Source: Candidatus Woesearchaeota archaeon (GTDB lineage: Archaea > Nanobdellota > Nanobdellia > Woesearchaeales > JAGVYO01). Taken from it: a stretch of DNA of 50,137 bases. A program made the position numbers and the translations under genes. The notes beneath the pieces are model-generated. The model was given only the letters and a program-made list of their open reading frames with translations. It ran no database searches and had not been told where the DNA came from. This document shows positions 1 to 50,137 of this stretch, one piece after another. Position 1 is the first letter of the stretch; the number at the start of each line of letters is the position of its first letter. The stretch covers positions 1 to 50,137 of the forward strand of contig JAGVYO010000021.1 of the NCBI GenBank assembly GCA_018303225.1, read 5' to 3'.

Positions 1-3000
1 TCGTTGTATCCGATGCGGATGAATCCCTCGTCATCGAACAATACCTGCCGTGGGTTGGTGTCCTCCAGCCTCACCCAGAGCGATACAGTCCCTTTATCCA
101 CATCATTGTTGGAGAACGCATTGTAGCTCAAATTGATGAAGTTATGGGCGCCGTCGAAATGATAGGCTTTCCCAATCTTTCCGTCCGCTACAAGGGTAGT
201 GCTGTTTATGATGCCGTTCTTGTCGTTTCCGTAATCAAATGCGTCGCTGTCGAACGGATAGTAGGCCAGCAATCCGGATTCGTTGTGCACGGTGCTTGCA
301 TTCAGGATGTCATTTCGATACCACCTATAGGCGATTGTGATATTGTCGCTGTCCACGTCCCTGCTTTCATTGGCAGCAGCCTTAAGGTGCTGTGTAGATA
401 AGGTATTGTTAAAGAGAAACCTTTCTTTGATCTCGTTTGCGGATAAAGTCTGGTTATAGATTGCTACTTCATCGATGAAGCCATCGAAGGTATATGCATT
501 GGCATTACCGGTCTCCATGCCCACCAATACCCTGGAAGCTGCGTACGCGTCGTCCTTGAAGGCCGTGGAGGATTTGTTGCCCGCAATCTCACCGTTGATG
601 TAGAACGTGACGCTTTCATTGGCATAGATTGCTGCCACATGGGTCCACTCGTTGAGGTTCACAGTCCGGTTGGATTGGATGGTGGTGGTCTGCAGATTGT
701 TGGGGCTGAAATAGAGCTTATACGATCCAGTGCTGTTGAATAAGGCAAAGGTATAGCCTTCATCTGCAAATACCCGGAAGGTCCTGGAGACGATAGGTGC
801 GTAGGTCCGGAGGGACGCCGGATATATCCATGCCGACAAGGTGTAGTTTCCTGAGGCGTTGAAATAGAGGCTCTCGTTGTTGCCTAAATTGACATGGGTG
901 CCGCTGCAGATTTTACCTACTTGGGCCAATACCAGCGCACCATCGAATGCTAGAACTCCACCATTTTGACTGACATCCAGCCCGTTGCAATGCAAGGTAC
1001 TGGAACAACTTGAAGTACCTTCGGTCAACCAGACCGGACAGTTGCCTATGTTACATTGAGAGATTATACTTTGATCAGCCCCCTGAACCATCCCGTTGCT
1101 ATCGATATCATACAGGCAGCCGTCGGTTCTCTTGGAACCATTGAAGCGGAATCCACGGGCCAGATAGCCGGTGGCGTTGGTTGTTCCGTTGATGACGCCG
1201 TCTATGGTACCGGCGCTGCTGATGCCAACGGTATCAACAGCATTATCTTCGACTTCCCAGTAGCCCACCAGATCCGAATCGTCCAAGGGCAGCTGCGAGC
1301 CGATAAATGAGCCGTTCAGGGAGGGTGGCGCGTTGCTTACGGTGAATGTCGCCAGTGTCGAATAATTCCAGTTATCAGAGGTGTCTTTGGCGTAGAACTG
1401 ATAGCCCACTACGGCTCCGCGGGATGCGTTGACCGTAAGGTTCACGGAATAATTGTAGGAAGTAATGAGGCCGCTTACAGAGACGTTGCTGATATTCTGC
1501 CATATGCCCGAATCGTTCCAGCCGAAGACGACCATCCTCAGGGCGGTTCCGTCCAACGCGGTCACGTTGATTTTTACGAGCTTGCCCCGGTACGGCGCTG
1601 AGAAATTGATGGACTGTCCTGTGAAACCAGGGCCTGTCAAGTCGGACTTAAATGTATTCAGGGCCGATGCCGTAAAGGTGGTGCCCAACGAATCGTTTGC
1701 ATAGAAGAGCCATCCGGTCGTATTCCCGTTGGATACGTTTACGGTCAGGTTCACTGTGTAATTGACTGAGCTGGCAGAGACTGTGATGTTACTGACATTC
1801 ATCCACGAGCCGTTTGTTCCGTTCCACGAAGCGATGATCATGCTGATCAGATCGGCATCAATGACCTTCACCGATAATTGCACGGTATCGTTGATCCGTG
1901 GAGCCGTATTATTGATGGCCAGGGTGAAGGAGGGTGAGACATTTGCGGGCTGGTCACTGGGCGTAACGCCGCCGGAATACGAGATGAATGCCGGTTCGGG
2001 CACAATTGACAGCTTGTAGCTGCTTTCATTCACTTTGCCGCCGGGGTCGTCCACATAGACGGTGCTCGTCATTTTGTAGGTGCTCTCATTGACCCGGAAA
2101 CCGCCATCGGTCGGGGTCACGATAAGATTTAGCTTGTATGAACCCTCGCTGGATTGGTCACCGCCTCCGATGATCACTCCGTTAAGTGTCATCTTATAGC
2201 CGGATTCGTTGGTGGCCAGATTGTGGGCATAGGCCATTTGGTCACCAAAGATGAATTCCTGGGTATGGACACCGACGGTATGGACTTTGACAATATGCCC
2301 TGCGGTCGCATTGCATGAATAGTTTTCATAAAACACATGCGTTCCGTTAAAGACAGGCGTCAATGTGAGGTTACCGCAGCGCAACCCGAGCCACTCCAAA
2401 TCATTCGGCGTACCGTTCCCGTATGTCGTGCCATTGCTGGCTGAGATGGTAAGATTGGCTATTCCGAAAGTGGTGAAGGCTACGGTCCAATTGCCACCCA
2501 CCATGGGATAGCTCTGCACGTTCAGGATGGTAATCTCTACTTCATAGGTCTGGTTGCTCAGGGAAGGCGTAATCCATTCGATGTAATCAATCAGGGAATT
2601 GTTGTTGGTGTCGAATTTAGAGGCATTTACTTCGGTCCTGGAATCGTTGACCAGCCAGTAGAGCCGTACAGCACCTTCGGGCGCTTCGACCGGCAATTCG
2701 GTGAAGGTGAGGATATTCTCGTAATGCACATTCGAAGATACGGTGATCCGCTTTGAGTAGGCATTGATCTCTTCTTCGATTGCCTGCGGGGCTTCGGTCT
2801 CGTATTCGATCTCAATCTCTTCGACAGGTTCCTCGATGAAAATCTCAGTGGTATCGTTGGCTTCTTGCGATTCAGCGATCACATTCCCAGTAATGGCATT
2901 GAACGTTTTAATGGATGTCTCAAAGTCGGGCGTCTTGACGCGGGCCTTCTCCACTTCAACTGTTTCGTTCTCCACCTTCTTGGTGACGTTGATGTTGGTG

Positions 3001-4250
3001 GCTTCTTTCGGCAGCTGGACAGTGATGTTGGACTGGGTCTCATTCAGTTTTATGGTCTTTTTCCACTTCACCGGTTTGCCGATGACGGCCTGGTATTGGA
3101 TGGTTTTTTCTTCTATAACTGAAATGTTCGTGGCATTGGCGATAGTGGCGTTTTCAAGGTGCTCTTCCAAGACCGAATAGGAAATAGCGTCGATGGTAAG
3201 TCCTACATTGTCCACATCAAAGATCAGCCGGTAGGAACTGGCATTGAAATCATCCAACAAGCAGTTTTCATGGCAGGTGTCATTGAATTCAAGCACAGCC
3301 TGCTGGAATCTTGCTGGCAAGGTAGCTTTCTCTGAATTGATGATTTCCGCCTCCAAATCAGAGAAATTGACATTGTAATAGACGATCTGTGCGCTAATCT
3401 CGTTATTGGCAGTGGAGTTGTATTTCTGGTAGGTTAAAAGGAAGGACTCATTCCAGGCAGTGCCCAACGGTTCCAGATCCAGGAAATTACAGCATTGCGC
3501 ATTGCCGTTGCAGACAGACTGAGTGGATAATGTGTCCAATGATTTGACTTCCCATCTTGTACAGAGGTTGTTTTCATCGATGTTTCCATTGAGTCCGGAA
3601 TTTTCTACAGTGAGGTCGATCACTCCGTCCAGGGGCTCTCTGCCATCGTTATTGGCGTCCCATGCAGAACCGGAATCATACGCCAAATCAATCGAGATAG
3701 ACTTGTCGACTGTTTCGTCGCTTTCTGCGGTTACGTTTGATGCTGTTGGCCCGGGAGATGTTTCATTTTCCATGACAGCAAATCCAGTAATTAAGTTGGA
3801 ATTGGATACATTCAGCCTGTCAGAATCGAAGACCAGATAGGCCTGACCCTCGTGCTCTATGTAAATTTTTGCTGTTCCCCCTGCTGAGACGGATCCGCTC
3901 AGTGCAATGGACCTCAGCTTGCCGACATGCTCGAGGAACCATGTCCTTTCAGTATCTCTTGCAACGGTAAAGGAGACGTCTTGCGTATATGCCGCGGCCT
4001 GTTCGCCGGTAATGAAACCGGTGATTTCCGGCCTGAGGAATAGTCCGAAGGCGATAACAAAGAGCAGGACGGCGACAATCGGCGCGATCCGGAGTGCACG
4101 ATCCTTTATTCTTTGATTCCGTAGGACACGCGCTACCTGCTTCTCGTCATAGCCTTTCCGGACCAGCTCTTGTCCGACGGCTTCCAGTGTGAAAACTGCA
4201 GGAACGCCGCTTTCCGGCTTCTGGTCCCGGATTTTGTCGTTAAGCTTCAT
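1..4250 (-). CDS. Very large membrane-anchored surface protein, partial (C-terminus lies beyond the window start). Contains LamG/concanavalin-A-like lectin domains, tandem Ig-like repeats and a dockerin-like Ca-binding repeat pair.
   Basis: The minus frame stays open from the ATG at 4250-4248 to the window edge. It is absent from the ORF track because it never closes. Hand translation gives MKLNDKIRDQKPESGVPAVFTLEAVGQELVRKGYDEKQVARVLRNQRIKDRALRIAPIVAVLLFVIAFGLFL (cytoplasmic tail plus one TM helix). Later segments are NEWTHVAAIYANESVTFYINGEIAG and DKGTVSLWVRLEDTNPRQVLFDD (LamG-type signatures), and DIDSNGMVQGADQSII / LDVSQNGGVLAFDGALVL (dockerin-like pair, about 930-1110). Two ~95-aa repeats lie around 1400-2000. 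There are dozens of N-x-S/T sequons. Confidence 0.8.
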   Translation of the reverse strand, partial: MKLNDKIRDQKPESGVPAVFTLEAVGQELVRKGYDEKQVARVLRNQRIKDRALRIAPIVAVLLFVIAFGLFLRPEITGFITGEQAAAYTQDVSFTVARDTERTWFLEHVGKLRSIALSGSVSAGGTAKIYIEHEGQAYLVFDSDRLNVSNSNLITGFAVMENETSPGPTASNVTAESDETVDKSISIDLAYDSGSAWDANNDGREPLDGVIDLTVENSGLNGNIDENNLCTRWEVKSLDTLSTQSVCNGNAQCCNFLDLEPLGTAWNESFLLTYQKYNSTANNEISAQIVYYNVNFSDLEAEIINSEKATLPARFQQAVLEFNDTCHENCLLDDFNASSYRLIFDVDNVGLTIDAISYSVLEEHLENATIANATNISVIEEKTIQYQAVIGKPVKWKKTIKLNETQSNITVQLPKEATNINVTKKVENETVEVEKARVKTPDFETSIKTFNAITGNVIAESQEANDTTEIFIEEPVEEIEIEYETEAPQAIEEEINAYSKRITVSSNVHYENILTFTELPVEAPEGAVRLYWLVNDSRTEVNASKFDTNNNSLIDYIEWITPSLSNQTYEVEITILNVQSYPMVGGNWTVAFTTFGIANLTISASNGTTYGNGTPNDLEWLGLRCGNLTLTPVFNGTHVFYENYSCNATAGHIVKVHTVGVHTQEFIFGDQMAYAHNLATNESGYKMTLNGVIIGGGDQSSEGSYKLNLIVTPTDGGFRVNESTYKMTSTVYVDDPGGKVNESSYKLSIVPEPAFISYSGGVTPSDQPANVSPSFTLAINNTAPRINDTVQLSVKVIDADLISMIIASWNGTNGSWMNVSNITVSASSVNYTVNLTVNVSNGNTTGWLFYANDSLGTTFTASALNTFKSDLTGPGFTGQSINFSAPYRGKLVKINVTALDGTALRMVVFGWNDSGIWQNISNVSVSGLITSYNYSVNLTVNASRGAVVGYQFYAKDTSDNWNYSTLATFTVSNAPPSLNGSFIGSQLPLDDSDLVGYWEVEDNAVDTVGISSAGTIDGVINGTTNATGYLARGFRFNGSKRTDGCLYDIDSNGMVQGADQSIISQCNIGNCPVWLTEGTSSCSSTLHCNGLDVSQNGGVLAFDGALVLAQVGKICSGTHVNLGNNESLYFNASGNYTLSAWIYPASLRTYAPIVSRTFRVFADEGYTFALFNSTGSYKLYFSPNNLQTTTIQSNRTVNLNEWTHVAAIYANESVTFYINGEIAGNKSSTAFKDDAYAASRVLVGMETGNANAYTFDGFIDEVAIYNQTLSANEIKERFLFNNTLSTQHLKAAANESRDVDSDNITIAYRWYRNDILNASTVHNESGLLAYYPFDSDAFDYGNDKNGIINSTTLVADGKIGKAYHFDGAHNFINLSYNAFSNNDVDKGTVSLWVRLEDTNPRQVLFDDEGFIRIGYN

Positions 4251-4740
4251 GTTTCTTTTTGGCTCTTTGGTAAACGGTCCATATGGTGGAATCGTCACGA
4301 TGAAGGAGAAGGGCAATCGTATGGAACGTCAATTGGCGATTTTCCTTCAGGTAGAACACCAGGTTTTCAAGCGGGCTTAATGTCCGATTTTTGAACAAGG
4401 AAGGAGTGATGGAGAAGGAGGACGGTTTTGGAACAAACCGTTTCGGGAATTTATGATGGGCGCGATGGCAGGTTGTCGCAATCAGGCGCGGATCGCGATT
4501 AAGGAGGCGGGCTGCCTGGCTGAAGGTAAGCTGAAGGTTCTCGTGGAGATATTTACAGGCCGTTTCCAACGCCGTTAATGCATCCGTAGAAAAAACGGAA
4601 ATCGGGATTTGCGACCCAATGGTTTTCTTTTCCAGGATTTGCTGGATTTCTTCCCCGGAAACCTGCCACTTTTCTTCCAAATAGGCGAGAAATTCTCCTA
4701 TGATCGCTTCCTTGTCGGGTTCAAACGGCCTCTTTTTCAA
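4240..4740 (-). CDS. Small protein with two tandem helix-turn-helix modules (sigma-70 region 4 / LuxR-like); putative transcription regulator.
   Basis: The ORF track gives 166 aa. An internal duplication is visible: LTALETACKYLHENLQLTFSQAARLLNRDPRLIATTCHRA and LSPLENLVFYLKENRQLTFHTIALLLHRDDSTIWTVYQRAKKK. The only available start is TTG at 4740, with no in-frame ATG. Its stop overlaps the ATG of the downstream surface-protein gene (cATGaagctTAA). Confidence 0.6.
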   Translation of the reverse strand: MKKRPFEPDKEAIIGEFLAYLEEKWQVSGEEIQQILEKKTIGSQIPISVFSTDALTALETACKYLHENLQLTFSQAARLLNRDPRLIATTCHRAHHKFPKRFVPKPSSFSITPSLFKNRTLSPLENLVFYLKENRQLTFHTIALLLHRDDSTIWTVYQRAKKKHEA

Positions 4741-4746
4741 TGGAAG

Positions 4747-4784
4747 ATACCTATTTTGTAAGTTTTAATACCTATTTTGTAAGT
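4747..4784. promoter_or_regulatory. Two perfect 17-bp direct repeats (ATACCTATTTTGTAAGT) spaced 21 bp apart. They flank a TATA-like TTTTAATA just upstream of the HTH gene; putative operator/promoter.
   Basis: Read directly: 4747-4763 and 4768-4784 are identical. The AT-rich box at 4763-4771 is centred about 27 nt from the start codon at 4740 on the minus strand. Confidence 0.5.
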
Positions 4785-4850
4785 CTTTATTGGTATTAAT
4801 TAACCTACTTTAATCTATATTTTTCATACTATGTAGGTTTTTTGTTTATA

Positions 4851-5085
4851 AATGTTGCGATTAAGAACAAGAATATCCGATAAAGTACAATGTGACTCAA
4901 ATAGCACAAATGACGCAATAGAGAACAATTCTTTTTCTTGGCAGCAAGGCTCAGGGGAAAAATGGCGCATTCGCAAATATGCCTTTTTTATAGCGTATAG
5001 GTCCATCCCAAAAATTTCGGCACGAAATTTTTGGTCTTTCGCTTTCGCTAAAGAAAATGATTTTTAAATGCGCAATCCTTTTTTC
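4851..5085 (+). repeat. Modular intergenic repeat, copy A (all modules present).
   Basis: Shares the modules aatgt..cg.ttaagaacaagaatat, aatgacgcaatagagaa, aaaaatggcgcatt.gcaaata..gccttttttatagcg, the palindrome CCAAAAATTTCGGCACGAAATTTTTGG (5008-5034), and tcgctttcgctaaagaaaat.atttttnaatgcgcaat with copies at 9165-9361 and 11981-12145. Confidence 0.8.
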
Positions 5086-5138
5086 ACAATGGCTGATTTG
5101 CTTATTTTCTATATGGAAGTTTTATCTGACAACAAAAC

Positions 5139-5146
5139 TTATAAAG
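5139..5146 (+). promoter_or_regulatory. TATA box candidate (TTATAAAG) for xpd.
   Basis: Centred about 26 nt upstream of the ATG at 5168, consistent with a leaderless or very short-leader transcript. Confidence 0.4.
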
Positions 5147-5167
5147 AAACCGGCGATGCGTTGCTGC

Positions 5168-7057
5168 ATGCAATCGGGAATTCTTTTTCCGCATGATACT
5201 ATCCGGAAAATCCAGGATGAGATGGTGAAGGATGTCTATGATTCGGTTTCTTCCAAAAAGAACCTGATTGTGCACGCTCCTACCGGGTTAGGGAAAACAG
5301 CTGCCAGCTTAGGGCCTGCGTTAACCTATGCCCTGGAACATGACCTGACTGTATTTTTCTTAACCTCGCGGCATACGCAGCACCGGATTGCGATAGAAAC
5401 CCTGCAGAAAATCAGGGAAAAACATGATAAGATGCACAGGAAGATCGTCGCCTGCGATTTGATCGGCAAGCAATGGATGTGTTTAGTCCCTAATGTGCAG
5501 AGCCTGTACAGCAATGAATTCCATGAATTCTGCAACAGCCAAGTGGAAGATTACAAATGCGAGTTTTATGTGAAAACCAAGAAAAAAACCGGCCAGCCTA
5601 CGGTGGAAGCCAAAAAAGCGCTGTCTGAATTAGAGCAGCAGGGGCCGAAACATACCGAGCAGATTATCCAATTCTGCCAGGAAGAAGGCCTTTGTCCGTA
5701 TGAGACGGCCACGCTGCTGGCCGAGCATGCCAATGTCATCATCGCGGATTATTATTACGTGTTCCATCCTTCGATACGCCAGGCCTTATTCCAACGGGCC
5801 AAAAAAGAATTGGGGAAATGCATCCTCATCGTGGATGAAGGGCATAATCTGCCGAAACGCTGCCGCGATCTGCTGACGCACCGGTTAAGCACCGTAGCCG
5901 TGGAACGCGCAATCAAGGAAGCCGAGAAATATGAATTGGATGATATCCGGACCCACCTGATAGGCATAAGGGATGTGCTGCTGGATTATGCCGAAGACCT
6001 GAGAAAAGAAGAAGTTATGCTGGAAGAGATGAAGGTCGCAAAAGAGGATTTTGCAGGGAAAATCAATGCAATCCATAATTTTGATGAGATGATCACGGAT
6101 TTGCAATTCGCTGCGGATGAAATCAGGAAAAAGCAGAAGCAGAGCTATATCGGCAGCGTGGCTGATTTCCTGAGCAACTGGAGCGGGCCTGATTTCGGGT
6201 ATGTAAGGGTGTTTTCCAGAGCTGAGGGAAAAAAACCGTTGTTTACGTTGAGCTACCGATGCCTGGATCCCTCCCTGATCACAAAAGAGGTGATCGGGCA
6301 GGCGCATTCCACGATCATCATGTCCGGTACGCTGACCCCGACAGCCATGTATAAAGACGTGCTGGGATTTGAGGAGGCTGTTGAAAAAGAATACCCGAAC
6401 CCGTTTCCGAAGCAGAATCAGCTGAACCTGATCATCCCGGAGACCACCACAAAGTTTACAGCGCGGAATGAGGCGCAGTTCAAGCGCATTGCGGCCTTTT
6501 GTGCGAATATCGTGAATAGCGTTCCCGGCAATTCGGCATTGTTTTTTCCGAGCTATTTCCTGCGGGACCGGATCCATATGCATTTTGAAGGATTGTGCGA
6601 GAAAACGGTATTTCTGGAAAAGCCAGGCATGACGAAAGAGGAGAAGCAGGCATTCCTGGAGCGGTTCAAAAAATATAAGGATTCGGGGGCTGCTCTTTTG
6701 GGCGTCGCCACCGGCTCTTTCGGGGAAGGGATTGATTTGATTGGGGATTATCTAAAAGCAGTGGTTGTTGTCGGCTTGCCGCTCGAGAAGCCGAATCTGG
6801 AAACGCAGGCCCTGATCGATTATTACGAGCAGAAGTTCGGGAAAGGCTGGGATTATGGGTATGTATTGCCGGCCATAACCAGGACGCTGCAGAATGCAGG
6901 GCGGTGCATCCGCAGCGAGACGGATAGGGGAGTGATTGTGTTCCTGGATGAGCGGTACGCCTGGCCGCGGTATTTCAAATGCTTTCCGAAGGAGATGGGC
7001 GTCACGATTTCAAAATATTATCCGGAGAAGATCAAGGAATTCTTCTCTGTATCATAA
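5168..7057 (+). CDS. xpd: XPD/Rad3-type 5'-3' DNA helicase with Fe-S domain.
   Basis: Contains Walker A APTGLGKT, the DEAH-type box VDEGHNL, four Cys in the Fe-S domain region (CLVPN..FCNSQVEDYKCEF..LCPYE), and the C-terminal motif QNAGRCIRS. The ORF-track start at 5057 lies inside the repeat, so ATG 5168 (or 5156) is preferred because of the TATA spacing. Confidence 0.85.
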   Translation: MQSGILFPHDTIRKIQDEMVKDVYDSVSSKKNLIVHAPTGLGKTAASLGPALTYALEHDLTVFFLTSRHTQHRIAIETLQKIREKHDKMHRKIVACDLIGKQWMCLVPNVQSLYSNEFHEFCNSQVEDYKCEFYVKTKKKTGQPTVEAKKALSELEQQGPKHTEQIIQFCQEEGLCPYETATLLAEHANVIIADYYYVFHPSIRQALFQRAKKELGKCILIVDEGHNLPKRCRDLLTHRLSTVAVERAIKEAEKYELDDIRTHLIGIRDVLLDYAEDLRKEEVMLEEMKVAKEDFAGKINAIHNFDEMITDLQFAADEIRKKQKQSYIGSVADFLSNWSGPDFGYVRVFSRAEGKKPLFTLSYRCLDPSLITKEVIGQAHSTIIMSGTLTPTAMYKDVLGFEEAVEKEYPNPFPKQNQLNLIIPETTTKFTARNEAQFKRIAAFCANIVNSVPGNSALFFPSYFLRDRIHMHFEGLCEKTVFLEKPGMTKEEKQAFLERFKKYKDSGAALLGVATGSFGEGIDLIGDYLKAVVVVGLPLEKPNLETQALIDYYEQKFGKGWDYGYVLPAITRTLQNAGRCIRSETDRGVIVFLDERYAWPRYFKCFPKEMGVTISKYYPEKIKEFFSVS

Positions 7058-7205
7058 AAATCCGCATATCAAAGAAAGTAGCTGGTCAAACCCTGTCCTT
7101 TAGGGTAGGATCAACCGCTTTCGGCGGATTTTTAGGATGCCAAAAATGTCGCCCTAAAGAGCGGGGTTTCAAACCCCGCACAAAAAATGTATGGCGACAT
7201 TTTTG
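7056..7205. repeat. Two tandem long hairpins with A5/T5-capped arms.
   Basis: AAAAATCCGC (7056-7065) pairs with GCGGATTTTT (7124-7133) and encloses ACCCTgtcctttAGGGT. CAAAAATGTCGCC (7141-7153) pairs with GGCGACATTTTTG (7193-7205) and encloses GCGGGGTttcaaACCCCGC (7161-7179). Confidence 0.7.
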
Positions 7206-7219
7206 TGCATGACAAAAGG

Positions 7220-7227
7220 TTTTTATG
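7220..7227 (+). promoter_or_regulatory. TATA box candidate (TTTTTATG) for the pterin dehydratase gene.
   Basis: Centred about 26 nt upstream of the ATG at 7250. Confidence 0.4.
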
Positions 7228-7249
7228 TGTAGAGCATCAGGGAATCATT

Positions 7250-7528
7250 ATGCCTGCCCTATCCGACCTCGAAATCCGGGAAAAGCTGAAAAGCCTGAAT
7301 AAATGGGGCCTTTTTGAAGGGGCGCTTGTCAAACGGTTTGAGTTCTCTGGCTTCAAGGAAGCCATGGATTTTGTCAATAAAGCAGCAGCGATTGCAGAAG
7401 AAATGGACCACCACCCGGATATCTTCATCAGTTACAACAAGGTGTATTTCAAGCTTATGACGCACAGTGAAAATGGCCTTACGGAAAAGGATTTTGAGTT
7501 GGCTTCTAAAATCGATGTTTCTGTCTAG
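7250..7528 (+). CDS. Pterin-4a-carbinolamine dehydratase (PCD/DCoH family).
   Basis: The 92-aa product MPALSDLEIREKLKSLNKWGL...FKEAMDFVNKAAAIAEEMDHHPDIFISYNKVYFKLMTH carries the family DHHPD core. The upstream part of the ORF-track call (7187) overlaps the hairpin repeat. Confidence 0.8.
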   Translation: MPALSDLEIREKLKSLNKWGLFEGALVKRFEFSGFKEAMDFVNKAAAIAEEMDHHPDIFISYNKVYFKLMTHSENGLTEKDFELASKIDVSV

Positions 7529-7598
7529 TATACTAATTACTATACTAATCTACATAAGAGAAACATTTATATACTAGCTCTACCCTAGTAGGTAAAGA

Positions 7599-8009
7599 AT
7601 GGTCATCCTGTACGATCGGTTTAATTTGCCAGATGATATTTACGAAGTCATATTCGCGACCAAGCAGCAGGTGATTGTGGCGAAGCTGCTGGTCGAGATG
7701 ATCAAAGAGAAGGGAGGTGAAATCGGCAAGACGGAAATGTCGCTGTTCGCGACGAAGCTGCACGAGGGGAATTTCATCACCGATACACTGGATGACCCCA
7801 TGTATAAAGGCAAAAAGGTGAAGATCTCCTACAACAAACGGCAGTTTTACGACCGCATCCTGACGCCCATGAAGAGCATGGGCATCATCGACTACGACCT
7901 GTATAAGAAGACATACAGGCTGAGCGACAAGTTCAACAAAGACATGATCCGCATCGGACTGCTATGGACCAAAGAACTGAGAAAAGCACCGCATGCCTAT
8001 AAGGAATAG
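7599..8009 (+). CDS. Hypothetical protein, 136 aa, possibly a winged-helix fold.
   Basis: ORF track. TTTATATA at 7566-7573 lies about 29 nt upstream of the ATG. No recognisable catalytic motif. Confidence 0.5.
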   Translation: MVILYDRFNLPDDIYEVIFATKQQVIVAKLLVEMIKEKGGEIGKTEMSLFATKLHEGNFITDTLDDPMYKGKKVKISYNKRQFYDRILTPMKSMGIIDYDLYKKTYRLSDKFNKDMIRIGLLWTKELRKAPHAYKE

Positions 8010-8014
8010 CGCTT

Positions 8015-8160
8015 CCCCGGGCTCCCTGTTGCTGTTTTCTCACACCACCCCCCACATCAAAAATAGGGAGCCCATCCTTATTCCAGTCCTTTCAGGAGAA
8101 CAGGCTGTTTTCCTGCCGGGGAAAAAGAGGTAACGGGACAGGCCGGATATAGGCCTGTCC
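8015..8160. ncRNA. Candidate structured RNA or structured UTR: a closed three-way-junction-like fold plus a 9-bp terminal hairpin.
   Basis: CCCCGG (8015-8020) pairs with CCGGGG (8116-8121). Inside are GGCTCCCT (8020-8027)/AGGGAGCC (8065-8072) and CAGGAGAACAG (8093-8103)/CTGTTTTCCTG (8105-8115). A further hairpin is GGACAGGCC (8136-8144)/GGCCTGTCC (8152-8160). The strand is undetermined. Confidence 0.35.
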
Positions 8161-8300
8161 TTCCTTCCAACATGCTCAACAAATACAATATATGGATGGC
8201 AGCGGCCATCATAGGATTTGCCTTTCTTAGCCTGAAAGACAAGCCAGATTTCTCGTTCCAATCGCTATCTTTTTTAATCCGATGGGTTTTCTGAGTTCTG

Positions 8301-8834
8301 ATGAAGCACATCACCGAGAAAGAAGCCATTTCTTTATTGAAGAAATATTCTCCAGATGAGCGGGTATTCAAAATTGTTCTTAACCACGTCAAAGCCGTGC
8401 AGAAAAAAGCGCTGGCGATGGCGCAGGGAATTCCCGGATTGGATTTGGAACTGATCAAGATAGGCTCTTTGTTGCACGATATCGGACGGTTCAAAACAGG
8501 ACCCGGGCCGAAAGGCATCCGGCATGGCGTGATTGGCGGTGAGATATTGCGTAAAGAGGGCGTCGGACAATATGCTTCAATTGCGGAATGCCATATCGGA
8601 GCAGGAATTAGGAAAGAGGACATTGAGAAACAGAAGCTGGATCTGCCGCTGAAGGATTTCATCCCTGAAACAAAGGAAGAAAAGATTGTTGCGCAGGCGG
8701 ACAATTATATCTTCGGTGACAAAGAGGCACCGTTTGAGAAGGTTCTGGAGCGGTTTGAGAAAGAGCTTGGCCACGATTACGCGGAACGCGTCAAAAGGAT
8801 GCAGAAAGAGATTGACGGGATGAAGGAAGAATAA
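8301..8834 (+). CDS. HDIG-domain metal-dependent phosphohydrolase.
   Basis: Contains LLHDIGRF (HDIG motif), ECHIGAGI, and a conserved D in AQADNYIF. Confidence 0.8.
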   Translation: MKHITEKEAISLLKKYSPDERVFKIVLNHVKAVQKKALAMAQGIPGLDLELIKIGSLLHDIGRFKTGPGPKGIRHGVIGGEILRKEGVGQYASIAECHIGAGIRKEDIEKQKLDLPLKDFIPETKEEKIVAQADNYIFGDKEAPFEKVLERFEKELGHDYAERVKRMQKEIDGMKEE

Positions 8835-8847
8835 ACAATATCTGCTA

Positions 8848-9135
8848 CTATACCCCCAGCATGGCCCTTAATTCCTCGCTGGGCTGCCAGACAGGATCAA
8901 AGGTGACTTCCACCCGGACGTCTTTGACGCCGTTCAATTCGGCGATTTTCTGCTGGATCTCGCTGACCAGCATGGGACCGTACGGGCAGGCCATGGAGGT
9001 GAAGGTCATTTTTACGAATACTTTGCCTTCGTCCACCTTCACTTCGTATATCAAGCCTAAGGTCCAGACGTCCAATTGGATCTCGGGGTCTTCTACCTTC
9101 TTCAATACCTCAATCACGTTGTCTTTGGTAAGCAT
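8848..9135 (-). CDS. DUF59/MIP18-family Fe-S cluster assembly protein (SufT/PaaD-like).
   Basis: The 95-aa product contains VEDPEIQLDVWTLGLIY...MTFTSMACPYGPML..., typical of the DUF59 family. Confidence 0.75.
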   Translation of the reverse strand: MLTKDNVIEVLKKVEDPEIQLDVWTLGLIYEVKVDEGKVFVKMTFTSMACPYGPMLVSEIQQKIAELNGVKDVRVEVTFDPVWQPSEELRAMLGV

Positions 9136-9164
9136 ATGGATAAAGACAGATACGACTTCTTAAA

Positions 9165-9361
9165 AATGTATCGGTTAAGAACAAGAATATTAAATTTCTG
9201 GAGGGAATATTGGAAGAAACTCTTTATTAGTGCGAATGACGCAATAGAGAAGGATTCTTTTTTCTCTGCGGTTAGGCTCATTACAAAAATTTCGGCACGA
9301 AATTTTTGGGATAGTCGCTTTCGCTAAAGAAAATAATTTTTTGATGCGCAATTCTTTTTTT
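9165..9361 (+). repeat. Modular intergenic repeat, copy B.
   Basis: Shares the ttaagaacaagaatat, aatgacgcaatagagaa, CAAAAATTTCGGCACGAAATTTTTG (9284-9308) and tcgctttcgctaaagaaaataattttttgatgcgcaat modules with copy A. It lacks the ggcgcatt...tttttatagcg module. Confidence 0.8.
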
Positions 9362-9430
9362 GATTTCATTTTTATTAAGGTTGCATTCCAGTTCTAAAAT
9401 AGCAAAGAATAAAAACCGAACCTTCATGCT

Positions 9431-11965
9431 ATGCCGTGGATGATGGACAATAAGCAGATTAAAGAGGACCTCAAGAAGAAGAGTTTCAAGGAGCCTGAAA
9501 AATATTACCCCACCAAGGCCCTGAGCGAACTGGGCTACCGATTAAACCATTGCAAGAGCTGCAAGCGTATCTTCTATTCCATTGAAAAAAGCGACCTTTG
9601 CGGCGACCCGGTCTGTTCGGGCGGCTTCCGGTTCATAGGCAACACGCCGGCCAGAAACAAACTGGATTATATCGAAGCATGGAAGACATTTGCGGCCATC
9701 CTCAAGAAAAGAGGTTATACCGAGATTCCCCGGTATCCGGTCGTTGCACGATGGCGGGAAGACGAGTATTGGGTCGGCGCTTCGATCTACGATTTCCAGC
9801 CGTATGTGGTAAGCGGCGAAGTCGAACCGCCTGCAAACCCATTGGTGGTGCCGCAGTTCTGCATGCGCTTCAACGATGTGGATAACATCGGCATCACAGG
9901 CGCGCATTACAGTTGCTTCATCATGCAGGGCCAGCATGCCTTTGTCCCGGCCAAAGACTACAACAAAGACCAATACCTGAAAGACCTGCACGAATGGTTC
10001 GTGAAAGGCATCGGTGTCCCAAAAGAAGAATTGTTCATCCAGCCGGACTCGTGGGCCGGCGGAGGCAATGCGGGCGTAAGCCTGGAATTCTTTTCCCGCG
10101 GCCTGGAGATCGCAAACCAAGTGTACATGCAGTGGGAAGCCACCCCAACTGGCTTGAAGGATCTCAGTATAAAAGTGCTGGATATGGGCCAGGGCCAGGA
10201 ACGAGTGGCATGGTTTTCCCAGGGGGCCTCCACCAGCTACGAAACGACGTTCCCTGCGGTCTGTAAGAAGCTATATGCTGCGGCAGGCATCAAGGCAGAC
10301 AAAGAGCTGATGAAAAGGTTCTTACCGTATGCCTCCTACCTGAACATCGATGAAGTGGAGAACATTGACAAGGCATGGAAAAGTGTAGCAAATAAAGTAG
10401 GTATCGGAAGCGCTGAACTGAAAAAGCAGATACTGCCGCTGGCAGCCCTCTATTCCGTTGGCGAGCATGCGAGAGCATTGCTGGTCGCGCTCTCGGACGG
10501 TGCATTGCCTTCCAACGTGGGCGGCGGCTATAACCTGCGCATCATACTACGAAGAGCATTGTCATTCATCGACCAATACCGGTGGAAACTAGACCTGAAG
10601 GACATCTGCGATTGGCATGCGGCTTATTTGAAACCATTATTCCCTGAACTGAGCGAAAGCCTGGAAGAAGTGCACAAGATTCTGGATGTCGAGAGGGAAA
10701 AATACAATGCCACCAAGGAGAAATCCCGGCAGATTGTGGAACGGCTGCTGAAAGAGGAGATCACCGAGCAAAAACTGCTCCAATTGTACGACAGCCAGGG
10801 CATTTCCCCTGAATTAATCCGGGAAGAGGCTGCTAAACTTGACAAAAAGGTGTCGGTGCCTGAAAATTTCTACTCCATGGTCTCGGAACTGCACGAGAAG
10901 AAAGAGCAGGTGCACGCCACCGCACGGGAAGAGAAGCTGGATCTGAAGGACGTGCCGGCCACAGAAGCGCTGTATTTTGATGACTACCTGAAAACCAGCA
11001 ATGAAGGCAAAGTGCTGAAGATCATCGGAAATAACGTGGTCTTGGATAAGACTGTAGCCTATCCCACTTCGGGCGGGCAGGTCCATGATGTAGGTATGAT
11101 CAATGGACAACTTCTGGTAGCGGTGTTCAAACAGGGGAACGTGATTGTGCATGCCCTAAAAGACAAGCCTTCTTTCAAGGTTGGCGATAAGGCAAAGGTA
11201 GAGGTGGATAAAGAGCGACGAAAGCAATTGGCCCAGCATCATACAGCCACCCACATCATCAGCGCCGCGGCCCGGAAAGTATTGGGAAATCACGTGAACC
11301 AGGCGGGCGCAAAAAAGACCGTGGAGAAGGCGCACCTGGACATCACCCATTATGAGAATGTTTCTGACGAAGAACTGAAAAAGATTGAGGAGGAAGCCAA
11401 CAAGATTGTGAAAAAGAAAATTGTAGTAAATAAATTCTTCCTGCCCAGAAACGAGGCAGAGAAGAGATACGGTGTCCGGATTTACCAGGGTGGAGCTGTA
11501 CCCGGCAAAAAACTACGGATTGTGGAAATTGAAGGCACAGATGTGGAATGCTGCGGTGGCACGCACCTGAACAATACGTCCGAAGCCGATGAAATAAAGA
11601 TTCTGAAATCCTCCAAAATACAGGATGGGATCGTCCGTTTGACTTTTACAGCCGGAAAGGCCCTGCAGAAAGAGCAGAAAGCCTCCAGCGGAATATTGGA
11701 AGAGGCTGCCAGACTGCTGGACGTGAAGCCCGATGAGGTGCCGGCAAGGGCGAATGAGCTGTTCGAGAAATGGAAAAAAGCCCGGAAGGCCGCCAAGAAA
11801 GGCGACAGAATGGACGCCAACGAATTGAAATTGACGGCAAAAGAACGATGGGAAGGCGATCCGCTGGCGAAAACAGCCGAAGTGCTAAGCACCCAGCCGG
11901 AGCATATCATCAATACGCTGAAGCGGTTCCTGAATGAATTGGACGGTTTCAAGAAAAAGTCCTGA
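9431..11965 (+). CDS. alaS: Alanine--tRNA ligase, archaeal type.
   Basis: 844 aa. Has an N-terminal Cys cluster (CKSCKRIF...CGDPVC), the editing-domain motifs HHTATHII and CCGGTH, and a class II core. Confidence 0.9.
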   Translation: MPWMMDNKQIKEDLKKKSFKEPEKYYPTKALSELGYRLNHCKSCKRIFYSIEKSDLCGDPVCSGGFRFIGNTPARNKLDYIEAWKTFAAILKKRGYTEIPRYPVVARWREDEYWVGASIYDFQPYVVSGEVEPPANPLVVPQFCMRFNDVDNIGITGAHYSCFIMQGQHAFVPAKDYNKDQYLKDLHEWFVKGIGVPKEELFIQPDSWAGGGNAGVSLEFFSRGLEIANQVYMQWEATPTGLKDLSIKVLDMGQGQERVAWFSQGASTSYETTFPAVCKKLYAAAGIKADKELMKRFLPYASYLNIDEVENIDKAWKSVANKVGIGSAELKKQILPLAALYSVGEHARALLVALSDGALPSNVGGGYNLRIILRRALSFIDQYRWKLDLKDICDWHAAYLKPLFPELSESLEEVHKILDVEREKYNATKEKSRQIVERLLKEEITEQKLLQLYDSQGISPELIREEAAKLDKKVSVPENFYSMVSELHEKKEQVHATAREEKLDLKDVPATEALYFDDYLKTSNEGKVLKIIGNNVVLDKTVAYPTSGGQVHDVGMINGQLLVAVFKQGNVIVHALKDKPSFKVGDKAKVEVDKERRKQLAQHHTATHIISAAARKVLGNHVNQAGAKKTVEKAHLDITHYENVSDEELKKIEEEANKIVKKKIVVNKFFLPRNEAEKRYGVRIYQGGAVPGKKLRIVEIEGTDVECCGGTHLNNTSEADEIKILKSSKIQDGIVRLTFTAGKALQKEQKASSGILEEAARLLDVKPDEVPARANELFEKWKKARKAAKKGDRMDANELKLTAKERWEGDPLAKTAEVLSTQPEHIINTLKRFLNELDGFKKKS

Positions 11966-11980
11966 AGTTTCCGTTTTCTA

Positions 11981-12145
11981 CAGGCTCAAAAGAAAAAAAT
12001 GGCGCATTGGCAAATAAAGCCTTTTTTATAGCGACTAGGGGAAATCAGCAAAAATTCCGGCACGGAATTTTTGAGTTGGCCGCTATCGCTAAAAAATCTT
12101 TTTTAATGCGTTTTTTGAGCGAAAGCTTTTTAAACGCACAATATC
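11981..12145 (+). repeat. Modular intergenic repeat, copy C.
   Basis: Shares aaaaatggcgcattggcaaataaagccttttttatagcg, the palindrome CAAAAATTCCGGCACGGAATTTTTG (12049-12073) and a cgctaaaaaatcttttttaatgcg-like module. The palindrome differs from A/B by a paired change (TTTCG/CGAAA to TTCCG/CGGAA). Confidence 0.75.
12127..12134 (+). promoter_or_regulatory. TATA box candidate (TTTTTAAA) upstream of the Leu-rich leader ORF.
   Basis: Centred about 31 nt upstream of the ATG at 12162, which implies a leader of only a few nucleotides. Confidence 0.4.
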
Positions 12146-12161
12146 TTCCTACCGAGTTACA

Positions 12162-12224
12162 ATGGCAACGAATTCCTTAAACCTTAACCAATTGATGATT
12201 TCCTTACTTCTATTGCTGCGATAG
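12162..12224 (+). CDS. Candidate leucine-rich leader peptide upstream of leuABCD (MATNSLNLNQLMISLLLLLR).
   Basis: Hand translation: atg gca acg aat tcc tta aac ctt aac caa ttg atg att tcc TTA CTT CTA TTG CTG cga tag. Eight of 20 codons are Leu, including five consecutive Leu codons that are all different. The ORF lies 100 nt upstream of leuA. Confidence 0.55.
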   Translation: MATNSLNLNQLMISLLLLLR

Positions 12225-12252
12225 GTTCCGATCTTTTTATCAAGGTCGAACC
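12224..12252 (+). promoter_or_regulatory. An 11-bp hairpin (one bulge) that begins at the last base of the leader stop codon and contains a T5 tract. A second hairpin follows at 12256-12273 with TTTAATT after it.
   Basis: GGUUC-C-GAUCUU (12224-12235) pairs with AAGGUC-GAACC (12242-12252). CATTG (12256-12260) pairs with CAATG (12269-12273). Confidence 0.45.
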
Positions 12253-12324
12253 GCCCATTGTTTCCAGCCAATGTTTAATTAAACCACCCAACATGTCACC
12301 CAACACGTACGGAGGAACGGCATC

Positions 12325-13860
12325 ATGAAACATATCAGAATATTTGACACCACATTAAGAGACGGCGAGCAGAGCCCGGGCGCCAATCTGACGCCGGCCG
12401 AAAAGCTCATGATCGCAAAGCAGCTGGAGAAGATGAATGTGGACATCATCGAAGCCGGCTTCCCCATCTCGTCCAAAGGCTCTTTCGAGGCAGTCGAAGC
12501 CATCGCCAAGGAAGTGAAAAAACCCGTCATATGCGCATTGGCACGGACCAATAAGGAAGACATCGATGCGGCCTGGAACGCGATCAAGCACGCCAAGAAG
12601 CCGCGCATCCACGTGTTTGTGGCTACCTCACAGATCCATATGGAGCACAAGCTCAAGAAATCGCCGGAGGAAGTCATCAAGATGGCCTCCGAGGCGGTGA
12701 AATACGCCAAATCGTTCTGCGAGGACATTGAGTTTTCGCCGGAGGATGCATCGCGCAGCGATATCGATTACATGTGCAGGGTCATCGAGGCTGCCGTGGC
12801 AGCTGGTGCAACGACCATCAATATCCCAGATACCGTGGGCTATGCGCATCCGGATGAGTACGGATCGCGCTTCAGATATGTGCAAGAGAATGTCGCCAAT
12901 ATCAAGGGCGCCATCTTAAGCGCCCACTGCCATAATGATTTGGGCCTGGCTACGGCCAATTCGCTGGCGGCCATTGAAAATGGGGCTACGCAGATTGAAG
13001 GCACGATCAACGGCATCGGCGAACGGGCCGGAAACGTGGCGCTGGAAGAGGTCATCATGGCCCTGAAGACACGAAAAGACTATTATGATGCAGACACGGC
13101 CATCAATACCAAAGAGATTTTCCGCACCAGCCGGATGGTCTCCAAATTGACGGGCATGCCGATCCAGTGGAATAAGGCCATTGTCGGAAGAAACGCATTT
13201 TCCCACGAAGCCGGCATCCACCAGCACGGCGTATTGTCATACAAGAAGACCTATGAAATCATGTCCTCGGAAGACATCGGTTGGGAAGGGGAGAATATCG
13301 TCTTCGGCAAATTGTCAGGAAAACATGCTGTGGAAGATGTACTGAAGAAAGCGGGCATCACCCTGAACAAGGAACAGGTGCTGCAGGTGACGGCCAAGAT
13401 CAAAGAGCTGTCGGACAAGCAGAAACAGATCGAACAGAGCGACGTGATAGCCTTGGCATTGGATACGCTAAACCAGCTCAACGAAGGGGAAGAGATCATA
13501 AAGCTGGATGAATGGAGCGTGTTGACCGGCAATAAGATCACACCCAGTTCAACCGTCGGATTGACCATTGACGGTGAAAAGAAAGTAGGCACGGCCGCCG
13601 GCGTCGGACCGGTGGATGCAGCTTCGAATGCCATCAAATCTGTGATCGGGCCGTTCATCCACCTCAAGGAATACAACCTGAAGGCCATCACCGGCGGAAC
13701 GGATGCGCTGGCCAGCGTCAGCATCAAGCTGGAAGACAATCAAAGGAATGTTTTTGTCTCAGAGGCTGTAGAACCGGACGTGATTATGGCCTCGGTGAAA
13801 GCCATTATCAAAGGCGCCAACAAAGCCCTCGTTTTCAAGAAAAGGCACAAAAAGGAGTGA
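12325..13860 (+). CDS. leuA: 2-isopropylmalate synthase.
   Basis: Contains [26 protein letters not shown], and a C-terminal LeuA dimer/regulatory domain. GGAGG lies 8-9 nt upstream of the ATG. Confidence 0.9.
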
Positions 13861-15269
13861 TGATGGGAGAAAACCTGTTCAACAAGGTATGGAAACTGCA
13901 TTCGGTACGGGAATTGCCTTCTGGCCAGACGCAGCTCTTCATCGGGCTGCATTTGATTCACGAAGTTACCAGTCCGCAGGCCTTCCAGATGCTGCGGGAA
14001 CGCGGTGAAAAGGTAGTGTACCCCGGGCACACATTTGCTACTGTGGATCATATCGCACCCACGGACGATCAAACACGGCCTTTCAAAGATCCGCTCGCGG
14101 AGCAGATGATGAAAGCCCTGGAGAAGAATACCAAAGAATTCGGCATCAAACTTTTTGACATGAAAAGCCAGAAGCAGGGTATCGTGCACGTGATCGGGCC
14201 CGAATTGGGGATTACGCAACCGGGCATGACCATCGCGTGCGGAGACAGCCATACGAGCACCCACGGCGCTTTCGGTGCTGTCGCTTTCGGCATCGGAACA
14301 AGCCAGATACGGGATGTCTTGGCTACCCAATGCCTGGCGATGGCAAAGCCCAAGGTGCGCCGCATCAACGTGACAGGAAAACTCGGAAAGGGGGTGTATG
14401 CCAAAGACGTGATACTGAGCATCATCCGCAAATTGGGTGTCAAAGGGGGCATTGGATACGCGCACGAATACGGCGGCGAAGTGCTGGAACGGATGAGCAT
14501 GGAAGAACGGATGTCCATCTGCAACATGAGCATTGAAGGCGGCGCACGGGCAGGCTATGTGAATCCCGACCGGACCACATTCGATTACATCAAAGGCCGT
14601 GAGTTTGCACCGAAAGGGGCGGCTTTTGAAAAAGCAGTCGACTGGTGGAAATCCATTGCTTCGGACAAGAATGCTAAATACGATGATAGGGTTGAATTAA
14701 ATGGGTCTAAGCTAGAGCCCACTATCACCTGGGGCATCAATCCCGGACAGGCAGTTGGCATCTCGGAGAATTTTCCCGAGGTAGGAGAGCTGCCGGAAGA
14801 TCAGCAGAATACAGCCAGGGAAGCTTACGAGCACATGTCGTTTGAACCGGGAAAGCCTGTCGCGGGGACTAAAATTGATGTGGCGTTTATCGGTTCGTGC
14901 ACCAACAGCCGCATCTCAGATTTGCGGGAAGCGGCTAGGATCGTGAAAGGAAAAAAAGTCGCGAAAGGTATCCGCGCACTGGTGGTGCCGGGCTCGCAGC
15001 AGGTCAAGAAGGCTGCGGAGAAAGAAGGTCTTGACAGGATATTCAGCGAAGCAGGCTTTGAATGGAGAGGAGCGGGCTGCTCCATGTGCTTAGCGATGAA
15101 CCCGGACAAGCTGAAAGGAAGGGAGATATGCGCCTCTTCCTCCAACCGGAATTTTAAAGGCCGACAGGGAAGCGCCACCGGCAGGACCATCCTGATGAGC
15201 CCGGCCATGGTGGCTGCGGCAGCATTAAATGGAAAGCTGGTGGATGTGAGGGATCACCTGCCCAACTAA
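13860..15269 (+). CDS. leuC: 3-isopropylmalate dehydratase large subunit (long, about 470 aa form).
   Basis: Carries the aconitase-family motifs CGDSHT, GSCTNSR and CSMCLAMN. The start overlaps the leuA stop (gTGATGatg) and AAAGGAG lies just upstream. Confidence 0.9.
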
Positions 15270-15270
15270 A

Positions 15271-15891
15271 ATGAGCCAAAACCTAAATGTCAAAACCGTA
15301 AAAGGGCGTGCCCTCCCGCTGACCGGGGATGATATTGATACAGACCGGATCATTCCGGCGCGCTACCTGAAGTGCGTGACGTTTGATGAGCTTGGGCAGT
15401 ATGCCTTTTACGACGAACGCTTCAGGGAAGACGGCACGAAAAAGAACCACCCGTTCAATGACCCGCGCTATAAGGGTGCTTCCATCCTGATCGTGAATAA
15501 AAATTTCGGCTGCGGCTCTTCGAGGGAGCATGCGCCGCAATCGCTGATGCGGTTCGGGATCAACGGCATCATCGGCGAGAGCTTTGCAGAGATATTCGCG
15601 GACAACTGCACCACACTCGGCATTCCGGTGGTCGTCGCCCAGAAATCGGACATAGGGAACCTGATGAGCGTGGTGAAGGACGATCCGGCCTGCGAAGTAA
15701 GAATCGACCTCGAAAGCAAGGAAGTGTGCTATGGGGATTTCAGCATACCTGTCCACCAGCAGGAATCCTCACGCCGGGTGCTTGTCGAAGGGACATGGGA
15801 CTCCATGGCAGTGCTGAAAAGCGCGGCTGCAGAGACGAAACAATTGGCTAACCGATTGCCTTATCTGAAGGGATTCCAGGAGGATGCATGA
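15271..15891 (+). CDS. leuD: 3-isopropylmalate dehydratase small subunit (long, about 206 aa form).
   Basis: Contains the GCGSSREHA motif. It starts 1 nt after the leuC stop. Confidence 0.9.
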   Translation: MSQNLNVKTVKGRALPLTGDDIDTDRIIPARYLKCVTFDELGQYAFYDERFREDGTKKNHPFNDPRYKGASILIVNKNFGCGSSREHAPQSLMRFGINGIIGESFAEIFADNCTTLGIPVVVAQKSDIGNLMSVVKDDPACEVRIDLESKEVCYGDFSIPVHQQESSRRVLVEGTWDSMAVLKSAAAETKQLANRLPYLKGFQEDA

Positions 15892-16955
15892 AAACGTACA
15901 AGATAGCGGTATTGCCAGGCGATGGCATCGGGCCGGAGATCATGAAGGCAGCGCAAACCGTATTGGATGCTGTAAGCAGGAAATTCAACGTAGAATTTAA
16001 TTATACCGAAGCGGATGTAGGGGGAGTTGCCATTGAAAAACACGGCACGGCACTTCCCAAAGAGACGGTAAAAATCTGCGAGAATTCGGATGCCATCCTC
16101 TTCGGGGCAGTAGGCGATCCCCGGTATGACGACCTGCCGCCGGAAAAGAAGATCGAGCCCGTGGCGCTGCTGGGGCTGCGGAAGCATTTTGATCTGTTCG
16201 CGAATCTACGGCCTTCGTTCCTATATCCTTTCCTATACAGGACTTCCCCGCTGAAAGAATCCATCGTGAAAGAGGGATTCGACATCCTCATTGTGCGCGA
16301 ACTGACAAGCGATGCATATTTCGGGAAGAAGGTCCTGAAAGAAGATATGGGATCGGACGAGATGCTGTACCGGAAGCCCGAAGTGGAGCGGATTGCGAAA
16401 ACAGCGTTTGAGGCAGCGCGGAAACGAAAGAAATATGTGACCTGCGTGGACAAATCCAATGTGCTCTCCTCCAGCATTTTGTTCCGTCGAACGGTTACCG
16501 AAGTGGCGAAGAAGTATCCCGATGTAAAACTGGATTATCTCTTCATCGATAATGCCACCACGATGATCATCAAAAGGCCCAAGGATTTTGATGTGATGGT
16601 CACCACCAACATGTTCGGCGATATCTTAAGCGACGAAGCCGCGATGCTCAGCGGCAGCCTGGGCATGCTGCCTTCGGCCTCCATCAACGAGAAGGGCTTC
16701 GGGATGTACGAGCCTGCAGGCGGTTCTGCGCCGAAAATGGCCGGAAAAAATACCGCCAACCCGATTGCGCAGATTTTGTCGGCAGCCCTGATGCTGCGGC
16801 ATTCCTTTAAGATGGAGAAGGAAGCCCAAGCCATTGAATCGGCTGTCCAGAAAACCCTCCACAAATACCGGACCAAAGACATCATGGAAGAAGGGATGGA
16901 GCAAGTTGGCACGAAGGAGATGGGCGAAAAGATTGCGGAGAATATCGGCAGATAG
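15888..16955 (+). CDS. leuB: 3-isopropylmalate dehydrogenase.
   Basis: Contains NMFGDILSDEAAMLSGSLGMLPSAS. It has an ATGA overlap with leuD. Confidence 0.9.
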   Translation: MKTYKIAVLPGDGIGPEIMKAAQTVLDAVSRKFNVEFNYTEADVGGVAIEKHGTALPKETVKICENSDAILFGAVGDPRYDDLPPEKKIEPVALLGLRKHFDLFANLRPSFLYPFLYRTSPLKESIVKEGFDILIVRELTSDAYFGKKVLKEDMGSDEMLYRKPEVERIAKTAFEAARKRKKYVTCVDKSNVLSSSILFRRTVTEVAKKYPDVKLDYLFIDNATTMIIKRPKDFDVMVTTNMFGDILSDEAAMLSGSLGMLPSASINEKGFGMYEPAGGSAPKMAGKNTANPIAQILSAALMLRHSFKMEKEAQAIESAVQKTLHKYRTKDIMEEGMEQVGTKEMGEKIAENIGR

Positions 16956-16957
16956 CC

Positions 16958-17716
16958 TTATTTCTTCCTCATTATTTTTTCCACCACATCCAGCGTGTAG
17001 AGGATCATCGCCTCGGTCTGCGCTTTGGAGGGATAGAAAGACTGCTGCTTCTTGTGCACGGAAAAGATGCGCACCTGGTTCACAAGGTGAATCTGCTGTG
17101 TCAATCCTGGATCGAGGGAGACGTTGTTTTCTTCCAGCTTGGCAATGATCTTCCCGAGGCCGATGCCGGGAGTTTTTTCGAGCATATCATTGCCCGTCAC
17201 TTCAAAATATTTGCGGTGCAAAGCCGTCTCCAATAGCCGGCCGCAGAGGATAATGGCGCTGCGGTAGCAGCCTGCTGCAAAGCATTTCTCCAGCTCCACG
17301 GCATCTGCTGTGATGTCTTCGCGGATCTCGGCAGGAAGGTCTTTGGCGGTTATGGAAAAACGGACCGCGCCTTTCTCTGTTTCAAGCTGGCCAACGGTTT
17401 CCAACATAAAGTCCACCAGGGGAACCATGGCTTCTGGATTTTTGTTTAGGTAATGGCCGTTCAACACGTCAAACGCACTCTGAAGCGCTGCTGCCACCTT
17501 TTTATTCGAATCGCTCTTTAACTGGCCCAGTTGGCTCCATTTTTTCTGCAGATCTTCCATGCTTTTGCGATAGACGGAGAGATAGTACTGATGCTTCTTT
17601 TCTTTGTAATCATAAAGAGAGGCCTCTTTCTTCTGCGTCACATCCACATTGTTCTTGATGATGTGATCTATGGCGGACTGGAGGTTCTGCAGGGCGCTGA
17701 TAAGCTCGGCTTTCAT
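16958..17716 (-). CDS. Hypothetical protein with an N-terminal coiled-coil region and a C-terminal DUF4145-like domain.
   Basis: The C-terminal segment AVELEKCFAAGCYRSAIILCGRLLETALHRKY...LGKIIAKLEEN...IHLVNQVRIFSVHKK matches the DUF4145 pattern from memory. The preferred start is ATG 17716, which forms an ATGA overlap with the nreA stop. The ORF-track start is 17746. Confidence 0.55.
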   Translation of the reverse strand: MKAELISALQNLQSAIDHIIKNNVDVTQKKEASLYDYKEKKHQYYLSVYRKSMEDLQKKWSQLGQLKSDSNKKVAAALQSAFDVLNGHYLNKNPEAMVPLVDFMLETVGQLETEKGAVRFSITAKDLPAEIREDITADAVELEKCFAAGCYRSAIILCGRLLETALHRKYFEVTGNDMLEKTPGIGLGKIIAKLEENNVSLDPGLTQQIHLVNQVRIFSVHKKQQSFYPSKAQTEAMILYTLDVVEKIMRKK

Positions 17717-18876
17717 GTTAAAAAGGTCTTCAGCGTAGTTTGGCAACGCATGTGCCGCAATAATTTGCTCTGGTTTAATAAATAATCGGCATTGTAGCTG
17801 AATTTCTTCTTCACCAATTTGCGGACGTAATCCAGCATCAGCTCCTTGCTGCCGAAGACGATGGGCTTATTGCCTATGGTTTTTCGGGTGGCTTCACGTA
17901 CCACCCAGACGCCCAACGGCATGTAGTAATCGTCGGTCACAAAACGCAGCGACAATACAGAAGCCTGCCGTTTCATCTCTTTAAGCTTCTCCAGGATGGG
18001 CAGCCGGTTGGCATAGTAGCCGCCTACGGTGCTGTGCGCGTAGGCCTTTCTTCCCCCATAGAATTCGTGATCCGTCCAAACGCCGGGTTTGGCGGTATGT
18101 TTGACCATGGTTTCAAACAATTCATAGCTCCAGACCTGAGGGAAGAGGAGGATGATGTAGAAATTCCCCAGATAGCCGCCGAAGAAAGCCATGTAATCCG
18201 CTTCCGGATACTGCTTGATTTCTTCGATCAGGCTCTTCCCCAGCGTATCATCCGTGGCGGTGATGGACCATCTTGTCGGAACCAGTTTTCGGTTGGCTTT
18301 GGTGCCTAACGTGCCGATGCTCAATAACTTGGTCAGATATGTTTCGTCAATGCCTTTTCCATAAAGGTAAGGGATGGCTTCGGAGGCCTTGAAGTCAGTA
18401 TCTGAAACCACCCGCTCCACTTTGGTCGGTATATGCGGATTTTCGGTCAATTGGGCTTTCTTCAAGGTAGCTTTTGGACCAGTGGGAGCCATCCATCTGC
18501 CTGCATTTAACCGGAAAAAAGGCTTCTCCTCCAGATTGATTTCTATGTCCACAGCCTTGGAAGCCATACCGACTTCCCTGCTGATGTCCAGGAACCTGCT
18601 GCGGGTCCGCACATTGGACTGGAAGCGTGAATTCACCAGCGCTGAGCGATAATCGATGATTTTTTCAATATCGAAATTGCTTGCCGACCAATGGCGGGGA
18701 TTGTCAAATTCCCAAATGTTTTCCAGCCGTTCGGGCGGGCTGAGGATACCTACGTTGATGTCCGGATAATTGAAACGGCCCACGAACACATTCGGAGCGC
18801 TCCCCTGGAAATGGTCCTTCAGCAGCTGGTTACGGTATTTGAAGAGCTGCTGGTAACGATAGGTAGGAATCTGCAT
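17713..18876 (-). CDS. nreA: Nre-family DNA repair protein (COG1602, NreA-like).
   Basis: Contains FVGRFNYPDINVGILSPP and KLVPTRWSITATDD. ATG 18876 is preferred over the TTG at 18882. A TATA-like CTTTTTATTC lies about 27 nt upstream. Confidence 0.7.
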   Translation of the reverse strand: MQIPTYRYQQLFKYRNQLLKDHFQGSAPNVFVGRFNYPDINVGILSPPERLENIWEFDNPRHWSASNFDIEKIIDYRSALVNSRFQSNVRTRSRFLDISREVGMASKAVDIEINLEEKPFFRLNAGRWMAPTGPKATLKKAQLTENPHIPTKVERVVSDTDFKASEAIPYLYGKGIDETYLTKLLSIGTLGTKANRKLVPTRWSITATDDTLGKSLIEEIKQYPEADYMAFFGGYLGNFYIILLFPQVWSYELFETMVKHTAKPGVWTDHEFYGGRKAYAHSTVGGYYANRLPILEKLKEMKRQASVLSLRFVTDDYYMPLGVWVVREATRKTIGNKPIVFGSKELMLDYVRKLVKKKFSYNADYLLNQSKLLRHMRCQTTLKTFLT

Positions 18877-18944
18877 GGTCAAAAAGAAGGCAAATGGGAA
18901 TAAAAAGGTATCGACTGCTGGATGTGATCAAAAAGGACTGAAGA

Positions 18945-19556
18945 TTATTCGCATTTTTCTAATTTGAATATCGGATTGTACTTTTTGGCTATGCCGAAAC
19001 AGAAATCATGATTTGTTGGCTTTCCAGTTTTCTTGAGCTTCAGTTTGTGAAATAACCCACCCCATTCTCCCATGGTAGGATAATTAAAGGCACATTTGAT
19101 CCTGTAGGGCATATTAAACATATAATCAGAAAAGCAGACCAGCCATCTGGAGACGGGACCATATACGGCATGGTCTTTAATTATGAGATAACGCTTAGAC
19201 AACCTTTTCATCTCCTTAACGAAGTAAGGTATATTTTTAGTGTGGTGCAAGACATCCAAAGACAAAACAATATCAAACGTCTTGTCCGGATAAGGCACTT
19301 TCCTGCCTTGGTATAGCCTTCTTGGGATTTGTGAAGGCCGATTGCCCTGGATGTCCACCCCGACTATCTTCAAAGAGGGATTGAAATCCATAATCATCTT
19401 TGATACAGAGCCGTTATCGCATCCAAAATCTAAGATGGTGGAGTTGTTCTTACATAAAAAGGCTATCTTCTTGGCAAGTGGTTTTTTATAGAGCAGAAAG
19501 GTCACAATGTCAAAGAACAGCCTTATTGGATATAACAGAACGCCTGTAATGCCCAT
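18945..19556 (-). CDS. Class I SAM-dependent methyltransferase with an N-terminal hydrophobic segment.
   Basis: Has motif I ILDFGCDNGS and the post-I segment VGVDI. ATG 19556 is preferred (TATA-like CTTTATTAAG about 28 nt upstream); the ORF-track TTG is at 19577. The gene is AT-rich relative to its neighbours. Confidence 0.7.
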   Translation of the reverse strand: MGITGVLLYPIRLFFDIVTFLLYKKPLAKKIAFLCKNNSTILDFGCDNGSVSKMIMDFNPSLKIVGVDIQGNRPSQIPRRLYQGRKVPYPDKTFDIVLSLDVLHHTKNIPYFVKEMKRLSKRYLIIKDHAVYGPVSRWLVCFSDYMFNMPYRIKCAFNYPTMGEWGGLFHKLKLKKTGKPTNHDFCFGIAKKYNPIFKLEKCE

Positions 19557-19667
19557 ATTCACCAAGAAAAAATCCAAGCTTAATAAAGTTTTCTTAATCC
19601 CGTTTGGTGCAAGCTAAGTTTTATCCGTCCAAAACCCTTAAATAGAGGTAATCGGTTGGAAAATGCT

Positions 19668-20696
19668 ATGGCGTTACTGGAAAAGGAGATCCAACAAATC
19701 CGTGAAGAGCTCGGTACGGCGAGAAAACCTTTGTTCTTTTTCGACGATGACTGCGATGGGCTGTGCGCATTCCTGCTGATGTACCGATCCGTAAGGGAAG
19801 GGAAGGGCATCATCGTAAAAAGCGTTCCCCGGCTGGACGAAAATTCTGTCCACAAGATCCATGAATACGAGCCGGACAAGGTGTTTGTGCTGGATATCGC
19901 GAATGTTGAGCAGGATTTCATCGACGAGGCCAAAGCGCCGGTCATCTGGATAGACCACCACGATCCGCCAAAACTATCGCACGTCAAGCAGTTTAACCCG
20001 CGAATCCACAAGAAAAGCGACAATCTGCCAACGACCTTTCTCTGCCATCAGGTGGTGGGGCAGGATTTATGGATTGCAACTACGGGATGCGTAGCGGACT
20101 GGTTTATACCCCCTTTCCTGGAGGAGTTCAGGAAGGAGTATCCGGATTTGATCGATCCCAAGCTGAAAACACCGCCGGCCATCATTTACGAGAGCAAGCT
20201 GGGCGAACTGATCCAGGTTTTCTCCGCCATCCTAAAGGGGAAGACCGAGGATGTGATGAAGTGCGTCCGCATCCTGACGCGCATCCAGAGCCCTTATGAG
20301 ATATTGCGGGAAGAGTCGCCGGCCGGCCGGTTTATCTACCGGCGCTATCTGAAGATCAAGAAAGAGTACGACAAGCTGATGAAAGAGGTGCTCGCACAGG
20401 CCGGAAAAGAGAAATTGGTCCTGTTCACCTACAAGGACAACAAGATGAGCTTCACCGGCGATTTGTCGAATGAGCTGCTGTACCGTTTTCCGGGAAGGGT
20501 CATCCTCATCGCGCGGGAGAAAAGCGGGGAGATGCGGATGAGCCTGCGAAGCACAAATATCACGCTTCCGCCGATTCTCCAGAAAGCGCTGAAAGGCCTG
20601 GAGGGCTATGGCGGCGGCCATGAATATGCATGCGGCGCCAGCGTCAAGCTCAAGGATTTCGAAGAGTTCGTAAGGCGGATCAAGGAGCAGATTTAA
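19668..20696 (+). CDS. DHH/DHHA1-family phosphoesterase (RecJ/NrnA-like).
   Basis: Contains FFDDDCDGLCA, WIDHHDPP and GGGHEYACGASV. ATG 19668 is preferred (CCTTAAATAG about 27 nt upstream). Confidence 0.75.
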   Translation: MALLEKEIQQIREELGTARKPLFFFDDDCDGLCAFLLMYRSVREGKGIIVKSVPRLDENSVHKIHEYEPDKVFVLDIANVEQDFIDEAKAPVIWIDHHDPPKLSHVKQFNPRIHKKSDNLPTTFLCHQVVGQDLWIATTGCVADWFIPPFLEEFRKEYPDLIDPKLKTPPAIIYESKLGELIQVFSAILKGKTEDVMKCVRILTRIQSPYEILREESPAGRFIYRRYLKIKKEYDKLMKEVLAQAGKEKLVLFTYKDNKMSFTGDLSNELLYRFPGRVILIAREKSGEMRMSLRSTNITLPPILQKALKGLEGYGGGHEYACGASVKLKDFEEFVRRIKEQI

Positions 20697-20704
20697 GGTG
20701 CGTT

Positions 20705-21298
20705 ATGCTCATCGAAGCGACAATTGGTATTGCAGCGTTGGCCATTGTATTTCTCATCGTATTCTATCGTGATCCTTCGCGGCACTCGCCGCCCGGAAAT
20801 ACCGTGGCGTCTCCGGCTGACGGCAAGATCATCGGCATTATCCCGTATGGCAAGGAACTGGCTGTGAGAAAAGGAACGCATGGCATCGTCCAAAATGTGA
20901 CCGAGGGCGGCCCAAAAAAAGGCGTCATCATCGCAATTTTCATGCGGGTATGGGATGTGCATGTCAATCGCTGCCCGGTGGAGGGCAAGGTGATGAAGGT
21001 ACGCCATCAGGACGGAAAATTCCAACCGGCGCAGCGCATCCAATGGGAGAATGAAAAGAACGAAATCCTATTAAAGCATAAGACACTGGGTGTTATAAAA
21101 GTCATCCAAGTGGCTGGCTTAATTGCCCGGCGTATTATTTGTTTTACCAGAAAGGGAGAAATGCTCAAAAAAGGGCAGCGCCTTGGGAAGATCGTACTGG
21201 GCAGCCAAGTGCTGCTGGTCTTGCCGCACGGTGTCGGGATAATGGTCAAGAAAGGCGATTTCGTAAAGGCAGGTGAAAGCGTTGTTGCGCGATACTAA
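20705..21298 (+). CDS. psd: Phosphatidylserine (archaetidylserine) decarboxylase proenzyme, short Asd-type.
   Basis: Has an N-terminal TM segment, SPADGKI, and the self-cleavage-type G-S in KIVLGSQVLLV. AAGGTG lies upstream of ATG 20705. Confidence 0.7.
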   Translation: MLIEATIGIAALAIVFLIVFYRDPSRHSPPGNTVASPADGKIIGIIPYGKELAVRKGTHGIVQNVTEGGPKKGVIIAIFMRVWDVHVNRCPVEGKVMKVRHQDGKFQPAQRIQWENEKNEILLKHKTLGVIKVIQVAGLIARRIICFTRKGEMLKKGQRLGKIVLGSQVLLVLPHGVGIMVKKGDFVKAGESVVARY

Positions 21299-21347
21299 AC
21301 AGGATACCTGGAAAAAAGAAGGGCTGAGGCACCGGCTGGAGAACGCC

Positions 21348-22388
21348 ATGAAGAAAGGGCGGGAAAACATCCCGCTCTCGTTCACGGTGATGCGTGTCGT
21401 TCTTGTGCCCATCTTATTCGGAGTCATCCTTTACCAAAAGCCCCTTACTGCCGTAGCCTTCTATCTGCTCATTGGATTAGCAGCCTTCATCGACGGCTTC
21501 CTGACCCGGAGGCGTGCAGAGGATTCCCGTCTTCGGATCGTGCTGGACATGACAGCAGACCGGCTTTTCATCGATGTAGCCGTCATCGCCTTTTTGGTGA
21601 AGGGAACACTTCCTTTATGGGTGGCCTTGGTTTTTTTGGGCAGGGACGGTATTGCAACCGTGTGGAGCATCGTTTCATTGCGCAACCAGGAGAGGTCGTT
21701 CCGGCAGAGCGGCATCGCCAGCGTTGGTGTCTTTTTCCAGATCGTAGCGTTCCTTCCGCTCTTTTTCGGCGCGCTGGACTGGATCCTGATGGGTGCTGCC
21801 CTGGTGCTTTCGGTATTCTCCCTCTTCACCCTGATAGCAGGCTTTGAATTCCGCAAGGTGCCCAAAGAAGACCTAATCCCGGTTATCCATTTCGATCAGC
21901 TGCTCCAGCTACCCGATGTCTTTACGCTGGGAAACGCCATACTCGGATTGGTGGCCATTTTCCTTATCGTGAAGCAGCAGTTTCAGGTTGCGGCCGTTTT
22001 GATTCTTTCTGCGACGGTGCTGGATTACCTGGATGGAAAGCTGGCGCGCCGTCTGAAACGGGAAAACGGCTTTGGAAAAGAATTGGATTCGCTGGCCGAC
22101 ACGGTTTCGTTCGGGGTAGCGCCGGCATTGTTTGGTTTCAACCTGATTGCGACGCCATTGGCTGTTGCCTCTTTCAGCTTATTTTTATTTGCCGGCATTC
22201 TGCGATTGGCCCGCTACAACATCATGACGCCCAACACGGAATCCTTCCGGGGCATGCCCATCACGGTGAACGGCATCGTGATTCCTGCCCTTTATTTTCT
22301 CGGGCTTGAGCCCATGTATTATCCGTATGTATTTCTCCTGCTGGGCGCCCTGATGGTTTCGCCGATTTCTGTAAAGAAATTGAAATGA
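21348..22388 (+). CDS. Tandem CDP-alcohol phosphatidyltransferase fusion. The C-terminal half is a canonical archaetidylserine-synthase-like domain and the N-terminal half has a degenerate motif.
   Basis: The C-terminal half carries the exact D-x2-DG-x2-AR-x8-G-x3-D-x3-D motif in DYLDGKLARRLKRENGFGKELDSLAD. The N-terminal half has IDGFLTRRRAEDSRLRIVLDMTAD, where the first D is missing and G is replaced by R. The start is uncertain (GTG 21273 or ATG 21348). Confidence 0.7.
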   Translation: MKKGRENIPLSFTVMRVVLVPILFGVILYQKPLTAVAFYLLIGLAAFIDGFLTRRRAEDSRLRIVLDMTADRLFIDVAVIAFLVKGTLPLWVALVFLGRDGIATVWSIVSLRNQERSFRQSGIASVGVFFQIVAFLPLFFGALDWILMGAALVLSVFSLFTLIAGFEFRKVPKEDLIPVIHFDQLLQLPDVFTLGNAILGLVAIFLIVKQQFQVAAVLILSATVLDYLDGKLARRLKRENGFGKELDSLADTVSFGVAPALFGFNLIATPLAVASFSLFLFAGILRLARYNIMTPNTESFRGMPITVNGIVIPALYFLGLEPMYYPYVFLLLGALMVSPISVKKLK

Positions 22389-22401
22389 GCGGATGAGAAA
22401 A

Positions 22402-22409
22402 TTTATAAA
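22402..22409 (+). promoter_or_regulatory. TATA box (TTTATAAA) for tRNA-Gly.
   Basis: Centred about 28 nt upstream of the tRNA 5' end at 22434. Confidence 0.5.
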
Positions 22410-22433
22410 CGCCCTTCTTGTTCTCATCGCTGC

Positions 22434-22521
22434 GCGCAGATGGTCTAACGGCTATGACAGCGGCCTTCCATTTTTTCCGAGAAGCAAGCCGCTTATCCGG
22501 GTTCGAATCCCGGTCTGCGCA
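22434..22521 (+). tRNA. tRNA-Gly (anticodon UCC) with a 16-nt canonical intron (22471-22486) between positions 37 and 38.
   Basis: Hand fold: acceptor GCGCAGA/TCTGCGC, D-arm GTCT..TGAC, anticodon stem GCGGC/GCCGC, loop CT-TCC-A[intron]A, T-arm CCGGG-TTCGAAT-CCCGG, discriminator A. The BHB is CUUC:GAAG with bulges CA|U and CA|A. No CCA is encoded. Confidence 0.85.
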
Positions 22522-22648
22522 TTTTATTAAATCAGATAGTTATGTATAGCGCTGTTTCTAGAAGGAGAAACTTTATGAAAACGCAGATATCCGTGTTTTA
22601 ACGAAAAGATGCACAAATATCTTGATTAAGAAGGTTATTGGACTTTCA

Positions 22649-23287
22649 TTATAGCCCGCACAGGATCATCTTTTTTAGCATACCTGCTCTCCCTTCAGTA
22701 TCCAACCTGCGGACGGACATGTTTATTTCTTTATCCAGTACACCAAATCTACAAACGTTACTTGCTTTAAGCGCGTAATTAGAATCTTCCCCGAGCGTAA
22801 GATTGGGGTCAAAACCGCCTATTTTTTTGTGAATATCGGCATGGGAGAAGATACAACAACCGCATGCATGGGGATATATCTTTTGTGTGGTCCAAACCCA
22901 GAAGTTCCAAAGGTCAAACAAGACCCTGTCTATCATTCTGTCGGATTCAGGATTGGTTAAAACAGTTGCAACAACCAGTCTTTTTTTCTTCATATCATCT
23001 AAGCAGCGGCATACGAAATTCTCATGAAAGTCTACATCCGCATCTAAAAAAAGAATTTCCCTGTATTTTGCAAATGGTACGCCATTGTTTCTTCCCACGG
23101 GGGGCTTCCCCCCTTCAACTACCCTAGCCCCGTATTTCTGCGCAATTTCCCTTGACTTGTCTTTTGAGCCTGCGTCAGCAACAATTATATCCAACAGAAC
23201 TCCTTTTTGGGCGCTTAGATTTCTGAGCAGTCTTTCTAGATAGTGCTCTTCGTTTAATACAGGAACCACCACAGACAAGGGGTACAT
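22649..23287 (-). CDS. Family 2 glycosyltransferase.
   Basis: Contains SVVVPVLNEEHYLERLL, IIVADAGSKDKS and FLDADV. The gene is AT-rich. Confidence 0.8.
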   Translation of the reverse strand: MYPLSVVVPVLNEEHYLERLLRNLSAQKGVLLDIIVADAGSKDKSREIAQKYGARVVEGGKPPVGRNNGVPFAKYREILFLDADVDFHENFVCRCLDDMKKKRLVVATVLTNPESDRMIDRVLFDLWNFWVWTTQKIYPHACGCCIFSHADIHKKIGGFDPNLTLGEDSNYALKASNVCRFGVLDKEINMSVRRLDTEGRAGMLKKMILCGL

Positions 23288-23347
23288 AACTTTTAGTTAC
23301 ATGTGATTATTTAAAAAACTACCTACGGCCACCCTGTGAATCGTTGG

Positions 23348-23974
23348 ATGGATGATGTCCATGGAGAAGAGAAAAAACGAACATATTTAATTATTGGCCC
23401 TGTCACTGCTGTGGACATGAGCCTGGAAAACCGAACAAAAGTCAAGAACACCTCCCTTAATGTATTTGTAGTAGCTTTGGTTCTTATCCTGGTTTTTTCG
23501 GTGAAAAAGAATCAAAACATCGGGGGGTGGCTGATTTACCTGTCTACATGGATATTGATAGGAAATGTATGGGTAGGCGCCCATTACATGATAAAATATC
23601 TCGAACTGAAAAATACCTTTTTAAGCATATTTCTTGATACAGTATTATTGGCAGGCATGCTAACAGGGGTATTGTTTTTTCATCGCCTTGTCATATGGAG
23701 CATCGTGTTTGCTGTCTTCTTTACCGCGGCCGTCATAAAATACAGAATCATCAATTTATCCGCTGCAGACCATAGGATAAAGGAGTATACCTCAAAGAAA
23801 ATAAGAGTGGAGATTTGGGCAGTGCCCCTTCTCCTGATACTAGCTCTACTGGCCCATAGCCTTCCCCAGAACAGTGTCGCAATTCTGTTTCTGCAAGGCG
23901 CAACCTTATTTTTTCAGATTTTCTTCGTCGTCTGGTTAGTGTATGTTAAGAGGTTATATTCGATATTTGATTAG
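23348..23974 (+). CDS. Multi-pass membrane protein of unknown function.
   Basis: Five or six hydrophobic segments in the ORF-track translation. The start is uncertain (GTG 23336 or ATG 23348). It shares an AT-rich promoter region (23306-23318) with the divergent GT2 gene. Confidence 0.5.
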   Translation: MDDVHGEEKKRTYLIIGPVTAVDMSLENRTKVKNTSLNVFVVALVLILVFSVKKNQNIGGWLIYLSTWILIGNVWVGAHYMIKYLELKNTFLSIFLDTVLLAGMLTGVLFFHRLVIWSIVFAVFFTAAVIKYRIINLSAADHRIKEYTSKKIRVEIWAVPLLLILALLAHSLPQNSVAILFLQGATLFFQIFFVVWLVYVKRLYSIFD

Positions 23975-24237
23975 AACCTCAAATCGATTTGCCAAAAACC
24001 GCCCGTCACAAATTGCACGGTTTTGGAGGAATATAGAAATGCTCTGGATTTGGGAAACCGGAAATCCGTAGGATTTCATGATTCAACAGATTCCACTTTG
24101 ACCACCTATCTTAGATGCAAAGAAACCCGACGGATTTCCTGCACAAGAAATTACTGAGTGATTTCTTTGTCAGTGAAATTCTGTTGTTTAAATACCCGTC
24201 GCTGATCTGGACTTGGATAAATTTAAATATCCATTCG

Positions 24238-24969
24238 ATGACAGAAAGAAACAACATGATCAGCATCATCATACCAACCTATAACGAAGCTCGGTACATT
24301 AAAAGAACATTGCAGCAATTCAACGCATTAAAAGACCGTAAAAATTTTGAGGTCATTGTTTCTGACGGATGTAGCACCGACAACACTGTCATGGTCGCAG
24401 AAAAATATGCAGATAAAGTTATAGTATCTAAAAAAAAGTTGACCATTGCGGCAGGAAGAGACAATGGTGTGAAAATTGCTAAGGGCGATATTCTCATTTT
24501 CCTAGATGCAGACATCCAAGTTCCGTCAGTAAATATTTTCTTCAGAAAAGTTAAAGAGATATTCAAGAATCCGAGAATAGTAGCGGCCACCACGAAAGTT
24601 TACATTCGCCCCGCAGAGGCTACACTATTTGACAAGACCTTCCATTTTTTATTCTCACATTTATATTTTGTCCTTAATTTTCTCCATTATGGTGTAGCAC
24701 GTGGAGAATGCCAGATTATACGAAAAGATGTCTTTTTAAAAATCAAAGGATATGATAAGCGACTTGTTGCCGGAGAGGACTTCGATCTTTTTTATCGCTT
24801 GGGAAAGGTTGGAAAAATCCATTATTTCCGGGATTTGGTCGTTTATGAAAGCCGAAGAAGGTATGAAAGGATGGGTTATCCAAAGGTTTTAGCCCTGTGG
24901 TTCATGAATTATATGTCTGTAATATTTTTTAAAAGATCCTATTCCAAGGAATGGGAACCTGCCCGCTAA
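24238..24969 (+). CDS. Family 2 glycosyltransferase.
   Basis: Contains ISIIIPTYNEARYI, VIVSDGCSTDNT and FLDADI. The start is ATG 24238 or 24256; ATTTAAATAT at about 24220-24230 favours the latter. Confidence 0.8.
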   Translation: MTERNNMISIIIPTYNEARYIKRTLQQFNALKDRKNFEVIVSDGCSTDNTVMVAEKYADKVIVSKKKLTIAAGRDNGVKIAKGDILIFLDADIQVPSVNIFFRKVKEIFKNPRIVAATTKVYIRPAEATLFDKTFHFLFSHLYFVLNFLHYGVARGECQIIRKDVFLKIKGYDKRLVAGEDFDLFYRLGKVGKIHYFRDLVVYESRRRYERMGYPKVLALWFMNYMSVIFFKRSYSKEWEPAR

Positions 24970-27900
24970 TCATACTTTCAAGCTCACCACTTGGCTCATG
25001 CCGTGCTCGTTCATGGAGACCCCATAGAGGTTGCTGGCCTCGTTGATCAGGCCGTCGTTGTGGGAGATGATGATATACTGCGCTTTCTCGGAGTATTTGG
25101 CAATCAGCTTGGCAAGCTTTTCGGAGTTGTGCTTGTCCAGCGCCGCGTCCACCTCGTCGAGCACATAGAAGGAAGCGGGCTCGTGCTCCTGGATGGAGAA
25201 GATAAAGGCCAGCGCGGTCAGCGTCTTTTCGCCGCCGGACAGGGAACGGATGTCCATGAACTTGTTGCCGGCCAACTTGACCTTGACAAACAGGCCGCCT
25301 TCGAACGGGTTTTCCGGATTCTCCAGCTCCAGATGCGCGGCGCCTTTGGCGGTAAGCTGCTGGAAGATGTCCGAGAAGTTCTTCTGCACCGCCTCGTAGC
25401 TCCGCATGAAGAGATCCTTTTTCTTGCCTTCGATCTCGTTGATCATCGCCACGACATCGTCTTTCTCCTTGATCAGGGTCTGCTTCTTGCCCTGCAGGTT
25501 GTTGTATTCCTTCTCCACATCCTCGTAGATCTCCAGGGCACGCATGTTGATGCTCCCTATCTCGCTGCGGAGCTTCTCGAACTTCGCAATCTCATTCCGC
25601 AGCTGGTTCTCCGGCTTCTCCAAATCCAAGGGAACGCCCTCGTATTGCGTGAATTCCTGCTCCATTCCGGCCATCACGGCGCGCAGCTCGGCCATCTTCA
25701 GGGAATGGGTGTTTCCCCGGATTTCGACGTTGCGGCTCTTGTCGAGATGCTCGTCGATTACCCGTTCGTTCTGTTGGATAACCTCGTTCAGCTGGTTGCG
25801 CTTTCCGAAAAGGCTCTTGAATCGGGTGTAGAACACCTGAATAGCGGCTTCCTTCTCGGTCAACAGGGCATTTCTTTCCTTGACCGTATGCTCCAGATCG
25901 CTCTTTTCCTTGAGGAAGCCCAGCTCTTCCTTGTCAATCTGCTTCAGGATCTGGAGGGTCTTCTCTTTCTCGGGGAGGAGGATGGTATTAATCTGGATGG
26001 TGCGGTTCTTCATCTCGCCCTCGATGGCCATGATGGATCCGTCCAGTTCCCGGATCTTCTCTTCGAAGGTCGTAAGCTCTGCCAGCAGGATGGGATCGCG
26101 AAGCTCTGCTATCTTAGACTTCAGTTTCTGCCTCTCGTCCTTGTTCTTCGCCAGCTGCCTGTTGAGCTCTGTTATTTTTTCGCTGGTGACAGAGATGCGG
26201 CCGTCCATCTGCTCAATCTCCTTGAGCAGGCTGTCCTTCTTCTTCCGGTCCAGCTCAATGTCCCCTGATTCGAGATGGAGGCTTTTCTCAATCTTGATGA
26301 CCTCGCCCTCGAGGCTGGCCTTCTGGTTCCGCAGCTCTGCAATTTTTTCCTCGTTTTCCTTCCGGCGATTTTCCAGCGTGCCGATGACGGATTCAGTTTT
26401 TGAAAGGGTCGCCTCGTGCTCCTCCAGCTCTTTCGTGGCTTCCTTCTCCTTGAATCCAAGGCTGTGTTTTTTGGATTCCCTGAAGCCGCCCTGCATCACC
26501 CCGCTTACCGACGCAAGATCGCCATCCAGCGTGGCCATGCGCGCCTTCCCGATACCGAGACGCCGGGCCACATCGATGTTGTCCACCACCAGGGTGTTGG
26601 CAAAAACATAAGAGAAGATTTTTTTGTATTTTGGGTCAAATTCAATAAGGTCAATGGCCATGCCGTGGCAGCCGTTGGCATCCGCCAGCTTTTTCACGGA
26701 TTCGTCTACTCCTGGCGCCTTGATCTTGTTCAGCGGCAGAAAGGTAGCGACCCCCAGCTTGTTCTGCTTGAGGTATTTGATCAGGTCGGAAGCGGTCTTG
26801 TCGTTCTCCACCACGATGCTCTTCAGGCGCTGGCCGGCAGCCATTTCCAGCGCGGTTGCGTATTTCTTCTGGACATCCCCCAGCTCGGAGACTGTTCCGT
26901 GGATGTCGGAACGCTCGTTTTTCATCTCCAGGATCCGCTTGATGGCCCGGTCGCCGGCCGTGAATTCACGGATGCTGATGGTGCGGGCCTGCAATTTTGC
27001 AAGCTCTTCCCGCGCATGCTGCAGCGTGGTGCGGGCGTTGCCCAGCTGATGGGCGAGAGAAGCATCCTCGTCCAACCGTGTGTTCAACTCCAAGGTGGCT
27101 TTCTTGAACGTGTCGCGTTTCTCTTTCAAGGCCTCTGTCTGGGCGTAGTACTCTTTTTCGACTTCCTTTACCTTCTTTATCCTCTCATCAAATGAATCGG
27201 ACTGGTGCTGCAGCCGGTCCTTTTCCCGGATCAGATTGTGCTGCTCTTCCCGCAGCTCGTTGATGCCTTTTTGGAGCTCTTCGGCGCTCTTGTCCAGCTC
27301 TTCCACTGACTTTTCAATATCCACCACGTTGTCGATCTTATTCTTTTTCTTGAACTGCTCGACCTTCTGGAACAGCTTCTCCTTCTCCTTCTGCTGAACC
27401 TCTTTATCCTTTTCCAGGTCGGCCCTTTCCTTTTGGATGGCGGCGATGCGCTGATCGATGTCTTTCAGGGCATTCTTCAGATCCTGCTTGCGCTGGTGGA
27501 TCTTCTGGATCTCGTTCTGGCACGTCTCTGCCCGGCTCTGGTACTTGGTCAGCTCGATCTTCAAGGATTCGATATCCTTGTTCAGCTTCACCTGCTCGGT
27601 CTCCCCCTTCTGCTCGATCTCGCGGGTGATGTCCTCGATTTCTTTCTTTCGCGCCTCGTTCTGCTGCCTAAATTCTGAAATCCTGTCCTGGACCTGCTGA
27701 AGCTCGCGATGGGTCGTGTCCAGCTGCTGCTGCAGGGCGTCCCGTTCCTTTTCTTTCGCATTGAGCTGCAATTTCAGCAGCGAGGCCTTGTTCTGCGTGA
27801 TCCTGGCATCCATCTCCTTGAACTTCATGGCCTGGTCGCGGTCGCTTTTCAGCTCTTTGAGGTAGGTATCGCGCTCTTTCAGGATGATGTCGGCTTCTTT

Positions 27901-28467
27901 GAGCCGGCCGCCCACCTTTTCCAGTTCGCGCAGGGCCTTGTCTTTCTTTTCCACGTAGATGGTGATGCCGGAAATCTCTTCCACCAATTGGCGGCGCTCT
28001 TCGGGGTGCATCTCCACAAACCGGACAATGTCGCCCTGCAGGATGATGTTGTAGCCGTCGGGGTCTATCCTGGCGATGGACAAGAGGTCGAGAATCTGCT
28101 GCCGCGTCCGGACCTTGTCGTTGATCTTGTAAACCGACTGGCCGCTCTGCCGGACAATGCGGGTTATCTTTACCTCCGGATCTTCGGTCGGGAACCGCTT
28201 GGAGGAATTGTCAAAATAGATGCTGACTTCGCCCTGCTTTGCGGGATTCTTGCTTTTTCCGCCGTTATAGATGAGGTTTGCGGCGCGCTCGGCCCTCAGC
28301 GATTTGGAAGAGGATTTGCCGAGCACGAAGCACAAGGCGTCCAAAACGTTGGATTTCCCGCTTCCGTTGGGCCCCAGCACGCAGTTAAAACTGCTGTTGA
28401 AAGGAAGCTCGGTATGCTTGGCAAACGACTTAAAGCCGTGCATCACCATCCGGTTTATTTTCGTCAT
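24970..28467 (-). CDS. smc: SMC chromosome segregation ATPase.
   Basis: 1165 aa. Has Walker A GPNGSGKSN, long coiled coils, a hinge, the signature LSGGEKTLTALAF, and Walker B FYVLDEVDAALD. Confidence 0.95.
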   Translation of the reverse strand: MTKINRMVMHGFKSFAKHTELPFNSSFNCVLGPNGSGKSNVLDALCFVLGKSSSKSLRAERAANLIYNGGKSKNPAKQGEVSIYFDNSSKRFPTEDPEVKITRIVRQSGQSVYKINDKVRTRQQILDLLSIARIDPDGYNIILQGDIVRFVEMHPEERRQLVEEISGITIYVEKKDKALRELEKVGGRLKEADIILKERDTYLKELKSDRDQAMKFKEMDARITQNKASLLKLQLNAKEKERDALQQQLDTTHRELQQVQDRISEFRQQNEARKKEIEDITREIEQKGETEQVKLNKDIESLKIELTKYQSRAETCQNEIQKIHQRKQDLKNALKDIDQRIAAIQKERADLEKDKEVQQKEKEKLFQKVEQFKKKNKIDNVVDIEKSVEELDKSAEELQKGINELREEQHNLIREKDRLQHQSDSFDERIKKVKEVEKEYYAQTEALKEKRDTFKKATLELNTRLDEDASLAHQLGNARTTLQHAREELAKLQARTISIREFTAGDRAIKRILEMKNERSDIHGTVSELGDVQKKYATALEMAAGQRLKSIVVENDKTASDLIKYLKQNKLGVATFLPLNKIKAPGVDESVKKLADANGCHGMAIDLIEFDPKYKKIFSYVFANTLVVDNIDVARRLGIGKARMATLDGDLASVSGVMQGGFRESKKHSLGFKEKEATKELEEHEATLSKTESVIGTLENRRKENEEKIAELRNQKASLEGEVIKIEKSLHLESGDIELDRKKKDSLLKEIEQMDGRISVTSEKITELNRQLAKNKDERQKLKSKIAELRDPILLAELTTFEEKIRELDGSIMAIEGEMKNRTIQINTILLPEKEKTLQILKQIDKEELGFLKEKSDLEHTVKERNALLTEKEAAIQVFYTRFKSLFGKRNQLNEVIQQNERVIDEHLDKSRNVEIRGNTHSLKMAELRAVMAGMEQEFTQYEGVPLDLEKPENQLRNEIAKFEKLRSEIGSINMRALEIYEDVEKEYNNLQGKKQTLIKEKDDVVAMINEIEGKKKDLFMRSYEAVQKNFSDIFQQLTAKGAAHLELENPENPFEGGLFVKVKLAGNKFMDIRSLSGGEKTLTALAFIFSIQEHEPASFYVLDEVDAALDKHNSEKLAKLIAKYSEKAQYIIISHNDGLINEASNLYGVSMNEHGMSQVVSLKV

Positions 28468-28540
28468 TTTTAAGTAGATTACCCTTACCCTGTCTATACC
28501 GCCTATTTAAAGTTTTTTGTTTTGCTGCAGAGCAAGAAAC

Positions 28541-29215
28541 TTAATATTCATCGAGTTTTTTCTGGTTTTTCTTCTGGGCCAGACGTCGATACGGATCCCA
28601 CGTTTTACGGAAGATGGCCGGGTAGTCGAGGTAATTCTTTTCCAAAAAGTCCTTGGTGGCAGGATCCGAGACATAGCCGGAACCAAAATTGATGCCTAAT
28701 TTCTTTTTGAGCTTCTCGATCTCCCTATCGCGGGTCACCTTGGCAATAATGGAAGCCGCGGAAACAATGGGATAATTGGTATCGGCCTTATGCTCTGCAA
28801 GAATCTCCGGCAGGTAATCCAGCTTGGCTGCGAGATAGGCCTGATATTTCCTGATATTATTGCTGGGCGAATCGATGATGACTCTGTCCGGCCTTAATTC
28901 GTTGATGATCAGGGCTGTTGTGTCGGCTTCCAGCCAGTTCAGATTCGATTCCTCGGAATTCAGCGCATCGTCAATCTGTTGAGGGGGCAGAATGACGGTC
29001 TTGTGGCTTTTGGCCACTTTCAGAAGCTTGTCATAAAGGGCTTCCCGCTGCTTCGGACTCAATAGCTTGGAGTCCTTCGGCTTCAAGCTTAGCAATCTGG
29101 CTTCGTCCTTCTGGTCTATACAATAACCTACCATAACCATGGGACCGATGACAGGCCCTTAGGGCGAATCTTAGGATTCTCTACCCGCCTCATCGATCCC
29201 GCAGATCAGCGGCAT
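28541..29215 (-). CDS. rnhB: Ribonuclease HII, interrupted by a 21-nt in-frame element. The predicted mature CDS is the join of 29215..29181 and 29159..28541.
   Basis: The ORF track starts at 29140 (MVMVGYCID...) and lacks the catalytic N-terminus. Upstream in the same frame, ATG 29215 gives MPLICGIDEAGR-ES*DSP*-GPVIGPMVMVGY. AGGTGA lies 4 nt upstream of ATG 29215. Confidence 0.75.
29160..29180 (-). other. Candidate bulge-helix-bulge intron within the rnhB mRNA (21 nt, contains two TAA codons).
   Basis: The RNA reads ..AGGC GGGU [AG|A] GAAUC CUAA GAUUC GCCC [UA|A] GGGCCU... It has a 4-bp central helix GGGU:GCCC flanked by 3-nt bulges and a 5-bp inner hairpin. Cutting after the second bulge nucleotide gives GGU AGA GGG CCU, which encodes G R G P. 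Confidence 0.6.
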
Positions 29216-29313
29216 ACATTCACCTGGTTTTTCCATTGGAAAGGATGTATTTAAGGTATTCGATTTTTCGTGATTCAAAAAATATATAAAGTAGGAAGAA
29301 TACTAAAAGAAAT

Positions 29314-29619
29314 ATGGATTCGCTGCAGGTTATCGGGCTCAAAGAGCTGGATGTGGATGAGCAGGAGACGGTCAGCAGGGTCGCCAACCGGCATTACGCA
29401 AAAATCCAGCGCTTATTGAAGGATCTCTCATCGGTGCAGATCCATGTTAAAACCCATAGCAAAGGGGGAAAGAAGAGGTATGAGATAAAGGTCCGCGCCA
29501 TGACACCTGCGCATGTCTTCGAAAGCTCGATGGAAGACTGGGACCTGGCAAAATGCCTTCATGTTGCGTGCGAGGAACTCCAGCATGAGATTACGCATAG
29601 GTTAAGTCCGAAAAAATAA
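29314..29619 (+). CDS. Small protein resembling the ribosome hibernation/RaiA-HPF (S30AE) fold.
   Basis: The 101-aa product follows the b-a-b-b-b-a sequence pattern, with ...KRYEIKVRAMTPAHVFESSMEDWDLAKCLHVACEELQHEI resembling the ..EDMYTAIxxLxxKLERQL end of YfiA/HPF. ATATATAAA lies 28 nt upstream of the ATG. Confidence 0.4.
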   Translation: MDSLQVIGLKELDVDEQETVSRVANRHYAKIQRLLKDLSSVQIHVKTHSKGGKKRYEIKVRAMTPAHVFESSMEDWDLAKCLHVACEELQHEITHRLSPKK

Positions 29620-29623
29620 AAGC

Positions 29624-30535
29624 CTATCTCATATATTTATCTAACCATCCAAGGGTCTTCTGGAACGCTTCCTGCTCTATTTCTGTGTCGCGGTTGCCTT
29701 CGGCGTCTTCAAAGCGATGGCCAATGGTTTCGTAGCTGTTAAATTCGTAGACCTTGCCGTGTTTTTGCAATTCAGCCGCTAAGGCCTGTGCCTGACGGTA
29801 AGGGAAATGAGTATCCAGTTCCCCATGATGGATCTGCAACGGTACCTGGATGCGGTCTGTGCAATAGATAGGAGAGCGGGCCACCAAAGTCCGGAAAAGC
29901 TCTTTTTCGTCTTCAGGAGCCTTCACCACGGTGAACCATTCCTTTAAAGGACCGTCGCGGTCTGCGGTCTGGAAGGTATCCAGAATGTCAATAGCACCCC
30001 AGAATTCCACGCCTGCGTCAAAATCATCGCTTAACGCCAACGTCTGCAGAGTAATGCCGCCGCCGTGGCTGAATCCGACTGTTCCGATTTTTTCCTGATC
30101 TACGTTGTTCAATTGTTTGGCGCATTCCAGCAGGTTCAGGACATCGGTGGTTTCACCCCTAGCGATTTCTATTTGGCCATCGGAACCGGCTTCGCCGCGG
30201 TAGTTGGAGGCAGCTACGACAAAGCCCTCCTGGGCAAGCCATTTGAGCCAGTTTTGGTCCGTGTCCTCCAATCCTTCTTTTCCGCCGTGGTTGTACATCA
30301 CCAATGGATGCTTCCCATTTATCTTTGGTTCTGCCAGAAAACCGGTGATGGTCAGGTTTTCGCTCTCGTACGTGATTTCTTTCACTACGATGGTCTCGTT
30401 TTCAAAGAAAACCTTCCCGCCTTGAAATGAATCGCATTGGTATTCTCTCTGCTCCAGAAGGCATGGAATCGGTTGCTGAGCACAACCTGCCACCAGAAAA
30501 AGTACTAAGAGAAACCATCCTCTTTTTGCCGACAT
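29624..30535 (-). CDS. Secreted alpha/beta hydrolase lipoprotein (S9 peptidase / dienelactone hydrolase-like).
   Basis: Has a signal sequence with the lipobox LVAGC, the nucleophile elbow GFSHGGG, and a late HHGELD...GHRF. Confidence 0.75.
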   Translation of the reverse strand: MSAKRGWFLLVLFLVAGCAQQPIPCLLEQREYQCDSFQGGKVFFENETIVVKEITYESENLTITGFLAEPKINGKHPLVMYNHGGKEGLEDTDQNWLKWLAQEGFVVAASNYRGEAGSDGQIEIARGETTDVLNLLECAKQLNNVDQEKIGTVGFSHGGGITLQTLALSDDFDAGVEFWGAIDILDTFQTADRDGPLKEWFTVVKAPEDEKELFRTLVARSPIYCTDRIQVPLQIHHGELDTHFPYRQAQALAAELQKHGKVYEFNSYETIGHRFEDAEGNRDTEIEQEAFQKTLGWLDKYMR

Positions 30536-30613
30536 GCCCTATTTCTGAGTCCGGCTTTTTATAAAGATTGTGGAAATCGTAAATAGCCGTGGCCCAAACC
30601 ACGGCCCAAGATA

Positions 30614-30712
30614 TAGCGAGGGGTGGATTTGAATTCGGCAGCGGCTCTTCACCGCTTCCACCGACCTATGGGTTATGGGCCCATCGGGCACTCCTGACTG
30701 CCCCACCTCGCT
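30614..30712 (-). tRNA. Initiator tRNA-Met (CAU) with a 24-nt non-canonical intron (30634-30657) in the T-arm between positions 53 and 54.
   Basis: Hand fold: AGCGAGG-TG-GGGC-AGTCAGGAGT-GCCC-G-ATGGG-CC CAT AA-CCCAT-AGGTC-GGTGG[AAGCGGTGAAGAGCCGCTGCCGAA]TTCAAAT-CCACC-CCTCGCT-A. The A1:U72 pair and the three G:C pairs at the base of the anticodon stem are archaeal initiator marks. The BHB is CGGU:GCCG with bulges GG|A and AA|U and an inner helix AGCGG:CCGCU. Confidence 0.8.
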
Positions 30713-30735
30713 ATGCTTAAAAGGATAAGAAGCTC

Positions 30736-30768
30736 ATTTATAAGTCTTTTGCCGCAAAAGTTTATAAA
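30736..30768. promoter_or_regulatory. Divergent tRNA promoters: CTTATAAATG on the minus strand for tRNA-iMet and TTTATAAA (30761-30768) for tRNA-Ser.
   Basis: Each box is centred about 26-30 nt from the respective tRNA 5' end (30712 and 30794). Confidence 0.5.
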
Positions 30769-30793
30769 CAAATAGGGAAATCTTTTTGCTCAT

Positions 30794-30878
30794 GCCGCGG
30801 TGGCACAATCTGGTACTGCGCGGGATTGCTAATCCCGTTTCCCTCGTGGATTCCCCGGTTCAAATCCGGGCCGCGGCG
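30794..30878 (+). tRNA. tRNA-Ser (anticodon GCU) with a long variable arm and no intron.
   Basis: Acceptor GCCGCGG/CCGCGGC, anticodon stem CGGGA/TCCCG, loop TT-GCT-AA, long variable arm, T-arm CCCGG-TTCAAAT-CCGGG, discriminator G. Confidence 0.85.
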
Positions 30879-30887
30879 TTTTTAAAA

Positions 30888-32969
30888 ATGGTAAAAAAGT
30901 GGTGGATCGTTGTTTTTTTGCTACTTCTCCCTATTGCCATGGCCCAGGAATGGCCTTATACCAGCGAAGAAGTACAGATCCGCATGAACATTTCCTCTGT
31001 GTCTACTGTATTGCCTACCAATCCTGTATCCAGCCTGGAATACCTCATCGTGAACCTGTCTTTCCTTCCGCTGGAGAGGGAAGGGCAGCATATCCTTAAC
31101 CTGCAAACCACTCCCGAAGCGGCTGTGGAAGATGGGTATGGCGTATTCCGATGGGACCGGCCGGAAGCAGAGGAATTGCCCTTCCGTGCAGAAACAGAAG
31201 TGAGTATCCAAAACATTTACCCTCTTGTAACAGAAAAAATCCCTTTCCCCCTCCGGGAAATTCCTGATTCCCTAAAGGCATATACCCTGCCCTCTGCTAC
31301 GATTGATTCTGACAACGAAGAGATCATCCGCCTTGCGTCTCAATTGGCAGAGGGAGAGGATGACCTGTATGAGGTAGTGCATACGCTGGGCGTCTGGGCT
31401 AAAACCAATATCGAGTATGATTTGAGCACATTAACTGCGGACATCTCGCAGAAAGCCTCCTGGGTGCTGCAGACACGGACCGGTGTGTGTGACGAACTGA
31501 CCAATCTCTTTATTGCGCTGAACCGTGCTCTGGGCATCCCGGCCCGATTCGTATCGGGCATATCGTATACCAATTCACCGGAGTTCCCGGAGCAATGGGG
31601 ATCGCACGGCTGGGCCGAAGTATGGTTTCCCGGCTATGGGTGGATTCCGTTTGATGTAACCTATGGTGAATTGGGTTTTGCAGATCCGACGCACATCAAA
31701 ACAAAGGAAGGGGTGGATGGGGACGTTGCTTCTGTATCGTATTCCTGGCTGGGGCGCAATGTGGATATAGGGACAAGAAAACTGGACATCCAGACTTCTC
31801 TTCAGGGATATAGCGGCTACATGGATCCTGTTGCTGAGATTTCTGTGAAGCCTGTAAAGGAAAGCGCCGCGTTCGGCTCGTATAATCTGATCGAGGCAAA
31901 TCTTCGCAATCTGCGTCCCGGCTATACGTCGGTGCCTGTGTTCTTATCGCTCCCGCAGGAGGTTGAAATCATAGGGGAAAGGGAAAAAATCGTACTGCTG
32001 GGGCCGCTCGAACGCAAAACGGTCTACTGGATGGTAAAAGTGAAGGATAGTCTGCAGAGACGTTACCGCTACACCTTCCCGTTCACGGCCAGCACGCTGC
32101 ACAATAGCACGGCAGAGGATGCGTTTTCTTCGGGCCGCGATGATGTCTTCTTCTCCCGGAACGAGATGGAATCGCTGCTGTCCCAGCGGGAAAAGGAGGA
32201 GCAGAAAACCTATTCGAAAGAAGTGGAGATGGACTGTGCCATCGGAAAAGAAGAGTTTTATGTCTACGAGAATACTTCCATCTCCTGCACCCTCCGAAAC
32301 AACGGGAACATCTTTTTAGAGAACCTGCAGGTCTGCCTGGAGAATTGCGAAACCATCACCTTGGGCATCTCCCAATCCCGGTATCTTGAATTCAACATCT
32401 CTGAAAAGAAAGTAGGAAGGCAGGAAGCGCGCATCCTGCTGGAAAACAAGGACATCTCCAAAATCGTGGACATCGGCTTTGCGCGATGGGACGAACCCGC
32501 TATAAACGTCACGGAGTTCAGTTATCCCGGCAAGGTTGATTTTGAGGATGTCTTTGATATCTCGTTTTCATTGGACAAAGCCTCTGTATCTCCCCCAAAA
32601 AATGTGAGGATTGTGCTGGATCAGGGCCCTTTCCGGAAGGTGTGGGAGATTGATGAACTGAACGACCGCCAGTCGTTTGTGCTGGCGCTCAATGCGAATG
32701 ATTTGGGGCATACCCGCAATCTGCTTGCGCTGCGGGCTTCTTTTGAAGACGGCAACGGGAGGGCCTATGATTACGAGAAAACATTCGGGATAGAGGTGAA
32801 GGATCCAACGCTCGGACAGCGAATGCGGATGGGAATCAACCAAGTAGAAGGAGTGTTGCAGAACCTCACTGTCACCGGGATTGTCGTATTGCTGATCGTT
32901 ATTTCTGCGATATTTGTAGCGATCATCCGATTTGTTTTCAAGCCCGCAAGGCCACGAAAAGATATATAA
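30888..32969 (+). CDS. Large membrane-anchored transglutaminase-like protein.
   Basis: Has an N-terminal signal/TM segment (MVKKWWIVVFLLLLPIAMA), the transglutaminase core TGVCDELTNLF (Cys), HGWAEVW (His) and FDVT (Asp), and a C-terminal TM segment VTGIVVLLIVISAIFVAIIRFVF. The ORF-track start at 30786 overlaps tRNA-Ser and was rejected. Confidence 0.8.
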   Translation: MVKKWWIVVFLLLLPIAMAQEWPYTSEEVQIRMNISSVSTVLPTNPVSSLEYLIVNLSFLPLEREGQHILNLQTTPEAAVEDGYGVFRWDRPEAEELPFRAETEVSIQNIYPLVTEKIPFPLREIPDSLKAYTLPSATIDSDNEEIIRLASQLAEGEDDLYEVVHTLGVWAKTNIEYDLSTLTADISQKASWVLQTRTGVCDELTNLFIALNRALGIPARFVSGISYTNSPEFPEQWGSHGWAEVWFPGYGWIPFDVTYGELGFADPTHIKTKEGVDGDVASVSYSWLGRNVDIGTRKLDIQTSLQGYSGYMDPVAEISVKPVKESAAFGSYNLIEANLRNLRPGYTSVPVFLSLPQEVEIIGEREKIVLLGPLERKTVYWMVKVKDSLQRRYRYTFPFTASTLHNSTAEDAFSSGRDDVFFSRNEMESLLSQREKEEQKTYSKEVEMDCAIGKEEFYVYENTSISCTLRNNGNIFLENLQVCLENCETITLGISQSRYLEFNISEKKVGRQEARILLENKDISKIVDIGFARWDEPAINVTEFSYPGKVDFEDVFDISFSLDKASVSPPKNVRIVLDQGPFRKVWEIDELNDRQSFVLALNANDLGHTRNLLALRASFEDGNGRAYDYEKTFGIEVKDPTLGQRMRMGINQVEGVLQNLTVTGIVVLLIVISAIFVAIIRFVFKPARPRKDI

Positions 32970-32993
32970 AGCGCGAAGCTCTTCTTGAGAAAA

Positions 32994-34814
32994 ATGACAC
33001 AGCAGATTGAAAAACTGGTGCCGGACACGTCCATCATCATTGAAGGCTTTCTTTCTGAGAAAATCAAGAATAACGAGCTGAAGGTAAAGGAAGTCGTTAT
33101 CCATGAAGCAGTCCTAGCAGAACTTGAGTATCAGGCCAACATGAACAAGGCCATCGGCTATCTAGGGCTGGACGAGATCAAGCGCATGCGGGAACTGAAG
33201 AAGGTCGAACTGAAATTCGAGGGTGTACGGCCCAGGGCCGTTGAGATCCAGCATGCTTCTCTGGGAGAGATTGATGCCATGGTGCGGCAGCTGGCATGGG
33301 AGCAGGATGCCACGCTGATTACTTCTGATAAGATCCAGAACCGGGTAGCCGAAGCCAAGGGCATGAAGGTCATTTACATTCACCCTGAAAAAAGAACGAA
33401 GAAGCTGAAGCTGGAAGGCTTCTTTGACGAAAGCACGATGAGCGTGCACCTGCGCCAGGATGTCCTTCCGTATGCAAAAAAAGGGTTTCCCGGAAAATGG
33501 GATTTTGTGGCGCTGCGGAAAGACCCGCTGAAGGAAGAAGAGGTGCAGGACATCTCCCGGGAGATCATCGAAGAGTGCAAACTGCGGAAAGACAGCTTCA
33601 TTGAAATTGAAAGGCCCGGCAGCACCATCGTGCAGATGGGAAGGTACCGCATCGTGATTACAAAGCCCCCTTTTTCAGATGGCTGGGAGATCACCGCGGT
33701 CAAGCCGGTGCGGACCCTGACGCTTGCGGACTACAAACTGAGCGAGAAGCTGATGAAGCGCATCGGTGAGCAGGCCGAAGGCGTTTTGGTCGCGGGCAGC
33801 CCGGGCATGGGAAAAAGCACGTTTGCACAGGCGCTGGCTGTCTTTTATTCGGAAAAGGAGAAGATCGTCAAAACCGTGGAAGCGCCGCGCGATCTGGTGC
33901 TGCCGGAGAATATAACCCAGTATGCCATTTCGCACGGCGATGCGCAGGAAGTGCACGATGTTCTTTTGCTTTCACGACCGGACTATACGTTTTTTGACGA
34001 GATGCGGAATACGGATGATTTCAAGCTGTTCGCGGATTTGCGGCTGGCCGGTGTAGGGATGGTCGGCGTGGTGCATGCCACTAATCCGATCGATGCCATC
34101 CAACGGTTTATCGGCCGTGTGGAGATGGGCGTCATCCCGCAGGTCATTGATACGGTGGTGTTCATCAAGAACGGGTTTATCGGCAAAGTATTAGCCCTGT
34201 ATATGACTGTAAAAGTTCCATCCGGAATGACCGAGGCCGATCTTGCAAGGCCGGTCGTGGTGGTGAACGATTTCGAGACGGGCAAATTGGAATATGAGAT
34301 CTACAGCTACGGCGAGCAGACCGTGGTGGTGCCGGCGCAGGAAGGCGGCGAGGCAAAAGGGGTGCACAAGCTGGCTGCCGAAGGCATACGCAGGGCGTTT
34401 TTAAATTATGTCCACGATGTGGATGTGGAAATGGTCTCGGACCACAAGTGCGTTGTGCGCGTCCCTGAACGGGACATTGCCCGGATTATCGGCAAAGAAG
34501 GGAAGAACATCATGCAGATCGAGAAGGAGCTGGGCATCGGCATCGACATTCAGGCGCTGGAAGAGGGGAAAAGAAGCCTGGCTGTGGAGAAGGGCGATAT
34601 CGAATTTGACCTGCAGCGCGGCAAGAAAGGATTGATCTTTGATCTGGGCGCGAGAATGCAGCACAAGGACATCGAGATTTTCATCGGCAGCACCTTATTG
34701 CTGAACGCCAAAGTCGGAAGCTCCGGCACCCTCAAGATCAAGAAGGACAATTCCATCGGCCAGCGGCTATTGCAGGCCATCAGCTCCGGAGAGAAGATAC
34801 GAGTGGTTGGTTAA
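32994..34814 (+). CDS. PIN-domain / PilT-like ATPase / KH-domain protein (conserved archaeal PINc-ATPase).
   Basis: Contains LVPDTSIIIEG (PIN), Walker A GSPGMGKST, and the KH-like IIGKEGKNIMQIEKELG. GATATATAAAG lies about 27 nt upstream of ATG 32994. Confidence 0.8.
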   Translation: MTQQIEKLVPDTSIIIEGFLSEKIKNNELKVKEVVIHEAVLAELEYQANMNKAIGYLGLDEIKRMRELKKVELKFEGVRPRAVEIQHASLGEIDAMVRQLAWEQDATLITSDKIQNRVAEAKGMKVIYIHPEKRTKKLKLEGFFDESTMSVHLRQDVLPYAKKGFPGKWDFVALRKDPLKEEEVQDISREIIEECKLRKDSFIEIERPGSTIVQMGRYRIVITKPPFSDGWEITAVKPVRTLTLADYKLSEKLMKRIGEQAEGVLVAGSPGMGKSTFAQALAVFYSEKEKIVKTVEAPRDLVLPENITQYAISHGDAQEVHDVLLLSRPDYTFFDEMRNTDDFKLFADLRLAGVGMVGVVHATNPIDAIQRFIGRVEMGVIPQVIDTVVFIKNGFIGKVLALYMTVKVPSGMTEADLARPVVVVNDFETGKLEYEIYSYGEQTVVVPAQEGGEAKGVHKLAAEGIRRAFLNYVHDVDVEMVSDHKCVVRVPERDIARIIGKEGKNIMQIEKELGIGIDIQALEEGKRSLAVEKGDIEFDLQRGKKGLIFDLGARMQHKDIEIFIGSTLLLNAKVGSSGTLKIKKDNSIGQRLLQAISSGEKIRVVG

Positions 34815-34825
34815 TAATTTCTGGG

Positions 34826-35401
34826 TCAGCCTAAATAATAACCGGCTGATCCCAAATGGTGTTCTCTCATAAGTTGCAGGACCTGTCCACTTTTTCTGGC
34901 CAACGTGGTCAATTCCTCTATCTTTCGGTCTAAAGGCTGACCACTATACATATTGGTTACAGTAAGAAGAGCTTCTGTACCTTGGTTGCCGGTTACCGGT
35001 ACAAGCAGGTAAGGAGGCTCAAATTGTATCTCGCGGGAGTTTATTAATCGAACGAAGGGATCCTCTTCGCGACATATTTCCGGATGTTTTTCAATTACAA
35101 CTGCGTGTACTTGTGGATGGCCATCGATTGGAACCCTCACAGATGCTACTCTTTCACTTAGTGTGGAGGAAGGGGGCGGTGATGCAAAATAATCCGTAAC
35201 GTCGTTAGGGACAAACGCCCATTGAGAAGGCACTTCTGCATAATTGAGAGGTCCAACCCCTGCTGCACCACTCAATTGCCGTCTTTCGCGGGGAACAAAC
35301 AACAAAGCCAGATTATAGCCAAGACCGCCAATTCTTTCGTCCGCAGTAACTTTAGTGAGAAATCTGTGATAAAATTGCTCGGATGTCAGAAAAGGAGGCA
35401 T
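34826..35401 (-). CDS. Hypothetical protein with a possible GAF-like C-terminal half.
   Basis: ORF track, 191 aa. The segment YLLVPVTGNQGTEALLTVTNMYSGQPLDRKIEELTTLARKSGQVLQ resembles the end of GAF domains. This is a weak call. Confidence 0.4.
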   Translation of the reverse strand: MPPFLTSEQFYHRFLTKVTADERIGGLGYNLALLFVPRERRQLSGAAGVGPLNYAEVPSQWAFVPNDVTDYFASPPPSSTLSERVASVRVPIDGHPQVHAVVIEKHPEICREEDPFVRLINSREIQFEPPYLLVPVTGNQGTEALLTVTNMYSGQPLDRKIEELTTLARKSGQVLQLMREHHLGSAGYYLG

Positions 35402-35598
35402 ATGAAAATCTAGGGTTCGATGAGAAACTTCCCCAGAGGGAGGTGTTGGATTAATGATTACCTGCCCCCTTTAGGTGCATGAGAATAAGTAGATTGAACT
35501 TCCCTCTTCCTATTATTTGGCAGAAAGGACGTTTCTTTTGGAACAAGGTGCAATGCGCCTCAGGGCTTCATCAACCTATGTTCCGTATCTCAACGGCA

Positions 35599-35931
35599 TT
35601 AACTATATTTAAGTGTTTTGCTTTTAGAATATGGAAACCGCATATAATTTCTGCAATGGATGCAGTAATAGACCAGCTTCCTGTTTCGGATGCGGACACG
35701 GCAGTTTTTTGAAGGCACCAGATAATGATGGCAATGCTTGCAGAATCTCTTTTTTAGCTCGGAAGGGATTTTGACTTTGTACTTCATCGCAATTCTCCGG
35801 GCCAGCTGGACGTAACGGTTTGATAGTTCGGGCCTGCTGCTGAAGCGCTTTTTGGCTTCGTCAAAGAGAATTTGGATCCGTCCTTTTGCAATGTCCTGAA
35901 AATAGGATTTCTTGATGCGAAGGCGTTTCAT
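35599..35931 (-). CDS. rnp4: RNase P protein component 4 (Rpr2/Rpp21 family).
   Basis: Contains RIQILFDEAKK...RYVQLARRIAMKYKV and the zinc ribbon CKHCHHYL...YYCIHCRNY. Confidence 0.8.
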   Translation of the reverse strand: MKRLRIKKSYFQDIAKGRIQILFDEAKKRFSSRPELSNRYVQLARRIAMKYKVKIPSELKKRFCKHCHHYLVPSKNCRVRIRNRKLVYYCIHCRNYMRFPYSKSKTLKYS

Positions 35932-35963
35932 ACCACCGATAAAGAAGGAAGTCTTTTAATAAT

Positions 35964-37184
35964 TTATCTGCTTCTTTCCAGCGCTTCAATCGCGGGCAGC
36001 TTTTTTCTTAGAAAATCAATGGAAGCGCCGCCGCCGGTGGAGGTAGGAATCTCCAAGTTCCCTTCATGGATGACCTCGACGGTCTCGCCGCCGCCGGCAA
36101 TCTTCGTCGCCGCTTTGTTGTCGGAGATGGCTTTGGCAATGGCCATGGTTCCCTTGCTGAAATCGCTTATCTCGAACACGCCCATGGCGCCGTTCCAGAA
36201 TATGGTTTTGGCCTGCGCAATTATTTTTTTGTGATTTTCAATGGTTTTCCTGCCAATGTCAAGACCGGTGTAACCAGGGGGTATTTCATCAGAAGGCACT
36301 TCCTTAACGTCCTTGTAGTCGTTTTTCCCCAGCTCATTGACTTTCTTTTCCTTATTCAGAATTTTTGCCACCCTGATATCTGACGGAAGGATCAGTTTTT
36401 TCCCGAATTTTTTCATGATTTCAGCCGCTTCGCCTATTTTTTCTTCATCAAGAAGGGAGTCCCCTATCTCAAAACCTTCTGCTTTGAAAAAGGTGAACGT
36501 CATGCCGCCTCCGAGCAGGACGCTATCGTATTTTTCGGCCAGCGCCTTTACGGCATCCAGCTTGTCCTCGATCTTGGCACCGCCCAATACGGCTACTGAA
36601 CTTTTTCCCGGATTCACAAACGGCTTCAAGGCATTGATTTCCTTCTCCACCAGGAAACCGGCTGCCGACGGGAGGAATTGGGTGATGTCATAGACTGAAG
36701 CGTGCTTCCGGTGGCAGGTGCCGAAGGCGTCGTTAACGTACACTCCCTCTTTTCCAACGGTGGCGGCTAATTCCCTAGCGAATGCTTTTCGTTCATCGTC
36801 ATCCTTGCTTTTTTCGCCTTCGTTGAAGCGCGTATTTTCCAGCAGGACAAACTTTTCATCCGGAATGTTTTGCAAATCGGCTACAAAGGCCACTTTTTTC
36901 CCCAGGAGCTCCTGGAATTTTTCAGCGACCGGCTGTAGGGTGAATTTGGCCTCCACTTCTTCCCTGGATTTTCCTTTTTTCAGCTCTTTCTCCGGCTTGC
37001 CCAGGTGGCTCATGCAAACAATTTTGGAAGCGCCCTGCTTATCGAGATAGTGCAAAGTAGGCAGAGCCGCAATGATTTTGGTGGCATCGGCTACCTTCCC
37101 TTTTGAAAGGGGGACGTTGAAATCCACCCGGACCAGCACCTTTTTTCCTTTGACAGAAAGCTGTTTTACGGTTTTGAATGGCAT
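35964..37184 (-). CDS. pgk: Phosphoglycerate kinase.
   Basis: Contains VLVRVDFNVPL, FLLENTRFNEGE, AHRKHAS-like CHRKHASV, and STGGGASIDFL. Confidence 0.9.
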   Translation of the reverse strand: MPFKTVKQLSVKGKKVLVRVDFNVPLSKGKVADATKIIAALPTLHYLDKQGASKIVCMSHLGKPEKELKKGKSREEVEAKFTLQPVAEKFQELLGKKVAFVADLQNIPDEKFVLLENTRFNEGEKSKDDDERKAFARELAATVGKEGVYVNDAFGTCHRKHASVYDITQFLPSAAGFLVEKEINALKPFVNPGKSSVAVLGGAKIEDKLDAVKALAEKYDSVLLGGGMTFTFFKAEGFEIGDSLLDEEKIGEAAEIMKKFGKKLILPSDIRVAKILNKEKKVNELGKNDYKDVKEVPSDEIPPGYTGLDIGRKTIENHKKIIAQAKTIFWNGAMGVFEISDFSKGTMAIAKAISDNKAATKIAGGGETVEVIHEGNLEIPTSTGGGASIDFLRKKLPAIEALERSR

Positions 37185-37324
37185 CGGACACTCCCCTCAC
37201 TAGCCTGGATATGGCAATATTTATATATAGTTATATTACTACCATATAGTAGGAATGATAAGAGACATGCGTAACCTAACGGATGAAAAGATTGCTGGTG
37301 TAGTTAACGGATCACAGAGAACCT

Positions 37325-38215
37325 ATGGTGCAGAGTACTATTAGATCTAAACAGGAAACGGACGAAATCCTGGCCATGTATCTGAACAAGGAGGATTTTA
37401 GGGGCGATAGAACCCTATTAGAAAATCTAGGAAACATCCTAAAAGAGGTGGTTGACAAATCCGTCCAGCATTTAACGGATGTGTTGGAAACAGATCCTGG
37501 AGAACATGCCCGCGTACAGGAGTTAAGCAATCTCTTAATATCCGTAAAAGGGAACCGGGATTCCAGTGTCTCGATACCTGCCGATATGCTAAGGTATATT
37601 GGACGAAGGGTCCTGTTGCTTGACGAAAGAAAAATGCAGTTTGGAAAAAAATATGTGACGTATATTTTAACCGAGCCCATAGCCGTATCCTACGAGGGAA
37701 GGAGATATACCCTACGCGAGTTAAAAGCCGGAAGAAATGCCTCCCCTGAGCAATTATCCATCTTAGACTGGCCCTTTTTTGTGCATTACTTTGCGATGCA
37801 GGAAAGATATCCGTCTGCATTGCAGAATCTTGGGGACATAAGCGTCATGAAGATTGTACACCGTTCCAAGACAGAACTCTACGATGCACTCAGGGATGGA
37901 AAACCGGTGGAGATGACCGTCGGGGAACTATTTTTAGTGGGAAAACAGTTTGTTGATGACCATATCAACGAAAACCAAGACATGTATTTGAAAGTGATTG
38001 CTCCCGGACAAAAAGAAGTAAATGGAAGACCGGACGCCACCAAAACAGAGATAGATTATCAGATGGCCCTGAACAGTGTCACAAAAAGAGATGGTTTTGA
38101 TTATAATAAAACCAAATTGATGGTAGAAGCCCGACCAAGATTAACCATCCAAGGGCAGCTTAACGTTTCAAGAGCTACTGGAGGCGGCTATAAATCCAGT
38201 CTAAGGGTTAGATAA
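37325..38215 (+). CDS. Hypothetical protein, 296 aa, with no recognisable domain.
   Basis: ORF track only. It is moderately AT-rich. Antisense ORFs in the same span are shorter and of low complexity. Confidence 0.45.
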
Positions 38216-38219
38216 CTAT

Positions 38220-40190
38220 TTACAAGAATAATGGCAAGAAAACCAACGCTACAATGGACATCAATTTGATCAGGATATTCAATGACGGTCCCGAGGTATC
38301 CTTGAACGGATCGCCCACGGTGTCTCCAACGACGGCTGCCTTGTGCGAGTCCGAGCCCTTGCCGCCGAAATGGCCTTCTTCAATGTATTTCTTGGCGTTG
38401 TCCCAGGCACCGCCGGAATTGGCCATGAAGACAGCCAGCAAGAATCCGGTAGCGGTGGCACCGGCCAGCAAGCCGCCCAAGGCTTCCAGATTCCATATGC
38501 CTACGAGGATAGGAACAATGATCGCAATCAACGTCGGCGCAATCATCTCTTTCAGTGCAGCATGGGTGCTGATGGAGACGCATTTCTTGTAATCGGGTTT
38601 TGCCTTGCCCTGCATGAGGCCTTTGATCTGCTTGAATTGCCTTCTCACTTCGTTGACCATCTGATACGCAGCTTTTCCCACGGCCTTGATGGCGAACATG
38701 GAAAATAGGAAAGGCAACACCGCGCCGATAAACAGGCCCACGATAACCGAAGGGGTCGTAAGGTCAATAACCAGGACATTGCCTGTGACTTGTTTCGCAA
38801 GCTGGGTAAAGCTCGCAAACAAAGCTAATGCCGTCAATGCCGCAGAGCCAATGGCGAATCCTTTTCCGATGGCAGCGGTGGTATTTCCGATGGCATCCAA
38901 TGATTCAGCCCTTTTGCGCGTTTCTTTGCCCAAACCGGCCATTTCCGCAATGCCCGCTGCATTGTCCGCTACCGGACCATAGGTGTCAGTAGCTAACGTA
39001 ATGCCCAAGGTGGAGAGCATGCCGACAGCAGCAATGGCGACGCCGTACAGGCCGGCAAAATGATACGCGATGAGGATAGCGGCGCAGACGGCCAAGACCG
39101 GAATGACCGTAGATTGCATACCTACAGCAAGGCCGTGGATAATGGTGGTAGCTGCGCCTGTCTGAGAGGCTTCTGCAATGGATCGGGTAGGTTTTCTGTC
39201 TGCGCTGGTGTAATATTCAGTAGAGAGGCCAATGATAATGCCCGATACCAAACCTGCCAAGGTAGCGTAAAAAACACCGATGGGTGCGCCCAGCATCCCA
39301 ATGATGAAATAGGAGGCAATGGCCGTCAGGATAGAAGCTGCAAAAATGCCTTTGTTCAGCGCGGTTTCAAGTTTTTGTTTTTTTCCGACCCGCACGAAAA
39401 AAGTTCCAAGGATGGAAGCTATGATGCCCACCGCCGACAAGGCCAGGGGCAATAATACTGATTTTTCGGTGGAGACAAAGGTAACTGTCAAACCAATCAC
39501 CATCGCAGCGATGATGGAATCCACGTAGCTTTCGAACAAGTCCGCGCCCATGCCGGCTACGTCGCCTACGTTGTCACCCACGTTGTCTGCGATGACTGCC
39601 GGATTTCTTGGGTCGTCTTCGGGAATGCCTTTTTCGACTTTGCCCACTAAATCTGCGCCCACATCCGCTGCTTTGGTGTAGATGCCGCCGCCGACCCTTG
39701 CGAATAAGGCAATGGAAGAAGCTCCGAAACCGAAGCCGAAGATAATGTTTGGATCGTTAAAAAGCCAGTAGAGGACCGTCACGCCCATCAATCCCAATCC
39801 TACTACGGTCAATCCCATCACTGCGCCGCTGGAGAACGCCACTTTCAAGCCATCGTTGATGCTTTTCTGGGCCGCTGTGGCAGTTCTCGAATTGGACTTG
39901 GTGGCAATGCGCATACCGATGTTGCCGGCCAATGCCGACAAGACGCCGCCGAAAATAAAGGAGACGGCAATTTTCCATCCAATGAGCGTGTAAAGAACGA
40001 TGGTTACGACAACCATGAAGATGGCCAGGATGCGGTATTCCTTGTACAGGAACGCCATGGCACCCTCGCGGATGGCACCGGCAATTTCTTTTACTTTGTC
40101 AGAGCCTTCCGGCTTCTTCAGGATGTTTTTAGCTACTCCAAATGCAAACAGCAAAGAAACAATGCTGACCCCCAGTATCCATCCTAACAT
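38220..40190 (-). CDS. hppA: Membrane-bound proton/sodium-translocating pyrophosphatase.
   Basis: 656 aa with about 15 TM segments. Contains [40 protein letters not shown] and [17 protein letters not shown]. Confidence 0.95.
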
Positions 40191-40357
40191 ATTTTTATAA
40201 ACCTCTTAATGTTTGAAACGGATGGAAAAAGAACCCCTATAAAAAGATATCGGAATTTGAAAAATTTTATTTTTCCTAAGGTTTGGAGAAAAGAAGAATC
40301 CATATTAGCCACAATTGAGAAAAATCCCATTGCTAGGAAAGGAAGGCGGATTAGGCT

Positions 40358-41581
40358 CTATCCTTTCACAACGCTGTAAAGTACCAGTGGCGTTTCTTTA
40401 AGTTCTGGAATGCGCCCCATATCAACAGTAAGATAAGCATCCCTAATGATCTGACCTGCAAAACCATGTGCCAGTTCGACTCTTTTCCCCCGCCAAGAGG
40501 TATCTTCTTGCTTACCCCTAAAATTGAGAGCTTCGCGGCTAAATGGACTCATTTTTATTCTTTCTCCATTTGGTTTAACGATATGAGCTGCTTGAGCAAA
40601 AGATTCCGCTTCTTTTGTGGTATACTTAACAATTTTTCCAATAGCATAGCCATTTTGCCTAAGCCTCCCCAAGAAACCAGCAGGAATTCTGGCAGTCATT
40701 ATATTTGTGGTTTCATCCTCATAGCATTTAACACCTAAATCTCCAAGTACTGTTCTAACCCCCTCAACTCCATCCGCTTTAAAGTATATATCCACATGGC
40801 GCGGTATTTCGGCTCTGGCAAATTGTTCTCTCGTTCCCTGTTGCTCTAAATAAAACTGTCTTTGCTCATGCGCTGCTTTAACAAGCAGGTCTAATTGCTT
40901 GGGAGTTATTGATTGTCTTCCATCTGTCCTAGCCATAATGGGATCGTGGTGCACTTCCACTATGAGACCGTCTACTCCTGTTGCAACTGCCCCCATCGTA
41001 ATCCCATAAACGTATTCACGTTTTCCACTGATATGGCTTGGATCAAAAATAATTTGGTAAGGTGTGTTATTAACCAGTTCTACGAGAGTGGTTATGTCTT
41101 GACCATTCCTTGCAATATCTATCTCATTATTTTTTCCTCTGGCACAAAGCATAACTCTATCTTCTTTCCCCACCTTACCAGCAGAACCCAACCATTCTTT
41201 TAAAGTAGTATTCATCCCATTTTTCAAAAGAACCTGGACTTCTGCTTTACCTAATTCAAAAAGTAAAGATTGATTCTGTGCATTTCGTGCACCAACTTGG
41301 TATAAGTCTACACCATGTTCCTGGAACATAGGTATATCCCGAGCATCCATGATTTCAGTTACTATTTTTAGCTCGTATTCATCTCCTATTTTTCGCATCC
41401 ATCCTAAAGCTTTTTCACCATGCCCTACCCATTCTCCTGCTTTTGTTCTTGGTTTGAATGCTCCCCCTCGCAGGTAATCCGCACCAACTGATTTTACCAC
41501 TTCAGTTGTCCTTCTTAATTGGTCTTCACTCTCAATAGAACAAGGACCTGCCATAACAATTAAATCAGATTTATCGCTCAT
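40358..41581 (-). CDS. Divergent DAHP synthase / KDO8P synthase family (type I-beta-like) aldolase fused to a ~140-aa C-terminal domain of unknown function.
   Basis: Contains [32 protein letters not shown] and VEVHHDP..TDG, so the metal and PEP ligand positions are retained. It deviates from the canonical KPRTSPYSFQG (here [13 protein letters not shown]). Residues about 265-407 have no recognisable motif. It is strongly AT-rich: one 60-nt sample counted by hand is 19/60 GC. Confidence 0.65.
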
Positions 41582-41673
41582 TTTATGCTCGAGAATAGTT
41601 ATCTTTATATAAATATTTGTATGTGTTACTACTATTTAGAAAAGAGTTCTGTTTTAAGAGAAAGTTTTGAAAC

Positions 41674-41796
41674 TTAACGCAACATCCCAAACAATTTCAC
41701 CAAGAAGATGATTGCTCCAGCAAGAACAACTATCTTTACCCCCAACACCCACCACCAGAATCTCTTCGCGATTATCTTACGGGCTTTGTGCTTCAT
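41674..41796 (-). CDS. Small ORF (40 aa, MKHKARKIIAKRFWWWVLGVKIVVLAGAIIFLVKLFGMLR) between atpD and the DAHP-synthase-like gene.
   Basis: Hand translation. Three consecutive TGG codons lie at 41757-41749. AGGAA lies just upstream of the ATG. It is below the ORF-track length cut-off. Confidence 0.35.
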   Translation of the reverse strand: MKHKARKIIAKRFWWWVLGVKIVVLAGAIIFLVKLFGMLR

Positions 41797-41837
41797 TTCC
41801 TGAAGAAATAGGTAAGGATGCCCTAATAAATGTACCG

Positions 41838-42464
41838 CTACGCCTGCGCCAGCTTCTTCTTGATGTGCTTCAGGCCGAAGATGCTTTCTCGTTCCATCTC
41901 TTCCAGACGGAGGCGGATGAAGGAGCGCAGCTTCTCCATCTTAGGGATTAGGGAGAATTCCAGCGCGTTCACGCGCCTTTTTGTCTGCTCGATCTCAGCC
42001 AGCACCTTGCGCATGGACGTCTCGACTTCGGCCGCCAGAAGGATTTTCTCCACGACTTTCTCGTAGGCTTCGGCAGCCTCCTGCACCGCGATGGAGTTGA
42101 ACAATCCAAACCCGCGCTCGGTATAGGCCTTCTGCAATGAAGGGGATTCGATTTTCGGAACCACAACGCCCATGATGTTCTTGGTCTTCAGTTCAACAAC
42201 AGGAATCTTGCTGATCGCCAATGCCAGCGAAGAGATGGCCAGGTCGGATTCCCGCAGCCGTGCCATGTTCAGCTTCTGCTGCGCCAGTTTGAACTCAGCC
42301 ACCAGTTCGGAGCGAAGCGTCTTGACTTTCTTCAGGATCTCGAAGAATTCCAGGATTAAGCCGTCACGCTTCTTCTTCAGCAGGCTGTGGCCGGATTTGG
42401 CCAACTTGATCTGCTTCTTCAGCTTCATCAGTTCCGATCTTGTTGGTTTGACGTTGAGGGCCAT
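41838..42464 (-). CDS. atpD: A/V-type ATP synthase subunit D.
   Basis: 208 aa. Contains MALNVKPTRSELMKLKKQIKLAKSGHSLLKKKRDGL..., the typical subunit D N-terminus. It is the last gene of the atp cluster. Confidence 0.9.
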   Translation of the reverse strand: MALNVKPTRSELMKLKKQIKLAKSGHSLLKKKRDGLILEFFEILKKVKTLRSELVAEFKLAQQKLNMARLRESDLAISSLALAISKIPVVELKTKNIMGVVVPKIESPSLQKAYTERGFGLFNSIAVQEAAEAYEKVVEKILLAAEVETSMRKVLAEIEQTKRRVNALEFSLIPKMEKLRSFIRLRLEEMERESIFGLKHIKKKLAQA

Positions 42465-42539
42465 TTTTTATGCAGCTATCGTTTGTTTTTTTCTTGGGCT
42501 CTCCTTGGAGACCGTTAACTTAAAGGGGTTTTTACCTGC

Positions 42540-42715
42540 ACGCCATTGACGGCCGCTGTCAGACATGCTCCGCATGTCCTCGCTCGCCACCCCGTAAGGG
42601 ACATCCCCAGCCTCGCCAGCGCCGTCGTGGCGTGCGGCGAGCCGAGGGACGGCTCCTACGGAGTGGCGAGCAGGTTTTGCGGAACAAAACCGACGCACCG
42701 CCGTAGACGGCGCTT
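42540..42715. ncRNA. GC-rich, highly structured element in the atpB-atpD spacer, of unknown nature.
   Basis: Hairpins are GACATGCtccGCATGTC (42562-42578), a long hairpin GCTCGCCACCCCGTA (42582-42596)/TACGGAGTGGCGAGC (42657-42671) with nested CTCGCC/GGCGAG and CGCC/GGCG, GGTTTTG/CAAAACC (42673-42691), and CGCCGTagACGGCG (42699-42712). Confidence 0.4.
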
Positions 42716-42729
42716 CATAACGCTGAAGT

Positions 42730-44130
42730 TTAGGGTTTCACTTCCTTGGTTTCAACGGATTGACCTTTGTATTTGTGGTATTTCTTCTTCATGTCCGGGC
42801 TGATGCGTCCCAGTTCGTTCTCAGGGATGTCGCCCAGAAGATCCCAGCCCAAATCCAGGGTTCCGACAATGCTCCGGTCGTCGCTCTTTCCCTGGGTCAC
42901 AAAGCGGCTCTCGAAGGCGGCTGCGAAATCCAGAAATCGCTTGTCCCTTGCGGACAGCGCTTCTTCGCCGACAATAGCCACCAATCCGCGCAAATCACGG
43001 CCTTCGGCATAGTTGGCATACAATTGATCCGAGACCTGCTTGTGATCTTCTCTCGTACGTTTTCTGCCGATGCCCAGGTTCATCAATCTGGATAACGAGG
43101 GCAGCACGTCAATCGGCGGGTAGATGTTTTTTCCGTGCAGTTCACGGCTCAATACAATCTGCCCTTCGGTGATATAACCCGTCAAGTCTGGAATCGGGTG
43201 CGTGATGTCGTCGCCAATCATGGTCAGGATGGGCAATTGCGTAATTGAACCTTTCTTGCCTTTGATTATGCCGGCTCTTTCATAAATAGTAGCCAAATCC
43301 GTGTACATGTATCCCGGATATCCCCTACGGCCTGGAATCTCTTCCCGTGCCGCACCAATCTCCCGCAATGATTCGCAGTAGTTGGTCATGTCGGTCAAGA
43401 TGACGAGCACGTGCATGTCTTTCTCGAACGCAAGATATTCAGCTGCGGTCAATGCCATTCTGGGAGTAATCAGCCGTTCAACCGCCGGGTCGTCTGCCAG
43501 ATTGAGGAACACTATAGATCGTTCCAAGGCTCCTGTCCGTTCGAAATCACGCATGAAATACTGCGCCTCTTCGTTGGTGATGCCCATGCCCGCAAACACG
43601 ATGGCGAAGCTCTCTTCCGCCCCAGTGACTTTTGCCTGCCGCGCAATCTGCAGCGCAATCTCGTTGTGCGGCAATCCCGAACCGGAGAATATAGGCAGTT
43701 TCTGCCCTCTGACCAGAGTGTTCATGGCGTCAATGGTAGAGACCCCGGTCTGGATAAAATCAGCAGGCGATCCTCTTGAGTAGGGATTGATGGCAGCTCC
43801 GCCGATGTCCACTTTCTTATCCGGAACAATCTCCGGGCCGTTGTCAATCGGTTTTCCGGCGCCGCTCAATACGCGGCCCAGCATGTCTTTGGAAACGCCG
43901 AGCTTGATGGTAGAGCCCAAAAAGGTGACCCTGGTTTCGCGGTCAATGCCCGAGGTGCCTTCGAACACCTGCACTACGACCATATCCTCGGAGGTGTCCA
44001 GCACCTGGCCGTTCTTGGTGCTTCCGTCCGGCAGCCGGATGCGCACCAGATCGCCATAGCCCACGGCGTCTGTCTTTTCTACGAAAACCAAGGGGCCGGC
44101 TACTCTTGTTATGGTTTTATACTCCTTCAT
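42730..44130 (-). CDS. atpB: A/V-type ATP synthase subunit B.
   Basis: Contains [19 protein letters not shown]...[14 protein letters not shown]...[20 protein letters not shown] 44130 is preferred because of the GGGGGTG upstream. The ORF-track start at 44193 extends into the spacer. Confidence 0.9.
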
Positions 44131-44234
44131 AAAAACACCCCCTGTTTTTATGAAGCTCAGAAATCTCTGATTTCTGTTGTCCTGAAAAATCACCTCGTGA
44201 TTTTTGGGACACAGAAAAATTCTTTGAATTTTTC
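44125..44234. repeat. Four consecutive perfect hairpins in the atpA-atpB spacer. The first contains the atpB start codon.
   Basis: The hairpins are CTTCATAAAAACA-ccccc-TGTTTTTATGAAG (44125-44155, 13 bp), AGAAATC-tct-GATTTCT (44159-44175), AAAAATCAC-ctc-GTGATTTTT (44185-44205), and GAAAAATTC-ttt-GAATTTTTC (44214-44234). Confidence 0.75.
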
Positions 44235-44241
44235 ACGTGTT

Positions 44242-47200
44242 TCATTTTGAACCACCCACCTGGGAAAATTCGCGTTCCATCTGCTTCTGCACGTCCGCCA
44301 GTAATTTCTGGTAATCTTTCTCGAATTTGGCCTCTCCAATGCGGTCTTTGGCCTTCAGTCCAAGAATCTGCTGGACACGCGCCCCTTTTCCGAGCGCTTC
44401 GTAGGCCAATTTGCGGTACAGCAAGAGGATCTTCATCAGGAGGTGCGTCTTCTTCAATTCACAGTAGGTATCCACGTCGTGGAAGGCGTTCTGCTGGAGG
44501 AACGATTCGCGGATCAGACGAGCCACTTCCAGCGTCAATTGCTGCTTCTCGGGCAATGCGTCCGAGCCTACCAGCTGCACGATTTCCTGCAACTTGTCTT
44601 CTTCCTGAAGGATGGCAGAAATTTCTGAAATCAACAGCCGCCAATCTGAGGCCACGTGCTGCTTAAACCACGGTTCCAGCGTATCCAGATATAAGGAATA
44701 CGAGGTGAGCCAGTTGATCGATGGAAAATGGCGTCGCTGCGCCAGTTTTGCATCCAGTGCCCAGAAGGTCTTTACGACCCGCAATGTTCCCTGGGTAACA
44801 GGCTCTGAAAAGTCACCGCCGGGTGGAGAGACTGCTCCAATCAGCGTGACCGAGCCTTCCTGCTTTGTCCCCAACGGAATGACACGGCCGGCGCGCTCGT
44901 AATATTCAGCCAGTCTTGTAGACAGATAAGCCGGATATCCTTCTTCACCGGGCATCTCTTCCAGTCGTGACGAGATTTCCCGCATGGCTTCGGCCCACCG
45001 TGAGGTAGAGTCGGCCATGACCGCTACATTGTAACCCATATCCCGGTAATATTCGGCAATCGTAACGCCGGTATAGATAGAGGCTTCTCGTGCAGCAACC
45101 GGCATATTCGAGGTGTTGGCAATCAATACCGTACGATTCATCAGCGGCTTCCCGCTTTTCGGGTCTGTAAGTTCCGGGAACTCTTTCAGCACTTCGGTCA
45201 TCTCGTTTCCGCGCTCGCCGCAACCGACATAGACGATGATTTCTGCGTCGCACCATTTCGCCAAGGTCTGCTGGGCTACCGTGTTGTGCAGAATCATTGG
45301 AGTGTTGCCACCCACAAAGTTATGCGTTTCCGGAACAGTGATGTCATAGACATCCATATCCTTGTCGATGATTTCAACATCCAGAATTTCATCGCAAAAG
45401 ATATAATCCAAAGCAGATGCGAATTTCGTCAATTGAGCGTTTTGAAGTTTGGATGCAACTTTCTGCAGTGTTTGAGCCGTCATGTTCTGGTTGACATAGT
45501 AGGCAGCAGTGGATATGCCCTCCTTTTCAAGAGCAAATGGTTTTGTTTCCCCCAAGAGTTCCCTGAAGAGTGTGGATGTCATGGGAACTATATCATTTGA
45601 ATTGTAATAGAAACTCTGGTCGTAGTAGGGGTGTATCTTGATTGCTTCCCTTTTGGGTATGAAAACTCGGTAGTATTGGACCCCATTCACCAGCTTGGTT
45701 CTGGTTCTGTTGAGAACACCCAAACGGAGCAACAAGTATGCCAGTGAATCTTTCATCTTTGCGCTTGCGGTTGCTATTTCTATTTCCTTTTTTCCGACAT
45801 GTCCGTCACAGCTTATGTATGCCACAAGGAAACTCTTAATTACGGAAACCGGAGACACCAGAAGCTGCTTGGGAATATCGACATTCCTGGATTTTTTCAT
45901 CAGGGGCATATTCAGGCTTTCAAGAAGTTTTGCCAGGATAATGGATCCTGTTTGCACGGCTTCCACTGTCCTTGCCCAATATTCTTTTCCTTCAAGGCCA
46001 AACAGCTCTTTCAAAAGGAATTTGAATCGCTGTCTCAGTTTATCCTTTTTATTGAAAAAGTGAACAGTTCTGAAGCCCTTTATCATTCCATCTGCCATAA
46101 CATAGCCCACGAATTCAGAAAATTCTTCCGTAAGTACTCCAGGGATGGAAACTTTGTTGTGGAATCTCTTTGGCTTATAACTGAAAGAAATGGGCTGGTA
46201 TTCGCCGCTGTAATCCGTCTTTCTGGGAGAAATGATGAAATCCCCTTCTGAAAGATTTTGCGCTTCTATTTCTCCGATAGTGAGCCCCTCATCCAGCCTA
46301 AACAGTTTATGCACCGGAGTGAGCCTTACCTCTTTCCCGGACCGTGTGTTGATTTTCACTATTCTGCTGGTTTTGCCTTTATAGATGTGGGTTGCCAGCG
46401 CTTCAACTATCCTCTCCCCATTAAATGTCTGTATTTTGAGAGGTTTGGCTAGTTGGATTATTGTTTCATTCCCATGGACAGCTGCTTCACCATCGGCGGT
46501 TTCAAATACATTTTCAATCGGCCTAAGTTCTCCGTTGACAAAAATCTTTGTTTCTCCGGTGATGCATTTTCCGGCTCCGAACGGGCCCGGAATGGCTGCC
46601 ACGCCGCCTTTGGCCAACGGGAAGAGTGCATCAAAAATGCGCTGTCCTGAAACCAAGGGCACTTCGGGTGTCAGCTTTTTATTCACCGGCCTCGGCAGAC
46701 GAACTGGCCAATAATGGGATAATTTGATTTCTATACCATTATCCAGTACAGCAACCGTCTCTTTTACGGTAAAGCTGCCGGACTTGATCTCTTTGAGGGT
46801 GCCGCCCACATTTGGCGGAACCATGATTTTTTGGACAAGGCCTTCTGTCTCCTCAACTTCGCCGATGATGGATCCACCGGACACCTTATCTCCTTTTTTT
46901 GCCGTTGCCTTAAAATCCCATTTCTTCTTCGCATCCAAGCCGTCGGCATAGACGCCGCGCTTGATGAAATCACCCATCTGCTTCTGCAATACAGGCAATG
47001 GCCGCTGGATGCCGTCATAGATGCTGGTCAACAGCCCGGGGCCGAGCTGCACGCTCAGCGGCTGGCCTGTGTTCGTCACTTTTTCGCCGGGCTTCAGGCC
47101 GGAGGTATCTTCATACACCTGGATGACGGTCATGTCACCCCTTATCTGGATGACCTCGCCCATCAGCCCTTCATTTCCCACACGCACCACGTCATACATC

Positions 47201-47268
47201 CGGGCCTGGATGCCCTTGGCCACGACGACGGGGCCTGCAATCCTGTACAATTTTCCTTCTTGTGTCAT
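44242..47268 (-). CDS. atpA: A/V-type ATP synthase catalytic subunit A, interrupted by an intein (extein about 580 aa).
   Basis: Contains KLYRIAGPVVVA..., the split P-loop GPFGAGK|[intein]|TVAQQ, and VAVMADSTSRWAEAMREIS. ATG 47268 follows GGTGAT. The ORF-track TTG is at 47283. Confidence 0.9.
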   Translation of the reverse strand: MTQEGKLYRIAGPVVVAKGIQARMYDVVRVGNEGLMGEVIQIRGDMTVIQVYEDTSGLKPGEKVTNTGQPLSVQLGPGLLTSIYDGIQRPLPVLQKQMGDFIKRGVYADGLDAKKKWDFKATAKKGDKVSGGSIIGEVEETEGLVQKIMVPPNVGGTLKEIKSGSFTVKETVAVLDNGIEIKLSHYWPVRLPRPVNKKLTPEVPLVSGQRIFDALFPLAKGGVAAIPGPFGAGKCITGETKIFVNGELRPIENVFETADGEAAVHGNETIIQLAKPLKIQTFNGERIVEALATHIYKGKTSRIVKINTRSGKEVRLTPVHKLFRLDEGLTIGEIEAQNLSEGDFIISPRKTDYSGEYQPISFSYKPKRFHNKVSIPGVLTEEFSEFVGYVMADGMIKGFRTVHFFNKKDKLRQRFKFLLKELFGLEGKEYWARTVEAVQTGSIILAKLLESLNMPLMKKSRNVDIPKQLLVSPVSVIKSFLVAYISCDGHVGKKEIEIATASAKMKDSLAYLLLRLGVLNRTRTKLVNGVQYYRVFIPKREAIKIHPYYDQSFYYNSNDIVPMTSTLFRELLGETKPFALEKEGISTAAYYVNQNMTAQTLQKVASKLQNAQLTKFASALDYIFCDEILDVEIIDKDMDVYDITVPETHNFVGGNTPMILHNTVAQQTLAKWCDAEIIVYVGCGERGNEMTEVLKEFPELTDPKSGKPLMNRTVLIANTSNMPVAAREASIYTGVTIAEYYRDMGYNVAVMADSTSRWAEAMREISSRLEEMPGEEGYPAYLSTRLAEYYERAGRVIPLGTKQEGSVTLIGAVSPPGGDFSEPVTQGTLRVVKTFWALDAKLAQRRHFPSINWLTSYSLYLDTLEPWFKQHVASDWRLLISEISAILQEEDKLQEIVQLVGSDALPEKQQLTLEVARLIRESFLQQNAFHDVDTYCELKKTHLLMKILLLYRKLAYEALGKGARVQQILGLKAKDRIGEAKFEKDYQKLLADVQKQMEREFSQVGGSK
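45283..46566 (-). mobile_element. A 428-aa intein with a LAGLIDADG homing-endonuclease domain, inserted in the Walker A P-loop of atpA.
   Basis: It starts at Cys (CITGETKIFVNGE, codon 46566-46564) and ends ..GGNTPMILHN (45285-45283), followed by Thr +1. LAGLIDADG-type blocks are FVGYVMADGMIKG and SFLVAYISCDGHVGK. It is more AT-rich than the flanking extein. Confidence 0.85.
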
Positions 47269-47283
47269 TTTGAAATCACCCAA

Positions 47284-47592
47284 TCACTTTTGCTCCCATA
47301 AATCTACGCCTACGGATTTTCGGATCAGCCGCCGCAGGTTTTCCTGCGAGGCTTCCTCGGAAAGCGGGACAAACACCGGATTCACGGAATCTTCGATTTC
47401 GCTGCGGTCATGCAGGTCCAGCCTGTTCAGCACGTCCTCGTCCACGATGACCACGCTGATGTTTTTGTTGGCACGGATCTCCTGGAAGGTCCTGTAGGGA
47501 TCATCGCCGGGCTGGAAGATGGTGCGGATGCCCGCCAGCTGAAACCCCACCACGAACTGTTCCCTGCCGACCACTGCCAATTCTGCCATCAT
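47284..47592 (-). CDS. atpF: A/V-type ATP synthase subunit F.
   Basis: 102 aa, MMAELAVVGREQFVVGFQLAGI... Its stop abuts the atpA upstream region. Confidence 0.85.
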   Translation of the reverse strand: MMAELAVVGREQFVVGFQLAGIRTIFQPGDDPYRTFQEIRANKNISVVIVDEDVLNRLDLHDRSEIEDSVNPVFVPLSEEASQENLRRLIRKSVGVDLWEQK

Positions 47593-48438
47593 GCCACCAG
47601 CTGCTGCTCGATAAATGCCTCGTCCATGCCCATCTGTTTCCCCTTTACCAGCACATTGAGATTCCTGGTCTCCATCTCTTTGGCAAACATGTATCCCAAA
47701 ATCACGTCTACGGACAACGGATGCTGGTGCTGCAGCAGGAGGGATTTTTTCAGCAGGTGATTGTAAAGCGCGGTTTCTACCGGAATCAACGAATTCTGCT
47801 CGTGGTATTTTTTAACAGCTTCCTTTACAGCCGGATACTTCTTTTCCACCATGGCCAATGTCTCCTCTACGCTTTTGGCATCCGTAAGATGCCGGATGAA
47901 CGTGCTGGAAACGCTGCAGGGCGCGCTCTGCTTCCTTGAACGGAAGGAGCTTGGATTCGCGGAGGATGGCTTCTTCTGAATTTTTATGGAACAATTCCTT
48001 CAGCTTTTGCCGATCCAATTCGCCAGCCGGAATCAGCAGTGCATCCAGGGCGTTCTCATCGGCTTTGGTGAACCGTGCACGGAAAAGGGTCTTGAGGTTA
48101 TAGACATCGTAGCGCTTCAGATATATGCCGATCAGCTTTCCCAATTCCTCGGGCGAGATGCGCTTCAGCTTCGTGAGCATATGGGCCATATTGCGGTTCA
48201 ACGCCTGTTCCACCAAGGCTGCTCCCCGATAGAGGGGGGCCAGCTTGTCAATCTCGCTGCGGTACTGCGAATCCTGCAAGTATCGGGCAATCTCGGAAAA
48301 GGACATCTTGAGCATCTTCTGGTAATCTTCTTTTTTGAAGAGCAGGGTGCGCATGACTACGGTGCGCACGTAGGTGTAGGGATACGTGCCTAATTGGATC
48401 TTCTTCGTTTCCTGCTTTTTCATCAAGAGTGCCTGCAT
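47589..48438 (-). pseudogene. atpC: A/V-type ATP synthase subunit C, split by a +1 frame change near 47895-47910.
   Basis: The ORF 48447..47812 is subunit-C-like up to ..KEAERALQRFQ and then runs into the implausible HVHPASYGCQKRRGDIGHGGKEVSGCKGSC. The frame of ORF 47858..47589 reads ..FIRHLTDAKSVEETLAMVEKKYPAVKEAVKKY...MFAKEMETRNLNVLVKGKQMG (the subunit C C-terminus) and is open back through the shift point. Confidence 0.7.
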
Positions 48439-48439
48439 G

Positions 48440-48985
48440 TTATCCAAAAAGTATCTTGTTCAGTTCGGCCAGCTTGTTTTCCTGGAGCTGCGCCAGCATG
48501 GTCTCGTAGCTATAATCCACCCGGACGGTCCGGTCACTGGTCTCTGCGATGAGGCCACCTAGCATCTCGTTTTCTTTTACAGTATAGCCGGTGATTGCCT
48601 TTTTGTCCATCGGTGCGCAGTAGACCGTGCCGACATCGATCTCGTTGGCTGCCCGCTTCAGCAGCTTTTGGAGGTGCTCCTTCCGCTGCTTGTCCGGCAA
48701 GTTCTTCAGTTTTTTTCGGACTTCCCCGAAGGCATTTTCGATCCATTTTCTGCGTGCGTCCATGAGATGCATCTTCATCTCGGTCTGCAGCTGCGCATCG
48801 TGCATACGCCGCAGCATCTCCAACGATTTTTGCTTCTCGGCTTCGCGCTGCTTTGTGTAGTCCTTAAACTGCTGCTGCGACTCTTTCCTTAGCCGGTCGG
48901 CTTCTGCAAATGCTTCGGCCAGCACCCTGCCGGCGTCGGTCTTGGCTTTGGCCAGTATCTCCTTTTGTACTTCTTCGAGTCCCAT
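48440..48985 (-). CDS. atpE: A/V-type ATP synthase subunit E.
   Basis: 181 aa, with a charged coiled-coil N-terminus (MGLEEVQKEILAKAKTDAGRVLAEA...) and a globular C-terminus. The position in the operon fits. Confidence 0.85.
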   Translation of the reverse strand: MGLEEVQKEILAKAKTDAGRVLAEAFAEADRLRKESQQQFKDYTKQREAEKQKSLEMLRRMHDAQLQTEMKMHLMDARRKWIENAFGEVRKKLKNLPDKQRKEHLQKLLKRAANEIDVGTVYCAPMDKKAITGYTVKENEMLGGLIAETSDRTVRVDYSYETMLAQLQENKLAELNKILFG

Positions 48986-49011
48986 TTTTCGCTTTTCTTG
49001 AAATTACAAAA

Positions 49012-49248
49012 TTACGCTGCGCCTGCCATCCCGATAATCATGATGGCGATGACGAGGCCGAAAATGACAATGGTTTCCGGGATAACGGTCAGGATAAGCC
49101 CTTTTCCGAACAGCTCCTCCTTTTCTGCCATTGCACCTACAGCGGCGGCACCGATGGTCTTCTCTGCCATGGCGGCGGCGATGGCGCTCACGCCAATGGC
49201 TGCGGCTGCACCCAGCGCAATCAGACCTGTATTGATATCTACTGCCAT
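49012..49248 (-). CDS. atpK: A/V-type ATP synthase proteolipid subunit K (c).
   Basis: 78 aa with two TM helices, Gly/Ala-rich, with the ion-binding Glu in VIPETIVIFGLV. Confidence 0.9.
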   Translation of the reverse strand: MAVDINTGLIALGAAAAIGVSAIAAAMAEKTIGAAAVGAMAEKEELFGKGLILTVIPETIVIFGLVIAIMIIGMAGAA

Positions 49249-49252
49249 ATTC

Positions 49253-50137
49253 TCATCCTCCTTGTGTTTTTACACCAAAAGCCTGAAAAGGCGTCCCTCC
49301 GCCTTTAAAAAATTTTGTAAAAAATTCGACGTAATGCAATCGCAGCGAATGCAGGAAACTTCCCAGCAAGCCTACGGCCAGATTGATGACGTGGCCGATG
49401 ACCAGCAGCAGGACGCCCCATACGATAGAGATGCCGCCGGCATGGAAAAACTCCTTGGCAAATTCGTTGATGACAAGAGCTAATTGCACCGAAGCCAGAC
49501 CGATGGCCATCAATCGTGCATAGGAAAGGATGTTGCTGAAGATGCCCGGCAATTCGACCAATCCGTTGATGCCTTCCCCAAGGTAGAGGAAAACAACGGC
49601 CAATGCGATGATCGCAGCACCGATGCTCCAGTGCAGGGCAAGCGTCTTTGTCAGCGATAAGGCAAGCAGCGCGACCCCGGCCTGCAGGACAATCCAGCTG
49701 AGCTTCTCAAAGAAGGCTTTCTTGAAGCCGTGCGCTTTTTTCGCATTGAAGAACCCCGCAATAAGACCTGCGTTGACATGCACAACACCCACGGCAATCG
49801 CCAATACCAACAATGCCATCATCTGATGGGTACGGCTCAGGATGTGGGGCAATTCATAGCCGAATAACACTTCTTCCCCAAAAAATTCACCAAATAATGC
49901 GCCGAAAAAAATTGTGGCTAAGGATGCAAATAGGAGTGTGTCAAAGAAAGCCCTTGCCTGAGGAAATTTTTTCTTCAATAACCAGAAAAGAATTAATGAT
50001 GTCAGGCCATATCCCATGTCGCCCAGCATGAAGCCGAACAGCAGGGGAAAGCTCATGAAAAGGAAAAAGGTAGGGTCAAGCTCTTTGTACAGAGGAAGAG
50101 TGTACATCCTCATCAGGAATTCAAAGGGCCTTACTGC
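49253..50137 (-). CDS. atpI: A/V-type ATP synthase subunit I (a), C-terminal membrane domain. Partial; the N-terminus lies beyond the window end.
   Basis: The frame is open to the window edge. It has a multi-TM domain with ..SYARLMAIGLAS.. and ..LRLHYVEFFTKF.. Confidence 0.85.
   Translation of the reverse strand, partial: AVRPFEFLMRMYTLPLYKELDPTFFLFMSFPLLFGFMLGDMGYGLTSLILFWLLKKKFPQARAFFDTLLFASLATIFFGALFGEFFGEEVLFGYELPHILSRTHQMMALLVLAIAVGVVHVNAGLIAGFFNAKKAHGFKKAFFEKLSWIVLQAGVALLALSLTKTLALHWSIGAAIIALAVVFLYLGEGINGLVELPGIFSNILSYARLMAIGLASVQLALVINEFAKEFFHAGGISIVWGVLLLVIGHVINLAVGLLGSFLHSLRLHYVEFFTKFFKGGGTPFQAFGVKTQGG

Follow-up and report, generated by a model that had tools for sequence, protein, structure and literature searches.

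A dispersed intergenic repeat, probably of the REP/ERIC kind, with a constrained hairpin core in a DPANN archaeon and its sister species

Three intergenic stretches in a 50,137-nucleotide segment of DNA from a Candidatus Woesearchaeota archaeon (the window) are built around the same palindrome. What this recurring element is, and whether it serves the genes next to it, is the question raised by the locus. A sequence-only reading had offered a MITE-like element, a family of small RNAs or a shared promoter-operator cassette, and had taken a paired change in the two arms of the palindrome as a sign of selection on pairing. The analysis described here makes it fairly probable that the three stretches are copies of an old dispersed non-coding repeat of the REP/ERIC kind with a constrained hairpin, carried by this DPANN archaeon and its sister species. 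The direct observations are the size of the family, its confinement to intergenic DNA, its symmetry, its gain and loss between species, the lack of a promoter inside the element, and a core kept at the same loci while the arms diverged.

A repeat search recovered the three copies where they had been placed in the window, with the blocks they share arranged and oriented alike. The palindrome is present in all three, copy C having TTCCG/CGGAA where copies A and B have TTTCG/CGAAA (Table 1). The outer left arm of copy A is a tandem second arm without a core of its own and is common to copy B. Module 1 (4846-4876 and 9160-9190) and module 2 (4902-4936 and 9228-9262) were found genome-wide in copies A and B only. 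A and B are thus local duplicates and these modules are not modules of the family; module 1 is flank carried along in the local duplication. The modular family proposed earlier is real and undescribed, but modules 1 and 2 have to be taken out of it.

Table 1. Positions of the parts of repeat copies A, B and C in the window.
Feature	Position	Strand	Remarks
Copy A module 1 (TTATAAATGTTGCGATTAAGAACAAGAATAT)	4846..4876	+	present at copies A and B only
Copy A extra outer left arm (ATGACGCAATAGAG..TTCTTTTTCTTGGCAGCAAGGCTCA)	4902..4957	+	arm model match 4910-4953
Copy A inner left arm (AAAAATGGCGCATTCGC..CCTTTTTTATAGCGTATAGGTCCATCC)	4958..5008	+	shared repeat blocks and arm model
Copy A core	5009..5033	+	perfect 11-bp stem, 3-nt loop (CAAAAATTTCG GCA CGAAATTTTTG); identical in strain L118 (99% strain)
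Copy A right arm (GGTCTTTCGCTTTCGCTAAAGAAAATGATTTTTAAATGCGCAA..CACAATGG)	5034..5097	+	shared repeat block and arm model
Copy B module 1	9160..9190	+	overlaps TATA region (TTTTTAAG, minus strand) of divergent FeS-assembly gene 8848-9135
Copy B left arm (..ATGACGCAATAGAGAAGGATTCTTTTTTCTCTGCGGTTAGGCTCATTA)	9228..9283	+	shared repeat blocks and arm model
Copy B core	9284..9308	+	25/25 identical in strain L118 though 64/120 arm positions differ
Copy B right arm (GGATAGTCGCTTTCGCTAAAGAAAATAATTTTTTGATGCGCAATTC..)	9309..9361	+	shared repeat block and arm model
Copy C left arm (..AAAAAAATGGCGCATTGGCAAATAAAGCCTTTTTTATAGCGACTAGGGGAAATCAG)	11981..12048	+	begins 16 nt past alaS stop codon
Copy C core, C:G variant (CAAAAATTCCG GCA CGGAATTTTTG)	12049..12073	+	
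Copy C right arm (AGTTGGCCGCTATCGCTAAAAAATCTTTTTTAATGCGTTTTTTGAGCGAAAGC)	12074..12126	+	TATA-like TTTTTAAAC of leu leader directly 3'

Copy number was determined by motif scans of 614 kb of a Woesearchaeota-type genome (56% complete). The 25-nt core CAAAAATTYCG-GCA-CGRAATTTTTG is present in 52 copies at two or fewer mismatches, versus 0 for the same core read backwards, well beyond what chance would give; with variant cores included, the family comes to about 60 copies. The pattern AAAAATT-N9-AATTTTT occurs 55 times, while any other spacing from 5 to 15 gives 0-1 matches each. Addition of metagenome contigs yielded a pooled set of 117 non-redundant copies. The density is about 100 copies per Mb, or one per 10 kb, and the repeat is estimated to occupy more than 1% of the DNA (60 copies of about 125 bp in 614 kb; DPANN genome of about 1 Mb). 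The coding fraction of the genome is 88%, yet every copy is intergenic. Copies occupy the room left between a stop codon and the promoter that follows it, or that separating a pair of divergent promoters. Stop-to-core distances place the start of many copies no more than about 35 nt from a stop codon. The same genome harbours at least one other repeat family, which inserts into the palindromic one.

The distribution of the family is narrow. The exact core pattern had no matches in 60 relatives of the same order, in a collection of species-representative genomes or on viral contigs. A covariance model gave only six weak single matches in 300 genomes of the order, and two contigs of relatives at 66-68% AlaRS identity are without the family. 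A generic A5/T5 hairpin as the common terminator design of the genome was also considered and ruled out, as hairpins of this type number 53 within the family and only 13 outside it.

The complete element is a quasi-palindrome of about 125 nt with the order GCGCATTGG..T-run..GCGrTAGsG - core - CCTAaCCGC..A-run..CCAATGCGC. In the alignments of copies, the core starts with CAAAAATT and ends with AATTTTTG, and the flanking positions vary. These outer 8-bp half-sites are nearly invariant both among the 117 copies and between the two species. The ends of the element form terminal inverted repeats of the kind that marks MITEs (GCGCATTGG and CCAATGCGC, or TTTTCCATTGG and CCAATGGAAAA), and the left-arm and right-arm models each match both sides in reverse complement. 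Arm similarity among copies is only about 50-70%, and the arms come in several interchangeable variants. There is one core per element; tandem duplications affect the arms and not the cores, and nested copies, mosaic copies and variants with internal insertions are present. Pairing energies were -19.7 kcal/mol for a copy's own arms, -22.0 for arms of different copies and -13.6 for shuffled arms (permutation p=0.99). Since own arms pair no better than swapped ones, the palindromy of the arms reflects family descent and not selection in each copy. A long RNA hairpin with copy-specific pairing of the outer arms is ruled out by this arm-swap test together with RNAalifold, which backs the core hairpin only. 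T-runs of five or more number 2.46 and 2.40 per element on the two strands, versus 1.47 per 149 nt in other spacers (both strands together). A conserved small ORF from ATGGCGCATTGG was excluded because the early stop at which its frames end changes from copy to copy; the element's CCAATGG end was likewise rejected as a source of start codons, since its ATG is mostly not in frame with the ORF that follows.

The idea of a promoter-operator cassette for plus-strand genes, or of small RNA genes transcribed from the TTTTTTATAGCG box, arose from the window itself. All three copies there precede plus-strand genes, and in two of them (A, 4984-4995; C, 12024-12035) this T-rich, TATA-like box is indeed present, its T-run starting 25 nt before the hairpin. 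Position upstream of a plus-strand gene did not hold as a rule. Among 48 copies placed genome-wide, 13 lie in divergent, 28 in tandem and 7 in convergent spacers, with no enrichment for any spacer type (chi-square p=0.21); both strands carry copies, with no preference for strand or gene orientation, and those in tandem spacers have the loop 15 times one way and 13 times the other. Copies follow the proportions of spacer types on both strands, so the plus-strand rule is an accident of the window. The true promoters lie outside the element. TATA boxes peak 26-35 nt before the ATG genome-wide, and in the window they are found at this distance before each ATG, outside the repeats (xpd starts at about 5169 and has its own box at about 5139). 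The distances from palindrome to TATA box or start in the window are 118, 131 and 97 nt, without fixed spacing. No TATA-like motif has a fixed position inside the element, with at most 5 of 52 copies per 10-nt bin. In the sister species, the alaS and xpd spacers are empty of the repeat with promoters intact, and an empty 98-nt spacer retains the promoters of alaS and the FeS-protein gene. The repeat is not a promoter or switch of adjacent genes, and the shared cassette was discarded on these grounds. A dedicated small-RNA gene is unlikely from the sequence comparisons, because a conserved internal promoter is lacking, neither strand is favoured and the loop changes orientation between strains. 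The repeat has no Rfam match at E <= 1 and offers the core hairpin as its only conserved fold, and one-sided stem changes are without clear strand preference (4 versus 6 in the genome; 5 versus 14 in the pooled set, binomial p ~0.06). Taken with the seven copies between convergent genes, these observations make either of the two options very improbable.

The compensated change noted in copy C was followed in all copies. Covariation was found at 4 of the 11 stem pairs, 98.5% of cells were paired, and the observed score was reached by none of 500 shuffles. In the pooled copies, core pair 9 is T:A in 65 and C:G in 40, and core pair 11 is G:C in 101 and C:G in 12; three compensated pairs occur together in a single copy (C31:6061). 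Phylogenetic subfamilies as the source of the two core types were ruled out, as core type is not linked to arm similarity (p=0.70). The earlier observation thus extends to the family, but the conclusion that pairing is under selection is weakened by the behaviour of the loop. At one locus (C40:17411 versus L058), the loop is exactly inverted between strains, GCA to TGC, while 115 of the 120 arm positions are the same in both. The loop is inverted also at both loci common to the sister species; the arms there are only 58-71% identical, and their collinear alignment is better than the inverted one only modestly. The exact inversion between strains argues that hairpin-mediated template switching operates here, and such switching can copy a change from arm to arm without selection. 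It can therefore explain the 'compensatory' changes at the DNA level. Switching at a hairpin or cruciform would keep the palindrome symmetrical and would account for the compensated double substitutions as well as for the exact inversion of the loop. Quasipalindrome template-switch mutagenesis has been described in E. coli and is, to our knowledge, undocumented in archaea. It converts an imperfect into a perfect inverted repeat in one step and inverts the spacer, and both outcomes are observed in this family; it is a mutational mechanism, however, whereas the repeat is a family of elements.

At loci shared between strains or between species, the core is preserved, whereas up to half of the arm sequence has changed. 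Between copy B and its counterpart in strain L118, the core has no differences (Table 1); between species, stems at the same loci are identical at 21-22 of 22 positions, with arms 58-71% identical. The strain difference at copy B is one between alleles of two lineages in an imported recombination tract (about 650 bp, roughly 7% divergence, centred on copy B, in a strain otherwise 99.9% identical) and not fast local mutation. No gene-conversion donor for the L118 version was identified, the best candidates being 77-87% identical and over part of the length only. The outer 8 bp of the stem appear to be under sequence-specific constraint, which may come from a putative recognising protein or from short-patch gene conversion among copies.

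Dispersed palindromic repeats of the REP and ERIC type are textbook features of bacterial genomes, and the ERIC/IRU repeats of enterobacteria are imperfect palindromes of about 127 bp. The archaeal element, a non-coding imperfect palindrome of about 120-130 bp in many intergenic copies with insertion variants, shares with them its length, its palindromy over the whole length, its strictly intergenic location, copy numbers of tens to hundreds, longer forms with internal insertions, the absence of a known transposase and long residence at the same loci. It differs in its host and in having its conservation centred on the 25-bp hairpin, with interchangeable arms about 50-70% alike; homology across domains is not expected, and the likeness is one of design only. 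REP sequences are short (20-40 nt) imperfect extragenic palindromes with more than about 100 copies per genome (PMC2817692, PMC3116915, PMC3733652), with a GTAG or CGTC tetranucleotide conserved at one end of the palindrome (PMC3733652), and roles in transcription termination and mRNA stabilisation have been proposed for REP, BIME and REPIN (PMC2817692, PMC3116915, PMC3733652). As in those systems, a short high-copy intergenic palindrome (here a 25-nt core in 52-60 copies per 614 kb) is set within mosaics of variable linker modules. Unlike them, the core is without the GTAG or CGTC tag, occurs singly and not in inverted doublets or arrays, and has an AT-rich stem where that of REP is GC-rich; no gene for a RAYT, the Y1 HUH transposase that REPs usually flank in those systems, was found in the 56%-complete genome. 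Prokaryotic MITEs are similar in being small, AT-rich and intergenic with inverted-repeat ends, and the density found here, about 100 per Mb, agrees with a census in which one of the densest carriers is a Woesearchaeal genome with 105 MITEs per Mb (PMC11602168). In contrast to MITEs, the repeat has no target-site duplication, no matching parent insertion sequence and no near-identical young copies, and its centre is conserved, not its termini.

Of the three options offered earlier, 'MITE-like' came closest: the inverted-repeat ends support it, whereas neither target-site duplications nor a parent transposase were found. A still active MITE- or REPIN-like element, in which a transposase acting in trans (for instance a Y1/HUH enzyme) uses the core hairpin as its cis-site, would account for the high copy number, the strictly intergenic inverted-repeat arms, the nested and mosaic copies and the presence or absence of copies at four or more loci relative to the sister species. 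An invariant outer stem with an inner stem conserved only in structure is also the pattern expected from a hairpin-binding enzyme. Such gain and loss is seen between species only; among strains 97-100% identical there is no insertion polymorphism, and candidates for it among metagenome contigs turned out to be N-gaps or assembly differences. Identity between different loci stays below 90% over 100 nt in every pair, which argues against a recent burst. The check for target-site duplications in 59 copies found none (longest word shared by a copy's own flanks 3.47 on average, versus 3.40 with flanks of other copies), at a resolution where a duplication of 2-3 nt could still exist. The 56%-complete genome has no match to the PF01797 (Y1 transposase) profile, by which control genomes score, no TnpB or rve domain, and no parent insertion sequence or transposase with ends matching the repeat; a mobilising enzyme, if there is one, may lie in the remaining 44%. 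The sole DDE transposase belongs to an insertion sequence (C25:2757-3654) with unrelated 18-bp terminal repeats, GGCTCTGTCCTGAATCTC. With viral contigs also free of copies, an active element is unlikely. The shared flank of A and B, the lack of target-site duplication and the absence of young copies suggest instead that the family would have spread rarely, by duplication or recombination and not by precise cut-and-paste.

The constancy of the core invites readings in which it is a recognised site. The 25-bp palindrome could be bound as duplex by an abundant host dimer (nucleoid-organising, SMC-loading or global regulatory), the arms being merely the vehicle that spread it. Half-sites that stay nearly invariant while their surroundings decay, symmetry and lack of orientation suit a dimer. 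A classical operator is not indicated, as the core has no fixed distance to TATA boxes or starts; pairing of the central 3 bp would be left unexplained by a dimer on duplex DNA, although template switching could account for it, and no candidate protein was found. We regard this reading as improbable, on a par with continued transposition. Far less credible is a DUS/USS-like recombination or DNA-uptake signal under molecular drive, in which fragments that bear the core would be preferentially taken up or recombined; the core would thereby remain uniform, and imported alleles would concentrate around it. The tract centred on copy B would fit, as would strain differences about threefold denser within 300 nt of cores, at coding positions too (0.84% versus ~0.27%), with clusters at C20:2145, C40:17423, C39:1160 and C17:21678. 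Most cores, however, have no differences nearby, equally dense clusters lie far from cores, only a handful of independent loci contribute, and one copy per 10 kb is about a tenth of the density of known uptake sequences; we know of no competence system in these archaea. A broader proposal, doubtful but a little less so than the dimer site, is that the core is a lineage-specific genomic signal, read as hairpin or palindrome by a dedicated protein and kept from species to species at about 100 loci per Mb. With the same reserve, that signal might serve an archaeal counterpart of the REP-binding enzyme, a chromosome-organising factor, or uptake and recombination; equally tentatively, the carrier would decay around it while template switching polices its symmetry and flips its loop.

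For the REP/ERIC-type repeat that we favour, the sequence features point to a simple effect: it is likely to block transcription in either direction. Oligo-T tracts are termination sites for archaeal RNA polymerase. Like bidirectional intrinsic or archaeal oligo-T terminators, the core has exactly the form A5-stem-loop-stem-T5, and each element carries two to three T-runs of five or more per strand. Transcription from either side would halt at the hairpin flanked by A5/T5, and the oligo-T tracts would aid termination. Terminators differ in not forming sequence-conserved families with homologous flanks. About a quarter of the copies (13 of 48) lie between divergent genes, where a terminator is not needed, and this counts against the role. 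A terminator moreover needs no specific outer stem sequence, so something else recognises or homogenises the outer stem.

A full-text literature search found no REP/ERIC-type repeats characterised in archaea, only the MITE census (PMC11602168). Because its loop is exactly inverted between two strains and its compensated changes do not follow the ancestry of copies, the family is a clean natural case in which RNA-style covariation may stem from a DNA-level mechanism, and it calls for caution in the covariation-based discovery of non-coding RNAs. If the core is a transcription stop or a site recognised by a protein, it would provide a handle on gene punctuation in organisms that are not yet cultured.

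A scan of the 614-kb genome to which the window belongs (41 contigs, 56% complete, 50% G+C) for the 25-nt core, a hairpin with an 11-bp stem and a 3-nt loop, gave 52 matches with at most two mismatches, divided 25 to 27 between the strands. The same pattern read backwards gave none, and the three-copy family of the sequence-only reading thus has further copies across the genome. AAAAATT-N9-AATTTTT occurred 55 times and each other spacing from 5 to 15 at most once. A few extra copies with variant or interrupted cores bring the total to about 60, roughly 100 per Mb. The metagenome scan gave 82 contigs from the same sampling project; about half are 97.5–100% identical to the window's genome and others are from a sister species with proteins about 80% identical. 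The pooled and de-duplicated set contains 117 distinct copies. Exact cores were absent from 60 relatives of the same order and from a collection of species-representative genomes, a covariance model run on 300 genomes of the order gave no more than six hits, all weak and single, and no copies were found in the viral contigs searched. The repeat family is narrow in distribution.

The aligned copies form a quasi-palindrome of about 125 nt with the layout (T)GGCGCATTGG – A-run – T-run – GCGrTAGsG – ~6 variable nt – core – ~6 variable nt – CCTAaCCGC – A-run – T-run – CCAATGCGCC(A), the core itself being A5-stem-loop-stem-T5. Mean column identity over all copies was 46% (149-nt alignment), and the core was essentially fixed. 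Since arm-based searches gave few arms without an intact core, its conservation is not merely an artefact of how copies were found. Profile models of the left and right arms each matched both sides in reverse complement, so left and right arms come from a single variant pool; some copies have an arm in duplicate and other copies are truncated. Pairing of a copy's own arms (-19.7 kcal/mol) was compared with that of arms from different copies (-22.0) and of shuffled arms (-13.6; permutation p = 0.99). The complementarity of the arms thus comes from a palindromic family consensus, not from each copy being kept folded, and a copy-specific folded structure of the outer arms was ruled out, as own arms pair no better than swapped ones.

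RNAalifold supported the 11-bp core hairpin only, in which 98.5% of the stem cells are paired. A compensatory double substitution in copy C had been taken to indicate selection on pairing. The substitution is real, and covariation extends beyond it: 4 of the 11 stem pairs change on both sides, with a score reached by none of 500 shuffles. At pair 9, 65 copies have T:A and 40 have C:G; at pair 11 the split is 101 G:C to 12 C:G, and the copy at C31:6061 combines three compensated pairs. The outer 8 bp hardly vary, though in this region the search pattern limits the variation visible. Whether a copy has T:A or C:G is unrelated to the similarity of its arms (permutation p = 0.70; 24 of 42 nearest neighbours agree in state), which means that the switch has either happened repeatedly or been spread between copies by shuffling. 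One-sided stem changes are all transitions and have no clear strand preference (4 vs 6 in the genome; 5 vs 14 in the pooled set, binomial p about 0.06). The central hairpin is under constraint.

At C40:17411 the loop is exactly inverted, GCA vs TGC, relative to a strain contig 96.7% identical over the 425 nt compared (L058), with 115 of 120 arm positions and the flanks unchanged. The loop is also inverted at both loci common to the window's genome and the sister species, where arm identity is 58–71% when collinear vs 44–66% if the arms are inverted. An exact reverse-complement change of three bases is what template switching across a hairpin or cruciform characteristically leaves. Such switching can copy a substitution from one stem arm to the other in a single step. 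Since changes can pass between arms in this way, the double substitution alone is no proof of selection for pairing, and that part of the earlier interpretation does not stand as proven. Core covariation may be mutational rather than selective. The strand assigned to a copy from its loop is arbitrary.

Positions of the repeat copies and associated features (plain numbers, window; C, contigs of the window's genome; L, metagenome contigs)
Feature	Position	Loop	Stem or sequence
Copy A core	5009-5033	GCA, plus strand	TTTCG/CGAAA
Copy B core	9284-9308	GCA, plus strand	TTTCG/CGAAA
Copy C core	12049-12073	GCA, plus strand	TTCCG/CGGAA
Duplicated arm, copy A	4902-4957		
Putative xpd start	~5169		
xpd BRE/TATA	~5135-5147 (TATA box ~5139)		AAAACTTATAAAG
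21-nt tandem direct repeat	4747-4788		ATACCTATTTTGTAAGTTTTA
HTH gene (minus)	4240-4740		
Copy C, leu leader, leuABCD	11966-16957		
Shared locus	C5:4411 / L086:5615	inverted	22/22 identical
Shared locus	C16:2389 / L037:381	inverted	21/22 identical
IS5-like element	C25:2757-3654		GGCTCTGTCCTGAATCTC (terminal repeats)
Twin-hairpin sites	C17:26745-26915, C11:1040-1125, C5:10701-10800		GAGCATGCTC (centre)
Twin hairpin just past cores	C36:5569, C31:844, C29:304, C40:41938, C27:7564		
CCAC..GTGG hairpins	L113:4995-5015, 16564-16584, 16693-16713		e.g. CCACCCGTCGTAGACGGGTGG, CCACTTATCTCAGATAAGTGG

A repeat search of the window recovered copies A, B and C as first described, with shared blocks in the same order. 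They are flanked by genes for an XPD-type helicase, alanyl-tRNA synthetase (AlaRS; homologues labelled Woesearchaeota or Nanoarchaeota by their sources), leuA, a small HTH protein (minus) and an FeS-assembly protein (minus). The proposed modular structure holds for the ordered blocks and fails for modules 1 (4846-4876 / 9160-9190) and 2 (4902-4936 / 9228-9262), which are confined to copies A and B. Since these two copies are also nearest relatives within the family, they are local duplicates that carried some flank along. The longest xpd ORF begins at 5057, inside copy A; sister-species comparison (MAQDVLFPHP.. vs MQSGILFPHD..) puts the probable start, and its BRE/TATA, downstream of the copy. 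The gene caller used for strain contig L118 placed this start later still. The two units of the tandem direct repeat are 90% identical and adjoin the HTH gene on its upstream side.

In L118 (AlaRS 99% identical; 98.6% identity over 14.4 kb aligned) copies A and C match the window exactly. The arms of copy B have 64 differences in 120 positions as well as indels, yet 25 of 25 core positions and both promoter blocks are identical. This copy lies within a ~650-bp tract (9049-9705) with coding flanks about 7% different, the rest being about 99.9% identical; 136 of the 200 differing alignment columns in the 14.4 kb fall within 8980-9579. This tract looks like a short imported recombination allele centred on copy B. 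At C5:1712, comparison with L056 gave 31 differences in 120 arm positions and one in the core. The sister species (L113-L117; AlaRS 83% identical, synteny around alaS) lacks the C5:1712 element and has none upstream of xpd. Its FeS-alaS spacer is 98 nt vs 295 nt in the window, also without the element and with the sequences adjoining both genes retained. Between its Nre and DHH genes is a copy with no counterpart in the window, and two loci are common to both species. These differences and shared loci indicate that gain and loss of copies take place over the time in which species diverge, and that some copies persist. In the window, copy C and the leu genes (~5 kb) separate alaS from a 258-aa minus-strand gene; the sister counterparts are 3 nt apart (L113:8607/8611), so the whole leu operon is an insertion in the window's genome or a deletion in the sister, with copy C at the left junction.

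All cores are intergenic (coding density 88%, simple ORF caller) and occur in 13 of 115 divergent, 28 of 404 tandem and 7 of 122 convergent spacers; no spacer type is enriched (p = 0.21). Of the copies in tandem spacers, 15 have the loop in gene direction and 13 in the opposite one. A stop codon facing an element is often 45–95 nt away from the core, so that the element begins 0–35 nt beyond the stop; for gene starts the usual distance to the core is 110–150 nt. TATA-like motifs peak sharply 26–35 nt before the ATG genome-wide (121 matches in those ten positions, 231 genes), with 3–10 per 5-nt bin elsewhere. From this peak, transcripts would be largely leaderless and promoters would need about 40 nt; most mRNAs of this archaeon appear leaderless. 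A TATA-like sequence in two of the window copies had suggested a promoter-operator cassette or a small-RNA family. That sequence, TTTTTTATAGCG, is a trait of one small subfamily, and within the elements, on either strand, a TATA-like motif is present in at most 5 of 52 copies in any one 10-nt bin. The lack of a fixed internal TATA, the even spread over spacer types and the promoters kept in the element-less sister spacer argue against a cassette; the small-RNA reading is not supported either, as an Rfam search of the element also gave no match.

A MITE-like element had been the other option. Target-site duplication was not detected (mean longest shared word 3.47 for own flanks vs 3.40 for flanks of different copies), 90% identity over 100 nt is not reached by any pair of different loci, presence/absence polymorphism was not seen among near-identical strains, and Y1 transposase, TnpB and rve domains were not found in the 56%-complete genome. 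The IS5-like insertion sequence (~900 bp, DDE_Tnp_1 transposase, 56 bits) is the only transposase there among four transposase domain families searched, and its perfect 18-bp terminal inverted repeats are unrelated to the family. Compared with MITEs, the family thus lacks target duplications, a parent element and young copies in this incomplete genome. A prokaryotic MITE census lists a Woesearchaeal genome at 105 MITEs per Mb and does not describe the elements themselves (PMC11602168).

Other repeats were also seen. A second family, whose ~52-nt twin hairpin has TGTCA..TGACA as its boundaries, is inserted in the core (after CGRAATT) or 4 nt past it. At C36:5569 the insert cleanly separates CTGC from TTTTCCC in a right arm that is otherwise canonical, so the twin hairpin moved more recently than the palindromic family and targets T-rich sites. 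The C6:4041 core has a T-to-G change (CGAAATTGTTG) exactly where the twin hairpin is inserted in three other cores, with the canonical base in the near-identical contig L070; this may be a coincidence or a footprint. Another family in the sister species, CCAC-NNNN-C-loop-G-NNNN-GTGG, has covarying stems, and a similar form (CCACCACTCCGAGAGTGGTGG) lies upstream of C6:4041 and C27:6001 in the window's genome.

T-runs of 5 or more are present on both strands of every element, with means of 2.46 and 2.40 per strand vs 1.47 per 149 nt, both strands together, in other spacers. Oligo-T tracts halt archaeal RNA polymerase. With such runs on both strands, transcription entering from either side should end at the element. 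Termination alone does not explain the copies between divergent genes or the sequence-specific conservation of the outer stem. ERIC/IRU and REP/BIME are closest to the archaeal family, the likeness being in design; the REP tag and RAYT of REP were not found for it in the 56%-complete genome. The sequence-only reading did not recognise the element as a described one; this real, large repeat family is uncharacterised in the literature searched, and it is a new, archaeal variant of dispersed palindromic repeats.

Follow-up and report, generated by a model that had tools for sequence, protein, structure and literature searches.

Does the short Leu-rich open reading frame (ORF) ahead of the leuACDB operon on this archaeal contig allow a ribosome to report the charging of tRNA-Leu to the leucine biosynthetic genes? 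In textbook accounts, leader-peptide attenuation follows from the coupling of transcription to translation, and to the best of our knowledge it has been demonstrated only in bacteria. Coupling itself has been seen in archaea, although we know of no regulatory use of it that is established there. The original prediction for this locus, made from the letters of the DNA, was that it has the classic architecture of bacterial leuL attenuation, and also that leader-peptide attenuation is not established in archaea; on the latter point our full-text literature searches agree, as they returned no prior report. Here we analyse the locus within the window (the whole stretch of DNA under study, 50,137 nt) together with related archaeal loci. 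We conclude that the leader ORF is likely to be a cis-regulatory leader-peptide sensor that connects tRNA-Leu charging to leuACDB, a reading under which the leaders of sister lineages would also report the charging of Val and Ile tRNAs.

The leader ORF and the leuACDB operon

The contig is part of a metagenome-assembled genome (MAG) of Candidatus Woesearchaeota (DPANN), and its LeuA is named Candidatus Woesearchaeota archaeon at NCBI. Signs of an archaeal host include an archaeal-type AlaRS adjoining the locus, and an A-type ATPase and Nre on the same contig. The tightly packed operon has the gene order leuACDB and is preceded by an AT-rich intergenic region (~39-43% G+C) that is rich in T5-T6 runs between alaS and the leader. 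The TATA-like box, 20-codon ORF, Leu run, 100-nt spacer between leader stop and leuA, and GGAGG of the original prediction all lie where it had placed them, and are listed here with the operon genes.

12127-12134, + strand: TATA-like box TTTTTAAA of the leader promoter, 27 nt ahead of the leader ATG
12155-12161, + strand: probable zone of transcription initiation, which would leave a 5' UTR of at most ~5 nt (nearly leaderless)
12162-12224, + strand: leader ORF MATNSLNLNQLMISLLLLLR, 20 codons plus TAG, with its ATG at 12162
12204-12218, + strand: putative regulatory run of five Leu codons (TTA CTT CTA TTG CTG), followed by CGA and TAG
12274-12283, + strand: TTTAATTAAA, which may be a weak U-rich stretch or, 43 nt ahead of leuA, a TATA-like box with one mismatch
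12311-12315, + strand: leuA Shine-Dalgarno (SD) sequence GGAGG, 9 nt ahead of the ATG at 12325
12325-13860, + strand: leuA, 2-isopropylmalate synthase of the long bacterial-type form (NF002086, 718 bits; TIGR00973, 674 bits)
13857-15269, + strand: leuC, whose start overlaps the leuA stop by 4 nt
15271-15891, + strand: leuD
15888-16955, + strand: leuB, whose start overlaps the leuD stop by 4 nt; it closes the operon, and the next gene is convergent

Leu accounts for 8 of the 20 leader codons, and the ORF closes with TTA CTT CTA TTG CTG CGA TAG, a run that samples five different Leu codons within a hydrophobic stretch of ~9 residues. No comparable ORF arose in 2000 dinucleotide shuffles, where the search was for ATG-initiated ORFs 10-45 codons long in which 5 of 6 codons encode Leu, at most 300 nt upstream of leuA. 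Among other metagenome contigs from this species, five have the identical ORF and a sixth carries one SNP (L11W). Anaerobic-digester and groundwater samples are among those containing the organism (the sources of ERZ27254763, ERZ4903072 and SRR3989342, for example). The codons TTA, CTT and CTA make up 5 of its 8 Leu codons versus ~20% in the genes of the contig, an enrichment in rare, AT-rich Leu codons that may be real or compositional. The idea that five different consecutive Leu codons are a designed feature was rejected: under the codon usage of the contig such a run has p ~0.02, and it is probably incidental because it is not conserved among the relatives.

Across both strands of the 50-kb window, the leader is the sole small ORF to have both a TATA-like box upstream and at least 5 identical residues within 6 codons. 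At 41674-41796 there is a further small ORF that has a promoter of its own and a hydrophobic tail. A small ORF with an FWWW motif ahead of a DAHP synthase gene was considered as a second, aromatic attenuator and set aside as unlikely, since the aro gene has its own leaderless promoter (TATA-24 nt-ATG) and the ORF runs on as a 24-residue hydrophobic tail.

Conservation in related archaea

The proposed check on conservation upstream of leuA in related genomes came out positive, with an ORF ending in a branched-chain run and a stop-adjacent hairpin present in all 12 archaeal loci where leuA heads its operon (LeuA 58-80% identical to that of the window). These loci span at least 12 lineages of Woesearchaeota, Nanoarchaeota and Iainarchaeota, and in every case the leader immediately precedes the first gene of the leu/ilv operon and is read in the same direction. 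One of the twelve, L177, was added later as a prospective test and possesses the ORF, the TATA box and the hairpin. In L174 and L175, where leuA sits inside a longer operon, there is no ORF directly upstream of it. The MAG record of one locus, L007, says Methanosarcinales, a label that we treat as doubtful because the LeuA of this locus groups within the DPANN clade and its contig measures only 5.8 kb.

The leader peptides have polar, unconserved N-termini, and in 12 of 12 a run of Leu, Val or Ile ends 0-1 codon before the stop; two of these archaeal leaders finish with LLLLLR and the stop codon. The composition of the run follows that of the operon. Taking at least 2 Val codons among the last 12 codons as the criterion, Val is found in the run of 6/6 leaders with ilvBN after leuA versus 1/6 without (Fisher one-sided p=0.0076). 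The reverse strands of nearly all loci are devoid of such ORFs. When six leaders were aligned with MAFFT, no alignable nucleotide blocks were seen besides the TATA box, and covariation statistics would for that reason have required fitting the alignment to the structure.

An archaeal-style promoter and an almost leaderless start had also been proposed for the window, and both find support in the relatives. An archaeal TATA box lies 21-27 nt ahead of the leader ATG in 11 of the 12 loci and ~30 nt ahead in L008. Boxes in the relatives read TTTAAATA, TTTATATA or TTTATAAA at 22-25 nt from the leader ATG; the match is perfect in 7 of 11 loci and has one mismatch in 3 more, and the box of the twelfth locus (L177) is at 23 nt. 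Transcription in archaea usually begins ~24-27 nt from the TATA box, and from this distance, together with the spacing at the window and its relatives, we place the start zone at the position given above. Judging by the spacing between TATA box and ATG, leader transcripts are probably nearly leaderless across the loci. A sigma-70 promoter scan gave a single chance-level match, on the opposite strand.

For leuA itself, none of the spacers contains a consensus-perfect TATA box at a promoter-compatible distance, scattered one-mismatch matches being all that was seen, and four loci lack a box even at one mismatch. In the window such a one-mismatch box, TTTAATTA at 12274, could act as a leuA promoter; a spacer TATA box is not conserved in the relatives. 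As leuA is equipped with an SD sequence but lacks a conserved promoter, the gene is most likely expressed from the leader transcript.

RNA structure of the leader and spacer

The spacer features of the window that bear on RNA folding are the following.

12224-12252, + strand: stop-adjacent hairpin A (5' arm 12224-12235, loop 12236-12241, 3' arm 12242-12252)
12234-12238, + strand: T5 tract inside hairpin A (arm and loop), 10-14 nt after the stop
12256-12263, + strand: CATTG motif and T-rich tail, directly 3' of hairpin A
12256-12273, + strand: weak second hairpin, in which CATTG (12256-12260) pairs with CAATG (12269-12273); TTTAATT comes next

Hairpin A begins on the last base of the stop codon and consists of 11 bp with one bulge. 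The original prediction of this hairpin is upheld by its stability (-11.8 kcal/mol, z = -3.48, with 0/200 shuffles folding as well) and by the conservation of its position. In all 12 loci a GC-rich hairpin of unrelated sequence starts between -2 and +5 nt from the end of the stop codon, with a negative z throughout (mean z = -2.5 over 11 loci, and -2.25 in L177).

The flank 3' of the hairpin is more variable. In 10 of 11 loci its first 14 nt have a higher T content than the remainder of the spacer (0.44 vs 0.27, Wilcoxon p=0.019), and CATTG or a close variant occurs 1-5 nt past the hairpin in 6-8 loci, whereas a T-run of 4 or more after the hairpin is absent in about half of them. T4-T6 tracts at +12 to +17 after the stop are found in L167, L169 and L176 and are missing from the other relatives. 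In the window this flank contains CATTGTTT.

The second hairpin and TTTAATT, which had been put forward as the next element of an attenuator, did not hold up: the hairpin folds at chance level (-2.7 kcal/mol, z = -1.35, with 24/200 shuffles folding as well) and is absent from the relatives. An intrinsic terminator scan of 11900-12400 returned 0 sites. Computing alternative RNA structures had been proposed as a check, and here window folds gave no partner for either arm of hairpin A, nor was a mutually exclusive antiterminator/terminator pairing found in these folds or in run-to-spacer pairing across the loci, the latter being no greater than in shuffles in most of them. The leader RNA as a whole is as structured as its shuffles (z = +0.36). 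The classical four-region model was accordingly rejected, with nothing to compete with hairpin A and an insignificant second hairpin. Rfam gave no match in 11900-12400 at E up to 10, and no hit reached the gathering score either in the window or at 10 related archaeal loci; these searches exclude T-boxes, riboswitches and known leader families, including Leu_leader (RF00512). The leader ORF, the Leu run and hairpin A are supported. The claim of a classic bacterial leuL architecture is not, given the chance-level second hairpin, the lack of an antiterminator/terminator pairing in these analyses, the T-run missing from about half of the loci, and TTTAATTA being itself a TATA-like box with one mismatch.

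A probable ribosome-read sensor and its possible outputs

The comparative data strongly support a cis-acting sensor of branched-chain aminoacyl-tRNA, and that this sensor is read by the ribosome is very probable because the design is present in 12 of 12 loci and the composition of the peptide co-varies with operon content. How such a sensor would act is less certain. Given the sensor, its output may be premature transcription termination or, with less confidence, control of leuA translation or mRNA fate, the remaining weight going to other outputs. Because the classic leuL architecture does not hold, premature termination is an output that we infer.

The mechanism that we propose takes its elements from the comparison of loci: an archaeal TATA promoter that would fire ~5 nt ahead of the ATG to yield a nearly leaderless transcript, a peptide unconserved save for a branched-chain run ending at the stop, run residues that match the pathway genes of the operon, and a GC-rich hairpin that always begins at the stop codon. 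A ribosome would load on the 5' end of the transcript and translate the leader while RNA polymerase is still within the 100-nt spacer. With charged tRNA-Leu plentiful the ribosome would reach UAG and depart, whereupon hairpin A would fold next to the T-rich sequence on its 3' side (12258-12263, then 12274-12280). Most transcripts would then end, or be inactivated, ahead of leuA. With tRNA-Leu uncharged, ribosomes would dwell on the run, hairpin A would be blocked and the operon expressed. Since the run lies right against the hairpin, stalling on the final Leu codons would place the ribosome over the 5' arm. However, a ribosome held up at the start of a long run, or at Leu6, Leu8 or Leu11 of this leader, would stop short of the hairpin, so that the opposite assignment fits equally, with the hairpin folding during stalling and being melted by the terminating ribosome. 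Archaeal RNA polymerase is not known to need hairpins for termination. That DPANN archaea run true ribosome-mediated transcription attenuation, in which a stop-codon hairpin and its U-rich flank decide whether RNA polymerase terminates before the leu/ilv operon, is offered here as a tentative reading.

Two alternatives share the sensor and change what it controls. In one, which we consider rather unlikely, the output is translational or post-transcriptional: the vacated, pyrimidine-rich 3' part of the ORF would pair with the leuA SD and AUG and block initiation, ribosomes stalled on the run would free the SD, and the effect would spread through the overlapping stop/start junctions. Such an output requires no hairpin-dependent terminator, which would suit archaeal RNA polymerase, and leuA has a strong SD, with 4-nt overlaps at leuA/leuC and leuD/leuB. 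In the free-RNA ensemble of the window, ~10 bp are expected to join the final 39 nt of the ORF to the ribosome-binding site (RBS) of leuA, compared with 5.7 +/- 3.8 in shuffles; the predicted pairs include UCCU with GGAG and UGAUG with CAUCA, and similar pairing is predicted in L171, L008 and L172. In L167, L007, L176, L170 and L173 it is near zero, however, and in most loci it is no better than in shuffled controls, while L176 has no SD at all. Cognate duplexes of run and RBS were no stronger than non-cognate ones (permutation p=0.15), in a test of low power because all runs and all SDs look alike. Masking a stalled ribosome at four positions raised the computed RBS accessibility of the window only from 0.33 to ~0.45 and had inconsistent effects elsewhere. 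A run at the 3' end of a leaderless small ORF (sORF) is also what the mycobacterial system (10.1101/834739) and the LEU element (PMC1262725) possess, but the universal stop-adjacent hairpin is left unexplained by translational control. A factor-dependent attenuation of the tna type, in which the vacated, pyrimidine/U-rich ORF end and the T5 tract would form a loading or recognition site for the archaeal termination factor aCPSF1/FttA that a stalled ribosome hides, is improbable in our view. Its occupancy logic tolerates stalling anywhere along the run, T4-T6 tracts occur 10-17 nt past the stop in the window, L167, L169 and L176, and the T5-T6 runs between alaS and the leader are consistent with oligo-U termination signals; yet 8 of the 12 loci have no T tract near the stop, and that of the window is partly buried in the hairpin stem. 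We know of nothing reported about the termination factors of DPANN archaea. For terminator-less leader peptides of Actinobacteria, a Rho- or tna-like mechanism has been proposed by Seliverstov et al. (PMC1262725).

Other explanations dispense with the sensor altogether. The ORF might be an independent small gene, for example for a hydrophobic micropeptide, that ends in its own hairpin terminator, with leuA transcribed from the TTTAATTAAA stretch; its position beside the operon would in that case be a coincidence or have a different purpose. The hairpin and T-rich flank could then merely end a short transcript, the one-mismatch box 43 nt ahead of leuA is compatible with a 5' UTR of ~20 nt bearing the SD, and the ORF at 41674-41796 is another in the window with a hydrophobic tail and promoter of its own. 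This is nevertheless very improbable, given that the peptide sequence is unconserved outside the branched-chain run, that the hydrophobic stretch of the window leader is too short for a membrane helix, that run composition tracks operon content (p=0.0076), that the ORF invariably (12/12) lies directly before the first gene of a leu/ilv operon in the same orientation, and that the spacers lack a perfect TATA box at a promoter-compatible distance, four of them having no box even at one mismatch. A chance open frame in AT- and pyrimidine-rich intergenic DNA would agree with the base composition of the region (~39-43% G+C) and with a leader RNA that is overall no more structured than shuffles (z = +0.36), but it is effectively refuted by the failure of all 2000 shuffles to recreate the Leu run, by the recurrence of the design, with promoter spacing and the positions of run and hairpin all preserved, in 12 of 12 loci, and by the near-complete lack of such ORFs on the reverse strands.

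Significance

The recurrence of the design at twelve loci is strong comparative evidence that archaea use ribosome stalling on leader peptides. If the sensor is true, reduced-genome DPANN archaea regulate amino-acid synthesis through tRNA charging. If the attenuation reading is true as well, functional transcription-translation coupling is a regulatory device in archaea, and an archaeal polymerase or termination factor reads a hairpin-plus-U signal. With its TATA promoter, leaderless start, regulatory codon run and single conserved hairpin, the leader is a compact test case that could be moved to a tractable archaeon or studied in vitro. It poses the questions of whether ribosomes in archaea can direct the archaeal RNA polymerase or the fate of the mRNA, of what an archaeal conditional terminator looks like, and of whether such sensors have independent origins or moved between domains along with leu genes of bacterial type.

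Comparison with known systems

The enterobacterial leuL leader (RF00512) and the trp, his, phe, thr and ilv attenuators resemble the archaeal leaders in placing a short ORF before the first biosynthetic gene, in the tandem codons for the amino acid of the pathway, in the enrichment of rare Leu codons, and in a GC-rich hairpin that separates leader from operon. A further likeness is that leaders are multivalent (Leu/Val/Ile) where ilv genes occur, examples in E. coli being those of ilvBN and ilvGMEDA. In contrast to these classical attenuators, the leader here belongs to an archaeon and has a TATA promoter and a nearly leaderless start where those have a sigma-70 promoter and SD, its run is at the very C-terminus with the hairpin beginning on the stop codon, and neither an antiterminator/terminator pair, a canonical U-run nor an Rfam match was detected.

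A metagenome scan with a LeuA alignment, under patterns too general to reach the archaeal clade, gave 80 loci, all of them bacterial relatives with ~50% identity, which were used only to count bacterial Leu leaders. Leu leaders upstream of related bacterial leuA genes end in SLSLLLLRR and the stop codon in Planctomycetota and in LLLLLP and the stop codon in Gammaproteobacteria. Similar to the archaeal leaders, these have a C-terminal Leu run with the stop within 0-2 codons, 100-200 nt before a long-form leuA. They differ in that the last Leu/Arg codons pair across the stop (TTGCGCC..GGCGCAA) and in having additional conserved helices beyond it. The bacterial LeuA sequences are only ~50% identical to the archaeal clade, so that a recent common origin is not evident.

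For the actinobacterial LEU element, a base stem has been proposed between the Leu run and the leuA SD that encloses inner helices, together with a conserved pseudoknot, and mutations of its Leu codons reportedly deviate from what classical attenuation predicts (PMC1262725). In Corynebacterium, the ilvB/leuA leader peptide is translated without an RBS (PMC11857589). These actinobacterial leaders and the archaeal ones alike have a Leu-run upstream ORF before leuA, although no homology of sequence or structure to the LEU element was detected and the archaeal loci share only the stop-adjacent hairpin. Finally, in the leaderless poly-Cys sORF of mycobacteria the run pairs with the downstream SD in a very stable long duplex that exerts translational control (10.1101/834739). 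The amino acid and the domain of life differ from ours, pairing of run and SD is predicted in only some archaeal loci, and the whole archaeal leader is not unusually stable; nevertheless, both systems have a leaderless sORF as first cistron with the codon run at its 3' end, and both place an untranslated spacer of ~100 nt, free of any obvious intrinsic terminator, before an SD-led gene.

The leader locus, its operon and its host

The sequence between positions 11800 and 12500 was read directly and agreed base for base with the original prediction, in that all of the proposed leader elements are present where it had placed them.

Features of the leader locus, from reading of the sequence
12127-12134 (+): TATA-like box, TTTTTAAA
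12162-12224 (+): leader ORF of 20 codons, ATG at 12162 and stop at 12222-12224, peptide MATNSLNLNQLMISLLLLLR
12224-12252 (+): hairpin A, whose first base is the G of the leader stop codon
12234-12238 (+): T5 tract, internal to hairpin A
12256-12260 with 12269-12273 (+): second hairpin, a 5-bp CATTG/CAATG stem
12274-12283 (+): TTTAATTAAA, directly 3' of the second hairpin
12311-12315 (+): GGAGG of leuA
12325 (+): ATG of leuA

The leader ORF ends in TTA CTT CTA TTG CTG CGA TAG, and 5 of its 8 Leu codons are TTA, CTT or CTA, versus a share of about 20% in the genes of the contig. Such an excess of rare Leu codons is typical of attenuator leaders, but could also be caused by AT-rich intergenic composition. 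Downstream lies a compact operon in the order leuA-leuC-leuD-leuB, with overlaps of 4 nt between stop and start codons; each of its four genes scores as a long, bacterial-type enzyme. The alanyl-tRNA synthetase encoded upstream of the leader is of the archaeal type (TIGR03683), and the contig also encodes an A-type ATPase, archaeal Nre, XPD and SMC; since the LeuA protein (NCBI MBS3126215.1) is likewise filed under Candidatus Woesearchaeota archaeon, the host of the leader is, judged by gene content and database label, a DPANN archaeon.

Between alaS and the leader promoter we noted a perfect inverted repeat, AAAAATTCCG-GCA-CGGAATTTTT, flanked by A5 and T5 (12050-12072, +) and resembling a bidirectional terminator, together with five more T4-T6 runs (11966-12120). 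Transcription of alaS probably ends at these signals, which hint at the form that terminators take in this organism. Given how plentiful T5-T6 runs are just downstream of alaS, oligo-T is probably its termination signal.

Several further features of the window deserve mention. A small ORF on the reverse strand (41674-41796, -; MKHKARKIIAKRFWWWVLGVKIVVLAGAIIFLVKLFGMLR*) contains Phe-Trp-Trp-Trp and lies about 90 nt ahead of an aromatic-pathway gene, the DAHP synthase gene at 40358-41581 (-), with its own TATA-like box. We rejected it as an aromatic leader because a 24-residue hydrophobic tail follows and the aro gene has its own leaderless promoter (TTTATATA-24 nt-ATG); more probably it encodes a small membrane protein of its own. 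The catalytic subunit A of the A-type ATP synthase (44242-47283, -; 1013 aa) contains an intein that carries a homing endonuclease of the LAGLIDADG type, and the tRNA-Glu(UUC) gene (22434-22521, +) is, at 88 nt, about 13 nt above the usual length, which suggests an archaeal intron.

Conservation of the leader in relatives

Relatives were sought in a one-genome-per-species scan and in a search of 5.8 billion proteins. The closest LeuA sequences, 58-80% identical, belong to one large clade whose NCBI labels are Woesearchaeota, Nanoarchaeota, Nanoarchaeia or Iainarchaeum; bacterial LeuA proteins are about 50% identical, and DNA around leuA was taken for thirteen of its members. In two of these leuA is internal to a longer operon, preceded in L174 by a cimA-like gene and in L175 by ilvE after an 81-nt gap, and neither has an ORF directly upstream. 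All 12 other loci, window included, carry a small ORF of 20-29 codons in the intergenic region ahead of leuA, so that in this set the proposed leader ORF is kept wherever leuA is not operon-internal.

Leader peptides upstream of leuA in archaeal relatives
L167: M(SDM)GKNTFLRIIFANSLLLLLI
L007: MADTKSRKSSMLFLLNLNLLSLLLLLL
L168: MASNFRLLKNSSLLLALLLLFLLL
L176: MKMQTNSRNLVLILLLVVLLLL
L171: MKDNKVKASSSATIILVLVLIVILLI
L169: MQAPNSKNSVSVLLLVVIILVLII
L170: MHDNHSITGSAIIGKSVLLLVLVL
L172: MANRIKFQMSKILLVLLLLVVLL
L173: MKGINKKNLSNLLLVLSLLLLVL
L008: MSSKYAYKTVSKDFAKPKTVLEKLLLLLR
L177: MKRTNSFKSFTFLLVLLLLVLVL

The N-terminal halves of these peptides are polar and unrelated in sequence among the 12 loci; conserved is only the branched-chain run, which in all 12 ends 0-1 codon ahead of the stop. 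Locus L177, added last as a test of the pattern set out beforehand, bore out every prediction. For the window species the leader is identical in five independent assemblies, and a sixth has one substitution (L11W) outside the run.

Among these loci, L007 (CAYWNO010000102.1) is a 5.8-kb contig of the same leader design that was binned as 'Methanosarcinales archaeon'; its LeuA is 76% identical to the Woesearchaeota protein, and the bin assignment looks doubtful. L171 has a leuD-leuB fusion of 576 aa (5185-6269, +; Aconitase_C plus Iso_dh), L174 has two leuA/cimA-like genes in tandem (910-4045, +), and L169 has a called 32-aa ORF between leuA and ilvB (4057-4155, +).

Promoter geometry is also shared. 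A perfect archaeal TATA consensus (TTTAAATA, TTTATATA or TTTATAAA) ends 22-25 nt ahead of the leader ATG in 7 of 11 loci, three further loci have one-mismatch boxes 21-27 nt away, and in L177 the box lies at 23 nt, a spacing which implies that the predicted leader mRNA is leaderless or nearly so. The spacers between ORF and leuA have no perfect TATA box at a promoter-compatible distance (four lack any box), and a Shine-Dalgarno sequence is usual ahead of leuA; taken together, the simplest reading is that leader ORF and leuA would share one transcript.

A probable sensor matched to operon content

Run composition follows the genes downstream: at least 2 Val codons occur among the last 12 leader codons in 6/6 operons with ilvB-ilvN after leuA, and in 1/6 leu-only or leuA-ilvE operons (Fisher one-sided p=0.0076). 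Enterobacterial ilv leaders are multivalent by the same logic. Such a link between codons and operon has no easy explanation other than that the codons serve as a signal. A chance ORF is ruled out by it, by recurrence in relatives, and by shuffling, in which none of 2000 dinucleotide-preserving shuffles gave a comparable Leu-rich ORF (an ATG-ORF of 10-45 codons with 5 Leu in 6 codons, ≤300 nt upstream of leuA). On both strands of the 50-kb window no small ORF other than the leader has both a TATA-like box 15-32 nt upstream and a stretch of 6 codons in which at least 5 residues are identical.

We consider it likely that the leader is a translated, nearly leaderless sensor placed in cis at the operon start, in which the selected property is solely a run of codons for the amino acids that the operon makes. 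Support for this sensor half of the putative attenuator is as good as sequence comparison permits. The leader could possibly be an independent micropeptide gene at this locus alone, with TTTAATTAAA, one mismatch from the TATA consensus and 43 nt ahead of leuA, as the leuA promoter; however, three observations contradict this: no spacer promoter is conserved, the peptide sequence is not conserved either, and the run composition is linked to operon content.

The stop-adjacent hairpin

Hairpin A (-11.8 kcal/mol, z = -3.48) was matched in stability by 0 of 200 shuffles and is the sole element in the centroid of the 174-nt leader, the entire stability of which is not beyond shuffles (z = +0.36). 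At every locus a GC-rich hairpin of unrelated stem sequence begins -2 to +5 nt relative to the final base of the leader stop, and folding of the 43-nt segment that starts at the stop is more stable than in shuffles at 11/11 loci first tested (mean z = -2.5), with z = -2.25 in L177. The 14 nt 3' of the hairpin are T-richer than the remaining spacer in 10/11 loci (0.44 vs 0.27, Wilcoxon p=0.019), and CATTG followed by T's is frequent there. This pentamer occurs at 12256-12260 and in L167, L007, L168 and L170, 1-5 nt past the hairpin and then T-rich sequence, with the variants CATTA, CAGTG or CATTT in L172, L169 and L176, the motif being too short and the loci too few for statistics. T tracts like the T5 of the window are found at +12 to +17 in L167, L169 and L176, and the T5 within hairpin A may be relevant to function.

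The classical leuL architecture of the original prediction did not hold up. Its second hairpin is at chance level (-2.7 kcal/mol, z = -1.35, 24/200 shuffles as stable), window folds gave neither arm of hairpin A a competing partner, and pairing of the run with the spacer 3' of it rose above shuffles clearly in L169 alone and marginally in the window. A consensus terminator scan matched no terminator, and in Rfam the leader had no match at E up to 10 and the window leader none at the gathering score.

Models of the output

Run, stop and hairpin with T-rich flank are common to all loci. Given a real sensor, our preferred but tentative reading is transcription termination: hairpin and T-rich tail would form an 'off' element (a terminator or inactivating structure), the 5' arm of which would be covered by a ribosome stalled at the final Leu codons. 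This agrees with run and hairpin adjoining the stop in 12/12 loci and with the T-rich flank, yet the hairpin would stay free if the ribosome stalled near the beginning of a long run, or in the window at Leu6, Leu8 or Leu11, and archaeal RNA polymerase is not known to require hairpins. Conversely, the hairpin could be an 'on' element that folds upon an upstream stall and is melted only by a ribosome reaching the stop, which agrees with the scattered upstream Leu codons, although no 'off' signal was identified for it.

Under the same premise, translational or mRNA-fate control is in our view only somewhat less probable than termination. Leaderless poly-Cys sORFs of mycobacteria were shown to mask a downstream ribosome-binding site (RBS) by a vacated run (10.1101/834739), and the actinobacterial LEU element has been proposed to do so too (PMC1262725). 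In the window ensemble, UCCU and UGAUG of the ORF pair with GGAG and CAUCA around the start of leuA (about 10 expected bp vs 5.7 +/- 3.8 in shuffles), and L171, L008 and L172 are similar. Five loci lack predicted ORF-RBS pairing, cognate run/RBS pairs are not better than non-cognate ones (p=0.15), and predicted leuA RBS accessibility changes only slightly upon masking a ribosome. A factor-dependent tna-like variant and other outputs jointly account for the rest of our expectation, beside termination and translational or mRNA-fate control.

Comparison with known systems

To our knowledge no leader-peptide attenuation has been established in archaea, as the original prediction had maintained, and full-text literature searches for leader-peptide or ribosome-mediated attenuation in this domain brought up no such case, nor did the most pertinent papers among the hits describe one. 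The element would function like a bacterial amino-acid leader peptide, but differs from the classical leuL family in that the window and 10 archaeal relatives gave no covariance-model match and no antiterminator was found. It shares a predicted leaderless start and a 3'-terminal run with actinobacterial systems, but the run:SD helix that defines those systems is predicted at some of the archaeal loci and missing from others.

Leu leaders are frequent among bacterial leuA relatives as well: of 153 loci, about 39 carry a small ORF in which 6 codons include at least 4 Leu (e.g. ...SLSLLLLRR* in Planctomycetota and ...LLLLLP* in Gammaproteobacteria). In these the final Leu/Arg codons form pairs that span the stop codon, an RNA architecture unlike the archaeal one. 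The planctomycetotal leaders of L030, L044, L049 and L052 (MSMN...SLSLLLLRR*) are highly alike, lie about 170-200 nt upstream of leuA, and have a TTGCGCC-GT-TAG-GCGCAA pairing over the stop codon, with conserved blocks further downstream (GGCATAATTGGCC); they appear to constitute a well-defined family of bacterial leuA attenuators. As bacterial LeuA is only about 50% identical to that of the archaeal clade, no recent bacterial donor is visible; the archaeal leaders may have been imported and then given archaeal promoters, or may have arisen independently. The regulatory use of transcription-translation coupling by archaea is an old question that this element makes directly testable. Its principle is familiar from bacteria; new is the domain of life, and with it come an archaeal promoter, leaderless initiation and the distinctive stop-adjacent hairpin.

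Follow-up and report, generated by a model that had tools for sequence, protein, structure and literature searches.

A Probable Bulge-Helix-Bulge Intron within the Catalytic Motif of the Ribonuclease HII Gene of Woesearchaeota

INTRODUCTION

The intron in the crenarchaeal cbf5 pre-mRNA was reportedly studied by Watanabe in 2002 and by Yoshinari in 2006. In Crenarchaeota, the cbf5 pre-mRNA is spliced at an "unconventional" bulge-helix-bulge (BHB) motif that is cut between bulge residues 2 and 3, and the intron lies inside a catalytic motif (PMC2738675). Pre-mRNA splicing had been confirmed in no gene besides cbf5 (Yokobori 2009; PMC2738675), and papers on the tRNA splicing endonuclease EndA from 2018 (PMC5829648), 2019, and 2025 refer to no work besides that on cbf5 where protein-coding substrates are concerned. 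A strictly alpha4-type EndA had been regarded as requiring a canonical BHB, and DPANN endonucleases are diverse, often alpha4 enzymes carrying an additional L3 loop, a feature connected with disrupted tRNA genes (PMC5829648). The literature searched thus agrees with the statement in the sequence-only reading of the DNA analyzed here that archaeal mRNA introns of the BHB type are known essentially only from cbf5. No paper joining "ribonuclease HII" and "bulge-helix-bulge" was found, nor any earlier report of a BHB intron in rnhB or in another protein-coding gene of DPANN; coverage of the literature was incomplete, and this is absence of evidence only.

A further comparison is offered by the unconventional HAC1/XBP1 mRNA splicing of eukaryotes, where IRE1 performs the cleavage and RtcB or Trl1 the ligation. 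HAC1/XBP1 splicing is mentioned in PMC13149111.

The DNA analyzed here is one stretch of 50,137 nucleotides (the window), whose closest named relatives are Woesearchaeota/Nanoarchaeota (DPANN). Its rnhB gene is interrupted by 21 nt at 29180..29160 on the minus strand, which are very probably a BHB-type intron of the rnhB pre-mRNA that is spliced by the tRNA-splicing enzymes. As in cbf5, the motif is a relaxed BHB in a protein-coding transcript, the predicted cuts fall between the second and third bulge residues, and the intron sits within the catalytic motif of an enzyme acting on nucleic acids: for rnhB in the Arg codon, four codons past the catalytic Asp, and for cbf5 in the codon of the catalytic Asp itself. 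Both introns have a patchy distribution implying lineage-specific loss, and in both cases the gene is mis-annotated. The cbf5 intron belongs to Desulfurococcales/Sulfolobales (Crenarchaeota), whereas the intron described here has rnhB as its host gene and occurs in Woesearchaeota, in the superphylum DPANN. The cbf5 intron is supported by cDNA and in vitro data and is tied to a heterotetrameric endonuclease; for rnhB the support is comparative only, and the endonuclease type is undetermined.

The rnhB intron also resembles non-canonical archaeal tRNA introns with relaxed motifs (hBH/HBh'), such as that of the initiator tRNA of the window, with which it shares a 4-bp helix, a 3-nt 5' bulge, an inner hairpin of ~5 bp, a 3' site in a poorly closed bulge, and a length in the range of 16-42 nt. 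By this analogy, the same enzymes presumably act on both. Unlike the tRNA introns, it is hosted by an mRNA, where no tRNA body is available to position the enzyme; codons constrain the exonic helix strand, and covariation is found between synonymous codon positions and intron bases. With HAC1/XBP1 it has in common that a very small mRNA intron would be excised by a protein endonuclease acting on paired stem-loops, that a tRNA ligase would join the exons, and that production of an active protein depends on the splice. However, HAC1/XBP1 splicing uses IRE1 and a pair of 7-nt loops in a regulated stress response, whereas EndA and a BHB are proposed for rnhB, and no regulation has been shown.

RESULTS

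Reading Frame and Product of rnhB

On the minus strand, the frame that begins at ATG 29215 reads MPLICGIDEAGR-ES*DSP*-GPVIGPMVMVGY and contains seven extra codons, among them two TAA stops. The 21-nt insert (29180..29160), AGAATCCTAAGATTCGCCCTA, splits the catalytic motif of RNase HII as GIDEAGR/GPV. This reading of the strand confirmed the original observation, namely 21 nt with two in-frame TAA codons between R and G of GIDEAGRGPV. Exon 1 (29181..29215, minus strand) extends from ATG 29215 to GGTAG 29181 and encodes MPLICGIDEAG, with the catalytic Asp-Glu, plus the first two bases of the Arg codon. The putative intron (29160..29180, minus strand), AGAAUCCUAAGAUUCGCCCUA, contributes two in-frame UAA codons to the unspliced RNA, the second of which is completed by the first base of exon 2. 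Exon 2 (28541..29159, minus strand) supplies the A of the Arg codon, followed by GPVIGP ... DEY and the stop codon TAA (28543..28541). In the unspliced RNA, translation from ATG 29215 ends after 14 codons. Removal of 29180..29160, with GRGP restored in frame as predicted, gave an unbroken ORF of 217 aa that ends at TAA 28543..28541. Shifting the splice boundary by 1 nt (29180..29160 or 29179..29159) leaves the product identical.

The spliced 217-aa product matched the Pfam family RNase_HII (PF01351) over profile positions 1-196 of 199 (E=1.5e-43) and could be aligned from residue 4 to the solved archaeal RNase HII structures 1UAX and 1IO2. In this alignment, GIDEAGRGP of the window corresponds to GVDEAGRGP, and the D-E of the DEAGRGP motif falls in exon 1. 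In the Thermococcus kodakarensis enzyme, the Asp-Glu of the N-terminal motif provides the first two catalytic residues, and the catalytic Asp-Glu pair is therefore placed in exon 1. A full-length RNase HII domain with the N-terminal Asp-Glu pair is encoded by the spliced product only. The called ORF (28541..29140, 199 aa), which is deposited at NCBI as MBS3126229.1, "ribonuclease HII [Candidatus Woesearchaeota archaeon]", starts with MVMVGY, downstream of the DEAGRGP motif, and lacks this segment. Judged from the 1UAX/1IO2 alignment, a product started at ATG 29140 is without the catalytic Asp-Glu pair and would be catalytically dead, in line with what had been claimed for it.

A Shine-Dalgarno-like AGGTGA (29220..29225, minus strand) was read from the sequence 4 nt upstream of ATG 29215, and nothing comparable precedes the annotated ATG 29140. 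The motif was present in only 6 of 38 alleles, those of the window and of some relatives. It is weak support for ATG 29215 and not general evidence.

Predicted Structure of the Intron RNA

Unconstrained folding of a 60-mer with RNAfold gave an MFE structure with a helix GGGU:GCCC, a bulge AGA, and a hairpin GAAUC-CUAA-GAUUC. The 60-mer was more stable than expected (z = -3.4), and none of 200 shuffled sequences was as stable. In the central helix (H2), the 5' strand GGGU (29183..29186, minus strand) is exonic, consisting of the third base of the Ala codon and the Gly codon, and pairs with the intronic 3' strand GCCC (29162..29165). The 5' bulge AG/A (29180..29182, minus strand) is unpaired in the MFE structure, with the predicted 5' cut between 29181 and 29180. 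It is followed by the inner hairpin H3 of the MFE fold (29166..29179, minus strand). The 3' bulge UA/A (29159..29161, minus strand) carries the predicted 3' cut between 29160 and 29159; in the MFE structure of the window allele it comprises 5 nt (UAAGG). Outside this core, the exons pair through GGC:GCC and an 11-bp helix, GGGAUCGAUGA:UCAUCGGUCCC. The 5' strand of the 11-bp helix (29190..29200, minus strand) covers the codons G-I-D-E, and the 3' strand (29141..29151, minus strand) covers the codons V-I-G-P.

A BHB has a central helix of 4 bp between the splice sites and a 3-nt 5' bulge flanked on both sides by helices. Both features are present, the first as GGGU:GCCC and the second as AGA between H2 and the hairpin. 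The canonical hBHBh' form has in addition a 3-nt 3' bulge that is closed by an outer helix, and this criterion was failed. The motif is rightly called a "relaxed BHB", since closure of the 3' bulge is non-canonical. The fold proposed in the sequence-only reading was thus recovered for the central helix, the 5' bulge, and the inner hairpin but not for the 3' bulge, which had been given as 3 nt. Likewise, the description of the outer exon-exon helix as imperfect and of the motif as a relaxed BHB holds, but the helix is longer than had been claimed.

Group I and group II introns have a recognizable ribozyme core and a size of hundreds of nucleotides. Inteins and group I introns are known in the lineage; the AtpA encoded in the window carries a LAGLIDADG intein, and group I introns occur in Woesearchaeota rRNA (PMC6125680). 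The rnhB insert might accordingly be a self-splicing group I or group II intron, an intein, or another mobile insertion. However, inserts of 21-42 nt, the range found at this site, are far too small for a ribozyme, and Rfam gave no match at the rnhB intron locus. An intein is excluded by the stops and frameshifts. No terminal repeats or target duplications were found at the insert, which displays only the BHB-like fold. We regard a mobile insertion of any of these kinds as practically ruled out.

Inserts at the Same Site in Relatives

Most relatives of the window RNase HII are full-length (215-218 aa); the two closest are calls that are truncated at the N terminus. In the relative with 74% identity (allele L001), a 36-nt insert was found with an identical R/G junction and a different interior. 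This gene was recovered in independent assemblies from six samples, with a gene order as in the window. A scan of species-representative genomes returned 80 loci, and six further GTDB species had an insert at this position, measuring 22 (L025), 22 (L028), 29 (L036), 30 (L057), 23 (L066), and 27 nt (L070). The intron is present in ~9% of the species loci, roughly one in ten of the Woesearchaeota-type species sampled.

Metagenomes were scanned with a pattern in which the exon context was fixed (GATGA.GC.GG.AG ... RGG.CC) and the bases of the intron helices were left free. The matches listed comprised 80 loci, 55 of them rnhB alleles by homology of exon 2. Intron-bearing alleles came, among other sources, from the Hainich groundwater assemblies ERZ1292623 and ERZ1292640. 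All four pairs of H2 could be formed in 53 of 55 rnhB matches, compared with 1 of 25 chance matches outside rnhB. Species genomes and metagenomes together provided at least 58 distinct alleles with an insert of 21-42 nt at exactly the same site. Cutting after the second bulge nucleotide yielded D[ED]AGRGP in every parsed allele, and codon by codon the spliced product runs colinear with that of the closest intronless orthologues. Unrelated disruptions in relatives had been named as a refutation and are not what the orthologues carry; instead, the inserts share an identical position and a conserved architecture with compensatory changes.

The insert lengths in 58 alleles, the metagenomic ones being the matches listed, were distributed about equally over the three phases (length modulo 3, 20:21:17). 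Inserts that are out of frame as often as in frame would be intolerable as translated sequence, and precise removal is therefore needed.

The interruption might instead be overcome on the ribosome by translational recoding, i.e. bypass, read-through, or frameshifting, with no splicing of the RNA. In gene 60 of phage T4, translational bypass is accompanied by a hairpin and a stop near the take-off region. The rnhB transcript likewise has a stable hairpin right after the interruption and a stop just behind the presumed take-off region. Simple frameshifting and read-through are nevertheless excluded, as the inserts occur in all three phases and with stops. For bypass, the take-off and landing codons have to match; the gap is preceded by AGA, AGU, or AGC, and the triplet on the landing side, in the 3' bulge, is AGA in only 5 of the 58 listed alleles. 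Furthermore, the conserved feature is a 4-bp helix flanked by two bulges whose cuts follow the second nucleotide; this arrangement is characteristic of the splicing endonuclease and recurs in the tRNA introns of the window. Recoding is therefore a very unlikely explanation, and excision of a BHB-type intron remains the preferred one.

Covariation and Exon Tuning

Base pairs were counted in a fixed-register alignment of the 58 alleles, in which the metagenomic alleles are again the matches listed. H2 was paired in 99.1% of the cells. Its outer position, formed by the third base of the Ala codon and an intron base, occurred as all six standard pairs (AU 15, UA 14, CG 10, GU 8, GC 7, UG 2), and its inner position, which involves the third base of the Gly codon, as five pair types (UG 20, CG 18, UA 8, GC 7, AU 5). 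The inner hairpin H3 was paired to 94.1%, with compensatory changes in all five pairs. The observed covariation score was reached by none of 500 shuffles. When the partners were slid by 1-3 columns, the proportion of paired cells fell from 85% to 34-55%. The 5' bulge was AGA in 51 of these alleles, AGT in 6, and AGC in 1. Because the metagenome pattern fixed the exon context, the AG of the bulge and the final R are not independent observations. The shuffle-based statistics overstate independence, because the alleles are phylogenetically related. Eight alleles that had been found without any pattern gave the same structural picture.

Unconstrained MFE folding recovered the core in only 22 of the 58 listed alleles and is therefore not a reliable detector of the rnhB element when used alone. 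In these 22 folds the 3' bulge was at least 4 nt long, usually 4 and never 3. Over the 58 listed alleles, the 3-bp helix next to the 3' bulge was only 60% paired, and the distal 11-bp exon-exon helix was 83% paired.

An outer helix could be a mere by-product of encoding G-I-D-E ... V-I-G-P, and 73 intronless orthologues served as the control for this possibility. Pairing of the outer helix amounted to 10.4 of 11 bp in the eight intron-bearing species alleles versus 7.2 of 11 bp in the intronless orthologues (Mann-Whitney p=2.8e-6). Synonymous third positions account for the gain; in the Gly codon, for instance, the third base is G in 75% of the intron-bearing alleles and in 15% of the intronless ones. 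By this comparison, the third codon positions of the exons are tuned to the outer helix.

Selection and History

Between the window gene and that of the 74% relative, synonymous sites were saturated (pS 0.77), with a pN of 0.157. Exon 1 of the same pair differed by four synonymous changes and no non-synonymous ones. For L025 and L028, which are closer to each other, an omega of 0.061 was obtained. Because of this purifying selection, rnhB is considered a working gene that is not decaying, and exon 1 is considered to be read as protein.

The same data bear on the possibility that a random 21-nt insertion inactivated rnhB or that the insert is an assembler error. Damage of this kind does occur in the same MAG, where atpC, compared with a strain of 100% identity, is frameshifted and missing a block of 71 residues, and the public annotation simply calls a truncated rnhB ORF. 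An artefact is, however, contradicted by identical or homologous inserts in independent assemblies, from the six samples for L001 to the at least 58 alleles overall. Inactivation is contradicted by the absence of any other lesion in the gene and by the strong purifying selection, which includes exon 1, and neither explanation accounts for the compensatory changes in the helices. Pseudogene decay, which had been put forward as a finding that would refute the intron, is not what the gene displays, and decay or misassembly is extremely unlikely.

A regulatory RNA element, such as an attenuator or a processing site, might also split the gene. Exon 1 would then encode a leader peptide, and the gene product would be the 199 aa from ATG 29140, starting with MPLICGIDEAGRGP. 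This ATG exists and was chosen by the gene callers. The 199-aa product, however, would be without the Asp-Glu pair that aligns to the start of solved RNase HII, and exon 1, the supposed leader, keeps the exact catalytic motif with synonymous changes only. The position of the downstream in-frame Met is not conserved (MVGLL in P0002 versus MVMVGY in the window), and intronless sisters encode the motif contiguously. We give the regulatory element very little credence and retain the BHB-type intron as the interpretation of the insert.

In a neighbor-joining tree of RNase HII, one cluster holds five intron-bearing species and, in their midst, a single intronless one, and three other intron-bearing species each stand alone beside intronless sisters. 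A TTTAA-containing hairpin is common to many of the introns and, as a shared sequence feature, suggests that they may descend from a common ancestor. Because of this hairpin and the cbf5 precedent, one old gain followed by repeated precise loss is the simplest history. The intron is probably old within Woesearchaeota and was lost repeatedly; repeated gain is not excluded.

tRNA Introns and Splicing Enzymes

Two tRNA genes of the window contain introns. In tRNA-Gly(TCC) (22434..22521, plus strand), a 16-nt intron (22471..22486) lies at a position compatible with 37/38, with the motif CUUC[CA/U]..GAAG[CA/A]. In the initiator tRNA-Met(CAT) (30614..30712, minus strand), a 24-nt intron (30657..30634) lies at position 53/54 in the T-arm, with the motif CGGU[GG/A]AGCGG..CCGCU-GCCG[AA/U]. 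The unspliced initiator tRNA was undetected by ARAGORN and Rfam. When 30657..30634 was removed at the cuts given by the BHB rule, ARAGORN called a 75-nt tRNA-Met(CAT), in which A1 pairs with U72 and the anticodon stem is closed by three G-C pairs. Both introns bear out the rule, proposed from the sequence, that cuts fall after the second bulge nucleotide. The initiator tRNA intron is laid out like that of rnhB: its 4-bp helix ends in U-G, the 5' bulge has 3 nt, the inner hairpin has 5 bp, and the 3' site is poorly closed. The asserted likeness of the two architectures was upheld, and ARAGORN finds the tRNA only after removal of the 24 nt. Since the initiator tRNA needs such an intron removed, the organism must own an endonuclease that accepts the relaxed layout.

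The presence of EndA and of an RtcB-type ligase is inferred from the two intron-containing tRNAs, and neither gene lies in the window. A Pfam survey of 30 ORFs of the 50-kb window revealed neither EndA nor RtcB, nor any further domain truncated at an edge. With both genes absent from the window, the type of the enzyme and its tolerance of relaxed motifs remain undetermined for this genome.

Negative Control

The window was also scanned for BHB-like motifs that fuse reading frames. One strand gave 1453 motifs versus ~1240 after shuffling, with hundreds of spurious "fusions", and the scan was non-discriminating. The gene atpC (V-ATPase subunit C, 47589..48447, minus strand) was considered as a second intron-containing gene. 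Its frame switch coincides with the motif CATC[CGG]CATCTTACG-GATG[CCA], which has the 16-nt geometry of the tRNA-Gly intron. In comparison with the 100%-identical intact P0121 (349 aa), a 71-residue block is missing, which points to a deletion or an assembly collapse, and atpC was rejected as an intron candidate. The atpC case demonstrates that a broken ORF with a BHB-like hairpin is insufficient and that only comparative evidence separates introns from MAG damage.

DISCUSSION

For the window allele, the following course of splicing is proposed. The pre-mRNA would fold such that the 4-bp helix GGGU:GCCC separates the bulge AG/A from a second bulge or loop, UA/A.... The inner hairpin would be stacked on one side of the 4-bp helix, and the long exon-exon helix would hold the other side. 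The tRNA splicing endonuclease EndA would cut after the second nucleotide of each bulge, and an RtcB-type RNA ligase would join the exons to GGU AGA GGG CCU, restoring GIDEAGRGPV and the 217-aa enzyme. The predicted spliced junction joins GGCGGGUAG to AGGGCCUGUC, or, in a longer form, ...GAUGAGGCGGGUAG to AGGGCCUGUCAUCGG....

The reading as a relaxed BHB intron is strongly supported by the comparison with relatives, and its predictions held wherever they could be tested. The analysis demonstrates the structure along with how it is conserved and covaries, a precise predicted junction, both exons under purifying selection, and, in this genome, tRNA introns that depend on the same machinery. Cleavage, ligation, and the enzymes are inferred, and there are no transcript data. 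An exact look-up of nine predicted spliced proteins in a collection of 15 billion proteins found none of them present.

With splicing inferred, rnhB is the second family of archaeal protein genes, and in DPANN the first, to have an intron of the endonuclease type; the class of mechanism is already known. For more than twenty years cbf5 has been the sole archaeal protein-coding case known, and a second family would show that the pathway is not a one-off. The rnhB introns come from a different superphylum than those of cbf5 and display unusually clean covariation. The alleles, at least 58 in number, form a natural series of substrates from which it could be worked out what DPANN endonucleases tolerate, and they are well suited to the study of how introns are gained and lost.

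A further reading takes rnhB as the first visible case of a wider class of unannotated, endonuclease-spliced introns in protein genes of DPANN. The patchy distribution would then be due in part to intron mobility, i.e. to re-insertion or lateral spread by reversed cleavage and ligation, and not only to loss. We consider this possible but rather doubtful. If it were true, splicing could gate the production of RNase HII, and the unspliced mRNA would give rise only to a catalytically dead protein.

For the genomes concerned, the consequence is that the annotation of RNase HII is systematically wrong and gives a truncated and catalytically dead protein, as in MBS3126229.1. Gene finders, as well as inferences of completeness and metabolism for DPANN MAGs, miss such genes unless BHB introns in coding sequences are considered.

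Genes surrounding rnhB

The initiator tRNA-Met gene on the minus strand (30614-30712) is interrupted within its T-arm, at the non-canonical position 53/54, by an intron of 24 nt. The gene was missed by ARAGORN at default settings and by Rfam, and it was recognized only once the intron had been spliced out in silico. Divergent from rnhB, the plus strand encodes a conserved ORF of 101 amino acids (29314-29619), whose synteny is kept at loci L001-L005. A comparison of this ORF with the ribosome hibernation factor family S30AE yielded only a weak, sub-threshold match (E = 1.9e-4, 22.5 bits, below the cut-off of 23.7).

V-ATPase genes

The catalytic subunit A of the V-ATPase (minus strand, 44242-47283) gave Pfam matches to Intein_splicing (residues 248-667) and LAGLIDADG_3 (residues 482-547). 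The protein owes its length of 1013 amino acids to an intein, within which lies a homing-endonuclease domain of the LAGLIDADG type. The gene for subunit C, atpC (minus strand, 47589-48447), is broken, with a switch of frame near 47905, and a BHB-like hairpin is present at the junction. An intron was considered here and rejected: compared with the 100% identical intact homologue P0121 (349 amino acids), the gene lacks a block of 71 residues (QEKNLF...LFHAK) in addition to being frameshifted, and the hairpin is coincidental. The sequence here represents either a deletion variant or a collapse during assembly.

RNase HII variants and the junction codon

In one intron-bearing clade (loci L025, L028, L066, L104, L111, L113, L121, and L127), RNase HII has 288-296 amino acids compared with the usual ~217. 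These proteins share a C-terminal extension of ~75 residues (...FTQFLKEE.KHK.HTLEDLKKLEDFG...KNGKLLVQG...).

The junction arginine is encoded by CGT in L035 and L048, the intronless sisters of the intron-bearing L066 and L057. This codon does not fit an AG|A splice junction. Of the 73 intronless orthologues, 46 use AGA or AGG and 27 use CGN. Together, the CGT codons of the two sisters and this split suggest that the choice of arginine codon becomes free when no intron is present.

Follow-up and report, generated by a model that had tools for sequence, protein, structure and literature searches.

The window analysed here is the whole stretch of DNA of 50,137 nucleotides, which is contig C19 of the 41 contigs of a 614-kb genome assembly (49.8% G+C, about 56% complete). 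The host is treated as a Woesearchaeales-type DPANN archaeon, and 400 sampled relatives of the same order with genomes of 0.6-2.7 Mb were used for comparison (401 genomes with the one under study). On the minus strand, the locus carries a tRNA gene whose T-arm is interrupted by a short insert, which is read here as an intron in an initiator tRNA-Met gene. The features are as follows, with a slash marking the predicted cut within each bulge.

30736..30743, minus strand: TATA-like box TTATAAAT, 24-31 nt upstream of tRNA position 1
30614..30712, minus strand: initiator tRNA-Met(CAU) gene in its precursor form, 99 nt (A1 at 30712, discriminator A73 at 30614)
30658..30712, minus strand: 5' exon, 55 nt, tRNA positions 1-53, aligning over 1-55 to intron-less orthologs
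30678, minus strand: C33 in place of the usual U33, directly 5' of the anticodon
30677-30675, minus strand: anticodon CAU, in a 7-nt loop on a 5-bp stem (AUGGG-CCCAUAA-CCCAU)
30660..30663, minus strand: exon strand of the H helix, C48 G49 G50 U51 (CGGU), which changes with compensation
30657..30659, minus strand: 5' bulge G52 G53 / A (intron base 1), predicted to be cut after the second bulge base
30634..30657, minus strand: intron AAGCGGUGAAGAGCCGCUGCCGAA, 24 nt, between tRNA positions 53 and 54
30640..30656, minus strand: inner hairpin h', AGCGG (30656-30652), loop UGAAGAG, CCGCU (30644-30640)
30636..30639, minus strand: intron strand of the H helix, GCCG, followed by the bulge AA/U
30635-30633, minus strand: 3' bulge AA/U, containing the predicted 3' splice site
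30614..30633, minus strand: 3' exon UUCAAAU CCACC CCUCGCU A, 20 nt, tRNA positions 54-73

Read on the minus strand from 30712 to 30614, the 5' part of the precursor is AGCGAGG UG GGGC AGUCAGGAGU GCCC G AUGGG CCCAUAA CCCAU AGGUC GGUGG, with a D-loop of 10 nt. GGUGG is followed by the insert and then by the 3' exon, and no CCA end is encoded at the gene. The TATA-like box is preceded by an A-rich stretch, a candidate BRE. Comparable TTTATAAA-type boxes were found about 25-45 nt upstream of the orthologs, and the box is proposed as the putative promoter of the initiator gene. The initiator gene and a tRNA-Ser(GCU) gene at 30793-30879 on the plus strand are arranged head-to-head, and the 80-nt interval between the two (30713-30792) contains TATA-like boxes for both. 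The same pairing of the two genes is present in the intron-less relatives L013 and L018 and in L193/L195. This indicates that one orthologous locus has acquired or lost the intron in situ. Another tRNA gene of the window, at 22434-22521 on the plus strand, encodes tRNA-Gly(UCC). It has a 16-nt intron at the canonical position 37/38, whose GAAG pairs with CUUC; the tRNA-Glu(ttc) label given to it by ARAGORN with default settings is wrong.

The original prediction had named the gene an initiator tRNA-Met, and this identity was reproduced in every hallmark on which it was based, namely A1:U72, the GGG:CCC anticodon stem (G29G30G31:C39C40C41), the CAU anticodon and C33. The predicted coordinates, from A1 to the discriminator A73, were also exact. 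The CAU anticodon alone does not separate an initiator from an elongator tRNA-Met. The elongator reading is opposed by the A1:U72 pair, by the three G:C pairs at 29-31:39-41 and by G11:C24. It is also opposed by the 5' exon, which is 82-96% identical to a conserved AGCGGGGU.GGGCAG... gene that the relatives carry in one copy per genome. With these features, an elongator tRNA-Met is almost certainly the wrong assignment. The initiator function itself, meaning aIF2 binding and P-site entry, is assigned provisionally from the hallmarks. U33 is near-universal in tRNA anticodon loops. The C33 loop CCCAUAA was found in 13 of the 401 genomes of the order (8 genera), and the genome under study is the only one to carry it of the 21 that match the strict 53/54-intron pattern.

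The intact precursor gave no tRNA call by ARAGORN, either by default or in intron mode, or by Rfam at the gathering threshold, and the Rfam tRNA model had no match in 30400-30950 even at E<=10. Since the intron lies in the T-arm, this silence is expected and is not evidence against an intron. When the 24-nt insert was removed, the remaining 75 nt formed a cloverleaf that ARAGORN called tRNA-Met(cat). The relatives point to the same junction. With the 99-nt precursor as query against 60 relatives, the initiator ortholog was identified in 56 of the 61 related genomes. In most of these orthologs, query positions 1-55 and 80-99 adjoin directly, so that the gene is 75 nt long and lacks exactly the proposed 24 nt. 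Similarly, three intron-less orthologs were scored at 60.4-62.4 bits by the Rfam tRNA model (RF00005), and two intron-bearing orthologs were undetected. The predicted 24-nt intron at 53/54 is thus missing precisely from the intron-less orthologs, and the predicted exact regeneration of GGUGG-UUCAAAU-CCACC agrees with their junction. A self-splicing intron was rejected, as 24 nt is far too short.

Within the precursor, C48-U51 would be released from the T-stem to form pairs with GCCG close to the 3' end of the intron. The resulting structure would be a 4-bp helix with two 3-nt bulges (GG/A and AA/U) and an inner 5-bp hairpin. In the mature tRNA, bases 49-51 of the H helix are T-stem bases that pair with 63-65. 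The two conformers are equal in computed energy, with -35.0 kcal/mol for the T-stem-closed form and -35.1 kcal/mol for the H-helix form. No outer helix h was found, as the candidate pairs are 47:55 U.U, 46:56 G:C, 45:57 G.A and 44:58 A.A. The motif is therefore a relaxed HBh' rather than a strict hBHBh'. The half-BHB described in the original prediction, with CGGU:GCCG, GG/A, AA/U and AGCGG:CCGCU, was recovered in each of its parts and is backed by the orthologs and by the covariation described below.

A single insert at 53/54 was found by pattern search in 21 of the 401 genomes of the order, distributed over 17 genera. For the motif analysis, the gene under study was combined with 30 others, including examples from named MAGs, to give 31 distinct sequences whose inserts measure 21-34 nt. 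The contig pattern CATAACCC..AGGTC, followed by a gap and TTCAAAT, also matches bacterial tRNA-fMet with a chance TTCAAAT, and it was used for examples and not for a frequency. One geometry was found throughout the 31 sequences. The four intron bases preceding the last two pair with exon 48-51, perfectly in 28 of 31; the 5' bulge is RG/A in all 31; the 3' bulge is 3 nt long and usually AA/U; and the inner helix has at least 5 bp in every insert. In a gapless fixed-length alignment of the 31 sequences (alignment A1), the H and h' helices are paired at 98.9%, compared with 77.6% in column shuffles, and their covariation score is 0.729 versus 0.266. None of 500 shuffles reached either value, and slid registers were paired at 66% or less. 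In the H helix, two-sided changes are seen in 5 sequences at pair 6:27 of this alignment and in 6 sequences at pair 7:26. The inner helix is 100% paired, and all five of its pairs show changes on both sides. The H helix tracks the T-stem from one sequence to another, as CGGU:GCCG, CGCU:AGCG, CAGU:GCUG, CGAU:GUCG, CGUU:GACG and CAUC:GGUG. The mature T-stem is also 100% paired with covariation in the same 31 sequences, part of which had been preselected for T-stem pairing.

These data bear on the reading that the insert is retained, so that the mature tRNA would keep a 24-nt T-arm expansion. Splicing is predicted here from the DNA, and in the minimum-free-energy fold the T-stem is closed with the insert hairpin stacked on it, as the retained form would have it. 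However, the expansion would lie within the T-loop, on which the tRNA elbow depends. The covariation joins exon positions 49-51 with intron positions -6..-3, a pairing that would have no role in a retained insert and that is the defining helix of a BHB. Both bulges are 3 nt long, and the junction is identical to that of the intron-less orthologs. Retention is considered extremely unlikely.

In another reading, the 24-nt insertion has killed this copy, and a functional initiator is encoded in the 44% of the genome that was not assembled. This reading draws on the completeness of only 56% and on the failure of the standard tools to recognise the locus. However, 31 distinct genomes keep an insert at this site, always with the same bulge geometry and with helices that covary. 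The exons are undamaged and give a perfect fold without the insert, and a TATA-like box precedes the gene. No other initiator copy was found in relatives of 94-100% completeness with the 53/54 intron. A disabled gene is considered very unlikely. Similarly, no second initiator-type anticodon arm was found in the assembly under study (56% complete), where no second uninterrupted initiator gene and no better intron-free fold of the locus were found. The predicted status of the gene as the single essential initiator thus holds in near-complete relatives with the same intron, although it is unprovable in an assembly of this completeness. Taken together, the segment 30614-30712 on the minus strand is, with high confidence from the comparative evidence, a working initiator tRNA-Met gene with a 24-nt, presumably protein-spliced intron at 53/54.

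For processing, EndA encoded on contig C30 would cut after the second base in each bulge, and the RtcB ligase encoded on contig C6 (565 bits) would join the exons to give GGUGG-UUCAAAU-CCACC in a 75-nt cloverleaf. The CCA end would be added after the exons are joined. Splicing creates the T-loop, and the steps that depend on the tRNA elbow would therefore probably follow it. We infer the cleavage, the ligation and this order of processing at the initiator precursor from the genes and the motif.

The splicing endonuclease is encoded by a single gene of 184 amino acids with PF02778 and PF01974 matches at 106-108 bits (107.9 for PF01974), and the Tyr/His/Lys triad is present. Among solved structures, it is closest to the M. 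kandleri alpha unit, to N. equitans NEQ205 and to the M. jannaschii alpha4 enzyme. Residues 37-184 are collinear with the M. jannaschii enzyme (PDB 1a79) with a single 1-residue gap, and, in this alignment, the N-terminal domain has no insertion relative to it from residue 37 on. The spacing of nine residues between the catalytic Tyr and His is also that of M. jannaschii. The segment reads Y-DRGVKPGED-H, and the form Y-DRG(V/I)KPGED-H is invariant in nine Woesearchaeales EndAs. NEQ205 is six residues longer between the same two residues. The NEQ-specific loop is known as residues 90-98 of that protein and is matched by ARMAN-2 residues 240-247 (PMC3488258); this Lys-rich Tyr-His insertion is absent from the EndA under study, which also has three residues fewer than ARMAN-2 at the ASL of ARMAN-2. 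Searches of 12 genomes, among them several with 100% completeness, gave no second EndA subunit at E<=1 for Pfam and E<=10 for protein, thresholds that a very divergent beta subunit could escape. In sequence, the Woesearchaeales EndA resembles an alpha4 homotetramer and appears to lack the specificity insertions known so far.

Loop insertions have been tied to the cleavage of relaxed motifs (PMC3488258, PMC5829648), and Kaneta et al. reported that alpha4-type EndAs in DPANN accompany disrupted tRNA genes (PMC5829648). The M. jannaschii enzyme, which resembles the one under study in being collinear, in its Tyr-His spacing and in having one gene per genome, is strict for hBHBh' (PMC3239211). In contrast, the Woesearchaeales enzyme would have to serve HBh' sites in tRNA and apparently also in mRNAs. 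The original prediction held that a non-canonical position of this kind requires a broad-specificity endonuclease. That expectation was reached by reasoning only, and the sole EndA that was found is alpha-type, with neither the insertion shared by NEQ205 and ARMAN-2 nor, apparently, one of the ARMAN-2 ASL type. An alpha4-like, apparently loop-less EndA as the sole candidate for an HBh' site counts against the best explanation. A strict-looking alpha4 EndA, apparently without loops, together with a relaxed HBh' site in an essential tRNA, challenges the loop-based rule of specificity.

The ligase gene itself, at C6:398-1756 on the minus strand and outside the window, matches the full-length RtcB profile and is broken by two in-frame inserts of 33 nt (about C6:1690-1658) and 12 nt (about C6:1585-1574), each with a TAA. 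They lie within the conserved motifs PDGH[..]WGYGF and SPGG[..]GFDINCG, and both fit the BHB cut rule. Without the two inserts, the protein is collinear with the intact RtcB of three relatives. As candidate mRNA introns, the inserts would have to be sealed by the same ligase that the mRNA encodes. In the close relative G015, RtcB lies in a 991-aa open frame (G015:C10:68763-71582) and is split at profile positions 1-52 and 45-426 by what looks like an intein-like insertion of about 490 amino acids. Within the window, the RNase HII gene on the minus strand (ATG at 29236) carries the 21-nt insert AGAATCCTAAGATTCGCCCTA at 29160-29180, which contains two TAA codons and splits the motif GIDEAGR/GPVIGP. 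This insert is built like the tRNA intron, with an H helix GGGU:GCCC, bulges AG/A and UA/A, and a hairpin GAAUC:GAUUC, and the motif is restored once it is taken out. Relaxed HBh' sites are apparently also kept in the RNase HII and RtcB mRNAs.

The neighbourhood of the intron-bearing initiator genes was compared with that of the intron-less ones. A LAGLIDADG ORF was found 0-130 nt past the tRNA 3' end in 19 of the 32 genomes with the 53/54 intron and at none of the 23 loci without it (duplicates removed, equal flank sizes, Fisher p = 1.4e-6, uncorrected for shared ancestry). The ORF is on the opposite strand in 16 of the 19, and in one case it is reduced to 70 aa. At four intron-bearing loci (G377, G239, G218 and G042), a second copy of the 3' exon lies 797-865 nt downstream. 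A weaker fifth stranded 3' end, in G007, was outside the stricter window and was not counted. Between the two copies of the 3' exon is a 240-260-aa ORF with two LAGLIDADG motifs, which matches PF14528 at 42.7-52.5 bits and also PF00961. The stranded T-stem differs from that of the functional gene, with GCUGG:CCAGC and GAAAG:CUUUC in G239 and G042. This difference indicates that the intron, the T-arm and the endonuclease gene arrived together.

LAGLIDADG homologs occur in 184 of the 401 genomes of the order, and 23 of the 24 closest homologs of the ORF flank the initiator tRNA gene. All nine genes that are at least 50% identical to the G377 protein stand beside a 53/54 intron. More distant homologs stand beside introns at other sites of the initiator gene, and all 11 extra cases that were parsed are intron-bearing. 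Seven further genomes have an endonuclease-flanked initiator gene with introns at other sites and none at 53/54. This indicates that the link is to intron-bearing initiator genes generally, and that a close link to 53/54 is confined to the sublineage of at least 50% identity. The introns closest to the one under study, in G351 with 2 differences and G015 with 3, are both linked to an endonuclease gene. In the window and in the assembly under study, no LAGLIDADG homolog was found; the tRNA 3' end is present as a single copy, and no stranded one was found in the assembly. The gene under study is thus at most a relic and not a current member of such a cassette.

A route by which such introns would arise can be proposed from these observations. 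A free-standing LAGLIDADG endonuclease would cut the intron-less initiator tRNA genes of the order, and repair would copy in a cassette made of the mini-intron, a fresh T-arm with its 3' end, and the endonuclease gene. The mini-intron would then split the target site of the endonuclease, and the host EndA and RtcB would maintain the function of the tRNA. Later, the endonuclease gene would decay or be deleted between the duplicated 3' ends, leaving a solo intron as in the genome under study.

An alternative is that the intron is an ancient, vertically inherited tRNA intron without relation to homing endonucleases, whose genes merely land beside tRNAs. This would agree with the 13 of the 32 intron-bearing genomes, including the one under study, that have no endonuclease gene nearby, and with how common the homologs are in the order. 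Other archaeal tRNA introns, those of the Thermoproteales literature, have also spread without any known endonuclease. However, chance landing beside tRNAs does not fit with the 0 of 23 intron-less loci that have the gene, or with the preference of the close homologs for initiator genes and the 11 of 11 intron-bearing extra cases. The stranded 3' ends with a different T-stem argue for joint arrival. The occurrence of the intron is also patchy, even within families. Vertical descent is considered possible but doubtful. The relic reading, in which the intron under study is what remained of a mobile cassette after the loss of its endonuclease gene, is the one that we moderately favour from the comparison of loci. 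Slightly favoured, too, is the reading of the 24 nt as an "immunity scar" that outlasted a homing element acting at the DNA level.

Both the position of the intron and the disruption of initiator genes are already known, and the linkage to a LAGLIDADG gene is what is added here. Position 53/54 was published for the tRNA-Pro of ARMAN-2 (PMC3239211). The non-canonical BHB introns of ARMAN-2 resemble the present case, as both are found in DPANN archaea and both include a short protein-spliced T-arm intron at 53/54 that is missed by standard finders. In ARMAN-2, however, two T-loop introns jointly form a strict hBHBh', and the EndA is an epsilon2 three-unit enzyme with ASL and NEQ-type loops, whereas the genome under study has a lone HBh' intron in an initiator tRNA and a single-unit alpha-type EndA without those insertions. 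The tRNA introns of the Thermoproteales and other TACK archaea also have relaxed HBh'/hBH motifs at many positions, coexisting intron-less orthologs, and a patchy pattern of gain and loss. They are from a different phylum, and their non-canonical introns are cut by (alpha-beta)2 EndA with a Crenarchaea-specific loop (PMC4090602, PMC3241643, PMC5829648), a heterotetramer whose Lys-bearing loop is apparently absent here. No homing-endonuclease linkage was described for these introns in the literature examined.

Disrupted initiator genes are known from N. equitans, where the gene is split at 37/38, and from Thermofilum pendens, where it is permuted at 59/60 and has a canonical intron (Chan 2011, PMC3218864). 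In these cases, as here, EndA and a ligase have to process a BHB motif before the single, essential initiator tRNA is formed. Those genes are trans-spliced or circularly permuted, whereas the present gene has an ordinary cis intron at 53/54. For the endonuclease, the closest comparison is with I-DmoI and its relatives from archaeal rRNA BHB introns, which share with the present relatives the LAGLIDADG family and a BHB-spliced intron within the gene of a stable RNA. Of the proteins with a solved structure, I-DmoI is the one closest to the ORFs, and the similarity is weak (E 2.7e-5 to 3e-3). I-DmoI is encoded inside its own intron, whereas the ORF of the relatives is outside a mini-intron of 21-34 nt, beyond the duplicated 3' end and mostly on the opposite strand. 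In a literature search that was incomplete, no paper linking LAGLIDADG genes with archaeal tRNA mini-introns was found, which is weak evidence of novelty.

At least 5% of the sampled Woesearchaeales genomes have the exact 53/54 form of the intron. ARAGORN and the Rfam tRNA model overlook such initiator genes, and genomes that carry them can seem to be without an initiator. The linkage between intron and endonuclease makes the origin of archaeal tRNA introns directly testable. The homing-scar reading, if true, would provide a concrete, testable route for the birth and movement of BHB introns in archaea.

Initiator genes with two to at least four introns were observed in the relatives L010 (G059), L029 (G007), L008 (G001) and L186-L197, at sites in the D-loop, the anticodon stem, about 45/46, 53/54 and about 59/60. 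An archaeal-type initiator was also found in L139 (JBFYPP010000038.1), which is labelled as a Chitinophagia bacterium MAG. It has a 19-nt insert CCTGCCTGCCGCAGGCAGG at 53/54 without the usual A...GAA ends, and the contig is probably archaeal and mis-binned into the bacterial MAG. Similarly, L088 (the same genome as G015) and L108 are labelled "uncultured Methanosarcinales archaeon" and carry a Woesearchaeales-type initiator gene. The public Methanosarcinales label of G015 is probably wrong, and this genome is placed in the same order as the genome under study.
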